Source: a virus. From it: a stretch of 64,000 bases of DNA. Numbering within the stretch: position 1 is the first letter of the stretch; each line of letters starts with the position of its first letter. Below are positions 1-64,000 of this stretch, piece after piece. The notes beneath the pieces are model-generated. The model ran no database searches, was not told the origin of the DNA, and was given only the letters and a program-made list of their open reading frames with translations. Both the position numbers and the translations under genes were made by a program. The DNA lies in the IMG/VR virus record IMGVR_UViG_3300027749_000095, positions 1-64,000 of that record. The stretch is one strand, 5' to 3'.

Positions 1-410
1 AGTCTACAGGATTGCCAGGATACACAACAGATGTGTGGCAAGGTATGGGACCATCTGATGATATAAATCAAATTGAAGACCTAACTCAAATTATCAGTAT
101 TGCTAAGAAGCAAGGTATAGAGGAAGGGGATAGCGGCGCTAAGTATCGAGTAAAAAGTATAGGTCGGGATGCCAAAGGTGATTATTATATCAGTCCAAGC
201 ACAGAAAAGAAAGTCTACAAAAGCGGTGTAAACAAGGGTGATCATGAGAACCCTAACACTGGTGAAATTAAAAAGAAAGTAGCAGAGGCAGGTCGAGAAG
301 GTAAAGACCTTGACAAGATTAGAGACAAGTATAACAAATATGACGAAGCTGCCAATCCTGCACAACAGGCAGCTATAGCTATTGCAAAGAAAAAAGCAGG
401 TAAGAAATAA
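1..410 (+). CDS. hypothetical protein, 5'-truncated by window edge (probable head-internal protein)
   Basis: ORF 12..410 is open from the window edge. Its stop overlaps the dps start (TAATG). Charged sequence with an IEE motif and the C-terminus AAQQAAIAIAKKKAGKK. Confidence 0.6.
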   Translation, partial: STGLPGYTTDVWQGMGPSDDINQIEDLTQIISIAKKQGIEEGDSGAKYRVKSIGRDAKGDYYISPSTEKKVYKSGVNKGDHENPNTGEIKKKVAEAGREGKDLDKIRDKYNKYDEAANPAQQAAIAIAKKKAGKK

Positions 411-847
411 TGGACGAGCTTAAAAAAGCATTGAAAATTGCGTTTGCCAGTGAATATGCATTTGCTATTAAAGCACAAAACTTTCACTGGAACGTTGAAG
501 GACCATTGTTTCCGCAACTACACGCATTGTTTGATAGCATTTACAGTGAAGTGTATGATAGCATTGACGGATTTGCAGAAAACATTCGCAAGCTAGGATC
601 ATATACTCCTGCTAGCTTTGAACGTTTTTCAATGCTAACACAAATTGAAGATGAATTAAATATGCTTGAAGATAGAGCTATGATTGCAGAGCTACTGCAA
701 GATAGTGATAAAATGGTTAAATTATTAAAAATAGTGTATGATGCTGCAGAGGCAGCTGGCGAACACGGATTAAGTAACTTTTTAGCAGAACGCATGGATG
801 CACACCGCAAACATAGTTGGATGTTAAGGGCTACATCAAAACAATAA
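410..847 (+). CDS. dps: Dps-family DNA-binding ferritin-like protein
   Basis: 145 aa with NFHWNVEG..F.QLH..F, IDGFAENIR (ferroxidase H,H,D,E ligands) and C-terminal KHSWMLRA. Confidence 0.92.
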   Translation: MDELKKALKIAFASEYAFAIKAQNFHWNVEGPLFPQLHALFDSIYSEVYDSIDGFAENIRKLGSYTPASFERFSMLTQIEDELNMLEDRAMIAELLQDSDKMVKLLKIVYDAAEAAGEHGLSNFLAERMDAHRKHSWMLRATSKQ

Positions 848-850
848 GAA

Positions 851-943
851 CACACCTTAGGACCGGTAATTCGTTACCGTAAGTGTGGGGAGGCTGCTGC
901 CCTAGACGGCCCAATTCGCTACTGGGAATCTTAAAGTGAGCAC
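851..943 (+). ncRNA. candidate structured non-coding RNA, family unassigned
   Basis: GC-rich intergenic segment. Stem CACACCTTA/TAAGTGTG, inner stem CGGTAA-TTCG-TTACCG, then GGC-TGCT-GCC and CCCA-ATTCGCTAC-TGGG. Both small loops are complementary to the 3' tail AGTGAGCA. Confidence 0.55.
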
Positions 944-945
944 TG

Positions 946-952
946 ATAAATA
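946..952 (+). promoter_or_regulatory. T4-like late promoter (ATAAATA)
   Basis: ATAAATA about 25 nt upstream of the GGAG-preceded ATG at 977. The late sigma gp55 is encoded in the window. Confidence 0.65.
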
Positions 953-976
953 CATTACAGAATTTGGAGAATAAAG

Positions 977-2128
977 ATGGACTTACGAGCACTAATGCAA
1001 AAGCTAGAAACAATTAATACTACACAACCTCTAACTGAGTCTGTAGAAAAACGTGTAGTTATTACTGAATCAGTAGCAACTCCTAATCGAAGGATCGAAG
1101 AACCTACTTTTAAGAGTTCAATTGCACGTGGTCTAGTTGAAGAATTTGGATATGAATTAGACGAAGAACAAGTTAGTGAAGTTGCATTTACTCCTGAACA
1201 ACAGGCAAAAATGGGGAAAGCTAATCCACAAGATCCGTACATTGTAGCTAGAGTACTGGGCAAAGATGCTGTACCATTAAGTCACTTTACTGATCCCGAA
1301 GATCAAAAAATTGCCAAACAGATGGGATTTAAGGATGGTCCGGCGGCGCCCGCTGTTGCACCTGCACCCGCTGTTGCACCTGCGGCGGCAGTGACACGCG
1401 GCGGATTAGCAAAACCAGCGGCGCCAGCGGCGCCAGCGGCAGGAAATACACAAAACATGGGCGATGGTAGTCAACTTACTACTGATCCTAAGACAGGCGC
1501 AGTGGCAGCAACTGATAGCGAAGGTAACCCATATATTCCAGGAAGTAATCCAAATCTACCTAAAAACAAAACTACTACACAAGACATGGGTGACGGTAGC
1601 AAACTTACTACAGGACCTGGAGGTGTTGCAGCAACCAATAGCGACGGTACTCCGTATGTGCCCGGTAGCAATCCTAACCTTCCTCAGAATAAACCTGCAG
1701 CAGCATTACCGACTGGAACTGTTGCCCAAAATGCTGGAGAACTTCCCGGCGGTGCGGCAGCGGCAGCTAGCCAAGGTGGAACACCTCCAGCAGCTAGTAC
1801 AACTGGAAAACCTCCAGCAGGTGGTGCAGGTGGTGATGCAGCAGTGGCAGCTACCCGTGCAAAATTTAAAGCGTTAATGGATAAGTTAGAGAAGACAGGC
1901 GGAGTTACTGGGGCAGCACCAGCAGCTGGAGCATCTACTAAACCGGCAGCACCAGTTAGCGGCGCACAATCAGCAGGTCAATCAGCAGGTGGTGCTGTTC
2001 GAGACGCTGGTGCCGGAATTGCTAATTTTGCCAAAGGTGCTTATCAAGGCGTTACAGGTAAAGCAAATGAATCTGTATCGTTCGAAGACGACAAAACACT
2101 GTTAGCCATTAAGAACATTAGATATTAA
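977..2128 (+). CDS. Ala/Pro/Gly-rich low-complexity protein, probable head-internal/ejection protein
   Basis: 383 aa with GGAG RBS and upstream late promoter. Multiple (L/I/V)-x-E sites, PAA repeats and a ~40-aa internal duplication. Confidence 0.65.
   Translation: MDLRALMQKLETINTTQPLTESVEKRVVITESVATPNRRIEEPTFKSSIARGLVEEFGYELDEEQVSEVAFTPEQQAKMGKANPQDPYIVARVLGKDAVPLSHFTDPEDQKIAKQMGFKDGPAAPAVAPAPAVAPAAAVTRGGLAKPAAPAAPAAGNTQNMGDGSQLTTDPKTGAVAATDSEGNPYIPGSNPNLPKNKTTTQDMGDGSKLTTGPGGVAATNSDGTPYVPGSNPNLPQNKPAAALPTGTVAQNAGELPGGAAAAASQGGTPPAASTTGKPPAGGAGGDAAVAATRAKFKALMDKLEKTGGVTGAAPAAGASTKPAAPVSGAQSAGQSAGGAVRDAGAGIANFAKGAYQGVTGKANESVSFEDDKTLLAIKNIRY
1446..1693 (+). repeat. intragenic ~125-nt imperfect tandem duplication
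   Basis: NTQNMGDGSQLTTDPKTGAVAATDSEGNPYIPGSNPNLPKNK followed by TTQDMGDGSKLTTGPGGVAATNSDGTPYVPGSNPNLPQNK. Confidence 0.85.
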
Positions 2129-2129
2129 A

Positions 2130-3323
2130 ATGTACGATCCACTCGTAGAGTCACTTGCTAAAATTCGTTTGTTAGAATCTAAAGAGATTCTAAATGAACT
2201 CACGGCACCGCCGGCATTAAAAGCAGGTGGTAAATTTTTAGGCAAGGCATTACCTGGAGTCGGACTAGCATTGGCTGCACAAGATGCATACTCAAGACAG
2301 CAAGCTGGTGATACTACTGGTGCAGCTATATCTGCTGCAACAGGTGCAGCATCTAGTATTCCGGTAGTTGGTACTGCTGCAAGTTTAATTGGAACAGGCG
2401 TGCAGGCAATTCGTGATAAAATGCGTACAGGTAGTTGGATGCCTGATGAAAAAGAAATTGCAGCAGGTGTAGCAAAAGATGCTACAGCGCAACCTGCGGC
2501 TGCTCCTGCAACAGCAGTTGCACAAGCTAAGCCAGCGGCAACAGTACCGCCGGGCGGAGACCCTAAGGTATTTGCATTACAACAACAATTAATAGCCAAA
2601 GGTGCAAAAATTATACCAGATGGTAAGATGGGGACAAATACCCAGACAGCTATGAAACAATTTCCCGGCACAGCCGTGGCAGAACAATTTAAAGGAACAA
2701 CTATGTCAGAAGCACAAAAAATCGCAGAGTTAAGAGATCGTCTTGCTCAAATTGAATCACAAGCCCAAGTAACTGATGAAGCATGGGGCGCTGCTAAGAA
2801 GTTTGTTGGCGGAGCTGCCGACGCTGTTGGAAATGCATGGGGCGCTGCTAAGAATTTTGTTGGCGGAGTTGGTAAGGGGATTGCTAATCCAGCGGCTACT
2901 AATTTAAAAAATGTTGCGGCTGGTACAACTGCATCTACTAAAGGAATTAAAACAGGAGCAGCGGTTGCTCGTAATCCTGGTAAGGTTGCGGTAGGTGCTG
3001 CGGCAGCAGGTGCTGGTGGAATGGCAGCATTAGGTGGTGGGGCTGCTGCTAACAAGCCAACTGCTCCAAAACCGGCTGCTCCGGCTGCTCCGGCTGCGGC
3101 GCCTGCTCCAGTAGAAACGCCAAACGCTGCCGCTAATCCAGCAGAGGTAGCTGAGTTAAATGCTATGGCAGCTGAATTAGAAAATAGTCAAGACCCAGCT
3201 GATATTGAAATGCTAAAGCGTTATAATGGTCTAATCAATGCCATTAATAACGGTGCTGCCGGTGATAAGCGTACAATTGGCCAACAAGCCGCCAATGCAG
3301 ATTTAGCAGCCGCTGGCACTTAA
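2130..3323 (+). CDS. Ala/Gly-rich virion-associated protein with peptidoglycan-binding-like motif
   Basis: 397 aa. GDPKVFALQQQLIAKGAKIIPDGKMGTNTQTAMKQF resembles PG_binding_1 (V..LQ..L...G...DG..G..T..A...F). Gly/Ala hydrophobic N-terminal segment. Confidence 0.65.
   Translation: MYDPLVESLAKIRLLESKEILNELTAPPALKAGGKFLGKALPGVGLALAAQDAYSRQQAGDTTGAAISAATGAASSIPVVGTAASLIGTGVQAIRDKMRTGSWMPDEKEIAAGVAKDATAQPAAAPATAVAQAKPAATVPPGGDPKVFALQQQLIAKGAKIIPDGKMGTNTQTAMKQFPGTAVAEQFKGTTMSEAQKIAELRDRLAQIESQAQVTDEAWGAAKKFVGGAADAVGNAWGAAKNFVGGVGKGIANPAATNLKNVAAGTTASTKGIKTGAAVARNPGKVAVGAAAAGAGGMAALGGGAAANKPTAPKPAAPAAPAAAPAPVETPNAAANPAEVAELNAMAAELENSQDPADIEMLKRYNGLINAINNGAAGDKRTIGQQAANADLAAAGT
2781..2868 (+). repeat. 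34-bp direct repeat, 1 mismatch, 54-nt period
   Basis: gcatggggcgctgctaagaa(g/t)tttgttggcggag at 2781 and 2835, encoding AWGAAK(K/N)FVGG twice. Confidence 0.9.
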
Positions 3324-3340
3324 TAATAATTAAGTCAAAT

Positions 3341-3367
3341 AAAAAGCACCCTAGGGTGCTTTTTTTA
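3341..3367. terminator. bidirectional intrinsic terminator
   Basis: AAAAAGCACC-CTAG-GGTGCTTTTTTT between convergent genes ending at 3323 and 3368. Confidence 0.9.
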
Positions 3368-3694
3368 TCAGTGCCAATTACCTTGATAACAATGCCTAAT
3401 CTCATGGCCAATGTCGTGCATTGTGGGAGTCTTTCTTGTATAGATAGTACATGTTTTAGTAGCATTATTCCAAAAACTACAAGCATCTACTGCATAATTA
3501 AATGCGCCGAATCCACGCTTTTTATGTTCTTCCTTACATACGTTCTGTATGTTGTCTACAGTTTTCCATGTTATAAGCATTGTTTGATGTTCATTTTCTT
3601 TGGTGGAAAACGGGGTTGAAGGATCATCCCATTTGGGAGTTTGAGCAACTGCCAACTGAGACACTAAAATAAAGGGTAGGATTAGTTTCTTCAT
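3368..3694 (-). CDS. small secreted protein with HExxH motif (possible Zn-metallopeptidase)
   Basis: Signal peptide MKKLILPFILVSQLAVA-Q, four Cys, C-terminal GHEIRHC, own sigma70 promoter. Confidence 0.7.
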   Translation of the reverse strand: MKKLILPFILVSQLAVAQTPKWDDPSTPFSTKENEHQTMLITWKTVDNIQNVCKEEHKKRGFGAFNYAVDACSFWNNATKTCTIYTRKTPTMHDIGHEIRHCYQGNWH

Positions 3695-3700
3695 GCTAGT

Positions 3701-3729
3701 ATTATAGCAAACTTTGGCAATACAGTCAA
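3701..3729 (-). promoter_or_regulatory. sigma70-type promoter
   Basis: Minus strand TTGACT-N17-TATAAT. The -10 box ends 6 nt before the ATG at 3694, so the mRNA is probably leaderless. Confidence 0.8.
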
Positions 3730-3760
3730 CTGCATTTGGCTAAGTTTATTTTTGATGTTG

Positions 3761-3789
3761 TTGACTTACAACGATAACTAGTGTATAAT
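3761..3789 (+). promoter_or_regulatory. sigma70-type promoter of replication operon
   Basis: TTGACT-N17-TATAAT with extended -10 TG region, followed by AGGAG and ATG 3811. Confidence 0.85.
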
Positions 3790-3810
3790 AACTTTTAACT
3801 AGGAGACATT

Positions 3811-4074
3811 ATGTCAACACGTATGTATGGGCCTGAAGAAAAGGCCAAGCTAGAACGACTTATTAACGAAGGCTCTACTGTTCTTCGTGAAATTGAAGAT
3901 CTTAAAGAAGGTCTCAAAGAAACCGTTAAAGCTGTTGCAGAAGAACTTGAAATCAAACCTAGCATTATCAATAAAGCCATTACTATTGCTCATAAGGACA
4001 ATTGGAAAGAACATGAACAAGCGTGGAATGATATTGAAATGATTTTAGGTGTTACCAATCGATTGCCTGAATGA
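3811..4074 (+). CDS. dsDNA-binding protein, T4 DsbA/GapR-like
   Basis: 87-aa helical protein with L..LINE...LREIEDLKEGLKE...V.EELEIKP..INKAI pattern and strong RBS. Confidence 0.6.
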   Translation: MSTRMYGPEEKAKLERLINEGSTVLREIEDLKEGLKETVKAVAEELEIKPSIINKAITIAHKDNWKEHEQAWNDIEMILGVTNRLPE

Positions 4075-4361
4075 ATGATCTACTTAGACCTACATTAGAA
4101 TGGATAAAGGATGACTATAAAACTAACCCTCGCCGTTTTGTCGTGGAAGTTATGGCTTGGGCAATATCAATTGGCTGCTCGATCACTATGGCGCTCACTG
4201 TACCTAACCCGCCTCTTATTATCCTTTATCCTATTTGGATCGCTGGCTGTGCTATGTATGGTTGGGCTGCTTATACTAGGAAATCATTTGGTATGATTGC
4301 TAACTATGCACTACTAGTCACAATAGATAGTGTAGGGTTAGTTAGGATGATAAGTAATTAA
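4071..4361 (+). CDS. small membrane protein (about 3 TM helices)
   Basis: 96 aa with three hydrophobic stretches and ATGA overlap with the upstream gene. Confidence 0.7.
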   Translation: MNDLLRPTLEWIKDDYKTNPRRFVVEVMAWAISIGCSITMALTVPNPPLIILYPIWIAGCAMYGWAAYTRKSFGMIANYALLVTIDSVGLVRMISN

Positions 4362-4369
4362 TAAGACAC

Positions 4370-4428
4370 GGTGTTGATCAGCCATAAATGATCTTGATGG
4401 TATTTGTGAGCCTTAAATCACATAGGAG
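4370..4428 (+). promoter_or_regulatory. tandem hairpin element (putative translational operator) abutting DNA polymerase RBS
   Basis: GGTGTT-GATCA-GCCATAAA-TGATC and GGTATT-TGTGA-GCCTTAAA-TCACA, then AGGAG and TTG start. Confidence 0.65.
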
Positions 4429-4437
4429 AAATTTAAT

Positions 4438-7101
4438 TTGTATGTAGATGCATTCTTTCAGCGCGATGCTGATATCGTTAAAATTGTAGAACGTGGTACT
4501 GATGGGAAACGAATATTCAAAGAGTTTCCAGTGCGCTACACATTCTATCACACTGACCCAAAAGGCAAGTTCCAGAGCATCTATGGAGAGCCATTAAGCA
4601 GGGTCGTCTGTAAAAACTCAAAAGACTTCCGTAAAGAACTATCCATTCATAATAACAAAAAGTTATATGAAGCCGATATTAATCCTATCTTTAGATGTCT
4701 CAGTGAAAACTATCTTAATCAAGAAGCCCCTAAACTTAATGTAGCGTTTTTCGACATTGAGGTGGACTTTGATCCAGAACGTGGATATGCAAGCCCAGAA
4801 GATGCTTTCATGCCCATTACTGCTATCTCAATCCACCTACAATGGTTAGACACATTAATTTGTTTAGCTGTACCCCCAAAGAAGATGAAGGTTGCAGAAG
4901 CCGAAGAGCTAGTTAAAGATTTGCCTAACACGCATATTTTTGATAATGAAGCAGACATGTTAGACACATTCCTAAACATTATTCAAGACGCAGATGTACT
5001 AAGCGGATGGAATAGCGAAGGCTTTGATATTCCGTATACTGTAAATCGTGTTACTAAAGTTCTAAGTAAAGATGATACACGTAGATTCTGCCTGTGGGAT
5101 CAATATCCTAAAAAGCGAGAGTACGAGAAATATGGAAAAGCGGCTGTTACTTATGATTTGGTTGGTCGTGTTCATCTGGACAGTCTCGAGTTGTACCGCA
5201 AGTACACCTATGAAGAACGTCACACCTACAGACTGGATGCAATTGGAGAGATGGAAGTAGGCGAAACTAAAACGCAGTATGAAGGTACGTTGGATCAACT
5301 ATACAACAATGACTTCCGTAAGTTTGTTATCTATAACAGACAGGATACTACCCTATTAGATAAGCTAGATAAGAAATTAAAGTTCATCGATCTATCCAAC
5401 ACACTAGCACATGAGTGTACTGTGTTGTTGCAAACCACTATGGGTGCTGTGGCTGTTACTGAACAGGCCATTATTAACGAAGCTCACAAACGTGGATTTC
5501 AAGTTCCTAATCGTCCAGTACGAGATGAAGAAGCCGATAACAGTGCCGCTGGTGCATATGTTGCTTATCCCAAAGAAGGAATTCATGACTGGATCGGTTC
5601 ATTGGACATTAACTCATTGTATCCGTCGGCTATTAGAGCTCTAAACATGGGTCCGGAAACTATTGTGGGTCAGTTGCGTCAAACAATGACACAGGAATAT
5701 ATCGATAACCTTGTGGCCAAGGGCAAATCATTTGCCTCTGCGTGGGAAGGTATGTTTGGATCACTTGAGTATACTGCGGTAATGGACAAAGAAGTTGGCA
5801 CTGAGATTACTATTGACTGGCAAGATGGAGCAGTTGATATCCTAAGTGCTGCCGAAGTATATCAACTTATATTTGACAGCAATCAACCGTTTATGTTAAG
5901 TGCCAATGGCACAATCTTTACATATCAAACAGAAGGTATTATTCCGGGACTGTTAAAGCGTTGGTATAGCGAACGTAAAGAGATGCAGGCCAAACTCAAA
6001 GATACAATTAAAGCTGGAAACAAGATCGAGGAAGAATACTGGGACAAACGTCAGTTAGTCAAGAAGATTAACCTTAACAGTTTGTATGGTGCTATCCTAA
6101 ATCCAGGTTGCAGATTCTTTGACAAGCGTATTGGACAGTCAACTACACTAACAGGTCGTGCAATTGCTCGTCATATGGCAGGTAAGGTTAATGAAATTAT
6201 TACCGGTGAAAACAGCCACACCGGAAAGGCAATTATTTATGGTGACACTGACTCTTGTTATTTTAGTGCTTTTCGCACTTTGCAGAAGGATATTGAAAAA
6301 GGATTAATTCCTTGGTCTAAAGAAAGTGTAGTACAACTATACGACCAAATTGGTGAAGAAGTTAACAAGACATTCCCACAGTTTATGTTAGACGCCTTTC
6401 ACTGTCCAACGACACGTGGGGAAGTTATTAAAGCTGGTCGTGAGTTAGTTGCAATTAAAGGCTTGTTTATTACTAAAAAACGTTATGCTGTTTTGTATTA
6501 TGACAAGGAAGGCAAGCGAAGTGATATTGATGGTAAGCCAGGTAAGATCAAGGCTATGGGCTTGGATCTGAAACGTAGTGATACGCCAGAATTTATTCAA
6601 AACTTCTTAAGTGATGTGTTGGAGAAAGTCTTAACTGGTACTACTGAACAAGAAGTATTGGACTTTATTACTGAATTCCGTACTAACTTTAAAATACGTC
6701 CAGGGTGGGAGAAAGGTAGCCCTAAACGTGCTAACAATATTTCGGCATATCGCGGCAAGGAAGAAAAAGCAGGCAAGACTAATATGCCCGGACATGTTCG
6801 AGCAAGTCTTAACTGGAATACACTAAAGCGTATGATGGACGACAAGTATTCAATGAGCGTCACTGACGGTGCCAAAGTAATCGTCTGCAAACTCAAAGAT
6901 AATCCACTGGGGTTTACTAGCGTAGCCTATCCAGTAGATGAGCTTAGACTGCCCCAGTGGTTTAAGGATTTGCCATTTAATCACGAAGAAATGGAACAGA
7001 CGATTATTGATAACAAATTAGATAACCTGATTGGTGTTCTAAATTGGGATATCAGATCAACCGAACAGACAAATACTTTCAATAAATTATTTGACTTCTG
7101 A
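4438..7101 (+). CDS. 43: family B DNA polymerase (T4 gp43-like)
   Basis: Exonuclease motifs FFDIEV, GWNSEGFDIPY and YNRQD. Polymerase motifs SLDINSLYPS, KKINLNSLYG and YGDTDS. TTG start with AGGAG. Confidence 0.97.
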   Translation: MYVDAFFQRDADIVKIVERGTDGKRIFKEFPVRYTFYHTDPKGKFQSIYGEPLSRVVCKNSKDFRKELSIHNNKKLYEADINPIFRCLSENYLNQEAPKLNVAFFDIEVDFDPERGYASPEDAFMPITAISIHLQWLDTLICLAVPPKKMKVAEAEELVKDLPNTHIFDNEADMLDTFLNIIQDADVLSGWNSEGFDIPYTVNRVTKVLSKDDTRRFCLWDQYPKKREYEKYGKAAVTYDLVGRVHLDSLELYRKYTYEERHTYRLDAIGEMEVGETKTQYEGTLDQLYNNDFRKFVIYNRQDTTLLDKLDKKLKFIDLSNTLAHECTVLLQTTMGAVAVTEQAIINEAHKRGFQVPNRPVRDEEADNSAAGAYVAYPKEGIHDWIGSLDINSLYPSAIRALNMGPETIVGQLRQTMTQEYIDNLVAKGKSFASAWEGMFGSLEYTAVMDKEVGTEITIDWQDGAVDILSAAEVYQLIFDSNQPFMLSANGTIFTYQTEGIIPGLLKRWYSERKEMQAKLKDTIKAGNKIEEEYWDKRQLVKKINLNSLYGAILNPGCRFFDKRIGQSTTLTGRAIARHMAGKVNEIITGENSHTGKAIIYGDTDSCYFSAFRTLQKDIEKGLIPWSKESVVQLYDQIGEEVNKTFPQFMLDAFHCPTTRGEVIKAGRELVAIKGLFITKKRYAVLYYDKEGKRSDIDGKPGKIKAMGLDLKRSDTPEFIQNFLSDVLEKVLTGTTEQEVLDFITEFRTNFKIRPGWEKGSPKRANNISAYRGKEEKAGKTNMPGHVRASLNWNTLKRMMDDKYSMSVTDGAKVIVCKLKDNPLGFTSVAYPVDELRLPQWFKDLPFNHEEMEQTIIDNKLDNLIGVLNWDIRSTEQTNTFNKLFDF

Positions 7102-7119
7102 TATAAAAACCTATATACT
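7091..7119 (+). promoter_or_regulatory. sigma70-type promoter upstream of clamp-dpdA
   Basis: TTGACT-N17-TATACT overlapping the polymerase stop codon. Confidence 0.7.
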
Positions 7120-7139
7120 ATACAACAAAGGAAACAATC

Positions 7140-7868
7140 ATGCAAGATATTTTAAAAGACCTCGTAGGTCATACACACAACCTGGGCTTTTTGCCACTAG
7201 TTAAAATTACCGGTGATAAAGACACTGTGATTGAATCTATGGCTGAAGACCGTAGTGTTATTCTCACTGGCAAAACACACAAGGCGGTAGATGAGTTTGA
7301 CTTCGTATTTGGTATGCCTAACTTAGACAAGTTAGCATTACATTTAAAGAATCCGGAATACAAAGAAGGTGCAACTATTGGTGTTGTTAAAGCACAAAGA
7401 AATGGCGTTGAAGTTCCAGTTGGATTACATTTTGAAAATGCTGCTAAGGATTTCATAAACGATTACCGTTTTATGAATAGTGACATTATCAACGAAAAAC
7501 TTAAATCAGTCAAGTTTAAGGGTGCAACATGGGATGTTGAATTTGAGCCTAGTGTTATAAGTATTCAACGACTGCGTTTGCAATCGGCAGCGCATACTGA
7601 ACAATCAACATTCCAAGTTAAAACAGAAAATGGTAACTTAGTTGTTTTCTTTGGTGATGCAAGTACACACGCAGGTTCATTTGTGTTACATGCTAATGTA
7701 GACGGCAAATTGAAACAAACATGGGCATGGCCTGTAAATCAAGTAATGGCAATTCTTGCACTTGATGGTGACAAGACTATGCGTATTGCAGATGCAGGCG
7801 CTATGCAAATTACAGTTGATTCAGGCCTTGCTGAATACAACTATATTTTACCGGCACAATCTAAATAA
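7140..7868 (+). CDS. DNA sliding clamp (gp45/PCNA-like)
   Basis: 242 aa directly after the polymerase, two-domain beta-rich pattern, clamp-like C-terminus YNYILPA. Confidence 0.7.
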   Translation: MQDILKDLVGHTHNLGFLPLVKITGDKDTVIESMAEDRSVILTGKTHKAVDEFDFVFGMPNLDKLALHLKNPEYKEGATIGVVKAQRNGVEVPVGLHFENAAKDFINDYRFMNSDIINEKLKSVKFKGATWDVEFEPSVISIQRLRLQSAAHTEQSTFQVKTENGNLVVFFGDASTHAGSFVLHANVDGKLKQTWAWPVNQVMAILALDGDKTMRIADAGAMQITVDSGLAEYNYILPAQSK

Positions 7869-9547
7869 TGAATAAAAACCTGACTGCCAAGCAAAGCGAT
7901 TACGCCTACTTCTTGCCGGCCACATCAGGTTTCTACTCAACGTTCATAGGCAAGCAACGCTATGGAAATTATGTAGATCCTGCACGTATACCAGCAAGTT
8001 TAGCAAACGGTGTAGAAAGTCTCAATTATCTAAATCCAGATAAAGGTGCGTTCTACTTTAATCATTGCCTATACTCTGCAGGACACGCTAACTTAGATCT
8101 TACCAAACTAGATGAAACTGAGGACATGTTTCGTAATAGAGACCGAACAACAAGTTGGGTATTAGGTGACTCTGGTGGATTCCAGATCGGTAAAGGTGTA
8201 TGGGAAGGCGAGTGGCGTGACCCTACTGGTCCAGAAGTTGCTGCCATGTGGGCAGAAGTCAATGCTCGAGGTATTGAACTTGTACCACAACTGCATCCTA
8301 CTGGCGATCCCAAGACTGACAAGAATGGTAATCCAAAGTTTACCAAAGTAGATCATCCTAAGTTATATCAAGCAAGACTAGATGCCGCACAAAAAAAGCG
8401 CGAACAAGTGTTGGCTTGGATGGACACGCTTATGGACTACGGCATGGTACTTGATATTCCAGCATGGGTAGAACGTAGCCCTGCAGGACGTAAGGCCACT
8501 GGGATCACTTCATATGAACAAGCAGTTGAAGCGACCAAATACAATAATGAATACTTTATTAAACATCGCACAGGTGCTTGTAAATTTTTGAATGTATTGC
8601 AAGGAGAAACACATAAACAAGCTGAAGATTGGTATCAATCAATGAAAGCGTTTTGTGATACTAAGATTTATGGCGACAAAGCATTTAATGGCTGGGGTAT
8701 GGGTGGCCAGAACATGTGTGATATTCACCTTGTGCTTCTACGTCTAGTGGCTCTGAGATTTGACGGATTGTTAGAACAGGGTCAACATGATTGGATGCAC
8801 TTCTTAGGCACATCAAAGTTAGAATGGGCTGTGTTGCTAACTGACATTCAACGTGCTGTTCGAAAGTATCATAATCCAAACTTTACTATTAGCTTTGACT
8901 GTGCAAGTCCGTTCTTGGCAACTGCCAATGGACAGATTTATATCAACACAGAAACTGAAGATCGTACTAAATGGGTTTATCGTATGCAGGCCAGTGCAGA
9001 TGATAAAAAGTATGCCACTGACAGCCGATTGTTTAAAGATGCAGTATTACAAGATAAGATATTTGAAAAGTTTGAATCAAGTCCCATTATTGATCAAATA
9101 CAGATGAAAGAAATTTGCATCTATGCTCCCGGCGACCTAAATAAAAATGGTAAAGAGGGTGCAACAAGTTGGGATTCATTTAGTTATGCACTAATGATGG
9201 GACACAATGTTTGGATGCACTTGAATGCAGTACAGGAAGCAAATCGGCAATATGATTCGGGTAAATTACCATCAATGTTAGTTGACGAACGCTTTGATAG
9301 AGTGTACTATAAAGATATTGTAGAAGCTATATTTTCATGTGATAACCGAGATGATGCTAATGCTATTATTGAACACTACAGCAGATATTGGATGACCATT
9401 ATCGGTACACGTGGTGCTACTGGAAAGAAAACTGTTAATGCGGCAACTATGGCAAATGAACATTTTGAAATAGAAGTTAACTTGACTGTGGACAAAGTAG
9501 TTAAAGAAGACCCTAAAGAAAATAACTTTATGGATTTGTTTGAATAA
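7868..9547 (+). CDS. dpdA: DpdA-like 7-deazaguanine DNA transglycosylase (TGT fold)
   Basis: TGT motifs LGDSGGFQ, MVLDIP, LNVLQG, HFLG and SFDCAS. Clustered with folE, queE and a QueD paralog. Confidence 0.8.
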   Translation: MNKNLTAKQSDYAYFLPATSGFYSTFIGKQRYGNYVDPARIPASLANGVESLNYLNPDKGAFYFNHCLYSAGHANLDLTKLDETEDMFRNRDRTTSWVLGDSGGFQIGKGVWEGEWRDPTGPEVAAMWAEVNARGIELVPQLHPTGDPKTDKNGNPKFTKVDHPKLYQARLDAAQKKREQVLAWMDTLMDYGMVLDIPAWVERSPAGRKATGITSYEQAVEATKYNNEYFIKHRTGACKFLNVLQGETHKQAEDWYQSMKAFCDTKIYGDKAFNGWGMGGQNMCDIHLVLLRLVALRFDGLLEQGQHDWMHFLGTSKLEWAVLLTDIQRAVRKYHNPNFTISFDCASPFLATANGQIYINTETEDRTKWVYRMQASADDKKYATDSRLFKDAVLQDKIFEKFESSPIIDQIQMKEICIYAPGDLNKNGKEGATSWDSFSYALMMGHNVWMHLNAVQEANRQYDSGKLPSMLVDERFDRVYYKDIVEAIFSCDNRDDANAIIEHYSRYWMTIIGTRGATGKKTVNAATMANEHFEIEVNLTVDKVVKEDPKENNFMDLFE

Positions 9548-9584
9548 TATTACACGTGAAAACTTTCATGAAAAGAGTTATAAA

Positions 9585-9830
9585 ATGACCATGCCCGACG
9601 AACGATTTCGTGCAGTAGTACAAACTGAGAAATTCCTAAGAGAAATTCTTACTACCCCGCGAGTTCCTAAGAATATTAAAGATGGTGCTCGTTGGTGCTT
9701 ACGCCATTATCCCAGTAATTGGGACATGAAGATGGCCGCGGAGGGTGCACCGGATCACTTCCAAGAAACAATGGAACCGGTGACTAGACTTTTTAAACAA
9801 TACGAAGAGAGTAAAAAGAATGAAGCGTAA
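9585..9830 (+). CDS. small conserved protein (MT.PDER.RA...LRHYP, BPSL0761-like)
   Basis: The MTMPDERFRAV...RWCLRHYP motif suggests a start at ATG 9585 rather than 9540. Confidence 0.6.
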   Translation: MTMPDERFRAVVQTEKFLREILTTPRVPKNIKDGARWCLRHYPSNWDMKMAAEGAPDHFQETMEPVTRLFKQYEESKKNEA

Positions 9831-10338
9831 TTATACAGACGGTATATCAGAAGATGTAATTTACTTTATTGGCAAGGAAGTAGAGCATACTCCTGCATAT
9901 GGTATGAACACTTTATTTGTTACCGGGGTTCAACCAGTAGATGAAATTGCATCAAAGTTAAATGGATGTATACACATTTTCTTTGGCGCTAATCATAGCT
10001 TCAATCCAGCACGTAATGACTACAATGGTTGGAGGGCTTGGGAGGATATGATTCAATTCTTTCTCGATAAAGATTATCTATGTAGTTTAGATATTCCAAT
10101 CAGTGCTGTAGAAGAATTTAATGACGGTGGATTAAATGAGCATAACAACTTTATTCCACAGATAAGAGTTACAATTCCTTATTTAAAATTATGGAATTAT
10201 AATACAATGCTTAAAATTGATGACAAAGATTTTAATGCAACGAATCCTGGGGTGTGGTCAGTGCCAATGGGTGCCATAACTCAGCGAAAGTACTTTACAC
10301 CATGGCGCAATTATAACAACGATGAGATTATCAAATGA
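9820..10338 (+). CDS. hypothetical protein within deazaguanine cluster
   Basis: 172 aa, overlapping neighbours, with globular enzyme-like motifs EVEHTPAYG, HIFFGANHSF and KIDDKDFNATNPGVW. Confidence 0.75.
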   Translation: MKRNYTDGISEDVIYFIGKEVEHTPAYGMNTLFVTGVQPVDEIASKLNGCIHIFFGANHSFNPARNDYNGWRAWEDMIQFFLDKDYLCSLDIPISAVEEFNDGGLNEHNNFIPQIRVTIPYLKLWNYNTMLKIDDKDFNATNPGVWSVPMGAITQRKYFTPWRNYNNDEIIK

Positions 10339-10460
10339 ACGAAACACAAGCTCAACAACTAATAGATGCAGTAACTAGACAAAATCAATTACTTGAAGGT
10401 ATTGATTGGAAACTGTGGGAATTGTTTAAACACATAGTCCCACAGGAAGAAAAGAAATGA
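10335..10460 (+). CDS. 41-aa small protein (absent from ORF track)
   Basis: MNETQAQQLIDAVTRQNQLLEGIDWKLWELFKHIVPQEEKK. ATGA overlaps at both ends exactly fill the gap. Confidence 0.65.
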   Translation: MNETQAQQLIDAVTRQNQLLEGIDWKLWELFKHIVPQEEKK

Positions 10461-10879
10461 TTATAGGAAATGTAGTACCACTACAAAAAGATACAATGCG
10501 CCAAGATTGGCGTCCAAACAAAATGATTTGGGTTACCTTTAACAAAGAAGGTATGCACAAATACCCAGCCGCACTTACAGATCCTAACTTAGCAACAGGC
10601 GATGAGTATGATGTAAGTTTCCTGGGCTATCCGCATCGTCACATCTTCCACTTTAAAGTTTGGATTGGTGTTACACATGACGACCGTGATATTGAGTTTA
10701 TTCAGTTTAAACGCTGGTTGCTAAACTTGTACAAAGATAGTATACTAGCGTTAGACTACAAAAGTTGTGAAATGATGTCTGGAGATTTATATCAACAGAT
10801 TTCACAAAAGTATCCCAACCGTGAGGTTTGGATTGAGGTCTCCGAAGACGGGGAAAATGGTTCATTTATTAAGTACTAA
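10457..10879 (+). CDS. T-fold QueD/PTPS paralog, DpdL-like (putative CDG decarboxylase)
   Basis: LGYPHRHIFH (LxxxHRHxF) instead of QueD CxxxHGH. Also SCEM and C-terminal IEVSEDGENG. Confidence 0.7.
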   Translation: MIIGNVVPLQKDTMRQDWRPNKMIWVTFNKEGMHKYPAALTDPNLATGDEYDVSFLGYPHRHIFHFKVWIGVTHDDRDIEFIQFKRWLLNLYKDSILALDYKSCEMMSGDLYQQISQKYPNREVWIEVSEDGENGSFIKY

Positions 10880-10891
10880 GGAAAAGCTACA

Positions 10892-11152
10892 ATGGCTAAG
10901 AATTATAAAGATGGCAATTACTTTGAAAATCGGCCCGACATTGTTCGGATCTTTGACGACCTAGAAAAGTTTTTAGATTTTTGCAGGTTTGAGTTGTTGC
11001 CATTTAACGAGGCAGATCTCTATAACAGAGACAGTCAAGTGTGGAATCAGTTCTACTATGCAAGTCGCCCTAAGAAGCCTTGGAACGGTGAAAAGAAACA
11101 ATGGACTGGCGAACGTAAGCCTTACCAAGGCACTAAACCACGCTACGCCTAA
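10892..11152 (+). CDS. hypothetical protein
   Basis: 86 aa, AAGGA RBS, TAATG coupling to the glycosyltransferase. Confidence 0.7.
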   Translation: MAKNYKDGNYFENRPDIVRIFDDLEKFLDFCRFELLPFNEADLYNRDSQVWNQFYYASRPKKPWNGEKKQWTGERKPYQGTKPRYA

Positions 11153-12243
11153 TGACTATCTTCTTAATCGATTTAGAATCGGTTGAGACAAGGTACACGG
11201 GGCAGTGGAAGTCCCATGTACCTAATCTCTTACGAAAGGCAGGACACAATGTCAACATTATATCAGGTCCTACGGATATTCCTAGTGCTACCACTCCTGG
11301 AGCATTTCTCAACTTCGGTGGCACTAATATATACAAAGCTAGTCAAGTGGAGCAGATGGGCCGTTTATTTTGCGACGGAGCCGTTCGCCCAGGTGATCAT
11401 TTTATATTTACTGATGCTTGGCACCCTGGTATCATCAATCTCAAGTACATGAGTGAACTGCTGGGCATTCCGGTAACCACACACGGTCTCTGGCATGCTG
11501 GATCATATGATCCGCAAGACTTTCTTGGACGCTTGGTCGGAAACAAGCCTTGGGTTAGAAACGCTGAGAGAAGTTTTTATTATGCGTTTGATCACAACTA
11601 CTTTGCCACTGAATTCCATGTTAAGCTGTTCTTTGATAATCTGTTACATGATTATCCAACAGAAAATCCTTGGTACGAAGAAGACTGGGCAGAACGTTAC
11701 GACAGTGGTAAAATTGTACTAACTGGTTGGCCCATGGATTATATGGAAGCTACGTTAACTATGTATAAAGGCATGCCCAAGCGTGACCTTATACTGTTCC
11801 CTCATCGCATAGCGCCAGAGAAACAAGTTGAAATCTTCCGGGACCTTAAGCATCATTTGCCTCAATATGAATTTATCGTGTGCCAAGACCAGGAACTAAC
11901 AAAGAACGAATATCATAACTTGCTGGGCGAAGCTAAGATGGTGTTTAGCTGTAGTTTGCAAGAAACCCTAGGCATTGGCTGCTATGAAGGTGCTATTGTA
12001 GATGCTATTCCAATGGTACCTGACCGGCTTAGTTATACTGAAATGTATTTAGATACATTTAAGTATGAAAGTAAATGGACCGAGAGTTATGATGCGTATA
12101 CTGTATATCGACCAGATCTTTGCCGTGCCATTATATCACATATGGATAATTATAAAACTAGATTACCTATGTTAAAAAAACAAACGGAGATATTAAATGA
12201 GCGATTCTTCTCAGCTGCCGAACTCATTAGACGATTTAACTAA
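11152..12243 (+). CDS. GT-B fold glycosyltransferase (GT4-like)
   Basis: C-terminal ILFPHRIAPEKQ and SLQETLGIGCYEG...IPMVPD (E-x7-E motif). Confidence 0.8.
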   Translation: MTIFLIDLESVETRYTGQWKSHVPNLLRKAGHNVNIISGPTDIPSATTPGAFLNFGGTNIYKASQVEQMGRLFCDGAVRPGDHFIFTDAWHPGIINLKYMSELLGIPVTTHGLWHAGSYDPQDFLGRLVGNKPWVRNAERSFYYAFDHNYFATEFHVKLFFDNLLHDYPTENPWYEEDWAERYDSGKIVLTGWPMDYMEATLTMYKGMPKRDLILFPHRIAPEKQVEIFRDLKHHLPQYEFIVCQDQELTKNEYHNLLGEAKMVFSCSLQETLGIGCYEGAIVDAIPMVPDRLSYTEMYLDTFKYESKWTESYDAYTVYRPDLCRAIISHMDNYKTRLPMLKKQTEILNERFFSAAELIRRFN

Positions 12244-12595
12244 TACTATAACTATTTTAGGTAGTTCAGAGACTGCTACTATTACGGTCCCTGAATTATA
12301 TCGGTATGATGAAACTATGTTATCGTCTGATTTTTGTAGTATTTCAACTATTCATTCAGCGTCGGCATGCCCAACAACATTTACCATCGCCGCAAGCGAT
12401 ACTATCACTATTAGTAATATCAATTCGTCATTTGGTTGGACTGTTTCTAAAGAGTGGATTGATGCATTTCCAGAATGGGCACGAGTTGATGACATGTGTA
12501 AACAATATCCATCATTAGAAATTGCTCTAAGAAATTTCCAAACCATTTATCAGCTTGTAAAGGATGACTATGATAATCCAGCACCTAAAAAATAA
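12197..12595 (+). CDS. hypothetical protein
   Basis: 132 aa with Ser/Thr-rich N-terminus and C-terminal MCKQYPSL...Y.LVK. Confidence 0.6.
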   Translation: MSDSSQLPNSLDDLTNTITILGSSETATITVPELYRYDETMLSSDFCSISTIHSASACPTTFTIAASDTITISNINSSFGWTVSKEWIDAFPEWARVDDMCKQYPSLEIALRNFQTIYQLVKDDYDNPAPKK

Positions 12596-13046
12596 ATTCT
12601 TTTCTTTTTTAGAAGGACGTGATCGTAAACGTATTATTATGGATAGACTATACGATGAGCCGCTGTTAACTCGATATTATGTTTTCTTAAAGAACCGTAA
12701 ATGGTTTCCATTTAATGTGTTTATTCATAAGTTTCATAAATCGGATCCTGATGATGTACATGATCATCCATGGCCATATTTTACACTGATCTTAAAAGGT
12801 GGGTACTATGAATACGTCCCAATATTCAATAACAACGGAGAAAAAATTGGAGAAACCAAACATTGGCGGAAGCCTGGTCATTTTCGCACTTGCAGTGCTA
12901 ATAGTTATCATCGCATTGAACTAGACCCTAGTGTAACTGCATGGACTCTATTCATGCCCGGACCTCAGAAAAGAGAATGGGGTTTTCTTGTAAACAACAA
13001 ATGGATACACAATGACATCTATCTCGAGTCCCGTAAAAACACTTAA
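12564..13046 (+). CDS. cupin-fold protein
   Basis: HKFHKSD...HDHPW.Y.TLILKGGYYE and ..HRIEL...WTLF..G...REWGF. Confidence 0.8.
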   Translation: MTMIIQHLKNKFFSFLEGRDRKRIIMDRLYDEPLLTRYYVFLKNRKWFPFNVFIHKFHKSDPDDVHDHPWPYFTLILKGGYYEYVPIFNNNGEKIGETKHWRKPGHFRTCSANSYHRIELDPSVTAWTLFMPGPQKREWGFLVNNKWIHNDIYLESRKNT

Positions 13047-13461
13047 TACTGTAGGTGCTACAGTAGGTGGCATTGTGACTACTAACGGATTTAATGGAAC
13101 TAGTCATCCTTCGTATGGTGCTATTCCCCCATTAACAATTGGAAAAGTTTACACTACTAACGGTACTACTGGACAGTTTTTAATAAGTGGAGCCAATGGA
13201 ACTAATTGGTCGCATAATAATATTCCCGATAATGTTATGGTTGTTAAACAATCACCGCCAGAATTAGAAGTCAAAGGTCGCTTAGTGTTAAACGGACAAG
13301 ACTTAGAAGAACGGTTAAACACAATTGAAAAAGTCTTGTGTATACCCGAAAGAGATGTTATACTTGAAAAGAAGCATCCAAAGCTAAAAAGACTGTATGA
13401 CGAGTACATTGCGGCATTGGGAAAGTATAGAACATTTGAAGCAATAAAGGAATCAAAATAA
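13012..13461 (+). CDS. hypothetical protein
   Basis: 149 aa with Thr/Gly-rich N-terminus and C-terminal LEERL..IE...LEKKHPKL..LY.EY. Confidence 0.65.
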   Translation: MTSISSPVKTLNTVGATVGGIVTTNGFNGTSHPSYGAIPPLTIGKVYTTNGTTGQFLISGANGTNWSHNNIPDNVMVVKQSPPELEVKGRLVLNGQDLEERLNTIEKVLCIPERDVILEKKHPKLKRLYDEYIAALGKYRTFEAIKESK

Positions 13462-13691
13462 TGTTACACGAATCAATTAAGTTAAATGAATTCATGGCTA
13501 AGGAAGAAGCTGGTTTTAGACTTAGAGTCAAACACTGGAAGTGTGCCGGGCCTGTCAATTTAAATAGCCTCGAATTTACACAAGAGTGCATTGATGTAAA
13601 TGGTGAGGTAAATTTTAGCTCTACTTATAACTTTTTCCTAACTAATGATGAAATAAAATCATTGTGTAACGGATTAATGGCAATCAAATAA
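13461..13691 (+). CDS. hypothetical protein
   Basis: 76 aa, AAGGA RBS, TAATG coupling. Confidence 0.6.
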   Translation: MLHESIKLNEFMAKEEAGFRLRVKHWKCAGPVNLNSLEFTQECIDVNGEVNFSSTYNFFLTNDEIKSLCNGLMAIK

Positions 13692-13704
13692 TTACAATGG
13701 TTAT

Positions 13705-14079
13705 ATGGCAACTGACTTAGAAAAGGCATTAAATGAAAAACGAGCACCATGGACTGACATTGAGTACAGAACAAAAGACTTTTGGATCTTCAGAGATGCA
13801 TATCCAGTTACCCAGGGGCATTTGTTATTTGTGCCTACCCAAGAGTCGAGTAACAATCTCTGGGAGTGCTACAAAGCAGCCTACAAGTTTGGATACGACG
13901 GTGTTGCAGCAGAACGTTGGGACGCTTTTAACATTGGGCAAAACTGCGGTGAAGCAGCCGGTCAAACAGTAATGTATCCGCATGTACACATGATTCCACG
14001 GCGCACTGGTGACATGGAAAATCCACGTGGCGGTGTTAGACATGTTATTCCAGAAAAAGGAAACTATGTCTCCAAGTGA
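13705..14079 (+). CDS. HIT-family nucleotide hydrolase
   Basis: DAYPVTQGHLLFVP and NIGQNCGEAAGQTVMYPHVHMIPRR. The first His of the histidine triad is replaced by Tyr. Confidence 0.9.
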   Translation: MATDLEKALNEKRAPWTDIEYRTKDFWIFRDAYPVTQGHLLFVPTQESSNNLWECYKAAYKFGYDGVAAERWDAFNIGQNCGEAAGQTVMYPHVHMIPRRTGDMENPRGGVRHVIPEKGNYVSK

Positions 14080-14272
14080 TCATGAAGTTATTGTAGACTG
14101 GCATATGCAAGGTGCTAATTGGTGGAACGAAACTTGTGCTATGGTATTAGAAGTATTTGGGTTGCCGGGCCATCGATTTGTTTACACTCCAAGCGAAGAC
14201 TTTATGACATTTTGTTTTAAGTCAAAAAAAGATGCAGACTTGTGTCGTATACTGTTAAGCGAACGATTATGA
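14066..14272 (+). CDS. hypothetical protein
   Basis: 68 aa from ATG 14066 with AAGGA RBS, WWNE.CA.V.EVFGLPG.RF motif. Confidence 0.6.
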   Translation: MSPSDHEVIVDWHMQGANWWNETCAMVLEVFGLPGHRFVYTPSEDFMTFCFKSKKDADLCRILLSERL

Positions 14273-15057
14273 AAATAGGTATTGTTGGATTGGGGTTTGT
14301 CGGCAATGCTATCCGGCGAGCATATGAAGACTTGTTTACCAATGTTATAGTAGTGGATGTAGATCCTACTAAATCCACAGGAACTTATACAGACCTACAA
14401 TGCTGCGATGCTGTGTTTGTGTGTGTTCCTAGTCCAGCTAAAGATACCGGAGAATGTGATACTAGCATACTAAATTCCGTATTGTACCTACTGCGAGATT
14501 ATAACAATGTTATTATCAGTAAGACTACTGCAACGCCGCAATTTTACGAAAAGATGCAGGCAGTTTATCCTAATTTAGTACACATACCAGAATTTCTAAA
14601 AGCTAGCAATGCTCGTGAAGATTATCTTAAAGAAGCTAATGCTATTATAGGCGGAAGTATTGCCGCCTATAGAAATGAAGCGGCTCGTATTATTAAACTA
14701 GCCCAACCAATAACACACGTAGAACATTGTTCAATAGGTGAAGCTGCCTTTATCAAATATACACTTAATACATACCTTGCTACTAAAGTTGTCTTTATGA
14801 ATGAAACTGCCGAACTAGCAGTAGCACACGGATACAACTGGGATACAATTAGAATGTATCTAGCTGAAGACAATCGAATTGGTTTGAGTCACATGCAAGT
14901 GCCCGGACCGGATGGATACTACGGATTTGGTGGTATGTGTTTTCCAAAAGATACAACTGCTTGGTTAAAATATGCAAATAAATTAGGTGTACAATTGAGC
15001 GTATTGAAAACAGCAATAAAGAAAAATATCCTATTAAGGTTGCAAAAACCTAAATAA
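14269..15057 (+). CDS. UDP-glucose/GDP-mannose 6-dehydrogenase family protein (short form)
   Basis: MKIGIVGLGFVG Rossmann motif, FVCVPSP, PEFL, catalytic GFGGMCFPKD. The C-terminal UDP-binding domain is absent. Confidence 0.88.
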   Translation: MKIGIVGLGFVGNAIRRAYEDLFTNVIVVDVDPTKSTGTYTDLQCCDAVFVCVPSPAKDTGECDTSILNSVLYLLRDYNNVIISKTTATPQFYEKMQAVYPNLVHIPEFLKASNAREDYLKEANAIIGGSIAAYRNEAARIIKLAQPITHVEHCSIGEAAFIKYTLNTYLATKVVFMNETAELAVAHGYNWDTIRMYLAEDNRIGLSHMQVPGPDGYYGFGGMCFPKDTTAWLKYANKLGVQLSVLKTAIKKNILLRLQKPK

Positions 15058-15068
15058 TACTGTATAAT
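15040..15068 (+). promoter_or_regulatory. composite promoter: sigma70-type with embedded late box
   Basis: TTGCAA-N17-TATAAT with CTAAATA (15050-15056) in the spacer, upstream of folE. Confidence 0.6.
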
Positions 15069-15109
15069 AATACGAAAGACATCCACGTCATTAACTCGGA
15101 GAATAAAAA

Positions 15110-15928
15110 TTGACACAAACATTTACCCCAGATCCTGCACTTAAACCCACACCAGAATTTAAATCAGACGAATATGTACCTTTAAAGAAAGAAGTCTTTA
15201 TTAAAGCGGGCGAAGACATGTCCGATAAAGGATATCAAGAAGGGACGTTAGCAGGAGCAATCCGCATGAGGATGAGACGTGATAACAAACGTTTCTGGGC
15301 TGGAGACAATATTAGCGACTATCTGCATGACTCAGATAAAGAGCATCTAATTAATGAAGCCACAGTAGCATTTGAACAAGTATTAGATACCTTGCTTATT
15401 GATCGTGAAAATGATCCAAACAGTAAAGGCACAGCCAAGCGACTGGCTAAAATGTACTTTAATGAAATTATGGAAGGTAGATATGAACCGGCACCAGATG
15501 CAACAGCTTTTCCAAATGACAGCGCCGACCGTTACGAAGGTATGCTTGTGGTACGTAGTGAGCTTCGAAGTATGTGTTCTCATCATCACCAGCCTGTCTC
15601 TGGGGTTGCCTACATCGGTATCATTGCCGCTAATAAACTTATTGGTCTCAGCAAGTATACCAGAATAGCACAGTGGTGTGCTCGTCGTGGCACACTACAA
15701 GAAGAATTATGTAATGACATTGCTAGAGAAATTGCTAAAGCAACAGAATCTGAAAATGTAGCAGTGTACATCCAGGCCATTCATGGATGTTGCGAGAATC
15801 GTGGCATCATGGCGCATAGTTCATTAACGCAGACTACAGTACTTAAAGGGTCGTTTAAAGACGATCCCCATACAAAAAAAGAGTTCTTTGATAACATTAA
15901 ACTGCAACAAGAGTTTGCACCACGCTAA
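15110..15928 (+). CDS. folE: GTP cyclohydrolase I
   Basis: SMCSHHHQP, IGLSKYTR, LQEEL and HGCCENRG motifs. TTG start with GGAGA RBS and an N-terminal extension. Confidence 0.95.
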   Translation: MTQTFTPDPALKPTPEFKSDEYVPLKKEVFIKAGEDMSDKGYQEGTLAGAIRMRMRRDNKRFWAGDNISDYLHDSDKEHLINEATVAFEQVLDTLLIDRENDPNSKGTAKRLAKMYFNEIMEGRYEPAPDATAFPNDSADRYEGMLVVRSELRSMCSHHHQPVSGVAYIGIIAANKLIGLSKYTRIAQWCARRGTLQEELCNDIAREIAKATESENVAVYIQAIHGCCENRGIMAHSSLTQTTVLKGSFKDDPHTKKEFFDNIKLQQEFAPR

Positions 15929-15936
15929 GGAATATT

Positions 15937-16233
15937 ATGAATTGGTTAAAATTAAAATTACGCAACTGGGTATTAAGTGCCCATGATGAATGTGAACGTG
16001 ACAGCAATATTGTTAATTCAAAAAGAAGTATATCTGTATCAACAAAAGATATGAATAGTGATCCAACTCTAAACTTTAAGGTATACTCAGCAGTAGGTGG
16101 CAAGGTGGTAGAATTTTCACGCTATGATAGACGGTCTGATCGAAATGATCATACTACATATATCATTACTAATGAACAAGACTTCGGCGAGCGGATTGCA
16201 AAGATTGCAACTATGGAAAATTTAAAGTCTTAA
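15937..16233 (+). CDS. hypothetical protein
   Basis: 98 aa, AAGGA RBS, LNFKVYSAVGGKVVEF..YD motif. Confidence 0.7.
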   Translation: MNWLKLKLRNWVLSAHDECERDSNIVNSKRSISVSTKDMNSDPTLNFKVYSAVGGKVVEFSRYDRRSDRNDHTTYIITNEQDFGERIAKIATMENLKS

Positions 16234-16235
16234 TT

Positions 16236-16817
16236 ATGCAAATTCACGGATGGTTTCCTCGCCCTATTTGTGTTGTAGACAACGTATTATTGCACGAGTT
16301 AGGAACATTTGAAAATAGAACTAAAGAGCTTGTAAATCAAAGTTTCTATAGAAATATAGTATTAAGTGTAAATTCTACACACCCTACTAATAATACTCTA
16401 CATCTTGATCCTATTTTTAAACCGCTAGTAAGTATGATATATTCAACAGCTAGAGAATTTATGCAAGAAATAGGATATTATCAATTTTTAAATTCTCTTA
16501 AAATAAATTCAATGTGGACTAATGTTAGCCAGGAAGGTGATTTCCTTTATCCACACATTCATGGTTCAAGTTTACTTTCAGGTGTATATTATATTAAAGC
16601 GCCCATTGACAGTAAAATTAAGTTTTTCAACAACATAACAGATATGGTTCACCCTGCAAGTAACCCAACCCCGTTTACACAATCATATTGTGAGTACGAA
16701 TGTGACCCAGGTAGACTTATCATGTTTAGAAGTGATTTCCTCCACGGCACAGGAAAACAATCTGCCGGAGAGAAAATTGTAATTTCATTTAATATGGGTA
16801 CAGGAATATATGAGTAA
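16236..16817 (+). CDS. 2OG-Fe(II) oxygenase superfamily protein (TIGR02466-like)
   Basis: W.N.......PHIH..S.LSGVYYI, G.LIMF.S...H, and K.VISFN. Confidence 0.82.
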   Translation: MQIHGWFPRPICVVDNVLLHELGTFENRTKELVNQSFYRNIVLSVNSTHPTNNTLHLDPIFKPLVSMIYSTAREFMQEIGYYQFLNSLKINSMWTNVSQEGDFLYPHIHGSSLLSGVYYIKAPIDSKIKFFNNITDMVHPASNPTPFTQSYCEYECDPGRLIMFRSDFLHGTGKQSAGEKIVISFNMGTGIYE

Positions 16818-17661
16818 AATTAAAATTGCAGAGCTGTTTTACAGCATTCAAGGCGAAGGACGCTATATGGGTGTTCCGAGTGTGTTTCTACGCACATTCG
16901 GATGTAACTTTAAATGTGCAGGATTTGGCATGCCACGAGGAGAACTAAGTACAGAAGTTGAAACTATTTCTTTTGCTCATGACAATACTCCTTACAAGGA
17001 CTATAAAGATTTGCCGCTTGTTAGCACAGGGTGTGATAGTTATGCTAGTTGGGATCCACGTTTCAAAGACCTAAGCCCAATGCTTACAAGTGAAGCAATT
17101 GTAGATCGCATCATGGAAATTATTCCACATAGCGAATGGCATGACGAACATCTAGTAATTACGGGTGGTGAGCCATTGCTAGGTTGGCAACGTGCTTATC
17201 CTGACTTGCTAAACAATCCTAAAATGAAGGCGTTAAAAGAGATTACGTTTGAAACAAACGGTACTCAAAAACTTACACCGGAGTTTAAAGAATATCTGAG
17301 GAAGTGGAATAGTGTAGTAGGCAAGGAACTTACATTTTCAGTAAGTGCTAAACTTCCGGCAAGTGGTGAGAAGTGGAAAGAAGCCATTTGTCCAGAAGTA
17401 GTGTGTGAATACGAACAAGTGGGCACAGCATATTTAAAATTTGTAGTGGCAACAGAGCAGGATATTGCAGATGCCGAATGTGCTGTGGGTGCATTTTGTT
17501 CTGCAGGATTTAAAGGCCATGTGTACTTGATGCCGGTGGGTGGTGTGGAAAGTGTTTATACACTCAACGCAAAGAATGTGGCACTAGCAGCCATGAAGCG
17601 CGGATGGCGTTATAGTGACCGTTTACAAGTGCCGTTATTTAAAAATGAGTGGGGAACTTAA
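16810..17661 (+). CDS. queE: 7-carboxy-7-deazaguanine synthase (radical SAM)
   Basis: ELFYSIQGEG, VFLRTFGCNFKC...CDS, VITGGEPLL, ETNGT and RYSDRLQV. Confidence 0.92.
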   Translation: MSKIKIAELFYSIQGEGRYMGVPSVFLRTFGCNFKCAGFGMPRGELSTEVETISFAHDNTPYKDYKDLPLVSTGCDSYASWDPRFKDLSPMLTSEAIVDRIMEIIPHSEWHDEHLVITGGEPLLGWQRAYPDLLNNPKMKALKEITFETNGTQKLTPEFKEYLRKWNSVVGKELTFSVSAKLPASGEKWKEAICPEVVCEYEQVGTAYLKFVVATEQDIADAECAVGAFCSAGFKGHVYLMPVGGVESVYTLNAKNVALAAMKRGWRYSDRLQVPLFKNEWGT

Positions 17662-18104
17662 TGATTAAGAATTTTTTCAAACGTATTACTGGAATTACAG
17701 CAATCGAAGAAGCCACTGCCAAAGCTATAGCTGTTTCTGAAGCAGCCCAATTAGAAGCAAGTAAAAAAGCGGCTGCGGCAATTAAGGCAGCAGAGGAAGC
17801 AATGTATAGTCCAAAAGAACGTGCAACTGCCAAGGGCGAACCTTGGGTGGCAGTTTTGGACACACACGTCAATAAAGAAAATGTACGTAATGGTTTTTTT
17901 GAGCTTGACTGGAACGACCTATTTGTGTTACAATTGAAACAAGCCGGATATGGTTACGATGGTGACCCGGATGAGGAAATTGTAGATCGTTGGTTTAGAG
18001 ACCTAGCCAAAAATATGCTAGGAGAAGAAGGACAAGATACTACAAGAGGTGCAGGTTACATTAACGTGGTTCCGATCACAAAAGATAAATCAGAGGTTTC
18101 ATGA
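17661..18104 (+). CDS. hypothetical protein
   Basis: TAATG-coupled to queE, with KERAT..GEPWV.V...GFFELDWN..F motif. Confidence 0.7.
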   Translation: MIKNFFKRITGITAIEEATAKAIAVSEAAQLEASKKAAAAIKAAEEAMYSPKERATAKGEPWVAVLDTHVNKENVRNGFFELDWNDLFVLQLKQAGYGYDGDPDEEIVDRWFRDLAKNMLGEEGQDTTRGAGYINVVPITKDKSEVS

Positions 18105-19084
18105 CATATATCATAGTCGACACTGCTAATACATTTTTTCGTGCTCGTCATGTAGTGCAGGGCAATGCCGATATCAAACTAGGTATGGCATTTCACATTA
18201 CTTTCAACAGCATTAAAAAAGCATGGCAGGATTTTGACGGCAGTCATGTAGTATTCTGCCTCGAAGGTCGGTCGTGGCGTAAGGACTTTTACAAGCCTTA
18301 CAAGGCGAACAGGCAAGAAACTCGTAGTGCTATGACTGTTAAAGAACAAGAAGAAGATAAGTTATTCTGGGAAGCGTTTGATGAGTTTAAAAACTTCATA
18401 ACAGAAAAGACTAACTGCACAGTATTGCAACATAAACAACTAGAAGCAGATGATTTGATTGCTGGATTCATTCAGATGCATCCAGAAGCAAAACATGTTA
18501 TTATCAGCACTGACGGAGACTTTGCACAATTAGTAAGTCCCACTGTTAGTCAATATAATGGTGTAGGTGATTTACATATTACACACGAAGGCATCTTTGA
18601 TGCTAAGGGCAAACCTGTTAAAGATAAAAAGACCGGTGAAGCAAAGCCCGCACAAGATCCAGAATGGATGCTATTTGAAAAATGTATGCGTGGCGATACT
18701 AGCGACAATGTCTTCTCGGCCTATCCCGGAGTTCGTACTAAGGGTACTAAGAATAAAGTTGGTTTACAAGAAGCGTTTGAAGATCGTAAATCCAAAGGCT
18801 ATGCGTGGAACAATCTCATGTTGCAACGTTGGTCTGACCATAACGGACAAGAACATCGTGTGCTAGAAGATTATCAACGTAATGTACAGCTCTGCGATTT
18901 AACTGCACAACCTGCAGACATTCGTAATTTTATTACTGAAACTATCAAAATTAATGCAGTACCTAAGACTGTTGATCAAGTTGGTATTCGTATGTTAAAA
19001 TTTTGTAACACATGGGACATGAAAAAGATTGCTGACAACATTCAGCAATATGCTGTTCCATTCCAGGCAAGATATAATAAATGA
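18101..19084 (+). CDS. rnh: RNase H / 5'-3' flap exonuclease (T4 rnh-like)
   Basis: IIVDTAN, SWRKDFYKPYKANR, LEADDLIA, IISTDGDFAQL and RGDTSDNV. Confidence 0.92.
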   Translation: MTYIIVDTANTFFRARHVVQGNADIKLGMAFHITFNSIKKAWQDFDGSHVVFCLEGRSWRKDFYKPYKANRQETRSAMTVKEQEEDKLFWEAFDEFKNFITEKTNCTVLQHKQLEADDLIAGFIQMHPEAKHVIISTDGDFAQLVSPTVSQYNGVGDLHITHEGIFDAKGKPVKDKKTGEAKPAQDPEWMLFEKCMRGDTSDNVFSAYPGVRTKGTKNKVGLQEAFEDRKSKGYAWNNLMLQRWSDHNGQEHRVLEDYQRNVQLCDLTAQPADIRNFITETIKINAVPKTVDQVGIRMLKFCNTWDMKKIADNIQQYAVPFQARYNK

Positions 19085-19121
19085 ATGAATGTCCTGTACT
19101 ACCTATTAAAAGGAAATAAAA

Positions 19122-19598
19122 ATGAATTTAAAAGCAAAACCCATTGTTGATGGAAAATTTTGGATTGTAGAAGAAGATGGTGAGAAGGTTGCTATCTTAC
19201 ATAAAAAAGAAAATAATAAGTTTATGTTAAGCTCTAAAGAAGGTGAGGTTTACTTTAATAGAAAAGACGATTTAACTAAAAAATTTGGCAAGGACTTTTT
19301 TCTAGTTAGCGATAAGGTAAAAATTACATACGAAGAAGTGCGTGACGTGTATGAGTATCCGACTAGTTGTAGGCCATATAATCCCCTGTTTAATGTACAA
19401 CGTAAGTTACCATTGTTTACCAAGAGCCAGGCCAGCAAGAGTCTGTATTGTGCTGGATATTACACAATTAAGTTTGATAAAGGCTGGGTTAAATCATTCT
19501 GTCCCAAGTTAATTACAGTTGAGCGGTATCCAACTAAAGGTCCGTTTAAAAGTGAACTTGAAATGAAACAGGTACTATCGAATGCCAAATCCGATTAA
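19122..19598 (+). CDS. hypothetical protein
   Basis: 158 aa, AAGGA RBS, LPLFTK...SKS.YCAGYY...FCPKLIT motif. Confidence 0.72.
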   Translation: MNLKAKPIVDGKFWIVEEDGEKVAILHKKENNKFMLSSKEGEVYFNRKDDLTKKFGKDFFLVSDKVKITYEEVRDVYEYPTSCRPYNPLFNVQRKLPLFTKSQASKSLYCAGYYTIKFDKGWVKSFCPKLITVERYPTKGPFKSELEMKQVLSNAKSD

Positions 19599-19824
19599 TA
19601 CTGCGCCTATCCAACAGTTTATACAACAGGTAAAGGCTGCTGATATTACTCAGCAACGAGAAATTAAGTTAGACATTAAAACTGCCAAAGCACTTGCGTA
19701 TTGTTTAGGTGAAGTTAGTGCTAAATTGCTTGAAGATTACGATACAATATTCAGACGATTAGAATCAAGCTCCGGTGGAGCAGTCACAGTACAGATGGAC
19801 GGGGGCGGGTTTTCCACCAATTGA
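19582..19824 (+). CDS. hypothetical protein
   Basis: 80 aa ending VQMDGGGF, overlapping the upstream gene. Confidence 0.65.
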   Translation: MPNPINTAPIQQFIQQVKAADITQQREIKLDIKTAKALAYCLGEVSAKLLEDYDTIFRRLESSSGGAVTVQMDGGGFSTN

Positions 19825-19827
19825 ATG

Positions 19828-19860
19828 ATAAATATATGCGTACATAATATAGGACGCATA
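19828..19860 (+). promoter_or_regulatory. late promoter plus RBS-occluding hairpin
   Basis: ATAAATA (19828-34) followed by TATGCGT...ACGCATA stem enclosing AGGA, 4 nt before ATG 19865. Confidence 0.65.
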
Positions 19861-19864
19861 CTTC

Positions 19865-20149
19865 ATGTCAAGACCCAAACCCACTGTTCTGTTAGAATAC
19901 ATTAATAAAAAGAACTATAAAAGCGAGCAAGTTCTTAGCGCAGAGGCTATCTGGGCAGTATTCTATAAACAAGAACCGTTTAATTTAAAATCAGCAAGTA
20001 GCATTACTAGCTATCCTGGACCTAAGTACAAGAAGGTCTCGTTTAGTAATCCAGGTCATGCACACAATCTTGCAAAGAAACTCAATCAAATGTTTAACTG
20101 TGATGACTTTGAAGTAGTCAAGTTAACCAGCGGCGAAATTATCAAATGA
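19865..20149 (+). CDS. conserved hypothetical protein
   Basis: 94 aa, MSRPKP.VLL...YPGPKYKKVSFSNPGHAHNLA.KLN. Confidence 0.75.
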   Translation: MSRPKPTVLLEYINKKNYKSEQVLSAEAIWAVFYKQEPFNLKSASSITSYPGPKYKKVSFSNPGHAHNLAKKLNQMFNCDDFEVVKLTSGEIIK

Positions 20150-20553
20150 TTTCAAAAGAGACCTACACCAAAATATTCCTGCAACAAAAGGAAAAAAGTA
20201 TAGATAGTGCCAATGTCAAGCATCATATGTACAAATGGTGGCAAAGTCACCGATCAAAAGAAATTGGCGGACTACGATTAAGTGACGAGGGTTTTGAATT
20301 TCTAACTGACGAATTGGGTTTGAAAAGTTATGAGATTCCATTTACTGAGCCAATTGAACTAAGTCCCCAAACTATCATATTTTTTGATAGATCAATGGAC
20401 GGCCCGTATTTTCTCACAAACCAAAGTATTACTGTATTTTCCGAAAAGAAATCTTTTGAGCTGTACATGTTTTCGGACGACATTCGAAAATACGGACTTG
20501 TTAAGGCAATGAACGCCCAAAATAAAGATAGCCAAACGGACGAAAACTCCTAA
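20146..20553 (+). CDS. hypothetical protein
   Basis: 135 aa, ATGA overlap, WW....GGLRLSDEG motif. Confidence 0.7.
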   Translation: MISKETYTKIFLQQKEKSIDSANVKHHMYKWWQSHRSKEIGGLRLSDEGFEFLTDELGLKSYEIPFTEPIELSPQTIIFFDRSMDGPYFLTNQSITVFSEKKSFELYMFSDDIRKYGLVKAMNAQNKDSQTDENS

Positions 20554-20560
20554 AAAGAAG

Positions 20561-20589
20561 TTGACAGGGACGCTGTTACGCTGTATAAT
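20561..20589 (+). promoter_or_regulatory. consensus sigma70 promoter
   Basis: TTGACA-N17-TATAAT upstream of the AAA ATPase. Confidence 0.88.
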
Positions 20590-20638
20590 AGCTACATAGA
20601 CAGTAAGATAACAACGCTTTTTTAACCCAGGAGTATAT

Positions 20639-21736
20639 ATGAGCGAGATCCTTTCACGTACCGTTGGCCCTAAGGCTGCTAAAAAATCTCTTCGCCGTGC
20701 TTTTAAAGCCAATCGTCCGCTGTTCCTTTGGGGACCTCCTGGAATTGGTAAAAGCGATATCGTAAAGCAAATGGGCGTTGAGCTCGAAGCTCACGTTATT
20801 GATATCCGTTTGAGCCTATGGGATCCCACTGATATTAAAGGTATTCCATTTTTTAACAGCACCGTTAATAAAATGGAATGGGCTCCCCCTACTGAATTGC
20901 CCGACGAAGTTATGGCAGCTAAGTACAAGAAAATCATCTTGTTCTTGGACGAAATGAACTCTGCGGCTCCTGCTGTTCAGGCAGCGGCTTACCAATTGGT
21001 GCTGAACCGTAAGGTTGGTACTTACCGCTTGCCTGACAACGTTTTGATTGTTGCCGCTGGCAACCGTGAAACGGACAGAGGTGTTACTTTCCGTATGCCT
21101 GCTCCGTTGGCTAATCGTTTCGTTCACTTGGAGATGCGTGTTGATTGGGACGACTACTTTGGCTGGGCTACTGAAAACAAAATCCACAAGGACGTGGTTG
21201 GCTTTTTGACTTTCTCCAAGAAAGACCTGTACGACTTTGATCCAAAGTCAGCATCACGTGCCTTTGCTACTCCTCGTAGTTGGGCGTTTGTTAGCGAACT
21301 GTTGTTTGATGACGACGAAGATGACAGCACAATGACTGACTTGATTTCGGGTGCGGTCGGTGAAGGTCTTGCAGTTAAGTTTATGGCTCATCGTAAGATT
21401 AGCTCAAAATTGCCTGACCCTACAGATATTTTAGCGGGCAAAGTTAAGAAAATGGACACCAAGGAAATTAGTGCCATGTACTCGCTGACAGTGTCATTGT
21501 GCTATGAATTGAAAGATGCCAGCGACAAAAACGACAAGAAGTTTAACGATAAAGTTAACTACTTCTTCCAATTTATGATGGACAATTTTGAAACTGAATT
21601 GGTTGTAATGGGTACCAAACTTGCATTGACTCAATACCAATTGCCGTTGGATCCAGATGAGATCAAATGTTTTGATGACTTCCATGCCAAATATGGTAAG
21701 TACATTGCGGCCGCTACAGATAAACATTCACGCTAA
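20639..21736 (+). CDS. MoxR-like AAA+ ATPase
   Basis: Walker A GPPGIGKS, Walker B LFLDEMN, AAGNR and PLANRF. AGGAG RBS. Confidence 0.92.
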   Translation: MSEILSRTVGPKAAKKSLRRAFKANRPLFLWGPPGIGKSDIVKQMGVELEAHVIDIRLSLWDPTDIKGIPFFNSTVNKMEWAPPTELPDEVMAAKYKKIILFLDEMNSAAPAVQAAAYQLVLNRKVGTYRLPDNVLIVAAGNRETDRGVTFRMPAPLANRFVHLEMRVDWDDYFGWATENKIHKDVVGFLTFSKKDLYDFDPKSASRAFATPRSWAFVSELLFDDDEDDSTMTDLISGAVGEGLAVKFMAHRKISSKLPDPTDILAGKVKKMDTKEISAMYSLTVSLCYELKDASDKNDKKFNDKVNYFFQFMMDNFETELVVMGTKLALTQYQLPLDPDEIKCFDDFHAKYGKYIAAATDKHSR

Positions 21737-21753
21737 TTTGTAGCCAAAGTCAA

Positions 21754-21782
21754 TTGACAGGACCTGCGGGTCCTGTTATAAT
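21754..21782 (+). promoter_or_regulatory. consensus sigma70 promoter with palindromic spacer
   Basis: TTGACA-N17-TATAAT with ACAGGACC-TGCG-GGTCCTGT spanning the spacer. Confidence 0.85.
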
Positions 21783-21813
21783 ATATACATACAGTAAATA
21801 TTTAGGAGCAGAA

Positions 21814-22989
21814 ATGACAAGTTATTTAGACCCAATTGTTGACAAGATTGTTGTTGCACGAGTTGGATTGCTGTTACGCCATCCGTTCTTTGGCAACATG
21901 GCTACCCGGCTTAGAATTGAAGATGCTACCGCTTGGTGTGCTACCGCTGCCACCGACGGACGTCACTTGTATTACAATCGAGACTTCTTCGAAGATCTAA
22001 CTGTTAAGCAGGTTGAGTTTGTTGTTGCACACGAAATCCTGCATAATGTGTTTGAGCATATGCTTCGTGTAGAAGGCCGTGATCGCAAAGTTTGGAACAT
22101 TGCCGCTGACTACACTGTTAATGGCACATTGGTACGTGATCGTATTGGTGAAGTTCCTCCAAAGATTAAAATCTTCCATGACCCAAAACACTACGGCAAA
22201 AGTTCAGAACAAGTGTACGATGAAATTTTTGGTGAGATGGATGACCAAGAATTAGATGCACTTGGAGAATTACTCGACGAGCACATTGATTGGGAGAAGG
22301 AAGGCAAAGGTCGTCCTGCATACTCAAAAGAAGAGCTCAAGCAAATCCGTGATGAGATCAAAGAAGCTATGATGACTGCGGCGCAGGCTGCGGGTGCGGG
22401 AAATGTGCCGGCAGAGATCGGGCGTATGATTAAAGAGCTTACTGAGCCTAAGATGAACTGGCGTGAAATTCTGCGTCAACAAATTCAAAGCACTATTAAA
22501 AGTGACTATACCTTTATGCGTCCAAATCGTAAGGGCTGGCATATGAGTGCTATTCTTCCGGGCACTAACTATGCCGAAACAATTGATATTTGTATTGCTA
22601 TCGATATGTCAGGGTCAATTGGAGATGATCAAGCTAAAGACTTTATTAGCGAGATCAAAGGCATTATGGAAGAATACAAAGACTACAAAATTAAAGTGTG
22701 GTGCTTTGATACCAGAGTCTATAATGAACAAGACTTTGACGGGTATAACGATGACATTATGGAATACCAAGTTAAAGGTGGTGGTGGTACTGACTTTGAC
22801 GCTAACTGGACTTACATGAAAGAACACGACATTACCCCTAAGAAGTTTATCATGTTCACAGATGGGTATCCCTGGAGCTCATGGGGTGATGAAAACTACT
22901 GTGATACAGTATTCATCATCCACGGTAATACTAGTATTGTACCACCCTTTGGAGCTCACGCTTACTATGAGTTTAGTGATAAAACTTGA
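21814..22989 (+). CDS. metallopeptidase-like (HExxH) plus vWA domain protein (DUF2201-like), partner of MoxR ATPase
   Basis: TAATDG, AHEILH, MIDAS IDMSGSI, GGGGTDF and FTDGYP. Start at ATG 21814 after AGGAG. Confidence 0.88.
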   Translation: MTSYLDPIVDKIVVARVGLLLRHPFFGNMATRLRIEDATAWCATAATDGRHLYYNRDFFEDLTVKQVEFVVAHEILHNVFEHMLRVEGRDRKVWNIAADYTVNGTLVRDRIGEVPPKIKIFHDPKHYGKSSEQVYDEIFGEMDDQELDALGELLDEHIDWEKEGKGRPAYSKEELKQIRDEIKEAMMTAAQAAGAGNVPAEIGRMIKELTEPKMNWREILRQQIQSTIKSDYTFMRPNRKGWHMSAILPGTNYAETIDICIAIDMSGSIGDDQAKDFISEIKGIMEEYKDYKIKVWCFDTRVYNEQDFDGYNDDIMEYQVKGGGGTDFDANWTYMKEHDITPKKFIMFTDGYPWSSWGDENYCDTVFIIHGNTSIVPPFGAHAYYEFSDKT

Positions 22990-23539
22990 TCCTGATGCAT
23001 TCAGCGCAGGGCAAATTCAAAGTAAGATCTGGGCGGCACGTGAATTAGAACCAGTAGTGGCTCAACTAAAAATTGAGCCACTACGCATTGCCATCCTCGG
23101 TGGATGGTATGCTTTGTTGCATTTTATTTTGCAATCAAGAGAACGTGTGGCTATTGAGTATTGTAGATCATATGATATCGATGCAAGTGTGTGCATGGAT
23201 GCAAATTTGATTAATAACTCATGGGAAATAAATGATTGGCAGTTTAGATCATTCCCCCGAGATGCTAATAAAGCTACATATGACGATAACATTAATTTAG
23301 TAGTTAATACATCAACTGAGCACTTCGATAGTCAAGATTGGTTTGATCGTATTCCCAGCGGCACGCTATGTCTATTCCAAGGTAATGATCTGGACATTAA
23401 AGATCACACTCGACGTCCAACAGAGTTAGATCACTTTAAGGCGTTATGGCCATTACAGAAAGAGCTATTTTCAGGATCAATGTATTTTGATTTTAAAGAA
23501 GATTCATATACAAGATACATGACAATTGGATTAAAATAA
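22967..23539 (+). CDS. class I SAM-dependent methyltransferase-like protein
   Basis: SK.W...EL, ILGGWY, SYDID, VVNTSTEH and RYM.IG motifs. Confidence 0.6.
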   Translation: MSLVIKLDPDAFSAGQIQSKIWAARELEPVVAQLKIEPLRIAILGGWYALLHFILQSRERVAIEYCRSYDIDASVCMDANLINNSWEINDWQFRSFPRDANKATYDDNINLVVNTSTEHFDSQDWFDRIPSGTLCLFQGNDLDIKDHTRRPTELDHFKALWPLQKELFSGSMYFDFKEDSYTRYMTIGLK

Positions 23540-23817
23540 TGGCATTGAAGAACGGCAAGGTTAACATCCTTAATACATTAGATTTGAGAAAAGTTAATTT
23601 TCCCTCACCGCATTTTCATTATGCACTATTATCAAAGTATACGCCTACCTATCATAAAACAATAGATACATGGATTTATCAACATCTTAATAGTCGTTAC
23701 TATGTAGGTCAAGCTGTTGATCTAGTGGACAATACTATTGTATTTGTCACTAAGATTGGGTTTGAACAAGAGAAAGAACTTAGCTTTTTCAAACTTGCTT
23801 GCCCACATTTAATCTAA
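23539..23817 (+). CDS. hypothetical protein
   Basis: 92 aa, TAATG coupling, IGFE..KELSFF.L motif. Confidence 0.68.
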   Translation: MALKNGKVNILNTLDLRKVNFPSPHFHYALLSKYTPTYHKTIDTWIYQHLNSRYYVGQAVDLVDNTIVFVTKIGFEQEKELSFFKLACPHLI

Positions 23818-23860
23818 CTGCTAATTAATAAGCATATATAATTTATACAAGGAGGTCATT

Positions 23861-24082
23861 ATGACTGAAGAAACAAACCAAGCAGTTGCTCCAGAAGCAG
23901 CCCCACCGCAAGAAGGGGCAGAATTAACTATTACTGATTTGAACAACATGAAATCAATCATCGATGTTGCAAGTCAACGTGGCGCATTTAAACCAAACGA
24001 AATGGTATTAATTGGACAAACTTATAATAAGTTATCTGCCTTCTTAGATACCGTAGCAAAAACAGCTAAGCCAGGAGTTTAA
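23861..24082 (+). CDS. hypothetical protein
   Basis: 73 aa, strong AAGGAGG RBS, LT..DL....IID.A.QRGAFK..E motif. Confidence 0.75.
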   Translation: MTEETNQAVAPEAAPPQEGAELTITDLNNMKSIIDVASQRGAFKPNEMVLIGQTYNKLSAFLDTVAKTAKPGV

Positions 24083-24083
24083 T

Positions 24084-24737
24084 ATGCAAACCTTAAAACA
24101 TGTAGGTCGCATTAAGTCAACAGGGCGTAGATGCTTAGTAGTGTTTAGGACACTTCCCGGAGATGCATTTAGTTGTTTAATCATCCAAACAGAAAGCCTT
24201 GATCCAAGCCAACACGATTCACTTATTAATTTAGTTGAGTCGAATGCTGCGCAATCGGCAAACGAGTTTAGCGAAGTACTAGCTCGCGCATTGTTTGGAG
24301 ACGGTAGTACCATGTTGCCAAGTCTACATGCAAGAGGATTGTTAGCTAAGTTTCCAACTGATGCTATTGAGATGGTTCCAAACATGCAAGCTACAATTTT
24401 GCTGTCAGAATTGAATCAGGTTATTGCCCAACAGGCTGGGGTTAGTGTGCAAGATCTTGCTATTCGTCCTTCAGGCAAGGAAAATCTCGACGTGCAAGAA
24501 TTAGCCAAGGTAAAAGACATTAGTCCAAAGACAGGAAATACTGAGCCGCTAATGGAGCAGTATGATGCAGGTAAAACTACATCGGCAACAGTAAATGAAG
24601 ATGGTATTTTAACCGATGACTTGTTAGCTAAAAAGTATCGCAGTGATGCGGATCGTCTAAGCAAGGAAGCTGCTCAACTCCGTCGTATGGCTGAAGAATT
24701 AGTGCCTACTAAGAAAAAAACTGCTATTGAAGAGTGA
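24084..24737 (+). CDS. hypothetical protein
   Basis: 217 aa, AGGAG RBS, C-terminal coiled coil. Confidence 0.75.
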   Translation: MQTLKHVGRIKSTGRRCLVVFRTLPGDAFSCLIIQTESLDPSQHDSLINLVESNAAQSANEFSEVLARALFGDGSTMLPSLHARGLLAKFPTDAIEMVPNMQATILLSELNQVIAQQAGVSVQDLAIRPSGKENLDVQELAKVKDISPKTGNTEPLMEQYDAGKTTSATVNEDGILTDDLLAKKYRSDADRLSKEAAQLRRMAEELVPTKKKTAIEE

Positions 24738-25054
24738 CAAACGGAAAACCATTTCCTAAAGATGTCATCGAACATTGGCCCGAGGTATTTGGAGAGATTA
24801 CATTAAATGTTGTACCTCTAAAATACCTCGACTCAATTACGGTTACATTTAAAAATACAAAAGTATGGGAAATTCAAATAACTGCTAAACAGGCACAAGA
24901 AGATTGGGATTCGTTTGAAACAAATCTTAAAGAAATGCTTGCCTCGTATGAAAGTGACATAGAAAATGTAGATTTTAAACTCGATACTGAGAGGGTTAAA
25001 AAAGACATGATCAAGAATACAAACAAATTTTTAAAGAAAAGAAAATTGAGATGA
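24734..25054 (+). CDS. hypothetical protein
   Basis: 106 aa, GTGA overlap, WPEVF motif. Confidence 0.65.
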   Translation: MTNGKPFPKDVIEHWPEVFGEITLNVVPLKYLDSITVTFKNTKVWEIQITAKQAQEDWDSFETNLKEMLASYESDIENVDFKLDTERVKKDMIKNTNKFLKKRKLR

Positions 25055-25734
25055 ATGTTAAATTAATTAGTTACAGTCAACCTACACAAGAATTTGCCGA
25101 AATGGGCGTTGACAATGCCCAGGAACTAATTGCATATTGTGCCCGTGTTAGCAATCCTGCTAATCAACTTAACACAGAAACAAGCGAAAAACTTATTAAG
25201 TATTTGGTCAAGCACCAACATTGGTCACCACTTGAAATGGTTAGTGCTTGTATTGAAATTACAACCACACGTGACATTGCTCGACAAATTTTACGTCATC
25301 GCAGTTTTAGTTTCCAAGAATTTAGCCAGAGGTATGCTGATCCAACTAAAGACTTAGATTTTGTAACTCGAGAAGCAAGACTACAAGATCCTAAAAATAG
25401 ACAAAATAGTGTTGCCACTGAAGATGAGCAACTTCAAGCAGAGTGGGAATTAATCCAACAGGCTGTCATTGGTGCTGCTAAAGAAGCCTACGAATGGGCT
25501 ATTGAAAACGGTATTGCTAAAGAACAAGCTCGTGCTGTACTGCCCGAAGGCCTTACAGAAAGTCGTTTATACATGAATGGCACACTGCGTAGTTGGATTC
25601 ACTTTATTGAATTACGCAGTGCAAACGGTACGCAAAAAGAACACCAAGAAGTAGCTGTTGCTTGTGCAAAAGCAATTGCTGCTATTTTTCCAATGGCAGC
25701 TAGTTTAGTTACTCAGGGCGTAGCGGCAATTTAA
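25051..25734 (+). CDS. thyX: flavin-dependent thymidylate synthase
   Basis: ARVS, HWSPLE, RQILRHRSFSFQEFSQRY, EQARAVLP and TQKEH. Confidence 0.95.
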   Translation: MNVKLISYSQPTQEFAEMGVDNAQELIAYCARVSNPANQLNTETSEKLIKYLVKHQHWSPLEMVSACIEITTTRDIARQILRHRSFSFQEFSQRYADPTKDLDFVTREARLQDPKNRQNSVATEDEQLQAEWELIQQAVIGAAKEAYEWAIENGIAKEQARAVLPEGLTESRLYMNGTLRSWIHFIELRSANGTQKEHQEVAVACAKAIAAIFPMAASLVTQGVAAI

Positions 25735-26779
25735 CATTAAGTTTAAACTGCTCATATAACCAGGACCAGTCATTAATTTTAATTAATGCGTCCTGGTTTT
25801 CTTTATTTTCTATACCGTATTGCATACCTAACACAGCGCCTGGAATAACATATTCCCCAAATGGTCTGTCTAATCCTTTAGTAGTCCATATTGCTAATCT
25901 TTTAGCAGTTTCATCTTGATCTGATCTTGCAATAACATTGCTGACTAACTTGGCTGCTTCTCTAAATCCACTGCGCCAGGCATTCCAAGGACTAGATGCA
26001 AATCTATTAACACTTGCCACAATAGGCATAATCTTAAGTTTATTACTAAGACTAGTACTAATGTCAACTCCGTCTTTTGTTACGTCAAATAACATTTTAG
26101 GTAGCAGTTTGATAGCACCATTACCATACTCGAGATCATTTATTTCGTTGCGACTGTGCCATATATGTACTAGGTCAAAGTCATAATCTTCTACATGATA
26201 GTCAAAGTTAAATGTGTCCAGCACTTCATTGTCAGCATCAACTACCCAAAAATAATCTGTTGTAGATTGTTCTGCACAGGCCTTATGACTAAGGTAGATA
26301 TTCTTTTCACCGTATACACGTTTAGCTTGCGGAAATCTATTGCTTAATATTTGCCAGTTATCCCAACTATTGGGTTCGTTGTAGGATAGAAAAAATATAT
26401 CATAAGTTATATCTTGTTGCACTACATAATTGTTTATATATTTTAAATTTGTAAAAAACTCTTGACTTGTATCTATCTGATGAGTTTTAGGAATTAGATA
26501 ACATTGAAATTTATCAGCGTATTTTTGAAATAATTTAAACACATGTACAAATTCGCCATCCCATTTTTTAGGCTCAAACTCTATCATTGTATCTAAGGAG
26601 TCATAGCTTGAATCTATAAACCAAAAGAATTTAGTAAGAACATTTTTCTTAGCCAGATTAGCAGTGTTAGTTAATGTGCTATCAAACTCTATAAATTTAG
26701 CAAACGGATATTTTTCTATTAAGAGATTTTTACGCTCATTAAGAAGAGGTTTAGAATTATAAAATACTATATCGTACAT
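25709..26779 (-). CDS. GT-A (DxD) glycosyltransferase-like protein with degenerate N-terminal repeat
   Basis: YDIFFLSYNEPN, HKACA, FWVVDADN, YGNGAIKL and WRSGFRE. The N-terminal half repeats YDI...FFWFIDS. Confidence 0.7.
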   Translation of the reverse strand: MYDIVFYNSKPLLNERKNLLIEKYPFAKFIEFDSTLTNTANLAKKNVLTKFFWFIDSSYDSLDTMIEFEPKKWDGEFVHVFKLFQKYADKFQCYLIPKTHQIDTSQEFFTNLKYINNYVVQQDITYDIFFLSYNEPNSWDNWQILSNRFPQAKRVYGEKNIYLSHKACAEQSTTDYFWVVDADNEVLDTFNFDYHVEDYDFDLVHIWHSRNEINDLEYGNGAIKLLPKMLFDVTKDGVDISTSLSNKLKIMPIVASVNRFASSPWNAWRSGFREAAKLVSNVIARSDQDETAKRLAIWTTKGLDRPFGEYVIPGAVLGMQYGIENKENQDALIKINDWSWLYEQFKLNVKLPLRPE

Positions 26780-27690
26780 TATTCTTTGTCCAAAAATCCA
26801 TGACCTTTACGATACTGATTAAGGTGCACTGATTTAAAAAATTTACTAGCATCGGCATTTAAATCTGCTATCTCGAGATCGAGTGCGTTTTTCAAGCTGA
26901 CGCCATAGGTTTTGATAGAGTCTTCAAGATCTATATGTTCTACATCACTGTGCCATAGGCCGGTAAGATAATCAAAATCTCTAACCTGTATATAGTCCCA
27001 GTTAGTGCAGTTGGTCATATAACACCCGTGACGAGCACCAAGAATTGCCCAAAGCCCATTGGTTGCATCGGCGCCGACATTAAGCCAGACTCGCAAACGA
27101 TCTAAATTTTTCCAATGAATTTCTTTTTTAAATTCTTTGTTAGCAGTTTTAACGCCGCGCTCAAGTGACATCTTTACGCCTTCACGGAAGCCAGCTCTCC
27201 ATGATTGAAACGGACTTGCATTATTATATACGTCCGAAAAGCAACTATTCATTTGAATATACTCAGCATCCCAACAAAAGTCTACTTGTGCATTAGGGTC
27301 GTCTGCAGGTGCATTTTCGTGTGTTTTCATGTCTAAAACATACTGTTTAGGCCACAATTTTAGACCTCCATTGCCGTACATTAGACCGTTTACTACGTTG
27401 TACCCTGCCCAGCTAATAACACACTTAGATAAGTCTTTATGCTCATCAAAATCAATTTCTTGATTTAAGAAATCTTCCCGTACAGTATTGTCGCCGTCTA
27501 CCGTAACAAATCGATCTGTATCACTTAAACGAGCGCAGGCTTTGTGGGCGGCATCACTACCTTTAACGCCATGCACACGCTTTGCCCAAGGTACCTTCTT
27601 TAACAAATCTGCATAATTTTTTTCTGCATTTGGTTCGTCGTAACTAAGATAGATAATATCGTAATCTAAAATTTTAACTGTTTGTGTCAT
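26779..27690 (-). CDS. GT-A glycosyltransferase-like protein (paralog of 25709..26779)
   Basis: YDIIYLSYDEPN, HKACA, FVTVDGDN, YGNGGLKL and WRAGFRE. Confidence 0.7.
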   Translation of the reverse strand: MTQTVKILDYDIIYLSYDEPNAEKNYADLLKKVPWAKRVHGVKGSDAAHKACARLSDTDRFVTVDGDNTVREDFLNQEIDFDEHKDLSKCVISWAGYNVVNGLMYGNGGLKLWPKQYVLDMKTHENAPADDPNAQVDFCWDAEYIQMNSCFSDVYNNASPFQSWRAGFREGVKMSLERGVKTANKEFKKEIHWKNLDRLRVWLNVGADATNGLWAILGARHGCYMTNCTNWDYIQVRDFDYLTGLWHSDVEHIDLEDSIKTYGVSLKNALDLEIADLNADASKFFKSVHLNQYRKGHGFLDKE

Positions 27691-28304
27691 GATATGATAT
27701 AATGTCCAACTGAGGAAAAGAATTGTTTGACAAAGACAACGGTATTCTCAACATCGCCTTCTTTGTCTGAATGATAGTATACAATTTCTCTGTCTTTCTT
27801 AATTAATTCATTTATTGAAACTTTAATAGTTCTGTAGATAAAATTCATGTTACGTTTGTCAATTATATAAATCTCAAGGGTAGTATTAAGATTATATTTT
27901 TTTAATATTTCTTTTTGATCTGTGCGTATTTGAAATCCCCATTTTTTAAATGTAGGATAATTTTCAATAGTAAACATACTGTCCCAATTAGTAACTAACG
28001 GAGCACGGGTCAGGAATACTGCTGCAATATCATCTTCATATTTAGAAATAATTCTTGGAGTATTTTGGTCAATAAATGTGATCTGAAAATCTTTAAACTG
28101 ACTTATTCCATTTAAAAAGTCTTTAATAACATCAAATTCAAACTCCACAAAGCAGTCATACACCGTACTTTCTTCATTAGTAATACTTACAATGTTGCCG
28201 GAGTCTTTATCAAAATATACTCGATAAGGTAATACTACAGTACTCAATGCTAATGACTGAGCTAACAATTCATAAGGGATAATGTCTTCTTCTGGATTAT
28301 ACAT
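27687..28304 (-). CDS. hypothetical protein in glycosyltransferase cluster
   Basis: 205 aa, AT-rich, overlapping both neighbours. Confidence 0.65.
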   Translation of the reverse strand: MYNPEEDIIPYELLAQSLALSTVVLPYRVYFDKDSGNIVSITNEESTVYDCFVEFEFDVIKDFLNGISQFKDFQITFIDQNTPRIISKYEDDIAAVFLTRAPLVTNWDSMFTIENYPTFKKWGFQIRTDQKEILKKYNLNTTLEIYIIDKRNMNFIYRTIKVSINELIKKDREIVYYHSDKEGDVENTVVFVKQFFSSVGHYIIS

Positions 28305-29121
28305 TTAATTTCTCAATGATCGTATCTGTAAGGAATGCATCTTCCACATAATGGAATACACCATGTTGTCTAAAATTATTTAGATACAACTCTCTAGCGT
28401 CTGTAAAATTAATTAATAATTGACTTAGACAAGAATGTGGAATAGGATCCCACCCTTGTAATGCTGGCTTTAAATGCGTAAATGTAAATGGGCTGTTTTT
28501 ATTTGTAATGATATCATCAATTCCCATTAACTTAGCAGCAATGGCTACTGATACATCAAAACTATAGAAGTTCTGCATGTTCTTAGGAGCAACTTCATAA
28601 AATATTTTATTCCAATTATTAGTAATAAATTCTAATAATTTAAAAAAATCTTCTGCAAGTTGCGATTTTTTAAAATAACACATTCCAGAGTATAAATTTG
28701 GTAAATCATTAGCTACAAACATTTTTCTATATGTGTTATCAACAACTGTACGTGATTTATAATCTACAACCGACGATGTAAAAAATAAATCTCGTTCACT
28801 AGCAAATTTCCAAACATGTTCTATATTATCTAAAACTAGCATGTCTGCATCAAGTACAATGGTTTCATCATAGGGGCTTGACCTGTAAAGTTTCCATCTA
28901 TTTTCTACTTTCCATGTGCTATTTGCAGCTGAGTCTCCAAAATAAATTGGGATAACTTTATCAAATACTTTAGAAAAACCTAGCGGTAACGAATCATTAG
29001 TAACAATACTAATATTATTAATAGTAGGCTGTGTTGCTTTAATACTCAGGGCCAGAGCATATGCTTGTCTAATATAGTCAACATCACTATTCTGAGCAAG
29101 TACTAAAAAGCCCTTACTCAT
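28297..29121 (-). CDS. nucleotide-diphospho-sugar transferase (GT-A, GT8-like)
   Basis: G.L..AQN...DY...A..LALSIK, SPYDETIVLDADML and FTHLKP. Confidence 0.75.
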   Translation of the reverse strand: MSKGFLVLAQNSDVDYIRQAYALALSIKATQPTINNISIVTNDSLPLGFSKVFDKVIPIYFGDSAANSTWKVENRWKLYRSSPYDETIVLDADMLVLDNIEHVWKFASERDLFFTSSVVDYKSRTVVDNTYRKMFVANDLPNLYSGMCYFKKSQLAEDFFKLLEFITNNWNKIFYEVAPKNMQNFYSFDVSVAIAAKLMGIDDIITNKNSPFTFTHLKPALQGWDPIPHSCLSQLLINFTDARELYLNNFRQHGVFHYVEDAFLTDTIIEKLNV

Positions 29122-29953
29122 GTACTACTCCATCAATGCAACGAGTAAGACTAAATTTGTTCATAACATGTACATCTAGATTGCTAGTTTTAACAGCAGT
29201 ATATTCACCATTATAGTTTTTCTTTTCCACTAGAAATTTTAATTTTGACTTATCTATTTCTAATAATATATCTCTATCTAAAATATAGTTCATCTTTCCC
29301 GGCAGCGGAGCTGCAAAATCTTCGCCCATCATATGTATTGCAATGCTAAATGCAAAGTCATTTCTAAATACTGTGGAGTCTACGTTATATAACAAACGAT
29401 AGTAATTCCAATTTAATTTAATGTTTTTAATTAGATCAAAGAATGCCCATGTTACTGTGGTCTTTTTAAAATAAAATGCAGTGGCCCAATAGAACGGAAT
29501 TGAGTGTTGATTTAAATATCGAAAACTACGGTCATCACGCCAGTTGGCTAAATCAAAGCTGTCTTTATATATTAGGAAATCTTGTTGATTGTTCCATATA
29601 TTTTTTAGTGTAGGACTGCTAATGATAAAATCACTGTCAATAACCAATGTCTCATCGTAGGGAGACAAATCGCAACAATCGCTCCTTGATAAGTTTTTCC
29701 ATGTTAAAGTTTTTGCAGCCAAGGACCCGTCATAGAATTTTTTAGTCTGATGTGTCTCTGTCCATATTTCTATAATTTGATCAAACACTGATTCGGCATC
29801 AGGTTGGCTTTGGTTAATCCATCCTGCACTGTCAGTTACTAGACTCACAGGAACATCTAGATATTCTTTTACTCGTTTGGCGGCAAACACAGATATCTTT
29901 GCATAATCAATTTCTGCATTGTTTTGTGCAAATATTAAAACGCCACGTGTCAT
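29114..29953 (-). CDS. nucleotide-diphospho-sugar transferase (paralog of 28297..29121)
   Basis: GVLIFAQNN..IDY, SPYDETLVIDSDF, FRNDFAFSIA and HVMNK. Confidence 0.75.
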   Translation of the reverse strand: MTRGVLIFAQNNAEIDYAKISVFAAKRVKEYLDVPVSLVTDSAGWINQSQPDAESVFDQIIEIWTETHQTKKFYDGSLAAKTLTWKNLSRSDCCDLSPYDETLVIDSDFIISSPTLKNIWNNQQDFLIYKDSFDLANWRDDRSFRYLNQHSIPFYWATAFYFKKTTVTWAFFDLIKNIKLNWNYYRLLYNVDSTVFRNDFAFSIAIHMMGEDFAAPLPGKMNYILDRDILLEIDKSKLKFLVEKKNYNGEYTAVKTSNLDVHVMNKFSLTRCIDGVVHE

Positions 29954-30297
29954 AGGGCTATTAAATCGCCAACACGGCGTTTAGATCTAATTTGATTGTA
30001 TTTTACCAAATATTCATTAGTTGCACTAAAATAGATAGAAATGATCTCGTCTAAAAACAATTTTAAATCGGGTATTTCTACTGGGATATTGTTGTCGTCA
30101 AGTACTACTGCAACGGTAGTATTGCGGGCAACTAGGGTGCTGATAAAAGTAATTAAATTTCTTTCAATAGTGAAACTTGCACCTTGAAAATAATAGATAA
30201 GACTTTGTTGAAATTCTTCAAGAATAACCTTGCGTTGATTACTCAACGTGGTCATATAATTGGCTGTTTGAAATGCTTTTTCTAATCGTTCGTCCAC
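29950..30297 (-). CDS. hypothetical protein
   Basis: 115 aa, GTG start with GGAGG RBS, LDDNNIPV motif. Confidence 0.7.
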   Translation of the reverse strand: MDERLEKAFQTANYMTTLSNQRKVILEEFQQSLIYYFQGASFTIERNLITFISTLVARNTTVAVVLDDNNIPVEIPDLKLFLDEIISIYFSATNEYLVKYNQIRSKRRVGDLIAL

Positions 30298-30314
30298 AGT
30301 AACCTCCAGAGCTT

Positions 30315-30333
30315 TTACTATACAGTATAGTAA
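30315..30333. promoter_or_regulatory. perfect 19-bp palindrome upstream of GT cluster
   Basis: TTACTATAC-A-GTATAGTAA, adjacent to minus-strand CTAATTA. Confidence 0.5.
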
Positions 30334-30356
30334 TTAGCTTGTTAAGAAGTTTAGGG

Positions 30357-31250
30357 TTACATTCCTGACTGACTAGCAGAAGGTCCGGTGACTGATACGT
30401 TTGCGCCGGACGGACGATATTGACTAACTACGCTATTTAATGTACCGTCTGCGTTTTCGTCAACGTTTGGATCTCCAACGTCGTTGTCTTGGAATTCAAT
30501 AGTTAAAATTAATTGTGTTGACCCTGCATCTTTACGGGCATATACATAGTATCTATTTTCTGCATATGATCCCGATGGGGCACTTTTTTGACCAATTAAT
30601 TGATTAGATGTTGTAAGATCAAACCATCCAACTGCCGAGCCAGTTGCACTTGATCCAGTAACCGTTGTTTGAGTGTAATCCATAACGAACTCGCCCATTT
30701 GAGTAAACATGGTATCCCAAGTTGTATTCTTGCTGCTTGATGTGCCGCCGGATCTATTAGCGGATACACGAATCTTGCCGCCTGCATTAAAAAAATATCG
30801 CATATTATCAGCAGTACTTGACACTGTTACAGTGTGCGTAAGAGTTCCGTTCCATGCTGTTGAACGAGTTCCTGTAATTAGTCCTTCACTTGAATATTGT
30901 GAAGCACCAATTAGGAATTTATCCGAAGTTATAGTGTTTGAAAATAAATTAAATTGATTACGCAATGCTTCTGTAATGGAGTTGCCGCTGGCTGGTACTA
31001 ATAAATTTGCACCGTCGGTTGCGCTGCCGTTGCTTACTGTTATACCTTGATGCTGACGGCATTTTACCATATCATTGCGCAAAGCAAGCCAACTAGCTGC
31101 ATAAATTACAGATCCTGCAGATACTGTTGGTGAGGTTATAGACTGACCATAGCCTGTTTGTCCCGATCCTGTACCAAAAACTAAATCTACTTTAGCTTTA
31201 ATTGTATCGTAATCGGCTTTTTCAATTGTTGACCCAACACCTGCTGACAT
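30357..31250 (-). CDS. virion structural protein (tail-associated)
   Basis: 297 aa, Ser/Thr/Gly-rich, GYGQ and RYFFNAGG motifs, follows the tail-fibre genes. Confidence 0.65.
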   Translation of the reverse strand: MSAGVGSTIEKADYDTIKAKVDLVFGTGSGQTGYGQSITSPTVSAGSVIYAASWLALRNDMVKCRQHQGITVSNGSATDGANLLVPASGNSITEALRNQFNLFSNTITSDKFLIGASQYSSEGLITGTRSTAWNGTLTHTVTVSSTADNMRYFFNAGGKIRVSANRSGGTSSSKNTTWDTMFTQMGEFVMDYTQTTVTGSSATGSAVGWFDLTTSNQLIGQKSAPSGSYAENRYYVYARKDAGSTQLILTIEFQDNDVGDPNVDENADGTLNSVVSQYRPSGANVSVTGPSASQSGM

Positions 31251-31260
31251 GTTTTATCCC

Positions 31261-32754
31261 TTATAATACAATTGCTTCGACCAGTTTAACACCAGTATCG
31301 TTACTACTTTCCAATGCAATGGCAAAAACATCATTTGAATGATGTACTCCTACACTTGCACAACCGTCATTTGCTGCAATTAAACTGTCGCCTTTGCGAA
31401 CAGCACCACTTACTTTTATAGGAACACGGCCTTTTAACGCAATGTATGTTCCGCCTTCTAACTCACTATTCATCATGTAAGCTGGGTTAGCAGATACTGC
31501 TCCTATTGCACGTTTACCCCACGAGCTAGCAGTGACTTCTTTTTCACCACCTACTACAACTACTGTGCCAATTTCATATTCTTGATCTGCAAGGTATTTT
31601 TCTGCCAAGTCAGCATATTGTGCGGAAGTAGCTATACCACGGAATACATTAGCTGTTAAATCGCCAAGGTTGTCTCGAGCTGCTACAGTGTGTACTACCG
31701 CATTTGCGGTTGCTGATCGATATATTCCACCAACATTAAGCGTGTCAGCTTGAGTTGCTGGACCATTGAATGATGTTGCATAAATTGTTGCATATTTAAA
31801 ACTAGCAGATCCAATATTAGATACGCTATCTGCACCTGGTAAAATATTATTATCAGATAAAGTTAATGGGGTTCTAACACTTCCTGATGTTGTCTGGAAG
31901 GACAACAGTGAAGTTGCAGACTTAATTAACGGATTACTACTAGTAATATTAACTGTTAAAGTAGCAACACCTGCTCCGCTTGTGCCGCCTACAGTAAATC
32001 CGCCATTATTAAATAACGCAGGGGTAATAGCAGGGGTAAAATCAAAGTCAAGAATACTAAGGAAATCGTCAGCAGTAACTCCGCCCAGTGCAAGCGCATT
32101 TGTAGCAGTTCCGTGAAACACTTCAGTTGCAGTTGTTGTTATGCCTTCTGCATTGTTAGTATCTTTTAATGTAATACCAGCTTTAATAATTCCAAACCCT
32201 GAAATACTGTTGCCCAGTACTGCATCATCAATTACAAACGATTCTTTAGAAATAATATAGATTGTAGTGTCATCAACTACCGCTTGGATAACTGGTACTA
32301 GTGCTCCGCCTGTTCCAGAGGTAGCCCTAACACTACGAGATTTCATCTGCGTAGTGCCGCTACCTGAGACTCCTTGAGGTCCAACTAGGATAAATTCTGT
32401 TCCGCTCCATGAATATAACTGATCGTTAGCAGTATCCCACCAAAAATCACCTTGAGTTAATCCTGTAGGTGCAGTTGGACCAATCTCGGCGCCACCTGTT
32501 GTGCGCCACTTAGTGCTATCATAAAATTTTAATTTCTTAACGCTGCTATCGTACCAAATTTGACCAGAAATTCTTCGTGGTGGCTCTGTTGGGCTGGAAA
32601 AGTGTTCCAACAAGTGTAAGAAATTTTCGTTTTGGACTTCACCGTATCCAGCGTAATTTTTGCCGATAAGTTTAATATCGAGCGTATTGTCGATGGTGCC
32701 GTCTTCAACGACGGTTAGTGTTGTCCCATTATATCTGTCAATGCTATACGCCAT
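31261..32754 (-). CDS. tail fibre protein with C-terminal chaperone-like domain
   Basis: Shared N-terminal GKNY.GYG...NENF..LLE.F...GQ.WYD domain. C-terminal AQYADLAEKY...ALKGRVP.KV. Confidence 0.75.
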   Translation of the reverse strand: MAYSIDRYNGTTLTVVEDGTIDNTLDIKLIGKNYAGYGEVQNENFLHLLEHFSSPTEPPRRISGQIWYDSSVKKLKFYDSTKWRTTGGAEIGPTAPTGLTQGDFWWDTANDQLYSWSGTEFILVGPQGVSGSGTTQMKSRSVRATSGTGGALVPVIQAVVDDTTIYIISKESFVIDDAVLGNSISGFGIIKAGITLKDTNNAEGITTTATEVFHGTATNALALGGVTADDFLSILDFDFTPAITPALFNNGGFTVGGTSGAGVATLTVNITSSNPLIKSATSLLSFQTTSGSVRTPLTLSDNNILPGADSVSNIGSASFKYATIYATSFNGPATQADTLNVGGIYRSATANAVVHTVAARDNLGDLTANVFRGIATSAQYADLAEKYLADQEYEIGTVVVVGGEKEVTASSWGKRAIGAVSANPAYMMNSELEGGTYIALKGRVPIKVSGAVRKGDSLIAANDGCASVGVHHSNDVFAIALESSNDTGVKLVEAIVL

Positions 32755-32777
32755 TCGATCTACCCCTTAACTGTTAG

Positions 32778-32784
32778 TATTTAG
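32778..32784 (-). promoter_or_regulatory. late promoter (CTAAATA)
   Basis: CTAAATA about 24 nt upstream of ATG 32754. Confidence 0.6.
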
Positions 32785-32786
32785 CT

Positions 32787-34640
32787 TTATGGACCCGTGA
32801 TGTCTGTCCATAGGCTAGACTGTATTTCAAAGATCTTTAATGATCTAGTTACTGTTACGGTTGCTGAGCCTAAATTTAAAGAATTTATATCAAAATCTTC
32901 TAATACAGGCTGATTTTGGTTCCCACCGTTTTTATCAACTGCAATATAATGTTTTACAAAATCACCAGTAGTAACTGGGCTAGTAGAATTAGTTAACACT
33001 ACAGCAGGATATGTAATTACTTGAGCTGTACAATGTATCCTAGCCCGAGTACCTTCTTCATAATATGATGTAGGAGCAATATCATCTAAAACTGCGGCAA
33101 TTCCTGCACTGTTTAATCCAGTAATATCTAAACTTAACGGAATAGTGCGGGCTCTAGTATATGTTTCGGTCCATATTTTTGTAGTTGCATCTTGATCACT
33201 AGTGGGATCAGCAAGTCCCGTAATTTTAGGGCTACCGATTAACACAACATTGCCAGTGCCATCAGGTGCAAGCTCTATATTGCCATCGGTATCTAATGAA
33301 CTTAATCTATTATTATTTAAGTACAAATTGTCAACTGTTACTTCAATCTGCGGACCAAAACTTATAATACCCGGAGCACTTGTAATTGCTGCGCTAAGAC
33401 CTGTTGAGTTTAAAATTTCTGTGCCGTTAATATATAAAGATTTACCTGCTGCTAAGTTAATATTTTCAGAGATATCAAAACTAGTATATGAAGTGTGGTC
33501 ATTCCATGCAATAGTCTTATTGGTCGTGCCTCTAATAGTAATGCCAGCGCCTGCTGCGGTAATATTAGTTGGTGATCCTACATTTGCAATAATAATATTT
33601 TTATCTTCAACTGTAAGTTCAGTAGTTGAAATCGTAGTAGTTGCACCGTTTACTGTCAAATTTCCGCTAATCAAGACATCACCATTAACATCAAGGGTCA
33701 CTGTTGGGGCATTATTAAAAATACCCACACGTTCATTTAAACTATTAACTGTGACTGCATCAACTAATCCACTGGAATTTTTAACTTTTAATAAAAAGTC
33801 TTGCCCTGAATTATTACTAACTATTTGGAATGCATTGTTATCTACTCGGATTTCACTATTAGCACTTGGTCCTAGAATCAACGGAGTACCATTTTGAATT
33901 ACTAATGTGCCGAAGCCGTTAATATCAGTTGCAATTGTAGATGTTCCACTTGTTGTTATAAAATTCTCAACTGTTTTGCTGTTACCGTATGCATCAAGTA
34001 GTGCGTTGGCAGTAGTAGCAGTAACATGAAATTTCATCCCAGATAATGTTCCTTGATTAAAACCTGGAGAAATTGTGCCGGTAAATCCACTAAGTCCAGA
34101 GGTGCCATCTCTAGGAGTAAAAGGAGTTGAATATTTACTAAAAATACCTAATAGTGTTGTTGCAACCCATAATTTAAGAATTACTCGAGGAGCATTATTT
34201 GTATCATAAATAGTATCAACTTCAAACCCGGATATTCCTTGACTATCTTTCCATATCTTACTAGCAGGATGTCTACTAGAAGCACCAGTATAAAAATACA
34301 ACTGATTTTCAGCACTGTCGATCCAAAAATCTCCCTGTATAGCTGTAATTGGGGCGGTTCCAGAAACTATAGGACCGCTGCCATTTTTAAATCCAAAACC
34401 GTCATATACTTTTAATCTGTTTTCACTAGTGTCAAACCATAGCTGGCCAGCTAATGGATTATTAGGTTGGCTAGTGTTGGCAAAGTTTTCCAGGACCTTT
34501 ACAAAATTTTCATTAATAAACTCCCCATACCCTGATACATTTTTACCAATGAGTGTAATATCGGTAGTTGTTTGATCGATCGCACTGTCGATAACTTCAG
34601 CAATTAGCGACCCATCAGTTTTGTTAATCTTATAAGTCAT
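32787..34640 (-). CDS. tail fibre protein
   Basis: Same N-terminal anchor domain, with LDVNGD...GNLTVNG.TTT and ITGLADPT..QDA.TK fibre motifs. Confidence 0.75.
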   Translation of the reverse strand: MTYKINKTDGSLIAEVIDSAIDQTTTDITLIGKNVSGYGEFINENFVKVLENFANTSQPNNPLAGQLWFDTSENRLKVYDGFGFKNGSGPIVSGTAPITAIQGDFWIDSAENQLYFYTGASSRHPASKIWKDSQGISGFEVDTIYDTNNAPRVILKLWVATTLLGIFSKYSTPFTPRDGTSGLSGFTGTISPGFNQGTLSGMKFHVTATTANALLDAYGNSKTVENFITTSGTSTIATDINGFGTLVIQNGTPLILGPSANSEIRVDNNAFQIVSNNSGQDFLLKVKNSSGLVDAVTVNSLNERVGIFNNAPTVTLDVNGDVLISGNLTVNGATTTISTTELTVEDKNIIIANVGSPTNITAAGAGITIRGTTNKTIAWNDHTSYTSFDISENINLAAGKSLYINGTEILNSTGLSAAITSAPGIISFGPQIEVTVDNLYLNNNRLSSLDTDGNIELAPDGTGNVVLIGSPKITGLADPTSDQDATTKIWTETYTRARTIPLSLDITGLNSAGIAAVLDDIAPTSYYEEGTRARIHCTAQVITYPAVVLTNSTSPVTTGDFVKHYIAVDKNGGNQNQPVLEDFDINSLNLGSATVTVTRSLKIFEIQSSLWTDITGP

Positions 34641-36724
34641 TATATAATCCTACCAGTAAAGATAATGTAGTTAATTGTCAAGTACGGATTCATTGTACTA
34701 AATGGAACTCCTATTGAGCCGGTAGTTTGTATGGGTCCGCTATTAGTCAAGTACTGTCCAGCGGCAGTGGCAGTGGCTCCTAATCCGCTCGAAGCATCTG
34801 TATCATCAGGTGCGCCCGAAGTATTCCTAAATGCATAATACTGCCCTCCTAAATTTCCTTGCAAGTTGTGCCTGTGTTGAGGAAGATTGCCCACAGATAA
34901 TGTTGTATCTTCTGTACCTTCAGACATACCAACAGTATCAGCAGTAACGGAAGTTACCCTATCTGCAGCTGGATTAATAGTGGCACCTGTGGCGGCACCA
35001 GTTGGTAATAACGGAACAAGTGTTTCGTTATTCATACTATCTTTACCTAGGGGAAATCTTCCTCTTAAATCAGGTAATCCAAATGTTGATACTCCTAATA
35101 TATCAATTAACGGTTTATATGTGTAACTGATTGCTGCAAATAATTCTGGATACAACGAAATTAACTGCTCACTACCATCACATAACAAATATCCATTAGG
35201 CACAGTTATACCGGCAAAGGGCAGTATTGCACCTGCGGGAACTGTTGCTACATTTGATAAAAATGTTTGTTTATTAGTTTTTCTTAATCCTGTACCAATC
35301 CTATGAATAATTAATTCATCAGAAATTACAGAATCAAGAACTGATGTTTTAGTATTAATAAAGTCTGAGCTAAGAACTGTGGTAAACGTAGCAATACCGC
35401 CGACTTGTTGTCCGGTAAAGCTAACAGAATTACTGGTCATATCTCCCGTTAAACTGAACACCGTTGGGCTAGTTAATCTAGATGCTGTTCCTGTTACCGA
35501 ACCCGATAGTTGTCCAACAAACGTTCCGTTAAATGTAGTAGCGGTCATTGTAGGTGCGGTTATTGCGCCAGATGCAGCAATTGCGCCGGTTACTGTTAGT
35601 GCGCCAGTTGCCGCAGTACCAGTTATAACAAGATTTTGTCCCACATGCAAGTTTTTTGTAATAGATGCGCCGCCAGCAGTTTTTAAGCTGCCGGTAGTTA
35701 AGTTAGTTGCATTAGTAGTACCTGCAATTAATAAACTGTCACTTGTTTTAATTATACCAGTTACGTCTAACGCTTCTGTAGGATTAGTTTTATTAATACC
35801 AACATTTGTTCCAGACACGGTAACAACATCCTTATCAGAGCCGCTTTGTCTAATTCTAATAAAGACACTCGAACCTTCAGTTTTATTATATAAAACTGAT
35901 TCACCAACTTGAGTAGTTGTTAATGAGGTTGAAAGATCTGTCCCTATTGTAAGGCCCGAATTATTTCTAATTCCAAGACTGTAATTAGTAATACTAGCAA
36001 CGTCGCTTCTTAAGAAGTTTATAGCTGCTACTGAATTATTTCCCACTAATAAGCTGTTTGCAGTCTCAGCAGTTCCCCATAATTTATTAAGCACAGTGCC
36101 GTTGCCGTTAAAATCTTTAGTAGAGATAGTAATCCCTTGCTTAATTGTTGCAAATCCAGAAATTGTAGTCTTTGGAGTAAATGCATCTTTGCTAATAATC
36201 GCTACAATCTCATCGGCTACTACTAGACTAATTACTGTATGGCCAATACCAATAGGTGCTGTTGTATCAATAATAGTTTCAATGCGAGGGCCAGTCTGTG
36301 TTCCTTCACTAAATTGTGGTCCAACAAGAATCCAACTAGACCCTGACCATAAAGATAGCTGTTGATTAGCAGTGTCTACCCACAAGTCTCCAAGGGTTGC
36401 TGTGGCAGCAAGTGGTGCGCTGATTGATTTTCTAACGTTACCAGCGGCTATCCAGTTAGTGCTATCCCATACTTTTAATTGTGGCTGGGCTGGATTAGAT
36501 AACAATCCAGTGTCATACCATAATTGTCCTATTTGTGGATTTGATGGTGGAGACGCCTTGGCAAAATTCTCTAATAAATGCAAGAAATTTTCTGCAATAT
36601 ACTGTGAATATCCAGTATAATTCTTCCCCACAAATGTCAAACTTGTTTCTTGATTAATCGTTTGATCGGCAACCGTAATACTACCGTAGTTTGGGGCATC
36701 AGAGTGATCAATATTATATGACAT
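34640..36724 (-). CDS. tail fibre protein with phage tail-collar domain (gp12-like C-terminus)
   Basis: VPAGAILPFAG...P.GYLLCDG, FGLPDLRGRFPLG, LPQHRH and MNPYLTINYII. Confidence 0.85.
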   Translation of the reverse strand: MSYNIDHSDAPNYGSITVADQTINQETSLTFVGKNYTGYSQYIAENFLHLLENFAKASPPSNPQIGQLWYDTGLLSNPAQPQLKVWDSTNWIAAGNVRKSISAPLAATATLGDLWVDTANQQLSLWSGSSWILVGPQFSEGTQTGPRIETIIDTTAPIGIGHTVISLVVADEIVAIISKDAFTPKTTISGFATIKQGITISTKDFNGNGTVLNKLWGTAETANSLLVGNNSVAAINFLRSDVASITNYSLGIRNNSGLTIGTDLSTSLTTTQVGESVLYNKTEGSSVFIRIRQSGSDKDVVTVSGTNVGINKTNPTEALDVTGIIKTSDSLLIAGTTNATNLTTGSLKTAGGASITKNLHVGQNLVITGTAATGALTVTGAIAASGAITAPTMTATTFNGTFVGQLSGSVTGTASRLTSPTVFSLTGDMTSNSVSFTGQQVGGIATFTTVLSSDFINTKTSVLDSVISDELIIHRIGTGLRKTNKQTFLSNVATVPAGAILPFAGITVPNGYLLCDGSEQLISLYPELFAAISYTYKPLIDILGVSTFGLPDLRGRFPLGKDSMNNETLVPLLPTGAATGATINPAADRVTSVTADTVGMSEGTEDTTLSVGNLPQHRHNLQGNLGGQYYAFRNTSGAPDDTDASSGLGATATAAGQYLTNSGPIQTTGSIGVPFSTMNPYLTINYIIFTGRII

Positions 36725-37335
36725 TATGCAACCTCACTTAGTCCAGTCAAACTCTGTATACGTACAGTGTAGTCAACTTGGATTAATCGATTTAAACTCT
36801 TCTGAACAGGGTGGAAAATTACATGAGTTAATAGTTTGCTATTCCCAGTAGTACTATAAGACTTTAACCCCAATTCGTCAAACACAAAGTCTGAATTATT
36901 GTTAGTAGTGTTGTCAAATGCATCTTGTCCTTGAGGCTCACCGTAGTCTAACAAGCAAGTAACAAATACGTCAGTATAGTTAGTACCTGTTACGTGACGA
37001 GTTTCAATTTTATTTCTAACTGGATCTAAATTAGTTACTGAACGATCATCTACAACCTTACTATACGTTTCGCTGTATAATGTAGCACTTGTTCCTGTCG
37101 AATTTGGCGTTAGATACGTGATAATACCTGTAGGATCCACAGTAGTGCCACCGTTGCCAAACGCAATTTCATAGATAAATCCTTGCCCAGAGTTGGCAAT
37201 ACTTTCTGCCAACGCAACGCTCATATTTTCGTAGTGTATAGCATTACGTTTATTAATGAAAACCTCTTGGGTTTTAGGGTCATAAATTTTAATATGACCT
37301 TCTATATGAATTCCTGATAAGTCTTTACCTTGCAT
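36724..37335 (-). CDS. baseplate/tail structural protein
   Basis: 203 aa, IEGHIKI...NAIHYEN, FDELGL and HVIFHPVQKS. Late promoter upstream. Confidence 0.7.
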   Translation of the reverse strand: MQGKDLSGIHIEGHIKIYDPKTQEVFINKRNAIHYENMSVALAESIANSGQGFIYEIAFGNGGTTVDPTGIITYLTPNSTGTSATLYSETYSKVVDDRSVTNLDPVRNKIETRHVTGTNYTDVFVTCLLDYGEPQGQDAFDNTTNNNSDFVFDELGLKSYSTTGNSKLLTHVIFHPVQKSLNRLIQVDYTVRIQSLTGLSEVA

Positions 37336-37355
37336 ATTGATCTCTCATTGTTTAT

Positions 37356-37362
37356 TATTTAT
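37356..37362 (-). promoter_or_regulatory. late promoter (ATAAATA)
   Basis: ATAAATA overlapping the stop codon of the giant gene, about 20 nt upstream of ATG 37335. Confidence 0.62.
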
Positions 37363-40300
37363 CGTGGCCAAACAGTTGTGTTTTCCTTCAAGAAATTCGC
37401 GATCTTATTATCGGAATTTGCCAAACTCTTACCTGCATCGCCCCATTCTTTGCCTATTTTCTTAACAATAACCACTTTAGTATTGTCGGCGGCAGCAGTA
37501 GTTAACGTGACGCTATTATCTATTCCACCTATACTAAATTCTGCAGGGAAAGTACTGTCCCCTTCTAAACTGTATGGCTGATCATTTAGTTCTTCAAACA
37601 GACTATATGCAACTTTCTTTAGCTTATATCCGCCCACGAACACATCAACTTCGTTTGTATTTTCTGGAATGTATGTTAAGTTGCCCACCTCTGTAGTAAC
37701 TCCATCACTAACTACTGTATCAACAATAATTTGGTCAGTGTACGGTATTGTTTCAGTTGGGCCGATGTCCTGGACTACTTCTCCTACAATATGTACTGTA
37801 GGGGTTCCTGTTCCTAATGTGCCTCGTCTCAATTGACCTAAAACATTTCCAACTTTAGTAAAGTATTCAATACGTTCACCGTTAATTTCAATAATACCGG
37901 GCAAGTTTAATACAGGATTAGGTACAGAAAATATTGATCCGTCTACTACAGTAATTTCAATATCAGATTGTATTAATTCAACAGCTAGTATTGATGCTTT
38001 GTCTGCACGTAAACGCTTGTAGTGTACTCGATTTAACATGTCTTTAAACTGCATAAATCCAAATGTCGTCCGTATAACGTTGTCAGTAAACAACATTACT
38101 TGAACTACATCTGTATCTTCTAGTGAATCTTTTAATTTAACAGTTATTCGATCATTTTCTACAACATAATCAACACTATGTGTTAGTAACGTGCCGTTTT
38201 TAATAATCCATACAAAATCATCTGATACAGCAGGGCGGCGTAGAGTAAAATATCCGCCTAGCTTGTTGGTAAATTCATAATAATCAGTTGTGCCTGGAGT
38301 TAATGTAGCTGATGGAACAAATATATCAGTAGTCCTATCTATATCTAATAGCATATGATTATAGAATGTAACTATTTCTAACTCAGTAGATACAGGATAG
38401 ATATCAGTAAACTCAATTGTTCCTGCATCCGTTATTGTATAATCTGAAGATAAGTCAACTACTACTGCAAGTTTATCTCCTGCAACATACGATGCTTGAG
38501 AAATGTTAATTGTAATTCCAAACAAATCAACAACATATCCCATACCCTGTTCTAACTTATTTGAAGCAGAATATACTCTAATATCAGTAGCGTTAATTGT
38601 GTATGTTGCAAATTTATGTGAAGGAATTGCATACGACAATACATTGTCTGCCATTGTGAAATATATTACTGTCGGTGGACGTAATATTTCTTGTCCTTTA
38701 CGCACAATTACATTTGTTTCGTATGGCTGTAACCCGCTGCCTGGTAATAAGTTAGGGCTTAAATTATCTAAATCATAAATTGTAGTAGAGCCGTCTGTTG
38801 TAATAGTCTGACTCTTTACTACGCTAGCCGTCTGTATAGTTGTGCTAGTATCTATCATATAGTTAATAAGTGCGTTTAATGTCACCGGAGCGCCAAATCG
38901 AATTCCTGTCCTATTAGGGCTACTGTATGTAGAATCAGTTCTAAATAGTTCGTAGCTAATTACTAATCCATTAACTAATACTGTAGAACTTAGTCCCGAA
39001 TCAATCCACGGAGCACGGGTAACGTATTCAGTAGTAGTGCCGTCGGCGATAAAATAATCTAAATCTAAAATATTATCACTATTGAATCCGACACTTATTA
39101 TACTTACTATTGAATTATCTATTGGTGCAAGATCAAATATCACAGAATTAGACGGCCAGTCAATAGTATAAGCTGTCTGTTCAATTACAATATTTCCAAC
39201 TTTAACAATTACTGCCCTTTCAGTTGCAAAGTTTTGTCCCACAACAAAAGTGGTGTTTATGCCGTTGCCTACATAGTTCTTAAACAAAATATTAGGAGCA
39301 CCACTTGCTGGTCTATGGAACACTTTAATTGCTAACGCATCTGTTACATGCCCTGGCACAATCTCCTCCGGAGCGTGGCTTGTTGTTGCTGTGACAAAAT
39401 CGTCGCCATCAATATTAATATCTGCAGGGGCATATCCAGTAGCAGTTGTTAAGACCGATCCGTTAAATGCACCGCCTTGCAGTTGCGTGTCGTATTCATT
39501 TGGTTGCGGAAGAACACTTCCGTCACTTGTGCTTCTACGGAATACAACTTTATCACCGGCAGCAATAGTCAAATATGTGTTGGGTATAGTAAATATTTCG
39601 GTTGATCCGTTGCCCTCAATTGGCAACATTACTACATTCGGCTTACCTGCCATTGGATATGTTATAAAATCAGGATCGTCAATGCGATTACCGTTAACAT
39701 ATATGTTAACTATTTCAGCAACTGCCGGAGCATATTGTAAATCATATGTGTAAACTCCGGCGCCTGCTGTAAAGATTCTATCATCAAATGCAGAGTCAAA
39801 TCCATCCCAACTATCGCTAAACCACGGAAGCGCATCCCATCCGCCAGTTGCGCCAAATCCCATTCCTTGTAATTGAACTCCGTCGTAATCAATTCCGCGC
39901 ATTAACTGCGCAAGATCTTTTCCTAGCATACCACTTGATGGCTCATAGAAGAAATTAATTCTGTCAGCTGCTGACATATGTTCAAAATTCTTTTCGTAGG
40001 TGATCCTAATAGTTTCACCCACATTAGGTGCTGTGTCTAATTTTAACAAGCCCGAATAGCTAGTGTATCCTCTGCTTGTAGATTTTTTAGTGGTTAATGC
40101 ATATTCGCCGCGTAAAATATCAATGCCGGTTACCCCCGGTGCATCAGGATCAATGCCCACTGGATATAACTTAATAGATGCTGATCCAATTTCTATTCTA
40201 GGACTCCACTTTAACGCAAACTGTACACGAGATCCAGTACCAGTAAATGTTTCAGTTTCAGTTTTTTCGCTAATATAATACGCACGAGTTATTCTATCAA

Positions 40301-43300
40301 ACTTGATAGTAATTTTATTAGATCTAACCACTTCACTTTCAATTATTGCCACTACAGTTGCAGGAGTGCCACCTTCTGATAATCCGCCATCAATTGTAAT
40401 TATTGGGGCTTTAAGATACCCTGTGCCTCCAGAAACTATATTAATACGGTTAACTTTACCATTGGAAATATATGCCTTGGCCATTGCGCCTGTACCAAAT
40501 CCTCCGTCTATCCTAACTACAGGTTGATTAATATATCCACTGCCGCCGTCAAATATTTCTATTGACTGAATAGTGAATCCCACATGGTCATACCAATGTT
40601 TCCACGGGTACGCAAGAATGTCACTCGAAGTTGCATTAATACTTCCATCGTTACTAACTGTTACACTCATCGGAGTAATTGTTAACTTATTAGTAACTAG
40701 TGGAATTAAGTCAAAGTCAGTAGTTGACTGTCTAGCATAATCTGTTTTATTGTATAAGCTAACATACTCTCTAATTTTTGTTCTATAAGGTTTTACTTCA
40801 TTTATATAATCTTCAAAATTAGACAAATTATCGTTATTATACGTAACTTTTTCTTTTAGTTCACCAACATTGTGAGTTGCTTTTACAAAGCTAGTTTTAA
40901 ATGCCCAGTCAATAAAAATTTGTTCGTGCAATACATAACGTAAACTAGAGAAGAACAATTTTAAATATTCTACTCGTAGATCATCTACAAAGATTTTATC
41001 TTTAATAGCAGTAATAATGATTCGCAATTCTGCTGCTGCAAAATTATCATATAATGATGCATCAAATAGTTGATTATCAAATCCTATCGACGAGTTAACA
41101 AACGTATATATACTGCTTGAGAGTTGAATGGTTCCATTTTGTCTACCGACTACTTTGTAGTTTTGTGTGTAATCGATAGTTGTTAAATCATTATATTTTT
41201 CCAATAGTAGCCAACCGCCGGTGCCAATATTTTTTACCTTTACTATATTTCCAATATTTGCAGATAAAGTTACAAGATAATATGTGTTATCAACTAAGTG
41301 ATCAATTTTTGTAAACTGTGTATATCCGGTAGCATACCAATCAGTATAATTCCAAAATTTTGTTACATCATACGACTGACTTCTTGATCTGTCCCACACC
41401 TTATCTTTACTATTCCATGCATATATACTCCACTTGTTAAAAGAATTAGTGTCGCTTAATACTAATACAGAATACGGTCTAATTGACAAGATAGTATCGT
41501 CAAAGTATCCGCGACCTTGATTTTGTATTTTAACAGAAACAATTCTACCGACAGCATCTAATACTGCTGTTAATATTGCACCAACGCCCGAACTGCTAAT
41601 TTTAATCAAAGGAGGATTGTTATATCCGTATCCGGGATTATCTATTAATACATCAGTTATAATTCCATTTTCAGTAACAGCAGTTAATCTTGCTTGAACT
41701 AATGTTGCTGTACCGATAAATTTTAACTCAGTCTCAAAATCTATTGTAGTATCCCATAATCCAGAAACTGTAGATGGTAAGGGGTCAGATAGCAGTAGAT
41801 CACTTAGGTCAAACTCGTCAACAATTAAATTTTCCAGTAGTACATAATTTACATGTTCTATGTATTGCTTTAGAGCTTCAACTCGATTGATAAACATTCC
41901 TTGACGTGGTCTAAATTCAGTCCCGTATCTATTTTTTACTGGCAGGTTAGTATCAGGTACTACTCGATCGTTACTATCTTTTCCAATCAAACTATCTATC
42001 CATTTATTTTCAATATTCTTAGGAATAGTAGTATTACCGTGCTCGCTTATAATTTTCCACTGACTGTGTAGATTAATTTCGTGATTGTCAATCAACCATG
42101 TTTGGAAATTCAATACTACATCAGTTCCCTGAACAGTTTTGTTAACATTAACTAAGCTAAAGCTATTTACGCCTGTTGGTGCAACACATGTGTACCCGTA
42201 TCCGATAGGGTCAGCAATTAATTTAGAAACATTGTCAGCTGACAATGTTCTTCCTGCAACATTAGGTGTTACTGTTTTATTCTTAACCCAGAAATAATAT
42301 GTCGGAATTAATTTTTGCCCCACAGTATCATACTTGTTCTTAACACTATAACTTGCGTCTCCGTACCGGCTTGTGCCACTGATGCCAGTGACTAACCCCT
42401 TAACAGTGTCGGCTAATTTGTCCCATTCACTTGGCAAATATTTTGTTTCAACCCATTCGTAAATGTCAATACTGGCAGTTTTATATAACTTATTCCATGT
42501 TGTTGATCTGTATACAACTTCACCGCCTTGATTATCTAAAAACTTAGCACGAGTCAAATCCCACCACAACATACCTATTTGATTTTTAGTCCAGTTTAGT
42601 CCGCTATCGACATTAACGGAAGCAGATCCTATAGAATATGTTGCGGGGTCAAAGTATGTTTTATATCTAATTTCTTGATCGGCTGGTCCAGGGATCTTTC
42701 CTTGTATTGGGTCAACTACATCAAGATATGTTACTATACTGTTAGTTACTCTGTTATATAGATACGCTTTTTTAACATTAGAAATATTTGGTCTTGGTTG
42801 TTCTTGATAGTATAGTTCCCAGGAAGTAGACGTAGCAGCCTTTGAGTAAGAATATACTGCTCCCACTAATAAATTGTCTCTAGGTGCGCCAACTAAGATA
42901 GTGTCCTTACCTGCTGCAATTGATGCCCCGTAGCCGTTGCCGTTTACTGCAACAATATCAGCATCAAGACTTTCACCATACAAGAATTTAGAACCATACA
43001 TATCATACACGTCAATTCGACCAGTATCTACTTGTTTATTAACTATTCTAAGAGTGTTGTTATCAAATGTAGTTGGAGAATTTCGAAGCGGCGATGCAGG
43101 ATCATTAATATATCTACTACCATGAACTGCTTCGGCGCCTTCTAATAACCTTGTATAAACGTCCACAGTCCCTATTCTGTTTAAGTCGCCACGTTTTGCA
43201 AGTACTACTAATGTAGTATCATTGTTAGTAAAGTATACTGCGGCTCCAAACTGCTCTCCTCGTTCTTTTGCGGGACTCACAATACTTTGATATAAAGTGT

Positions 43301-46300
43301 ACTGTGTAGGATCAAGCGTATAAATGTACACTGCTCCTTGGTCAACTTCTGTTACATCAACTAATGAACTGCCAATTGCAATATAATCAGCAGACTGAGA
43401 TATTGCTATACTTTCGCCGAATCTGTTACCTATAGCACCTGATAAGGTATCAAACAAATCATATCCAGTTTCACCTATTTGATATACATATACATCACCT
43501 GCACTATCATTTGCAATTGGTGCGGCTGCAACAAACATGTTTCCGGTAGCAGATATTGCAATATTATATACATCAATTATCGGCAATGCAGTTACATAAT
43601 TAGCCCATGTTCCTGTTGTTACTTGATAAAAATATACTTTATCAAGAGCCGATATTGCTAAAATATAAGTGTTGCCATTTTTAGCAAATGCTAATTTAGA
43701 TCCAAACAGCTCGTCGTCATCCGGAGTTTGACTAATAATATACTCAACAAAAACATACCCTGTGCCGGGAGTATTATAATAAAGAGAAACATATCCTTGA
43801 TTGTCTAATCCGCTACTATCAACATTAGATGCATACGGAGCAGCAATAGCTAACCATTTGCCATCGGCAGATAGTGCAGATTCAGAGCCAAACTCTTGGG
43901 CTGCTATATCAGCAATTGAGGTATCTATTACTATTGATTGATTTTGAATCCAGTTATATGTGGTAGAGGTAGAATAATATTTTTCAAAGATAATTACTTG
44001 ATCTGCATCGGTAACTATTGCCGTTATTCCCGATTGTGATAATGTTACTTTCTTTCCAAAATTTAAACCAGTAATATCTGGAACTGTGGCAAGGTCAATT
44101 TTAGAAACACCATACACTTTAGTATTTTCATACACTCCCCAATTACCGTTACCGGAATCTTTTGCCCACAGTAATTCACCAGGTTTGATAACTGTCGGTA
44201 AGTTGTCGTTTGCATTTTCAATATTATCAAACAAGCACGGTAGGAACTGATACAGTGAGATTTGTGTGCTATCAACCGGTGCTTCCCATCCTGCAACTGT
44301 CACTTTAATATTAATAGTACGCAATTCTACCGAATACACCGAATGGAACCCTTTGACTAACTCATTGTTTTCAATGCCCAGTATGTCGCCGGGTGTGATG
44401 TTGGGAATCCTATCACATGTAATAGACAAAACGCCAGCTGCATACGTTACGTCTTCTACATTAAACACACTATTAGTAAATCGATATACATTCCATTTTT
44501 CATTAAAGCTGTTTAACTTGTTTTCAAACGCACACCAAACATAATCGCCCTCGATAAACGTGCTAATGTCATATTGTACTGCATCACTTAACTCATCAAC
44601 ACTTAATTTTACATCGTCGTATCTAACAAATCCGGGAGTACGCAGATACTGTTTAGTGCCAGTCACAGTCCATATGTTGTTATTATAATCTAATGGTTTA
44701 ATATATACATCTGACGGACGTTGTCTATACACAAAATCTATCACTGTAGGATCAATGGCCGATACTAGCTCAACTGGCTGAGGATTAACTTTAAACTTTG
44801 ATTCGTCTAGCATAAATTCTGTTTCGGCAAATGCGGTAACTGCTCCGTAATCGCCAACACGTACTGCCCATTCTTCATTAAATGTTAAACTTTCCATGCC
44901 GTCAGCACTTAGTACATCAAATAATTTATTAAGCACATTTTGTGTGCCTTTCTCAATAATCATTCCTTGATAAAATTTATATTGACTTACATCGTCTTTA
45001 ATAATATTTTCAAGATACTGACGTTTCTGATATCCGATTAAATGTTGAGCAAATTTTTGTTGTTCAGCATCAAAGTTATCAGTGTCTAAATCATAGAAGT
45101 CGGTGAATTGTTCTGTTCTGTAATCCCAGTTAGCTACCATCTTTGATGTCGGCTTTTCTGCCAATATTGCCCAATCTGCCGCAGCAAATTGTTGTGCTCC
45201 TGGAAGAGTTGACAACGCTGAATAATAAAACTCTTTATATTTTACGATGTCGCCTAACTTATAATCAACCCACGGAGTCCAATCATTAATTTTAGCTTGG
45301 TCAAATATAAATCCGGGAATATTAAATCCGCCTTTCCAATTTTGACTAACATATCCAATAACTTTAATGCGCTCTTGTCGATATCCAGGCTCAAGGTCAT
45401 ATATTACATCATTAAACAATGTTGTATTATCTAAAATTAATGCATGTTCTTTCTGTATCATAAAAAATACAGCGCCATATATGCCGTGAGTTGTGTTAGA
45501 CGGGGTTATTGAAAACTCATTAGCTTCGGAATTTCTATATGTGTTAGTAAATTCGGGTTCTAATTTTTGACCGTCTACTCTAAATATTTTATATCCAAAG
45601 AAAGGATCTAGCAGATCGTTAACTACGCTGTTAGTAGTTACTATTGATAGTCTGTTTGCCGACGGACTTAAAGAAAGTACTGCGCCGGCTCCCCAGTTCT
45701 GAGTTGTCCAAAACATAAATTCTTTTACAGCAGTTTCCCAATTAGTAATAGATTTTAATTCTGTGTTAAAGTCGTTAAACACAAATCCCTGATCTGTTAA
45801 GTATGCTCCGTACCCTTGTAGGAAATCAACTACATCTTGTACCGTGGATAATTTTGTGCCGTATCCCAGAGTTAGTTTTGTTGTAATATCCCACGCTTTT
45901 CGAATATTTGCGTCACGACCTCCCGACACTGGGAGCCTTGCAAGTTTTGAAAACAGCGTACTATCAAATGTATCAGTAGCCGTATGAGTAATGTTTACCC
46001 TATAAAATTGATTATTATAATTTACAATGATTCCGGAGGCATATTGTTTTCCTGCCGACCATATAATATAACTGTCAGAAATACCCCCAACATTAATAGT
46101 TCTTCCCGAATCCATCCATGGATGGTAGTTAAAATACGGCTGTTCGTTGTAATACCCGGTAATTTCAAATCCGTCAGGATGTTTTGTAATAACCACGGCG
46201 CTATATACAACTTTTTTAACTGCTGAAGATGTGTTTAGAAAAACAGTGTAATTTTCTTCTGGAACAAACACCCCGCCTGTACTTGTAGGACTCTTGCTGT

Positions 46301-49300
46301 CTAATAATAATTTAAATTTACTCTTTGCAGTAAATCCGCCTAACTTGACTCCGAGATTATTAGTTAATGAATCTAAATCTGTTTGGTATTGGTTGATCAA
46401 TACACTTGTATCATTAGTCATAAAATCAATTATATAATTAATTAGACCAGATGTTAGTACCCTTGTTGAACTTAATGTTGTAGATGGCAGTACAATATCA
46501 GCAAGTCGAATGCGTAATCCTGTATCGGCATATACAAATTGTCCACTAAGGTTACGGACTATACGGCTTCGATCTAAACATGTTCCTAAAACTTTATTAG
46601 GTTGTAATAATAGGGCTGCTTGAATAACTGCAAACGGATAATGCCCCGAACGACGCCATGCTGATTCAACTGGGCCCACATCTCCGAATGTATAATATCC
46701 TTCAGCCGTAGGTTTAATTGTGCCGTTAACAAAATTAGCATCAACTGGGTTTTGCAAGTTGCCAGCATTGTCTACCGGAACTCCCTTTGCTAATATTGAT
46801 TTTGCAAATTTTTCCAAACGTCTAATAGGTCGGCCTGGTTCTTTAACTATGCCTTGACGAATATCATCCCACATGATTAAATTGTCGCTTGTATATGGAA
46901 TTGGTCCATATACTTCTTTCCACCATTTTGGTTGTATACTAAATCCTAAACATTCCCACGGATGAGTGTGTGGGCGATCGGTATCTAATACCCAACGGTA
47001 AATACCCCTCCAAAATGCAGGCACAGATACCCCGTCAGGGGTATAATTTCCACGATAATTAAATGTGAATGGATTTAGTCTGTCCCACCATTCGGCATTT
47101 TGTTTAGCATAATCCGTTCCAACATTAGTAGTCCACTGATAGAAAAATGTTCCCAATATGTCTTCAAACTCTTCTTTTGAATACGTAGTTACTCTATCAT
47201 ATCCAGGAATATGATCATATATATTAAAAATAGTTGAATCGTACTGTACTTTAATATTATTAAAGATACGTTTTTCTAATTCTAATATTAAATCGTCGCG
47301 ATAGTCGCCGAACGCAATTGTTATACTACCGTCATGTCCTTGTATAACTTCTGTTGGTTCTGCATATGTTGTATCAATGAACTTTGAAGGGACAAACTTA
47401 GGATATAATCCTAATTTAGTAGGAGTTGCGGGACAGAATGATCCGTCAGTGCTTTCGTATTCTACAGCAACAATTGTATCGCCGTCGACTAAGTCTGTTA
47501 ATATTTCAAAAAATACGTCAGTGCCAAAAACATAATCAATGCCTTCAATAAGCTGCACTTCATTAAGATAAATGTTAACAGACTTATTAGATAATACTGT
47601 TAAATTAAATGCAGTTGTTAATGGATACACTTTCGTACGAGCATCAAGGACTGTATATTCAAGTAATGTAGATGCTGAGTAGCCATACATATCCGATAGA
47701 TAGTATGGTCGTGAAGTAGATTTATCTTTTGCTAATTCTGCTAATACAAAATCAACATGGCGTTGAGGATCAGTGTCAATCCCCAAACTTGACGCTGTTA
47801 CAATAAATGCTCTTTTAAATTTACTGTAATCATCTCTTGCTTGCTCAAGCGCCTTGAAAACGTTTGCGGTCGACGATCCAAGATGATATAAACTTAAATT
47901 CACTGGGCCGCTGTGCTGAATAAATCTTGTGCCGGACGGTGTAATATTTCCAATGTCCCGTAAATTACCGGTACCTGGGTATGTGCCGACAAATGTAGTA
48001 ATGTTATCTATTATTGAGTCCACGTGATCAATTACTTGACCCAATGTAAATTCAGATAGATTGTCATTCAGCGGATTATTTTGTAAATTAACTGGAATTT
48101 CATAATATCCGTTATCATTTTTTTGCTGTGCTGCTAAACATTTTAATGTTATAACGTCTGTAGTTGCAACGGCGGTTGTTAATAATACATATTTTCTAAT
48201 ATTACCAGTAGCAATAGTATACGCAGATCTAGCTAGTCGTTTTCCGTTAATATATACTCTAACTTCTAAATCATCTAAATCATCTACGTTAGAATAAACA
48301 TCAATAGGAAAATTATTAACTAGCCCACTTTCTTTAAAAATTCTAATAATAGGTTGTAAATGTGTTATTTCTGTAGTCTTCCAACCGTTAACATAATCAA
48401 AAACTGTTAAACTTGTTACAGACTTTAAAAACCCAACATCAGTTTTTTTAGTAATAATGTCAACTACGCTTTTGTAATTAAAGCTGTCTGATAGCAAAGT
48501 AAATTCAAACGCAATGTCACCAATGTTGTTTATATTCTGATAAGCTAAGGGAAATCCTAGTTCACTGTCGTTAGTGCCAGTTCCTAACTTATATGAAAAT
48601 ATTTTATTTCCGGTAAAGGTTGTTCCGTCATATACTAATGCATTTCCGTAGCTAGTGCCATCAGAATCAAATACGTCAAATAATGGCGATTGATTAACTA
48701 GTGTTTTCTTTTGCCCTAATTTCCATGCTGTGCCTGTGTACCAGTACATTAGTCCTTGATTGACTAACCCTTGCTCTACTAGTACAGTTTCATTTTCTAA
48801 AGGAATACTGTCAGCAGCTTCTACCAAGTTGATCTGACGGCGAGCGCCTGCAAACACTTCTAATTTGTGAACGTCGGAGCCTGTGGCAAAAATGTCTGCG
48901 GTTACTGTTAAGTTTTTGTCGACATATAATTTAATTTGTGTTGAATTAACTACCGATACGTAATATGCTTTTCTGTTAGTTAACCCAGAGATACTAGTGT
49001 TGCCATTGTTAAGATACAGTACCTGATTACCAGTTGTTAGCCCGTGGCCGATCTCACCAGTTAGCGTATTAATTTCAATAGTGATAATATCGGTTATAGG
49101 ATCAATTCCCAATAATGCATAAAATCCTATTTGTCTTCCGGGAACTGTAACATTAACAAAATTAATATCAAAAATTCTATCTTTTACTAATGAATCAGTA
49201 TCGGCAGCAAATAAAACCCTCATACCGCTAGCTAGATCTACTCCGTCAATATTGTATCCTAACTTGCCTTCAATTGAGGAAAATGCATCTGTTGTAAATG

Positions 49301-50642
49301 TATCAATTAGCGTAACATTAGTTTTTGCTTGGTGTCCAAAATTAAATAATTTTAGTCCGGCATCAAATTCAATGATAGGGCGGATTGCACGGGCGGATTG
49401 GTCAAGAGTGGGTACTTGTCCTAATGCTATCGATGCGGCCGTAATTACATCTTGATGGAACCATCTATTGTATCGGCTCCACTGATTTCTATCCGGACTA
49501 CCGCGAGCAACTAAGATATAATCTTTATTCTGTGGAAAGGAGGTTGCTGTACTAAATGGACTTTGGTCGAAAGCATCGTCGTCAAATAATAATGCTTTTT
49601 CTTGCGAGTAGCTGCTGATAATTTCTACGTCAGCTTCAGAAACCAATCGAATTGCAGTACCCACTCCTTCTACATACCAATAACCTGATGCATAATTTAT
49701 AGGATAAATGTTGCCTGTAAATTTTAACTTCATTCCGTTTGATAGCGGCATTCCACTGCTCATAGTATACGTCTTCTTACCTAATACGTCAGCATCAATA
49801 TTCAAGTAAGTATTATCATCAATGTCTAATACATGGAATACTCCCCCAGTATCTACACTATTCTCACTAACATAATATAATACGTCGGGCGCATTGACTC
49901 CGACTGTGAATGTTATTGTTCCAGACTCTACTGCACTACCAGATACCCCGATTGTATATCTTTCAAGATTTCCAGAAACTCTAGTAGTTTTAATACTAAA
50001 GGGATTGCCCGGCGAATTAATAACAAACGTGTATGTTTGTCCTCTATATAATGTCAATGTAGGATTGCGAGTTAGTCCGTCAGGAGAGAATAGAAATGCA
50101 TAATTATCCGACTCGTCAACTGCGTCAACTGTATATGTACTTTCTATGGCTAGCTGTTGTCCGGCAACTTCAATGGGCAGTGGACCGTAAGGTAACCAGT
50201 AGTATTGTTGATAATTGACAAACTTATCCCAATTCATATGCGGATTCCACGAGTATGATTCTTGGCTGTTTAGCCGCTCGTGGTTTGACACATTGCCACC
50301 AAATACGTCAACATGATTTATATGATCAATGTAATCTTTATAAAAATTAGTATTTCCAAGATAATCTTGAATAACTGCAACTGGTTCTAGTTGATAATTT
50401 TGACGAGCAGTGTCAGTGGCTGTTACAAAAATATCAGCAGATGTTACTGCTTTTGCATTTTGACGTCCAATATATCCATTAACTTTTTTAACAGTACCCG
50501 GTTGAGTAAGCTGATCTAATGTTGCCTGTAAAAACTTTTTGTTACTATCTGTTCTAAAAATTCGTGGCAGTAAACTAGCAGAATCTCTGTTATCTTTACC
50601 CGATAATGGAAGACCTGATTCGTTTTGATCGTTATTTGCCAT
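37359..50642 (-). CDS. giant (4427 aa) baseplate wedge protein, gp7-like multidomain
   Basis: Follows gp6. N-terminal LLP.IF.T..NKKFL. FG-GAP-like propeller repeats, I.I.NPG.GY...P.I.I repeats and beta-sandwich repeats. Confidence 0.75.
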   Translation of the reverse strand: MANNDQNESGLPLSGKDNRDSASLLPRIFRTDSNKKFLQATLDQLTQPGTVKKVNGYIGRQNAKAVTSADIFVTATDTARQNYQLEPVAVIQDYLGNTNFYKDYIDHINHVDVFGGNVSNHERLNSQESYSWNPHMNWDKFVNYQQYYWLPYGPLPIEVAGQQLAIESTYTVDAVDESDNYAFLFSPDGLTRNPTLTLYRGQTYTFVINSPGNPFSIKTTRVSGNLERYTIGVSGSAVESGTITFTVGVNAPDVLYYVSENSVDTGGVFHVLDIDDNTYLNIDADVLGKKTYTMSSGMPLSNGMKLKFTGNIYPINYASGYWYVEGVGTAIRLVSEADVEIISSYSQEKALLFDDDAFDQSPFSTATSFPQNKDYILVARGSPDRNQWSRYNRWFHQDVITAASIALGQVPTLDQSARAIRPIIEFDAGLKLFNFGHQAKTNVTLIDTFTTDAFSSIEGKLGYNIDGVDLASGMRVLFAADTDSLVKDRIFDINFVNVTVPGRQIGFYALLGIDPITDIITIEINTLTGEIGHGLTTGNQVLYLNNGNTSISGLTNRKAYYVSVVNSTQIKLYVDKNLTVTADIFATGSDVHKLEVFAGARRQINLVEAADSIPLENETVLVEQGLVNQGLMYWYTGTAWKLGQKKTLVNQSPLFDVFDSDGTSYGNALVYDGTTFTGNKIFSYKLGTGTNDSELGFPLAYQNINNIGDIAFEFTLLSDSFNYKSVVDIITKKTDVGFLKSVTSLTVFDYVNGWKTTEITHLQPIIRIFKESGLVNNFPIDVYSNVDDLDDLEVRVYINGKRLARSAYTIATGNIRKYVLLTTAVATTDVITLKCLAAQQKNDNGYYEIPVNLQNNPLNDNLSEFTLGQVIDHVDSIIDNITTFVGTYPGTGNLRDIGNITPSGTRFIQHSGPVNLSLYHLGSSTANVFKALEQARDDYSKFKRAFIVTASSLGIDTDPQRHVDFVLAELAKDKSTSRPYYLSDMYGYSASTLLEYTVLDARTKVYPLTTAFNLTVLSNKSVNIYLNEVQLIEGIDYVFGTDVFFEILTDLVDGDTIVAVEYESTDGSFCPATPTKLGLYPKFVPSKFIDTTYAEPTEVIQGHDGSITIAFGDYRDDLILELEKRIFNNIKVQYDSTIFNIYDHIPGYDRVTTYSKEEFEDILGTFFYQWTTNVGTDYAKQNAEWWDRLNPFTFNYRGNYTPDGVSVPAFWRGIYRWVLDTDRPHTHPWECLGFSIQPKWWKEVYGPIPYTSDNLIMWDDIRQGIVKEPGRPIRRLEKFAKSILAKGVPVDNAGNLQNPVDANFVNGTIKPTAEGYYTFGDVGPVESAWRRSGHYPFAVIQAALLLQPNKVLGTCLDRSRIVRNLSGQFVYADTGLRIRLADIVLPSTTLSSTRVLTSGLINYIIDFMTNDTSVLINQYQTDLDSLTNNLGVKLGGFTAKSKFKLLLDSKSPTSTGGVFVPEENYTVFLNTSSAVKKVVYSAVVITKHPDGFEITGYYNEQPYFNYHPWMDSGRTINVGGISDSYIIWSAGKQYASGIIVNYNNQFYRVNITHTATDTFDSTLFSKLARLPVSGGRDANIRKAWDITTKLTLGYGTKLSTVQDVVDFLQGYGAYLTDQGFVFNDFNTELKSITNWETAVKEFMFWTTQNWGAGAVLSLSPSANRLSIVTTNSVVNDLLDPFFGYKIFRVDGQKLEPEFTNTYRNSEANEFSITPSNTTHGIYGAVFFMIQKEHALILDNTTLFNDVIYDLEPGYRQERIKVIGYVSQNWKGGFNIPGFIFDQAKINDWTPWVDYKLGDIVKYKEFYYSALSTLPGAQQFAAADWAILAEKPTSKMVANWDYRTEQFTDFYDLDTDNFDAEQQKFAQHLIGYQKRQYLENIIKDDVSQYKFYQGMIIEKGTQNVLNKLFDVLSADGMESLTFNEEWAVRVGDYGAVTAFAETEFMLDESKFKVNPQPVELVSAIDPTVIDFVYRQRPSDVYIKPLDYNNNIWTVTGTKQYLRTPGFVRYDDVKLSVDELSDAVQYDISTFIEGDYVWCAFENKLNSFNEKWNVYRFTNSVFNVEDVTYAAGVLSITCDRIPNITPGDILGIENNELVKGFHSVYSVELRTINIKVTVAGWEAPVDSTQISLYQFLPCLFDNIENANDNLPTVIKPGELLWAKDSGNGNWGVYENTKVYGVSKIDLATVPDITGLNFGKKVTLSQSGITAIVTDADQVIIFEKYYSTSTTYNWIQNQSIVIDTSIADIAAQEFGSESALSADGKWLAIAAPYASNVDSSGLDNQGYVSLYYNTPGTGYVFVEYIISQTPDDDELFGSKLAFAKNGNTYILAISALDKVYFYQVTTGTWANYVTALPIIDVYNIAISATGNMFVAAAPIANDSAGDVYVYQIGETGYDLFDTLSGAIGNRFGESIAISQSADYIAIGSSLVDVTEVDQGAVYIYTLDPTQYTLYQSIVSPAKERGEQFGAAVYFTNNDTTLVVLAKRGDLNRIGTVDVYTRLLEGAEAVHGSRYINDPASPLRNSPTTFDNNTLRIVNKQVDTGRIDVYDMYGSKFLYGESLDADIVAVNGNGYGASIAAGKDTILVGAPRDNLLVGAVYSYSKAATSTSWELYYQEQPRPNISNVKKAYLYNRVTNSIVTYLDVVDPIQGKIPGPADQEIRYKTYFDPATYSIGSASVNVDSGLNWTKNQIGMLWWDLTRAKFLDNQGGEVVYRSTTWNKLYKTASIDIYEWVETKYLPSEWDKLADTVKGLVTGISGTSRYGDASYSVKNKYDTVGQKLIPTYYFWVKNKTVTPNVAGRTLSADNVSKLIADPIGYGYTCVAPTGVNSFSLVNVNKTVQGTDVVLNFQTWLIDNHEINLHSQWKIISEHGNTTIPKNIENKWIDSLIGKDSNDRVVPDTNLPVKNRYGTEFRPRQGMFINRVEALKQYIEHVNYVLLENLIVDEFDLSDLLLSDPLPSTVSGLWDTTIDFETELKFIGTATLVQARLTAVTENGIITDVLIDNPGYGYNNPPLIKISSSGVGAILTAVLDAVGRIVSVKIQNQGRGYFDDTILSIRPYSVLVLSDTNSFNKWSIYAWNSKDKVWDRSRSQSYDVTKFWNYTDWYATGYTQFTKIDHLVDNTYYLVTLSANIGNIVKVKNIGTGGWLLLEKYNDLTTIDYTQNYKVVGRQNGTIQLSSSIYTFVNSSIGFDNQLFDASLYDNFAAAELRIIITAIKDKIFVDDLRVEYLKLFFSSLRYVLHEQIFIDWAFKTSFVKATHNVGELKEKVTYNNDNLSNFEDYINEVKPYRTKIREYVSLYNKTDYARQSTTDFDLIPLVTNKLTITPMSVTVSNDGSINATSSDILAYPWKHWYDHVGFTIQSIEIFDGGSGYINQPVVRIDGGFGTGAMAKAYISNGKVNRINIVSGGTGYLKAPIITIDGGLSEGGTPATVVAIIESEVVRSNKITIKFDRITRAYYISEKTETETFTGTGSRVQFALKWSPRIEIGSASIKLYPVGIDPDAPGVTGIDILRGEYALTTKKSTSRGYTSYSGLLKLDTAPNVGETIRITYEKNFEHMSAADRINFFYEPSSGMLGKDLAQLMRGIDYDGVQLQGMGFGATGGWDALPWFSDSWDGFDSAFDDRIFTAGAGVYTYDLQYAPAVAEIVNIYVNGNRIDDPDFITYPMAGKPNVVMLPIEGNGSTEIFTIPNTYLTIAAGDKVVFRRSTSDGSVLPQPNEYDTQLQGGAFNGSVLTTATGYAPADINIDGDDFVTATTSHAPEEIVPGHVTDALAIKVFHRPASGAPNILFKNYVGNGINTTFVVGQNFATERAVIVKVGNIVIEQTAYTIDWPSNSVIFDLAPIDNSIVSIISVGFNSDNILDLDYFIADGTTTEYVTRAPWIDSGLSSTVLVNGLVISYELFRTDSTYSSPNRTGIRFGAPVTLNALINYMIDTSTTIQTASVVKSQTITTDGSTTIYDLDNLSPNLLPGSGLQPYETNVIVRKGQEILRPPTVIYFTMADNVLSYAIPSHKFATYTINATDIRVYSASNKLEQGMGYVVDLFGITINISQASYVAGDKLAVVVDLSSDYTITDAGTIEFTDIYPVSTELEIVTFYNHMLLDIDRTTDIFVPSATLTPGTTDYYEFTNKLGGYFTLRRPAVSDDFVWIIKNGTLLTHSVDYVVENDRITVKLKDSLEDTDVVQVMLFTDNVIRTTFGFMQFKDMLNRVHYKRLRADKASILAVELIQSDIEITVVDGSIFSVPNPVLNLPGIIEINGERIEYFTKVGNVLGQLRRGTLGTGTPTVHIVGEVVQDIGPTETIPYTDQIIVDTVVSDGVTTEVGNLTYIPENTNEVDVFVGGYKLKKVAYSLFEELNDQPYSLEGDSTFPAEFSIGGIDNSVTLTTAAADNTKVVIVKKIGKEWGDAGKSLANSDNKIANFLKENTTVWPR

Positions 50643-53600
50643 TAATAACTCCCACTAGTAATAGACTGTGTACTCAATGTAGATGTTGTCATAGTTATTG
50701 TTCCGCTGCTATTAATTTTACTAGCAGTCACTGCTGATATAATTTCAATATTGTCTATAGTTGCACCGTTAATAAAAATTTGATCTTTTTCAGATCGTAT
50801 TTCATATAAGCTACCAAATGTTAGTGTAGTATCTTTAGGTACTATTAAGAAGTTTACAATATTAGGAGTTAGGCGATTCATTACATACGACGACAATTCA
50901 CTAAAGTAAAAACTATCTCCAAAGTCCCAATTTTCAAGAGCAAAGAATTCATTAATTGCTGCCAATACTCTTGACTTGATATCGTTATCACTGATAACAA
51001 CTTCTGAATTTTTTACAATTTTAAAAGTTGCTTGTACATCCAATGAAGCTTTCTCACCGAATAATACTTTGTATTTTACTGGATGATAAATTAATTCATC
51101 ACTAATAGATTTAATTTTATTAAGATCTGTGGATAGTAATGTATACAAATAATCAGTACTCGGTGCTAGGGGTTCAGTTGTTCGTGATCCTGACAACCAC
51201 TGTCGGTATGTTTTATCGTATTGTTTAGTTAATACAAAAGTATCAATAATGTTTGTTAATCCAGGATCTATGCGAGATTCATAATCTGCATTATGAATAT
51301 ATTGAAACTTAATATCTCTTCGGCCATTGTATACCTTGTAATTTAATGATAATGTAAATGTAGATGTACTAGCATTAAGTCTTTTAACAACCATTGCATC
51401 TTTAAAGTAAAAATATTGGCCGTCTGTATAACTTGATGTTAGTGTTGGCTGAGTGCCTAAAATAATAATTGTATTGCCACTGTTGTCAAAAAGTTTGTAA
51501 TCTTCTTGGCCTTGCGCAATTACATACCTTTCAAGTATTACATATTTTTTATTATCTGTAACTGGGTTAAGCGGGTCTTCTTGATCTATAATTTCTTCAA
51601 ACAATTCTGGATTATCAACTACACTGTCATCGTCGGTATCGCTAAAAGTAACTTGAATTTTCTTTGTATCAACATATCCATCTAACCCAGTATACTCTTC
51701 GGTAATTTCCCAATCACGATCATAAGTGAATGAATTAATAAAACCTGGAGGTGCTGTATTAATTCCCAGTACTTTGATTTTGTCTTTTACAATAGTGTTT
51801 GTTCTAGTATCATAAATTTTATCACTTGCGTCAAAGAAGAATCGAATCTGCTTATCGCTTTCAAAGATATATCGTAGTTGTCGAGAAGCAACTGTGTAAA
51901 ATTCAGTATCAGTAGTAAACAATATTAACCAGCTTGAATCTAGTTGCTGGTTGGAATTATCTCCTTGCTTACCAAGGTTAAAATTATCTAGAGAATTTAA
52001 ATTTACTTCAAATATAATCTTCCAAGTAGCAGTTTCTATATCGTATCGTAATCCAAACGGCTTATTAGAAAATACTAAATCTACCATGGTAGAGATTACA
52101 GTTGTACTAATTGTAGCTTTCCATGCAGGAATAATTTCAGACAATACTGCACCTTCAGGAACAATATCATTTAATATAATTGTGCCAGATCCGTCATCTA
52201 GGGCGCCTTTGCCGCCGTTGGTTCCGTCGCCCAATACTGATATTACTTTTACCCATAACGTAGTAGTCGAGTTGGCAACCGATGCTGAGCCAAAAGTTTT
52301 TGCATTGTCGTTGGTTCTATCAAAATAGTATCCGGCAGGTGCTGTGAATTTTAATAACGCACCTGCGGCAACAAATCGTAAATTAGTGCTGGTATATGTT
52401 CCAAGTTTATATGGTAATTCAAATTCTCCAATGTACCCTGTTGACTGATTTGTGTCTGTTGTCTTACTATACCAATTAACACTTAATGAGTCGGTGGCAA
52501 TTCTAAAAAACTTAGAGTAATAAAAATCTCGCAATTGATTTGTTTTTAAAGTTTCGTTCAGTTGATTATAAATCATTGCTTCAATATCGGTACGACTAGT
52601 ATAGTTAAATCTAAAACTAGATGTAAATTCTTCTTTATAAAGTGCGCCGTCGTCGCCAAACAAATTTGTCTTACTGTACTTTCCAGTGGGATCAATTAAA
52701 TCAAAGTATCGGCTAATGCCGCTGGCACTTCTGTTAACTGCTTTAACTTTAACAACTTCTTGATTAACCCCTAACGGACTTACATTATAATCTTCAGCAG
52801 TAATCATCCTATTTTGTGTGTAATAGGTTGCTGGTGCATTATTTTTAATACTAGTATTTGTTTCAGCTTCTGCAGAATTACTTACGGATGATTGCAAACT
52901 TAGAGTTAGTGTTAGTGTTTCTGCTTGCCCTACATTAGACACGTAAGGAACCGATATTAATACGTTTTTTACATCGCGAGGATTAATTGTATAGCTAATG
53001 CTGTTACTTGCGCGATAGTAAACTCTAAATGTACCTCTTGGTAGATTGCCAAAAGTTCCATCACTGAATATTAGACTAATACGATCATTTGATCTAGTAA
53101 TAACATTATAAATATTTTTAATAGACTTGGTTAGACTATTATAGATAATGTTATTACCTTCAAGATTAGGAACTTTGGCCCAATATTCTGATTCAAGACT
53201 ATTTTGATCTAAACGATATAGCCACACATCAGTGTTATTAACATTGACCGCATCAAGGTCAACTGTTTCATTTGTTGCTGGCTGATCAATAGTAAATGTG
53301 CCTTGATTTAATAATCCTTGTCTGAAATGAAGGAAAAATCCGCTGCTAGTACTGCCGGCGCCTCTTCCGTCATTTCTATAAACAAACGCTAATCTATTGC
53401 CAATGGCAGGTGGTTCTTCGTATATTTCTTCTGCGCCTTTAAACGTAGTAGATACTACTTCAAAGGTCATATTTCTTCCGTCAATTGCTTTGGCAAAACT
53501 GTACACAGGTACATTAATGTTAGACCCTTGGAAGCGATATTGCTCTGTGGAAATGCCGTATATGTCTGCCTTATCGTCGGCATTTCCAAACTGTCGACTT

Positions 53601-54097
53601 GCGGGAAGTGCTGCATTTATAACTTTAATAAACTGATCATACCAGTTAGCGTTAGCTGGATCGTTCCATCCAATTACTTGATTTGTTAAATTTCTGCCGT
53701 TAGAATCAATCACAGTTTGCGTGGTTTGTACTGCTGTAAATTTTAATAGACCAGCTCCTGCAATATTACGTTTTGGGTTATAACTGAGTAATCTTGCTAG
53801 GCGCAATACGCTGTCACGACGTTCTGCTAGTTCTAAAAAGTTCTCGCGAGCATTTAAATCTGTGCGGAAACTGATGCTTTGGCCAAGGAATGCAATTAGG
53901 TCAATTAGGGCCAAATACTCTGAGCTTTCAATGTAATCGTTAAAATCTTCCGGGTAGTTTTCACGGATATAATTAATCATTACTCTTCGAAGATTTTCAA
54001 AGTCGTAGCTTTGGAAATCTGCACTACGAAACGTCTGGTATATACGTTTCCAATCTTCTGCTACCAGTAATCTATTTTGTCGATCAGTTGCTGACAT
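50642..54097 (-). CDS. 6: baseplate wedge subunit (T4 gp6-like)
   Basis: DFENLR...DFNDY.ESS...L....A..G...A...ENFL..A..R.SV..LA..L.Y.PKR, FSDG.FG and QNRMITAEDY. Confidence 0.88.
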   Translation of the reverse strand: MSATDRQNRLLVAEDWKRIYQTFRSADFQSYDFENLRRVMINYIRENYPEDFNDYIESSEYLALIDLIAFLGQSISFRTDLNARENFLELAERRDSVLRLARLLSYNPKRNIAGAGLLKFTAVQTTQTVIDSNGRNLTNQVIGWNDPANANWYDQFIKVINAALPASRQFGNADDKADIYGISTEQYRFQGSNINVPVYSFAKAIDGRNMTFEVVSTTFKGAEEIYEEPPAIGNRLAFVYRNDGRGAGSTSSGFFLHFRQGLLNQGTFTIDQPATNETVDLDAVNVNNTDVWLYRLDQNSLESEYWAKVPNLEGNNIIYNSLTKSIKNIYNVITRSNDRISLIFSDGTFGNLPRGTFRVYYRASNSISYTINPRDVKNVLISVPYVSNVGQAETLTLTLSLQSSVSNSAEAETNTSIKNNAPATYYTQNRMITAEDYNVSPLGVNQEVVKVKAVNRSASGISRYFDLIDPTGKYSKTNLFGDDGALYKEEFTSSFRFNYTSRTDIEAMIYNQLNETLKTNQLRDFYYSKFFRIATDSLSVNWYSKTTDTNQSTGYIGEFELPYKLGTYTSTNLRFVAAGALLKFTAPAGYYFDRTNDNAKTFGSASVANSTTTLWVKVISVLGDGTNGGKGALDDGSGTIILNDIVPEGAVLSEIIPAWKATISTTVISTMVDLVFSNKPFGLRYDIETATWKIIFEVNLNSLDNFNLGKQGDNSNQQLDSSWLILFTTDTEFYTVASRQLRYIFESDKQIRFFFDASDKIYDTRTNTIVKDKIKVLGINTAPPGFINSFTYDRDWEITEEYTGLDGYVDTKKIQVTFSDTDDDSVVDNPELFEEIIDQEDPLNPVTDNKKYVILERYVIAQGQEDYKLFDNSGNTIIILGTQPTLTSSYTDGQYFYFKDAMVVKRLNASTSTFTLSLNYKVYNGRRDIKFQYIHNADYESRIDPGLTNIIDTFVLTKQYDKTYRQWLSGSRTTEPLAPSTDYLYTLLSTDLNKIKSISDELIYHPVKYKVLFGEKASLDVQATFKIVKNSEVVISDNDIKSRVLAAINEFFALENWDFGDSFYFSELSSYVMNRLTPNIVNFLIVPKDTTLTFGSLYEIRSEKDQIFINGATIDNIEIISAVTASKINSSGTITMTTSTLSTQSITSGSY

Positions 54098-54118
54098 ACG
54101 CCCTTCCCAATTATTGAG

Positions 54119-54125
54119 TATTTAG
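54119..54125 (-). promoter_or_regulatory. late promoter (CTAAATA)
   Basis: CTAAATA about 22 nt upstream of the gp6 ATG. Confidence 0.6.
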
Positions 54126-54146
54126 CGTAGTTTATTATGTGTGTGG

Positions 54147-54590
54147 TTAATTCATAAGTCCATTAGCTTGGTCAAATTTCAGCTGTAAGGACTCTTGTAT
54201 GTAGTATGGAAGATAGGTTAATCTGCATTCAATCTGAAGACCACTTTCATACTGTGTAACAATAACTTGATCGGCTTGGACTCGAGGGTCATAGTTAATA
54301 ATGTCTTCAACATTTTTAGCAACTAACTGTTTGAGATCTTCAGTCAATGGTTCAAATATCACATCCCATATTACTGTACCAAATGTTGGATCATTCAATC
54401 TCTCACCCTGACGTATATGAAAGTGGTTGAGAATATCCTGCTTAATCAGCGCAAGATCGTATAATGCAAAGCTAGTTGCATCAGGTGATATCGTGCTAAA
54501 TCCTTTGTACGTTTTTGTACCAGGTACATTTTGTTGAGTTTTATTGCCCGTTAAGACAATTTTATCATATAGTTTAGGATTAGCTGACAT
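54147..54590 (-). CDS. 25: baseplate wedge subunit (gp25/GPW-like)
   Basis: IKQDILN....RQGERL..P.FG..IWD..FEP and I..YDPRV. Confidence 0.9.
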   Translation of the reverse strand: MSANPKLYDKIVLTGNKTQQNVPGTKTYKGFSTISPDATSFALYDLALIKQDILNHFHIRQGERLNDPTFGTVIWDVIFEPLTEDLKQLVAKNVEDIINYDPRVQADQVIVTQYESGLQIECRLTYLPYYIQESLQLKFDQANGLMN

Positions 54591-54595
54591 AATAG

Positions 54596-54602
54596 TATTT
54601 AA
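54596..54602 (-). promoter_or_regulatory. late promoter (TTAAATA), probably leaderless gp25 mRNA
   Basis: TTAAATA only 5 nt upstream of ATG 54590, with no SD sequence. Confidence 0.5.
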
Positions 54603-54607
54603 GCTCG

Positions 54608-56377
54608 TTATTCTTCTTCTTCTTCGTCGGGACTAAATCTAACAAATGTATCTTCAATCGTAGAGTATTGCTTCCACGCATCTGCAGGACTAATCATTGT
54701 CTCTGAAAAATCTGACTGGTCCGATGTTTGCTCTGCATCAGTATCTTCATATCTATCATCTAGGTCTCTGTCAGTTTCTTCTGGCTTAACTTTTAACGGA
54801 TCTAAGTTTTCATGGTACGGATACGGCTCAAATGTTGGTATGCGTCGCATAATGCTTGGAGGTATGACGTCTTCTACAAACTCACCGGATTCATCTGATA
54901 GATTATGTAATTTTAAACGTTGAGGCAATTCTGCTTCACTTGCGACACTTGCTTCAGAGGCTGTTGACGCAGTTGGGCCGTTAAAATTTATGTTGCCGCC
55001 AGATACGGTAGTATTGGCTGCTTTGATTTCCGTATTCCCGCCAGAAGTTTGAAAATTGTGCCCGCCAATATTAAAGTCAAAACTTCCGCCCACTTTGTGT
55101 TGATATGCACCGTCAAATACTTTATCTACATCTTCTAATACATGCTGTAAGTAGTTTTGATCGTATAGTTTGTTAACATCTTGTTTAACATGATGTGTAT
55201 AATTTTGTTCATAAGTTTTGTCAACATCTAACTTAACATGAATTTTTTGATTACCGTCAACAATTAAAATCTGGTCTTCAATTACATGGGTATGTTTTTC
55301 GCCACGAACTTTAGTATTAAAATTGCGACCACATTCAATATTGATATCACGATCTGCATAAAAATTTAAATCGTTTTTACTATGTACACTAACACTGTCC
55401 TGTGCAAATATATCTATCTTGCCGTCACTGGTCATTTCAATCCAAGTAGTGCCACGTGCATTACCAATGTAGATCAAATCTTCAGTGTTATGCATTAGGA
55501 TTTGATGCCCTGTGCGAGTTCTAAATCGCATTAACTCATTATGTAATAACGTGGGGTCTCCATCATCTTCTTGATTTTCTACTCTTGCATAGTCCGGAGG
55601 GCCTTCGCTTGCTGTTGTTTTGCGTAAAAATTTATCGTCACCGTCATCCATGACAAAACTACTGCCGCCAAGTCTTGATACAAATGCATTTTGATTTCTA
55701 TATTCGCGTTTACCAACAGCACCAGTTTTTGCGCCGTTTTGTTTATCAAGTGGACCCGGTGTCGAAATTCCAAAGACCATTGACGGCGTTTCTCTTCGAG
55801 CACTGCTTGAAGTAATTCCGCGAGTGTCGTCTTCTAATAATCCTTGATCGTCTAACACAACTTCTTGCGGTGTTGCTGGTTTAGTAATATTAGTTGAGTC
55901 AAGAGTTTCAGCGCCGATAACTTTATTATATTCTGCAACTGGTACTCGTTCTTTATCAGTGGTCCTGGAGTCTTCTACATTGAAAAATGTAGACGCATAG
56001 CCCGGTGTCATAAAATTCATTTTATCATCAAGCACACACCCCATCCAAAACCAGCCCTGTCCTTCAACATAGATAATCATTACAGTAGATCCTACATCCG
56101 GAGGAATCATCCACATACCGTAACTTTTTTGTGTGTTATCGTAAGTGTCTTCGGCATCACTAACATAATCAACGCTAGTAACTCCGTAGAATGGGCTTAG
56201 ATATCTTGCTTGTAGTAATTGCCCTTCTGCTGCATCGTCGTTACCAACTTCTCTATATACTTGGACTTCAAGAATGCCCATGTAATTTTTATCGTGGTGG
56301 CTTATAACTTTGGCCAAGAATGGTCCTGGGTCTGTTTTTCTTCCTTCGGATGCAAGTTCTCTTGTATCTTCTGCCAT
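54608..56377 (-). CDS. baseplate central spike (gp5/VgrG-like), no lysozyme domain
   Basis: OB-fold with SYGMWMIPPDVG, RTRTGHQILM, and His-rich 8/16-aa beta-helix repeats. Confidence 0.78.
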   Translation of the reverse strand: MAEDTRELASEGRKTDPGPFLAKVISHHDKNYMGILEVQVYREVGNDDAAEGQLLQARYLSPFYGVTSVDYVSDAEDTYDNTQKSYGMWMIPPDVGSTVMIIYVEGQGWFWMGCVLDDKMNFMTPGYASTFFNVEDSRTTDKERVPVAEYNKVIGAETLDSTNITKPATPQEVVLDDQGLLEDDTRGITSSSARRETPSMVFGISTPGPLDKQNGAKTGAVGKREYRNQNAFVSRLGGSSFVMDDGDDKFLRKTTASEGPPDYARVENQEDDGDPTLLHNELMRFRTRTGHQILMHNTEDLIYIGNARGTTWIEMTSDGKIDIFAQDSVSVHSKNDLNFYADRDINIECGRNFNTKVRGEKHTHVIEDQILIVDGNQKIHVKLDVDKTYEQNYTHHVKQDVNKLYDQNYLQHVLEDVDKVFDGAYQHKVGGSFDFNIGGHNFQTSGGNTEIKAANTTVSGGNINFNGPTASTASEASVASEAELPQRLKLHNLSDESGEFVEDVIPPSIMRRIPTFEPYPYHENLDPLKVKPEETDRDLDDRYEDTDAEQTSDQSDFSETMISPADAWKQYSTIEDTFVRFSPDEEEEE

Positions 56378-56380
56378 AGT

Positions 56381-58837
56381 TTATCCTTCAAATCCTGCAA
56401 GATCAGTGCTTTGTTGTATTTCTGCCGGCGTTCTAAGTTCGCCAGTACCGGTTGCACCGTCTGCTACTGCTGGTTTTACATTTTGATTATCTTGTAGTAA
56501 TTTAACTTCAGCGCCTTCGGCTGCTGAAGGATTTGAAGATTGTCCGGCACGTCTAACCACTGTTAGGTTCTGTATAAATCTACCACGATTGAACGTGCTT
56601 TCGATCGAAAGCACTTGGTATAACCCACTAAACTGATTTATTAATTTTGTGGGGCCAAATTTATATGCACCTTTACTTACATCAATATCAATTGGTGTTC
56701 TAAAATCCACAGTAATATCAACTTCACCAGTTTGATAATCAATGCTATAATCTGCTGTCATGTTCTCGTATTGAGATTTAGCGGCTGTATAATTCCCCAT
56801 ACCACTATCCCCTAAGAAATAAGGATCACCTAAAATAGTTAGGTTAGCTTGTATCATGTCAAACGGGCTATTTAAAATATTATTTTGAAAATTTCGAGCT
56901 GCTGCTGTTTCTGGAGTGTCGCGGCCGCTGGTGCCGGTGCCGGTGTTTGTTTTAGTTTGATCATACCGTACTTCTTTTGTTGCTTCTCCCTCTAATGGCG
57001 TGTTAGATCCTGCTGCAGGATCGGCTGGCTGAGCGTCTTGGGCAGCATTTGCGCCGGACGACTCTTTTGCACGTTGCTGTCCTGAGTTATTTTTTGTATT
57101 GTCTGCCGACATTGCAGAATAGAAAGATGCATTAAACTTAATATCAAAATTTAGAACATCTAAATTTTTAGCTGTATAGATATAATTGTACGCCTTGACT
57201 GCTTGTGCTTTTGCCTTTTTAACTTTAGGATTGGCAGTATTTGGGGGCATAAAACTTGATGCATCAATGCCAAATGGCACCACTCGATACACAATAAGTT
57301 TTGGCTGTACACCGGTTTTGTCTATGTTAGCATTTGATGGTATTACATATACCTGAACTTCTATTCTCCACCATGGGATTTTTCCGGTGTCAGACAATTG
57401 TGTACTTGTCAATGCTTGTCGACCATAATCGCTCATTAACATAACTTGATTTATAGCATTGGGAATATCGGTACCTTGTGAGAATTTAAATGTACCTTCT
57501 GTTGGGTCGATTGAAATTTTTCCTCGGGTATATACTTTAGCTTTTTCATCGTATACTAATCCTTCCTTAGCAAACGATGGGTCGCCAATTCTCTCAGGCG
57601 TAAATCCCATACTTGATCTACCTAGCGCATTCATGTCTACTTCGTCTTGTAGTAACGTTCCGTTACCACCTTGGTCTTCAAGTTTAAGAGAAATCTTTAA
57701 TTTTGCATTTAAATCGTTGCCACTAACTGAACCAGTATTAGGAGCAGCAGTTGCACCAGCGTCTTCTGAAGATTCAGTTGGCCGGCCTGAACTTAAATCG
57801 TTTGGGAACATAATTAGTATTTGATCTGGAACCTTTATGATTTTTTTATCGGTTGCAGCAGCTTGCAATCTTTCATTTAATACAACTTGTAAACTACGTT
57901 CTCCGGTTTGTAACATTTGCCCAACTGTTTTACCCCTAATTGTAATATCAGTTTTAAGTTGTAAGTAGCTGCTGCTAAAACCTTTTTCATTCCACGGAAT
58001 TGCTGATACATCATATTCTGCACCACGGCCAGTTACTCGCATATCAATAGTGCTTAATTTTAAAGGAAAATGTTTTGTTGTTCTCTCAATAGACAATGAA
58101 TCTGCCGCAATGCCCTGCTGTGCAGAATTTAAATGGCCTTTAAACTCAACTGTTAATAGTAGCGGAACTGATTGCCAACTTTTGTACCCAGCATTTGTGG
58201 CGGCAAGTTGTAGAGATTCAAATAATAATCCCATGCTATACATTTCAGTAACTTTAAATTTTATTGAGGTAGCATTTGTGTTGCCAGTAGACTTGTCAAG
58301 GTTAATAACACTCCCTACACTTAAATTATCCATGAAGAAATCAAACTTACCATAGGCAGTGTTTACTCTATTCTCAGGAGATCCACTACCACTTTTAAAA
58401 ATAATTTGGCCCAATTGTCCTTTCTTGTATGTTTCATTTGGAAAATTTATAGCAACTGGGTCAAGCACACTTAATGTAAAGATATAATTATAACTGGCGT
58501 AGTTGTGTAGAATATTTGACATGGGCAATGTAGTTCTTAAGTCTACCGCAGTTGCCGATGCGTTCATTGATTTGCTAATATTACCTAAGTCAACAATATT
58601 TGATATTTGTGTTTGTATTGCACCCAGAGCTCCTGGGATTCCTGCAAGTTGTCCTGGAATTGCTGAGGATAATGCTGTGCCAAGGTTAGATATTCCGTTG
58701 GCTGCGGCTCGCTGTATGCCACTAATTGCACCGTTGACCGTGCCTAATGCACTAGCTAGAGTTGTATTTGATACAACTCTAGCTGCTTGGCTGACCGCTG
58801 ATGTTGCAGAATTAATTGCAGAGTCAAATAATCCCAT
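56381..58837 (-). CDS. baseplate hub protein (gp27-like, inferred)
   Basis: Position between gp53-like and gp5-like genes. LTILGDPY.L and FSGLYQV...S.F..G.F.Q.L C-terminal pattern. Confidence 0.6.
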   Translation of the reverse strand: MGLFDSAINSATSAVSQAARVVSNTTLASALGTVNGAISGIQRAAANGISNLGTALSSAIPGQLAGIPGALGAIQTQISNIVDLGNISKSMNASATAVDLRTTLPMSNILHNYASYNYIFTLSVLDPVAINFPNETYKKGQLGQIIFKSGSGSPENRVNTAYGKFDFFMDNLSVGSVINLDKSTGNTNATSIKFKVTEMYSMGLLFESLQLAATNAGYKSWQSVPLLLTVEFKGHLNSAQQGIAADSLSIERTTKHFPLKLSTIDMRVTGRGAEYDVSAIPWNEKGFSSSYLQLKTDITIRGKTVGQMLQTGERSLQVVLNERLQAAATDKKIIKVPDQILIMFPNDLSSGRPTESSEDAGATAAPNTGSVSGNDLNAKLKISLKLEDQGGNGTLLQDEVDMNALGRSSMGFTPERIGDPSFAKEGLVYDEKAKVYTRGKISIDPTEGTFKFSQGTDIPNAINQVMLMSDYGRQALTSTQLSDTGKIPWWRIEVQVYVIPSNANIDKTGVQPKLIVYRVVPFGIDASSFMPPNTANPKVKKAKAQAVKAYNYIYTAKNLDVLNFDIKFNASFYSAMSADNTKNNSGQQRAKESSGANAAQDAQPADPAAGSNTPLEGEATKEVRYDQTKTNTGTGTSGRDTPETAAARNFQNNILNSPFDMIQANLTILGDPYFLGDSGMGNYTAAKSQYENMTADYSIDYQTGEVDITVDFRTPIDIDVSKGAYKFGPTKLINQFSGLYQVLSIESTFNRGRFIQNLTVVRRAGQSSNPSAAEGAEVKLLQDNQNVKPAVADGATGTGELRTPAEIQQSTDLAGFEG

Positions 58838-58838
58838 G

Positions 58839-59138
58839 TTATAATCCTAATATATCTGTCAAACTTGATTTTTTAGGTAAGTGAATTTGAGTACCTGCAA
58901 TAAAATCGTATATAGGATCTTGCAGAATATCTAAGTTTCTTTGAATAAACACCCACCATAACTTATTAGTGCCGTAAAGGTCATATGCCAATAAATCTGG
59001 ACGATGACTGTACTGTGGTTCTATTGTATAAATTGGGTCGTCTGCTTCAGAGCTTACTGGGCGAATTTTTAAAATTCCCAGGTAATTGTTTTCGATTGTG
59101 GTGTTTGCCCACGGGCTTGTATTAGAATAAGTTGCCAT
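58839..59138 (-). CDS. baseplate wedge subunit (gp53-like, LysM-like)
   Basis: RPDLLAYDLYG...LWWVF..RN motif. Confidence 0.82.
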   Translation of the reverse strand: MATYSNTSPWANTTIENNYLGILKIRPVSSEADDPIYTIEPQYSHRPDLLAYDLYGTNKLWWVFIQRNLDILQDPIYDFIAGTQIHLPKKSSLTDILGL

Positions 59139-60205
59139 TAGATATATCCACCTGATCCATTAACATACCCACCTGTTACAAATTTTTGCAAGCTAAATTG
59201 TCTAACTGCTTCTCTGCTATACACTGGCTGTAGGGTAACCGTTAATGTGCTTTTGTTTGGTACATGCGTATTGCCAGTGGCTGTTGGAAATACTCCGCCG
59301 ACTCCTTGGCCGGCGCCACTTACCGCACTGACAACTCCTCCAATTTGTCCGAGGGCAGTTGCTGCCGTACCTATTGCATTTGCTAGTTTACCGGCACCAA
59401 GATTTCCTGCTATACCGGCGATGCCTGCTCCTAATGCTGCAATACCCGATACTGTAGACGCGGTGCCGCCTGATGCTGCTCCAAACCCACTAAATCCTTC
59501 TGTACCCATCGTTGTGGCAATATAATTTGCATCCGCTGGGAGATCAATGCTAAAACTAGTAATCACTACAGGCACATTTTTAAAAACAAAATCGCCATAT
59601 CCATTTAAAGATAAAATTGGTGGCGGGCTTCCTGCTGACTCACCGTCACCCGAATACATCTTAGTAGCAGATCTTAAAAAATGCACCGCAGCAATCCAAT
59701 ACTGTGCTTGGACAGCATCTTCAACGTTAAACGGACCAGAAATAGAAATAGCATTTGCTTTGCTATTTTGATATGCCATGAATTGATAATTCTGATGTGT
59801 AATTGCAACATCATCATAACTTGCACTATGAGAAATACTTATTGTGGGTGTGTATGGGAATACTAATCCACCTGCGTTTTTCAACGGGGCAAGTACACTA
59901 CTTGATGCAAAAAAGTTTGGAGGTATCGATAGTCGAACCCGCCAATCGTCGGAATTACCAGGTCCGGTAAATGATACTCTAGCGGCTGCGGCTGCGGCGC
60001 CCATGCCTCCGGTTCCCGGTAAGTTGATGCTTCGTAATGCAGAGATTAGTCCGGCAGGGTTTGATAAATTATTGAGTGCGCCGGCTAATTTGCTAGCAGT
60101 GCCTAATGCCCCCTGTAACCCGCCCACTGCGCCGCTGATCGACGAACCAATAGATTGTGCTTGACCCACTACCGAACTGATCGACGAACCTATATCAAAT
60201 GCCAT
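59138..60205 (-). CDS. baseplate tail-tube initiator/cap (gp48/gp54-like)
   Basis: GLVFPYTP.I, G.PPP...L.GYG...F..VPVV...F..DLP motifs with Gly/Ala-rich flanks. GGAG RBS. Confidence 0.65.
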   Translation of the reverse strand: MAFDIGSSISSVVGQAQSIGSSISGAVGGLQGALGTASKLAGALNNLSNPAGLISALRSINLPGTGGMGAAAAAARVSFTGPGNSDDWRVRLSIPPNFFASSSVLAPLKNAGGLVFPYTPTISISHSASYDDVAITHQNYQFMAYQNSKANAISISGPFNVEDAVQAQYWIAAVHFLRSATKMYSGDGESAGSPPPILSLNGYGDFVFKNVPVVITSFSIDLPADANYIATTMGTEGFSGFGAASGGTASTVSGIAALGAGIAGIAGNLGAGKLANAIGTAATALGQIGGVVSAVSGAGQGVGGVFPTATGNTHVPNKSTLTVTLQPVYSREAVRQFSLQKFVTGGYVNGSGGYI

Positions 60206-60225
60206 TATGGACTCCTTTGTTACTC

Positions 60226-60232
60226 TATTTAG
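60226..60232 (-). promoter_or_regulatory. late promoter (CTAAATA) heading the baseplate block
   Basis: CTAAATA 20 nt upstream of ATG 60205. Confidence 0.65.
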
Positions 60233-60261
60233 TTGACAAAATTAAGTGCATAGTTTATAAT
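60233..60261 (+). promoter_or_regulatory. consensus sigma70 promoter for gp55
   Basis: TTGACA-N17-TATAAT, then AGGA RBS. Confidence 0.85.
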
Positions 60262-60280
60262 ATTATAAAATAGGACTACA

Positions 60281-61102
60281 ATGAAAATAAATTATTTGAA
60301 CAATAAAGATCTACTAGAAGAAATACATAAAAGCAAGAATACGTTTTGTAGTTTTATTGATCCATCATTTCATCGATACGATCTTATTTTACCAAGTATT
60401 GATAAAATCAATATAAGAACTATTGCCGAGGCTAAAAGAGCGCAGGCAAAACGGCAAGGTAGCGAAGAATACCAGCGCCGTAAAGCACTTGGCGAAAAGG
60501 TCAAGCAAGCAGATACAGATGTTGATTATAAGAAAATTGCTAAGACTGATGTAGTTTTTCGAATTATGACATTTGACCATATTCCATTAAACGGTACACG
60601 CAAGAAAAATCCAAAAAGTTTAGCAGATCACAGAGACAAAGTAAACTTCCCTCCATTCCAACATTGGAAATTTGATGATAAAGACATTCTAGTATGTGTT
60701 GGTAAATCGCACTGGAAAGGTGATCTAGAAAAAGGCAAGTTTAATAAAGATCACGGGCAAATTACCAATACGTTAGCTCGTATGTACATTAAATTATGTG
60801 AAAGATATGCTACTCGCGGCAATGTGCGTGGCTACACGTACAACGATGAAATGCGGGGACAAGCTATCCTACAGCTAACGCAAATTGGTTTACAGTTTGA
60901 CGAATCAAAAAGCGATAATCCGTTTGCATACTTTACTGCTGCGGTTACAAATAGTTTTGTTCGAATTATTAACTTAGAAAAACGCAATCAAAACATCCGT
61001 GATGACTTATTAGAGATCAACGGCATGAATCCAAGTTACTCAAGAACTGGGGCTGGAGAACATGCAGCGGCTGTTAAACGAAATGAAGAAAATATCGATT
61101 GA
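60281..61102 (+). CDS. 55: late-transcription sigma factor (T4 gp55-like)
   Basis: NYLNNKDLL, N.RGYTY.DEM...A and FDE.KS.NPFAYFT...N.F.R.I..EK. Gene order 55-47-46. Confidence 0.88.
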   Translation: MKINYLNNKDLLEEIHKSKNTFCSFIDPSFHRYDLILPSIDKINIRTIAEAKRAQAKRQGSEEYQRRKALGEKVKQADTDVDYKKIAKTDVVFRIMTFDHIPLNGTRKKNPKSLADHRDKVNFPPFQHWKFDDKDILVCVGKSHWKGDLEKGKFNKDHGQITNTLARMYIKLCERYATRGNVRGYTYNDEMRGQAILQLTQIGLQFDESKSDNPFAYFTAAVTNSFVRIINLEKRNQNIRDDLLEINGMNPSYSRTGAGEHAAAVKRNEENID

Positions 61103-61127
61103 CCTGTTGTTCTAAAACAACTATAAT
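61099..61127 (+). promoter_or_regulatory. sigma70-type promoter with palindromic spacer
   Basis: TTGACC-N17-TATAAT with GTTGTT-CTAA-AACAAC in the spacer. Confidence 0.7.
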
Positions 61128-61147
61128 GTAATGATGGAGAATGCATA

Positions 61148-62161
61148 TTGAGTAATCTTTTTAAAAAAGTAGCCTGTTTTACTGATCTACATTTTGGACT
61201 TAAAAGTAACAGTTCAGTACACAACCAAGACTGCGAAGATTTTGTAGACTGGTACATTGCAAAGGCAAAGGAGGAAGGCTGTGACACTGGAATTTTTATG
61301 GGCGATTGGCATCACAATCGAAATAGTCTTAATATCACTACTATGGACTATAGCCTTAGGGCCTTGGAAAAGCTCGGTAAGGCGTTTGATCAGTTTTTCT
61401 TCTTTCCTGGCAATCACGATCTTTATTACAAAGACAAGCGGGATATTCACTCAGTTGAGTTTGGAAAATACATACCAGGCATTACTGTGGTACACAAGCC
61501 TACTACCATTGGCGATGTTACACTTTGCCCGTGGCTCGTCGGGGACGAGTGGAAAACTGTAGGCAATAAAGGCGGCAAGTATATCTTTGGTCACTTTGAA
61601 TTGCCCAGCTTCTTCATGAACGCCATGATTCAAATGCCCGATCATGGGGAAATCAATCTTGACAACTTTAAAAATTACGAAATGGGGTTTAGTGGGCATT
61701 TCCACAAGCGTCAACAACAACGCAATATGATTTATATTGGTAATGCGTTCCCTCATAACTATGCAGACAACTGGGATGACGATCGAGGTATGATGATTTT
61801 AGAATGGGGTGGGGTTCCAGAATATCATTCCTGGCCTTTGCAACCCACATTCCGAACAGTGAAACTAAGTCAACTTATTGATGATGCCGATAAAATCATA
61901 TTGCCACGACAACATCTGCGTGTTAGTTTAGATATTGACATTAGTTACGAAGAAGCTAGCTTTATTAAAGAGAAATTTATAAGCGATTACAATATTAGAG
62001 AATTAACATTAATTCCGGAAAAGAAAGATATTGAAATTAACACAAATATTGATATTCAAGCATTTGAAAGTGTTGATCAAATCGTTAGCAATCAATTAAT
62101 CAGTATTGAAAGTGATACATTCGATCCTAAAATTTTACTGAGTATCTATAATAGCCTATGA
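61148..62161 (+). CDS. 47: recombination endonuclease subunit (gp47, Mre11/SbcD-like)
   Basis: TDLHFG, GDWHH, GNHD, GHFE and SGHFH. TTG start with GGAG RBS. Confidence 0.93.
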   Translation: MSNLFKKVACFTDLHFGLKSNSSVHNQDCEDFVDWYIAKAKEEGCDTGIFMGDWHHNRNSLNITTMDYSLRALEKLGKAFDQFFFFPGNHDLYYKDKRDIHSVEFGKYIPGITVVHKPTTIGDVTLCPWLVGDEWKTVGNKGGKYIFGHFELPSFFMNAMIQMPDHGEINLDNFKNYEMGFSGHFHKRQQQRNMIYIGNAFPHNYADNWDDDRGMMILEWGGVPEYHSWPLQPTFRTVKLSQLIDDADKIILPRQHLRVSLDIDISYEEASFIKEKFISDYNIRELTLIPEKKDIEINTNIDIQAFESVDQIVSNQLISIESDTFDPKILLSIYNSL

Positions 62162-63936
62162 TAAAAATAAAGGAATTAACCGTACGTAATTTTATGAGCG
62201 TGGGTAATCAAACCCAAGCTGTAAACTTTGGTCGTGAACAACTAACCTTAGTACTAGGTGAGAATCTAGATCAAGGTGGAGATGATAACGGAAGTCGAAA
62301 TGGTACAGGTAAAACTACTATCGTTAATGCATTAAGTTTTGCATTGTACGGAGTTGCATTAACTAACATCAAGAAAGACAACTTAATTAACAAGATCAAC
62401 TCTAAAGGAATGCTAGTTACTTTAACATTTTCTAAAGATGATGTAGAATATCGTATTGAACGCGGTCGTAAGCCCACTGTAATGCGATTTTACATTAATA
62501 ATCAAGAACAGAGTACAGAAACTACTGATGAAAGTCAAGGTGATATGCGGGAAACGCAAAAGGACCTTGATGAATTGTTGGGCATGAGTCACGATATGTT
62601 TAGACATATTGTTGCGCTCAACACTTATACTGAACCGTTCCTTAGTTTAAAGGCTAACGAGCAACGAGAAATCATTGAACAACTTCTAGGCATTACATTA
62701 CTGTCAGAAAAGGCAGATGCTCTCAAAGAACAAATTAGAATTAGCAAAGAATCAATCTATCAAGAGACTGCTGATATCGAAGCTGCTAAAAAATCTAATG
62801 AAAAAATACAAATTAGTATCACAGGGCTAGAGACTAGACAGAACGCATGGTATAGTCAACAAAAAACAGACTGTGAAAAGATTACAAAAAGCATTAATGA
62901 ACTTAAAAGTGTACATATCGAAGCTGAATTAGAGCAACATTCTAAACTAAAAGTGTATAATGAACATGCCGCTAAGATAAAGAGTCTTAATAAAGAACGT
63001 GCTACACTTGAAACTGCTGTTATTCAAGCAGATCGATCAGTGATCAAATATACTAAAGAAGTAGAACAGTTAAAAAATAAGACATGTCCAGCATGTGAGC
63101 AACAGTTGCATAGTCACAAGCATGAAGAAATGTCTGCTGATGCTGAAAAGAACCTTACAGACTCTGAGTTGTATCTAAAAGGTCTTGCAGATAGCTATGC
63201 TACTGTACTTCAAGAGTTAGAAACTATTGGGGATATTAACGGCCGACCGGAAACTTACTACGATACTGTAGAAGAAGCACTCAAACATCAAAACAATCTT
63301 ACAAGTTTTGAAACAGCATTGGATAATAGACAACAAGAGAAAGATCCTTATCAAGAACAGATTGATGATCTTAAGCATACTGCTATTCAAGAAATATCTT
63401 GGGATAACATTAATGCTGTAACTTCTTTAAAAGACCATCAAGAGTTCTTGTTAAAGTTGTTGACTAACAAAGATAGTTTTATTCGTAAGAAGATTATTGA
63501 TCAAAACTTAGCATATCTAAACAATAGACTTACATATTATCTTGACAAGATGGGACTACCACATACTGTTGTATTCCAGAATGACTTAAATGTAGAAATT
63601 ACACAGTTAGGTCAAGATCTTGACTTTGATAACTTATCACGCGGTGAACGTAATAGATTAATCCTTGGATTGTCGTGGTCGTTTCGTGATGTGTGGGAAA
63701 GTTTGTATCAAAACATTAACTTACTGTTCATCGATGAACTCGTTGACAACGGATTAGATGCCGCTGGAGTTGAAAACGCACTGGGCGTACTTAAAAAGAT
63801 GGCACGTGAGCGTAAAAAGAATATTTTCTTAATCTCTCACAAAGATGAATTGATTGGGCGTGTTAATAATGTACTTAAAGTTATTAAAGAAAACGGATTC
63901 ACATCATATAGCAATGATATTGAGATTGTAGAATGA
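62158..63936 (+). CDS. 46: recombination ATPase subunit (gp46, Rad50/SbcC-like)
   Basis: NFMSVG, Walker A NGTGKT, zinc hook CPAC, signature LSRGE, Walker B LFIDE and ISH. Confidence 0.95.
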   Translation: MIKIKELTVRNFMSVGNQTQAVNFGREQLTLVLGENLDQGGDDNGSRNGTGKTTIVNALSFALYGVALTNIKKDNLINKINSKGMLVTLTFSKDDVEYRIERGRKPTVMRFYINNQEQSTETTDESQGDMRETQKDLDELLGMSHDMFRHIVALNTYTEPFLSLKANEQREIIEQLLGITLLSEKADALKEQIRISKESIYQETADIEAAKKSNEKIQISITGLETRQNAWYSQQKTDCEKITKSINELKSVHIEAELEQHSKLKVYNEHAAKIKSLNKERATLETAVIQADRSVIKYTKEVEQLKNKTCPACEQQLHSHKHEEMSADAEKNLTDSELYLKGLADSYATVLQELETIGDINGRPETYYDTVEEALKHQNNLTSFETALDNRQQEKDPYQEQIDDLKHTAIQEISWDNINAVTSLKDHQEFLLKLLTNKDSFIRKKIIDQNLAYLNNRLTYYLDKMGLPHTVVFQNDLNVEITQLGQDLDFDNLSRGERNRLILGLSWSFRDVWESLYQNINLLFIDELVDNGLDAAGVENALGVLKKMARERKKNIFLISHKDELIGRVNNVLKVIKENGFTSYSNDIEIVE

Positions 63937-64000
63937 ACTATGAAGAGTTGCACGATAAGTTAATGGCAGAACTCAGAGAATACTTTGAGGACTATCAAAA
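63933..64000 (+). CDS. hypothetical protein, 3'-truncated by window edge
   Basis: ATGA overlap with gp46. MNYEELHDKLMAELREYFEDYQ is open to the window end. Confidence 0.55.
   Translation, partial: MNYEELHDKLMAELREYFEDYQ

Follow-up and report, generated by a model that had tools for sequence, protein, structure and literature searches.

A Glycosyltransferase Linked to a Probable QueC-less 7-Deazaguanine DNA-Modification Module in a PA5oct-like Jumbo Phage

Gene content of the locus

We analysed a 64,000-nucleotide window (the whole stretch of DNA considered here) from a viral record of 72,199 bases, estimated to represent about 20% of the genome of a PA5oct-like jumbo phage from freshwater. 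Nine genes that an initial annotation had placed in one co-oriented run were all present at the positions stated, as a single + strand series, surrounded by replication genes for a polymerase, a clamp-like protein and an exonuclease. They encode a DpdA-type DNA guanine transglycosylase, the QueD paralog DpdL, a glycosyltransferase (GT), a cupin-like protein, a HIT-family hydrolase, a short dehydrogenase, FolE, a 2OG-Fe(II) oxygenase and QueE. Three further + strand genes lie among them: a variable neighbour encoding a small BPSL0761-family protein (9540..9830; NCBIfam NF041728, E 1.1e-18), carried by 10 of 18 fully flanked relatives; the conserved partner p172 (9820..10338); and p86 (10892..11152), a small, basic (pI 9.0), lineage-specific protein between DpdL and the GT that was found in 65 of 71 testable relatives and matched no family in Pfam, PHROG or NCBIfam.

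Predicted genes for 7-deazaguanine synthesis and insertion

The first gene of the run (7868..9547) encodes a 559-aa protein of the TGT superfamily that is 34% identical (E 5e-75) to PA5oct protein QCG76197, listed as DpdA3 in Supplement S1 of Cui et al. 2023 (PMC10516641). The motif GDSGGFQ is invariant across 31 homologs of the 559-aa protein. Profile alignment with hhalign matched it to the DpdA2-type proteins of ACP17, BUDD and BCSR5 (probability 88.7%, E 2.5e-6). The corresponding probability for the 259-aa DpdA3 of phage phiST was 4.4%, and HMMER searches of Pfam, including the TGT family, and of PDB gave no match, so that in these tests a DpdA3 label for the protein is a weak one.

DpdL (10457..10879) carries the motif LGYPHRHIF, and the LxxxHRHxF pattern is kept in 68 of 68 relatives. 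DpdL is the published name of the LxxxHRHxF protein, a proposed decarboxylase of 7-carboxy-7-deazaguanine (CDG), and the same Supplement S1 enters PA5oct QCG76199 under that name (Cui et al. 2023, PMC10516641). The protein encoded here is 56% identical to QCG76199 and 30% identical to the DpdL of phiST, and in a phylogenetic tree the DpdL clade was separate from QueD with support of 100/100. FolE, GTP cyclohydrolase I (15110..15928; Pfam PF01227, E 2.1e-39), has an N-terminal extension of 88 aa, and 45 of 51 testable relatives carry a copy. QueE, the radical-SAM CDG synthase (16810..17661; PHROG QueE-like phrog_2076, E 5.5e-51), was found in 33 of 34 testable relatives; its cluster cysteines C32, C36 and C75 are kept in 48–49 of 49 aligned homologs, with about 38 residues inserted ahead of the third.

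The initial annotation was correct that the window holds neither QueC nor a canonical QueD, but with only about 20% of the genome at hand this tells little about the genome as a whole. Five complete isolate genomes that bear the GT were also searched. All five encode QueD, so that its absence here is best read as an effect of the fragment, relatives carrying the gene elsewhere in the genome. QueC was absent from all five by profile search at a cut-off of 22 bits, the only sub-threshold match (19.2 bits) being in BUDD, far from its cluster. The FolE and QueE families, the DpdL motif and the ortholog pairs with PA5oct uphold the earlier call of a QueC-less deazaguanine cluster, and we consider it very probable that this is a 7-deazaguanine DNA-modification module. 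With DpdL, its pathway corresponds to the dDG type already in print. Restriction data point the same way, PA5oct DNA being described as withstanding five G-containing restriction enzymes (PMC12191111). The name DpdL and the PA5oct ortholog set, catalogued in 2023, are already published.

A GT4-like glycosyltransferase within the cluster

The gene at 11152..12243 encodes a 363-aa protein whose AlphaFold2 (AF2) model has a pLDDT of 94.5. Foldseek matched the model to BshA, MshA, GlgM and glycogen synthase (GT4/GT5; E 3e-10 to 1e-8). Conserved residues include an EX7E motif (E271-x7-E279), R219 and K224, and 37 of 63 family members match PF00534. The predicted fold identifies the protein as a genuine GT4-like GT-B glycosyltransferase, in agreement with the original GT-B call. 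Its nearest viral structures belong to its own family only (ACP17, TM 0.86), with a sharp drop thereafter. We treat the family as a subfamily specific to phages, and its synteny ties it to the 7-deazaguanine genes. The PA5oct member, EST35_0317, has no annotation beyond hypothetical protein.

Linkage of the glycosyltransferase to DpdL and DpdA

The initial annotation had suggested testing whether the GT travels with dpdA and the LxxxHRHxF gene across related phages, and it does. The GT adjoins DpdL in all 67 testable relatives, DpdL lying 241–1142 bp upstream, and DpdA accompanies it in 50 of 50. Much of the synteny inside the PA5oct-like group reflects shared descent. Seventeen of 22 phage isolate records with a GT homolog also contain DpdL, 15 bp to 2.8 kb away and in five different gene orders; the GT sits within shuffled deazaguanine clusters in the five lineages of PA5oct, Phosso, ACP17, BUDD/X1 and BCSR5. 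The order POL-DpdL-GT-x-x-DpdA recurs in a distant uncultured lineage whose GT is 29–30% identical, and in PhiXhv-12, the one record examined of the five outside the 17, a remote GT homolog lies beside Gat-QueC (PF06508, E 2.3e-49). A GT profile detected exactly one gene per genome, always within the cluster, in all five positive controls. These data establish the identities of the genes and their conserved linkage.

Linkage of this kind could also arise if the phage made plain dDG, as Cellulophaga phage phiST does, and the GT had some other target, for example glycans of the host envelope, a protein of the phage or a different DNA base, and merely shared an early replication-gene neighbourhood. 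The cluster does lie among replication genes, where many unrelated early genes gather; envelope precursors are common GT4 substrates, dDG offers no obvious sugar acceptor, and phiST makes dDG with FolE, QueD, QueE, DpdL and DpdA3 and no GT. We nonetheless find this explanation rather unlikely. The GT is less than 3 kb from DpdL or Gat-QueC in 18 of 18 isolate records examined, a proximity that persists despite the five gene orders and polymerases only 26–27% identical, and in Phosso it still adjoins DpdL although DpdA is 170 kb distant. The restriction of its nearest viral structures to its own family argues in the same direction, as does the window itself, which lacks a pyrimidine hydroxymethylase and has ThyX as its thymidylate synthase.

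DpdL also occurs without the GT. The GT profile gave no match in the four complete DpdL genomes searched (phiST, RHph_I1_18, Ahp1 and D479); dDG has been measured in just one DpdL lineage, that of phiST. GT-linked and GT-less rows were intermixed on the DpdL tree, supported branches forcing at least three changes, and 182 of 500 shuffles scored as low as the observed GT distribution. This mixing indicates that the GT is not required to make or insert the base. Taken as a whole, the linkage makes it probable that the GT is functionally part of the deazaguanine module.

Other putative sugar genes

The annotation had further grouped the GT with four neighbours as one embedded sugar-tailoring set, a grouping that comparison across relatives did not sustain. 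The gene called a UDP-sugar 6-dehydrogenase (14242..15057) encodes a short, accessory UGDH-like NAD dehydrogenase of 271 aa. It retains the NAD and central domains (PF03721 and PF00984) and the GGxCFPKD cysteine, and aligns with residues 3–294 of the 450-aa chain 3gg2, but PF03720, the UDP-binding domain, was not matched, the protein stopping where that C-terminal domain would start; homologs in relatives are 255–283 aa. Of 18 fully flanked relatives, 13 carry it, at one or the other of two positions; a search of the five complete GT-bearing isolate genomes found it in none. The dehydrogenase, then, shifts position or is absent.

The HIT-family hydrolase (13705..14079; PF01230, E 6.1e-09) is likewise accessory, with homologs in 5 of the 18 fully flanked relatives. 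The oxygenase (16236..16817; PF13759, E 2.5e-15), which had been offered as the maker of a hydroxyl handle, has a counterpart in 1 of these 18 relatives. Across 80 loci there are three counterparts, each about 30% identical and none at this position; the oxygenase is absent from the nearest relative, L002, where the gap between p98 and QueE is too small for it. We regard it as a recent insertion outside the module, and its rarity leaves no conserved hydroxyl-handle enzyme. The gene described as a cupin (12564..13046) earned that description from PHROG (phrog_4786, E 5.9e-35) but had no Pfam match. It is a lineage-specific neighbour: 46 of 49 testable relatives have it, and a search of the five GT-bearing isolate genomes, run without a positive control, found it in none. 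Nearby sugar chemistry varies from lineage to lineage: BCSR5 and PhiXhv-12 have a PIG-L deacetylase, PA5oct an epimerase-like protein and the present phage the UGDH-like protein.

A proposed pathway

From the literature, FolE would form H2NTP, a canonical QueD encoded outside the fragment would yield CPH4, and QueE would produce CDG; DpdL would then convert CDG, by the published proposal through decarboxylation to 7-deazaguanine, and the DpdA-type transglycosylase would exchange guanine in phage DNA for the deazaguanine. We infer a final transfer of sugar by the GT4-like enzyme, including its donor, acceptor atom and timing: a sugar would move from a nucleotide sugar to the deazaguanine, either as the free base before insertion or as the base in DNA. 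By analogy with huimycin, our preferred acceptor is the exocyclic 2-amino group of the base, which would bear the sugar in N-linkage. If the GT glycosylates deazaguanine in this manner, the phage DNA would carry a sugar-bearing deazapurine.

The GT might instead serve the pathway without its sugar ending in DNA, through a transient glycosylated or carrier-bound base intermediate (for activation, solubility, nucleotide-pool self-protection or export) or by decorating a deazaguanine that belongs to RNA or to a small molecule. Among solved enzymes the nearest, BshA, MshA, GlgM, LmbT and SenB, all have small molecules as substrates; HuiG is described as glycosylating a free deazapurine (bioRxiv 10.64898/2026.04.15.718813), Cui et al. 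have DpdL act on the free base in their model (PMC10516641), and a phosphoribosyltransferase-domain gene in the PA5oct cluster hints at free-base chemistry. We hold this alternative to be improbable: no enzyme that would remove the sugar, such as a glycosidase, is conserved alongside the GT, a selective gain is evident for decoration of DNA but not for a transient sugar, and the GT is modular across the DpdL tree, as an optional end decoration would be.

The GT is genuine and is locked into the deazaguanine set of this phage and of several others unrelated to it, from which we predict that DNA contains a purine bearing a sugar. We regard a glycosylated deazaguanine in the DNA as plausible, at somewhat short of an even chance. 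Counting against it, dDG has no hydroxyl and no hydroxylase is conserved with the GT, DpdL functions without this GT in other phages, and Cui et al. tabulate mass-spectrometry results for GT-less viruses only (PMC10516641). That report also gives no dDG from heterologous expression of ACP17 DpdL and DpdA without the ACP17 GT; E. coli reconstitution likewise failed for GT-less phiST (PMC10516641), so the ACP17 failure does not single out the GT. Our literature search found no paper describing glycosylated deazaguanine in DNA. The reading in full, a DpdL-type QueC-less module with a dedicated GT add-on and a sugar-bearing deazapurine in DNA, stands in our estimate at an even chance.

Comparison with known systems

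The dDG system of phiST (Cui, Hutinet et al., NAR 2023, PMC10516641) resembles the present locus in being QueC-less and in having a DpdL with LxxxHRHxF and a DpdA-type transglycosylase, FolE and QueE in a single cluster. It differs in having no GT, in including MazG and an ATPase, and in its shorter DpdA3 (259 aa versus 559 aa here) and only 30% identical DpdL.

The PA5oct cluster EST35_0316–0322 (DpdA3, DpdL and QueE in Supplement S1 of PMC10516641) belongs to the same phage lineage, and modified G has been inferred there from restriction digests (PMC12191111). The polymerases are 47–69% identical, the order POL-clamp-DpdA...QueE-exonuclease-ATPase is common to both, and ortholog identities are 34% for DpdA, 39% for the GT, 56% for DpdL and 33% for QueE. 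PA5oct differs in its DpdA-GT-DpdL order, in a DpdL motif of LxxxHFHxF, in the epimerase-like and phosphoribosyltransferase genes of its cluster, and in encoding FolE and QueD elsewhere. Searches of PA5oct gave no UGDH central domain and no cupin match (the latter without a positive control), and no HIT or 2OG oxygenase match was found in the 25-kb locus around its cluster.

The α- and β-glucosyltransferases of phage T4 act on 5-hydroxymethylcytosine in DNA. By analogy, the present GT, likewise a phage GT-B enzyme, would add an optional layer over base replacement, moving sugar from a UDP-sugar to a non-canonical DNA base. The putative acceptor differs in being a purine without a hydroxymethyl group, and the T4 enzymes were not among the Foldseek matches listed, GT4/GT5 enzymes being nearest.

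The huimycin enzyme HuiG of Kutzneria albida is described as transferring GlcNAc from UDP-GlcNAc onto a free 7-deazapurine base (bioRxiv 10.64898/2026.04.15.718813). Its pathway differs in leading from preQ0 after O-methylation to a bacterial secondary metabolite, without DNA insertion machinery. What HuiG and the dapiramicin-type glycosylated 7-deazapurines have in common with our proposal is a sugar placed on a 7-deazaguanine-derived base.

Genomic context of the cluster

The window takes in 64 kb from the start of a 72,199-base IMG/VR virus record, which CheckV estimated to be approximately 20% complete. Its replication region is syntenic with that of the 287-kb Pseudomonas jumbo phage PA5oct, with protein identities of 33–69% and a common order of family-B polymerase, a 242-aa clamp-like protein, a DpdA-like protein, QueE, a 5'-3' exonuclease and a MoxR-type ATPase. 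A megablast search with the cluster revealed no phage record that is close at the DNA level. A scan with the glycosyltransferase (GT; 363 aa, 11152..12243, + strand) recovered at least 598 related stretches in viral contigs; the relatives analyzed here are the best 80 of these at least 598 loci, at 67–92% identity. The two sequencing runs that contain most of the stretch are labeled as freshwater metagenome, and the stretch may have come from one of these samples.

The MoxR-type AAA ATPase gene (20639-21736, + strand; phrog_1297, E 3.9e-102) is conserved with PA5oct and is followed by a gene for a DUF2201 metallopeptidase/VWA-like protein (21754-22989, + strand; PF13203, E 3.9e-39). The flavin-dependent thymidylate synthase ThyX is encoded at 25051-25734 (+ strand; PF02511, E 1.3e-45), and no ThyA-type pyrimidine hydroxymethylase was found within the window. 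A single ORF of 4427 aa on the − strand (37359-50642), located amid baseplate and tail-fibre genes, probably encodes a giant tail or baseplate protein; it includes one carbohydrate-binding module, of type CBM_5_12 (PF02839, E 1.8e-08). The window polymerase gene (4438-7101) is intact; in PA5oct (locus L001, 5608-10834) a gene for a Hef-like homing endonuclease interrupts the polymerase.

The deazaguanine core genes

The nine genes named in the initial annotation are all present and co-oriented on the + strand. The 140-aa DpdL (10457..10879) contains the motif LGYPHRHIF, an instance of the LxxxHRHxF signature that replaces CxxxHGH of QueD (PMC10516641), and the signature is kept in 68 of 68 relatives drawn from the best 80 of at least 598 loci. 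Window DpdL is 56% identical to QCG76199 of PA5oct and 30% identical to gp040 of phiST (E 7e-6), with no match to PF01242. The DpdL clade was separate from canonical QueD with support of 100/100 in a tree of 15 DpdL and 3 QueD sequences, and the genes for DpdA, FolE and QueE are adjacent to DpdL in the window. From its sequence, the protein is a candidate for the 7-carboxy-7-deazaguanine (CDG) decarboxylase proposed in PMC10516641, where DpdL is a QueD paralog suggested to decarboxylate CDG to 7-deazaguanine (DG).

The 559-aa TGT-like DpdA (7868..9547, + strand) had no match in Pfam, NCBIfam or PDB sequences (phmmer and hmmsearch against the latter), and a Pfam scan found PF01702 (TGT) in none of 31 family members. 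GDSGGFQ is invariant in the family, and includes DSGGFQ, which we take to be the TGT/DpdA catalytic loop. When the DpdA family was compared by hhalign with DpdA2-type proteins from phages ACP17, BUDD and BCSR5, the probability was 88.7% (E 2.5e-6) over 196 columns that include DSGGxQ, LQG and HxLG; against DpdA3 of phiST it was 4.4%. Window DpdA matches PA5oct QCG76197 with 34% identity over 83% (E 5e-75), and we regard it as a putative DNA base-exchange enzyme homologous to a protein catalogued as DpdA3. FolE is encoded at 15110-15928 (+ strand; Pfam E 2.1e-39) and QueE at 16810-17661 (+ strand; phrog_2076, E 5.5e-51). QueE scores under the cut-offs of the NCBIfam QueE models; its radical-SAM triad (C32, C36, C75) is conserved in 48–49 of 49 sequences, with the third Cys aligned to that of the CX3CX2C motif of ACP17 QueE. 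Between the second and third Cys is an insert of approximately 38 residues, common to PA5oct and BUDD and not found in ACP17 or BCSR5.

Supplement S1 of PMC10516641 lists DpdA3 (QCG76197), DpdL (QCG76199) and QueE (QCG76203) for PA5oct, with FolE and QueD encoded away from the cluster and QueC absent; the same paper describes DpdL in phages that have DpdA, FolE, QueD and QueE and lack QueC. These three PA5oct proteins are orthologs of window DpdA, DpdL and QueE, so the core deazaguanine module belongs to a kind already published. According to that paper, the deoxynucleoside dDG ([M+H]+ 267.1) was measured in phiST and close relatives only, expression of DpdL and DpdA of either phiST or ACP17 in E. 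coli yielded no dDG, and DpdA3 was not assayable in E. coli (PMC10516641). Its list of eight 7-deazaguanine DNA modifications consists entirely of small C7 substituents, and its main text nowhere uses the word 'glycosyl' (Cui et al. 2023, PMC10516641). A modified G is inferred for PA5oct DNA in PMC12191111. Full-text searches, with bioRxiv preprint supplements outside their reach, found neither a description of glycosylated deazaguanine in DNA nor a function assigned to this GT.

The window GT is predicted to be a GT4-like enzyme

Among 1.84 billion representatives searched, 1123 were related to GT at E ≤ 0.001, with 242 reaching E ≤ 1e-30, the 1123 being representatives at 50% identity; in a 90% identity library the family has more than 8000 proteins. 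The window GT itself has no Pfam match. Among 63 full-length family members (28–53% identity), which formed the alignment for modeling, 37 match PF00534 (Glycos_transf_1; best E 3e-08), and the family profile matches the glycosyltransferase chain 8xsg (E 2e-4). In the same 63 sequences E279 is invariant and E271, seven residues away, nearly so, forming an EX7E arrangement, and R219 and K224 are nearly invariant; we take these together to be the glycosyltransferase motif, the basic residues presumably serving the diphosphate. The AlphaFold2 model (pLDDT 94.5, pTM 0.91) has the two Rossmann-like domains of the GT-B fold. Foldseek matched it to 383 PDB chains at E ≤ 0.001 and grouped it with the retaining GT-B enzymes (families GT4 and GT5), nearest to glycogen synthase, BshA, MshA and GlgM (E 3e-10 to 1e-8, TM approximately 0.64). 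In a comparison with predicted viral structures, the close matches were all members of its own family (ACP17, TM 0.86; a 370-aa protein, 0.81), and scores then fell to those of generic glycosyltransferases. Because the sequence features (PF00534 matches, EX7E, R219/K224) agree with the fold placement of the model, the window protein is predicted to be a real GT4-like GT-B enzyme.

Two other approaches were discarded. The single GT sequence searched against the PDB gave only chance-level matches to chemotaxis proteins. Isoelectric point did not discriminate between DNA and a small molecule as acceptor: the median is 5.7 for the GT family and a similar 5.6–5.7 for DpdA, which presumably acts on DNA.

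Linkage of GT to the deazaguanine genes

The presence of each neighbor was counted in the 80 relatives (the best 80 of at least 598) only where the contig extends far enough. DpdL was found in 67 of 67 such loci, 241–1142 bp upstream of GT, and DpdA in 50 of 50. QueE (33/34), p172 (57/59; 9820..10338, + strand), the cupin-like gene (46/49), p86 (65/71; 10892..11152, + strand, between DpdL and GT) and FolE (45/51) followed. A small BPSL0761-family protein is encoded between DpdA and p172 (9540-9830, + strand; NF041728, E 1.1e-18); of the 18 relatives with full flanks, 10 have it. Much of this synteny reflects shared descent within one lineage, and isolates outside the lineage were therefore compared.

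The isolate collection contains GT homologs in 22 records and DpdL in 28, with both in 17 and in varied gene orders: DpdA-GT-DpdL in the PA5oct group, GT of PA5oct being EST35_0317; DpdL-GT in Phosso, with DpdA 170 kb distant; p172-DpdA2-GT-DpdL-QueE in ACP17; GT-DpdA-DpdL-QueE in BUDD and X1 (the order being that of BUDD, and X1 being known by its 1.5-kb GT-DpdL spacing only); and DpdL, four genes, then GT-DpdA in BCSR5. The association of GT with DpdL and DpdA put forward in the initial annotation was thus borne out, by 67/67 and 50/50 relatives and by these 17 isolate records with GT and DpdL. A distant uncultured lineage, in which GT identity is 29–30% and that of the polymerase (POL) 27%, has the order POL-DpdL-GT-x-x-DpdA-like. 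A second GT paralog is present there at 1-633 of locus L093 (48%) and at 2784-3680 of locus L094 (21% identity to window GT); since it is near FolE/QueE, this cluster holds two glycosyltransferases.

The remaining five of the 22 GT records all belong to one Xanthomonas/Erwinia phage group, whose homolog is remote (26% identity over 66%). In PhiXhv-12, the one of these five examined, GT adjoins genes for Gat-QueC, a PIG-L deacetylase, a GFO/IDH/MocA oxidoreductase and a GNAT acetyltransferase. The Gat-QueC gene (L098 4669-6192), annotated as L-glutamine-D-fructose-6-phosphate aminotransferase (GlmS), encodes a fusion of GATase and QueC (PF06508, E 2.3e-49). A 545-aa neighbor considered as a DpdA was negative by hhalign with the DpdA family, and is the GNAT acetyltransferase.

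A GT profile detected one gene per genome, always within the cluster, in five of five positive-control genomes. It detected none in four complete DpdL genomes without a neighboring GT (phiST, RHph_I1_18, Ahp1 and D479), which account for 4 of the 11 DpdL records that lack GT. In the tree of 15 DpdL and 3 QueD sequences, rows with and without a linked GT are interspersed; the supported branches require at least three changes in GT, a number equally low in 182 of 500 shuffles. Taken with the Gat-QueC context in PhiXhv-12, the interspersed tree suggests that GT is a modular add-on with repeated gains or losses, and not a step required for making or inserting the base. Such modular gain and loss is the behavior expected from a final decoration.

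The partner p172 is conserved in the window lineage, lies within the ACP17 cluster and is distal in PA5oct, where it is EST35_0364; searches of Phosso, BUDD and BCSR5 did not detect it. Its model is confident (pLDDT 86), with no solved fold above background (Foldseek E ≥ 0.03) and no usable match in the ESM Atlas.

Sugar-related neighbors vary between lineages

The gene initially annotated as a UDP-sugar 6-dehydrogenase (UGDH-like; 271 aa, 14242..15057, + strand) does have the NAD and central domains (PF03721, E 2e-14; PF00984, E 1.3e-18) and the catalytic Cys, its GGMCFPKD aligning to GGSCFPKD of 3gg2, but lacks the C-terminal UDP-binding domain: there is no PF03720 match, and the protein stops at a point that corresponds to residue 294 in a 450-aa enzyme, only 52 bases before FolE. 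It scores under NCBIfam cut-offs. Homologs in the relatives are all 255–283 aa, indicating a conserved short form rather than a broken gene. They occur in 13 of 18 testable loci (8 after the polymerase, 5 after GT), with none within 10 kb in the other five. No UGDH central domain was found in five complete GT-bearing isolate genomes or in five whole contigs of relatives that have no local copy. A role as obligate sugar supplier was rejected on its absence from 5/18 relatives and all five isolates.

The 2OG-Fe(II) oxygenase (16236-16817, + strand; Pfam E 2.5e-15), suggested earlier as perhaps creating a hydroxyl handle, is rejected for this role on its presence in only 1 of 18 relatives, with none at the position it has in the window; the nearest relative (L002), identical in polymerase and DpdL, has no space for it. 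HIT (13705-14079, + strand; Pfam E 6.1e-09) was found in 5 of 18. The gene called a cupin is there (12564..13046, + strand), but support for the family comes from one PHROG only; a search of five isolate genomes, run without a positive control and hence showing little, gave no match.

The sugar enzymes beside GT differ by lineage: BCSR5 and PhiXhv-12 have PIG-L, PA5oct has an epimerase-like protein together with a phosphoribosyltransferase, and the window lineage has the short UGDH-like protein. This variation would fit different sugars in each lineage. The PA5oct genes EST35_0320 and EST35_0321 (L001 15419-16383), between DpdL and QueE, are both annotated as hypothetical; one encodes an NAD epimerase/dehydratase-like half protein with a Rossmann domain (PF01370, E 6e-07) and the other a phosphoribosyltransferase-domain protein (PF00156, E 2e-11). 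The BCSR5 PIG-L/LmbE-like deacetylase gene (L085 6812-7519; E 4.7e-05, under the Pfam cut-off) is two genes upstream of GT, in a cluster that also has AAA_28 and PAPS-reductase-like genes.

QueC and QueD

QueC and canonical QueD, noted initially as missing from the window, were found nowhere in the 72-kb record, itself about 20% complete. Canonical QueD is present in all five complete GT-bearing isolate genomes and in three of five large related fragments, so the lack of QueD probably reflects the fragmentary state of the record. QueC was detected in none of these 10; the sole sub-threshold match, in BUDD (19.2 bits against a 22-bit cut-off), is far from its cluster.

Discussion

In the pathway that we propose, FolE, then a QueD encoded elsewhere, then QueE would produce CDG, DpdL would convert it, probably to DG, DpdA would put the deazaguanine base into DNA and GT would attach a sugar to the deazaguanine. 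The acceptor is the weak point of this mechanism, because DG lacks a hydroxyl and the conserved neighbors of GT include no hydroxylase. The sugar of huimycin reportedly sits on the 2-amino group. HuiG of the huimycin pathway is described as glycosylating a free 7-deazapurine base with UDP-GlcNAc (bioRxiv 10.64898/2026.04.15.718813), and provides a chemical precedent. Since the nearest solved enzymes found by Foldseek act on small molecules, glycosylation of the free base before insertion would be as likely as action on DNA.

We put forward, giving it somewhat under an even chance, that the GT4-like family, which is specific to phages, acts as a modular glycosyltransferase reserved for deazaguanine across pathways, producing the first sugar-bearing purine in natural DNA, with a sugar that depends on lineage. 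The family would serve a DpdL-type pathway in the window and a Gat-QueC-type pathway in PhiXhv-12. The sugar could be of glucosamine type where PIG-L is adjacent, and another where short UGDH-like or epimerase-like proteins occur. The proposal may also account for the lack of product in E. coli with DpdL and DpdA of ACP17 alone. If true, it would add a new class of DNA base, the glycosylated deazapurines, with consequences for restriction, CRISPR and glycosylase-based defence, for nanopore base-calling of environmental viromes, and for the enzymology of a glycosyltransferase acting on a purine. The family is abundant, with more than 8000 proteins at the 90% identity level. To our knowledge, only pyrimidines carry sugars in phage DNA. 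The hydroxymethylcytosine of T-even phages is glycosylated in diverse ways, and lineage-dependent sugars on deazaguanine, if confirmed, would parallel that diversity.
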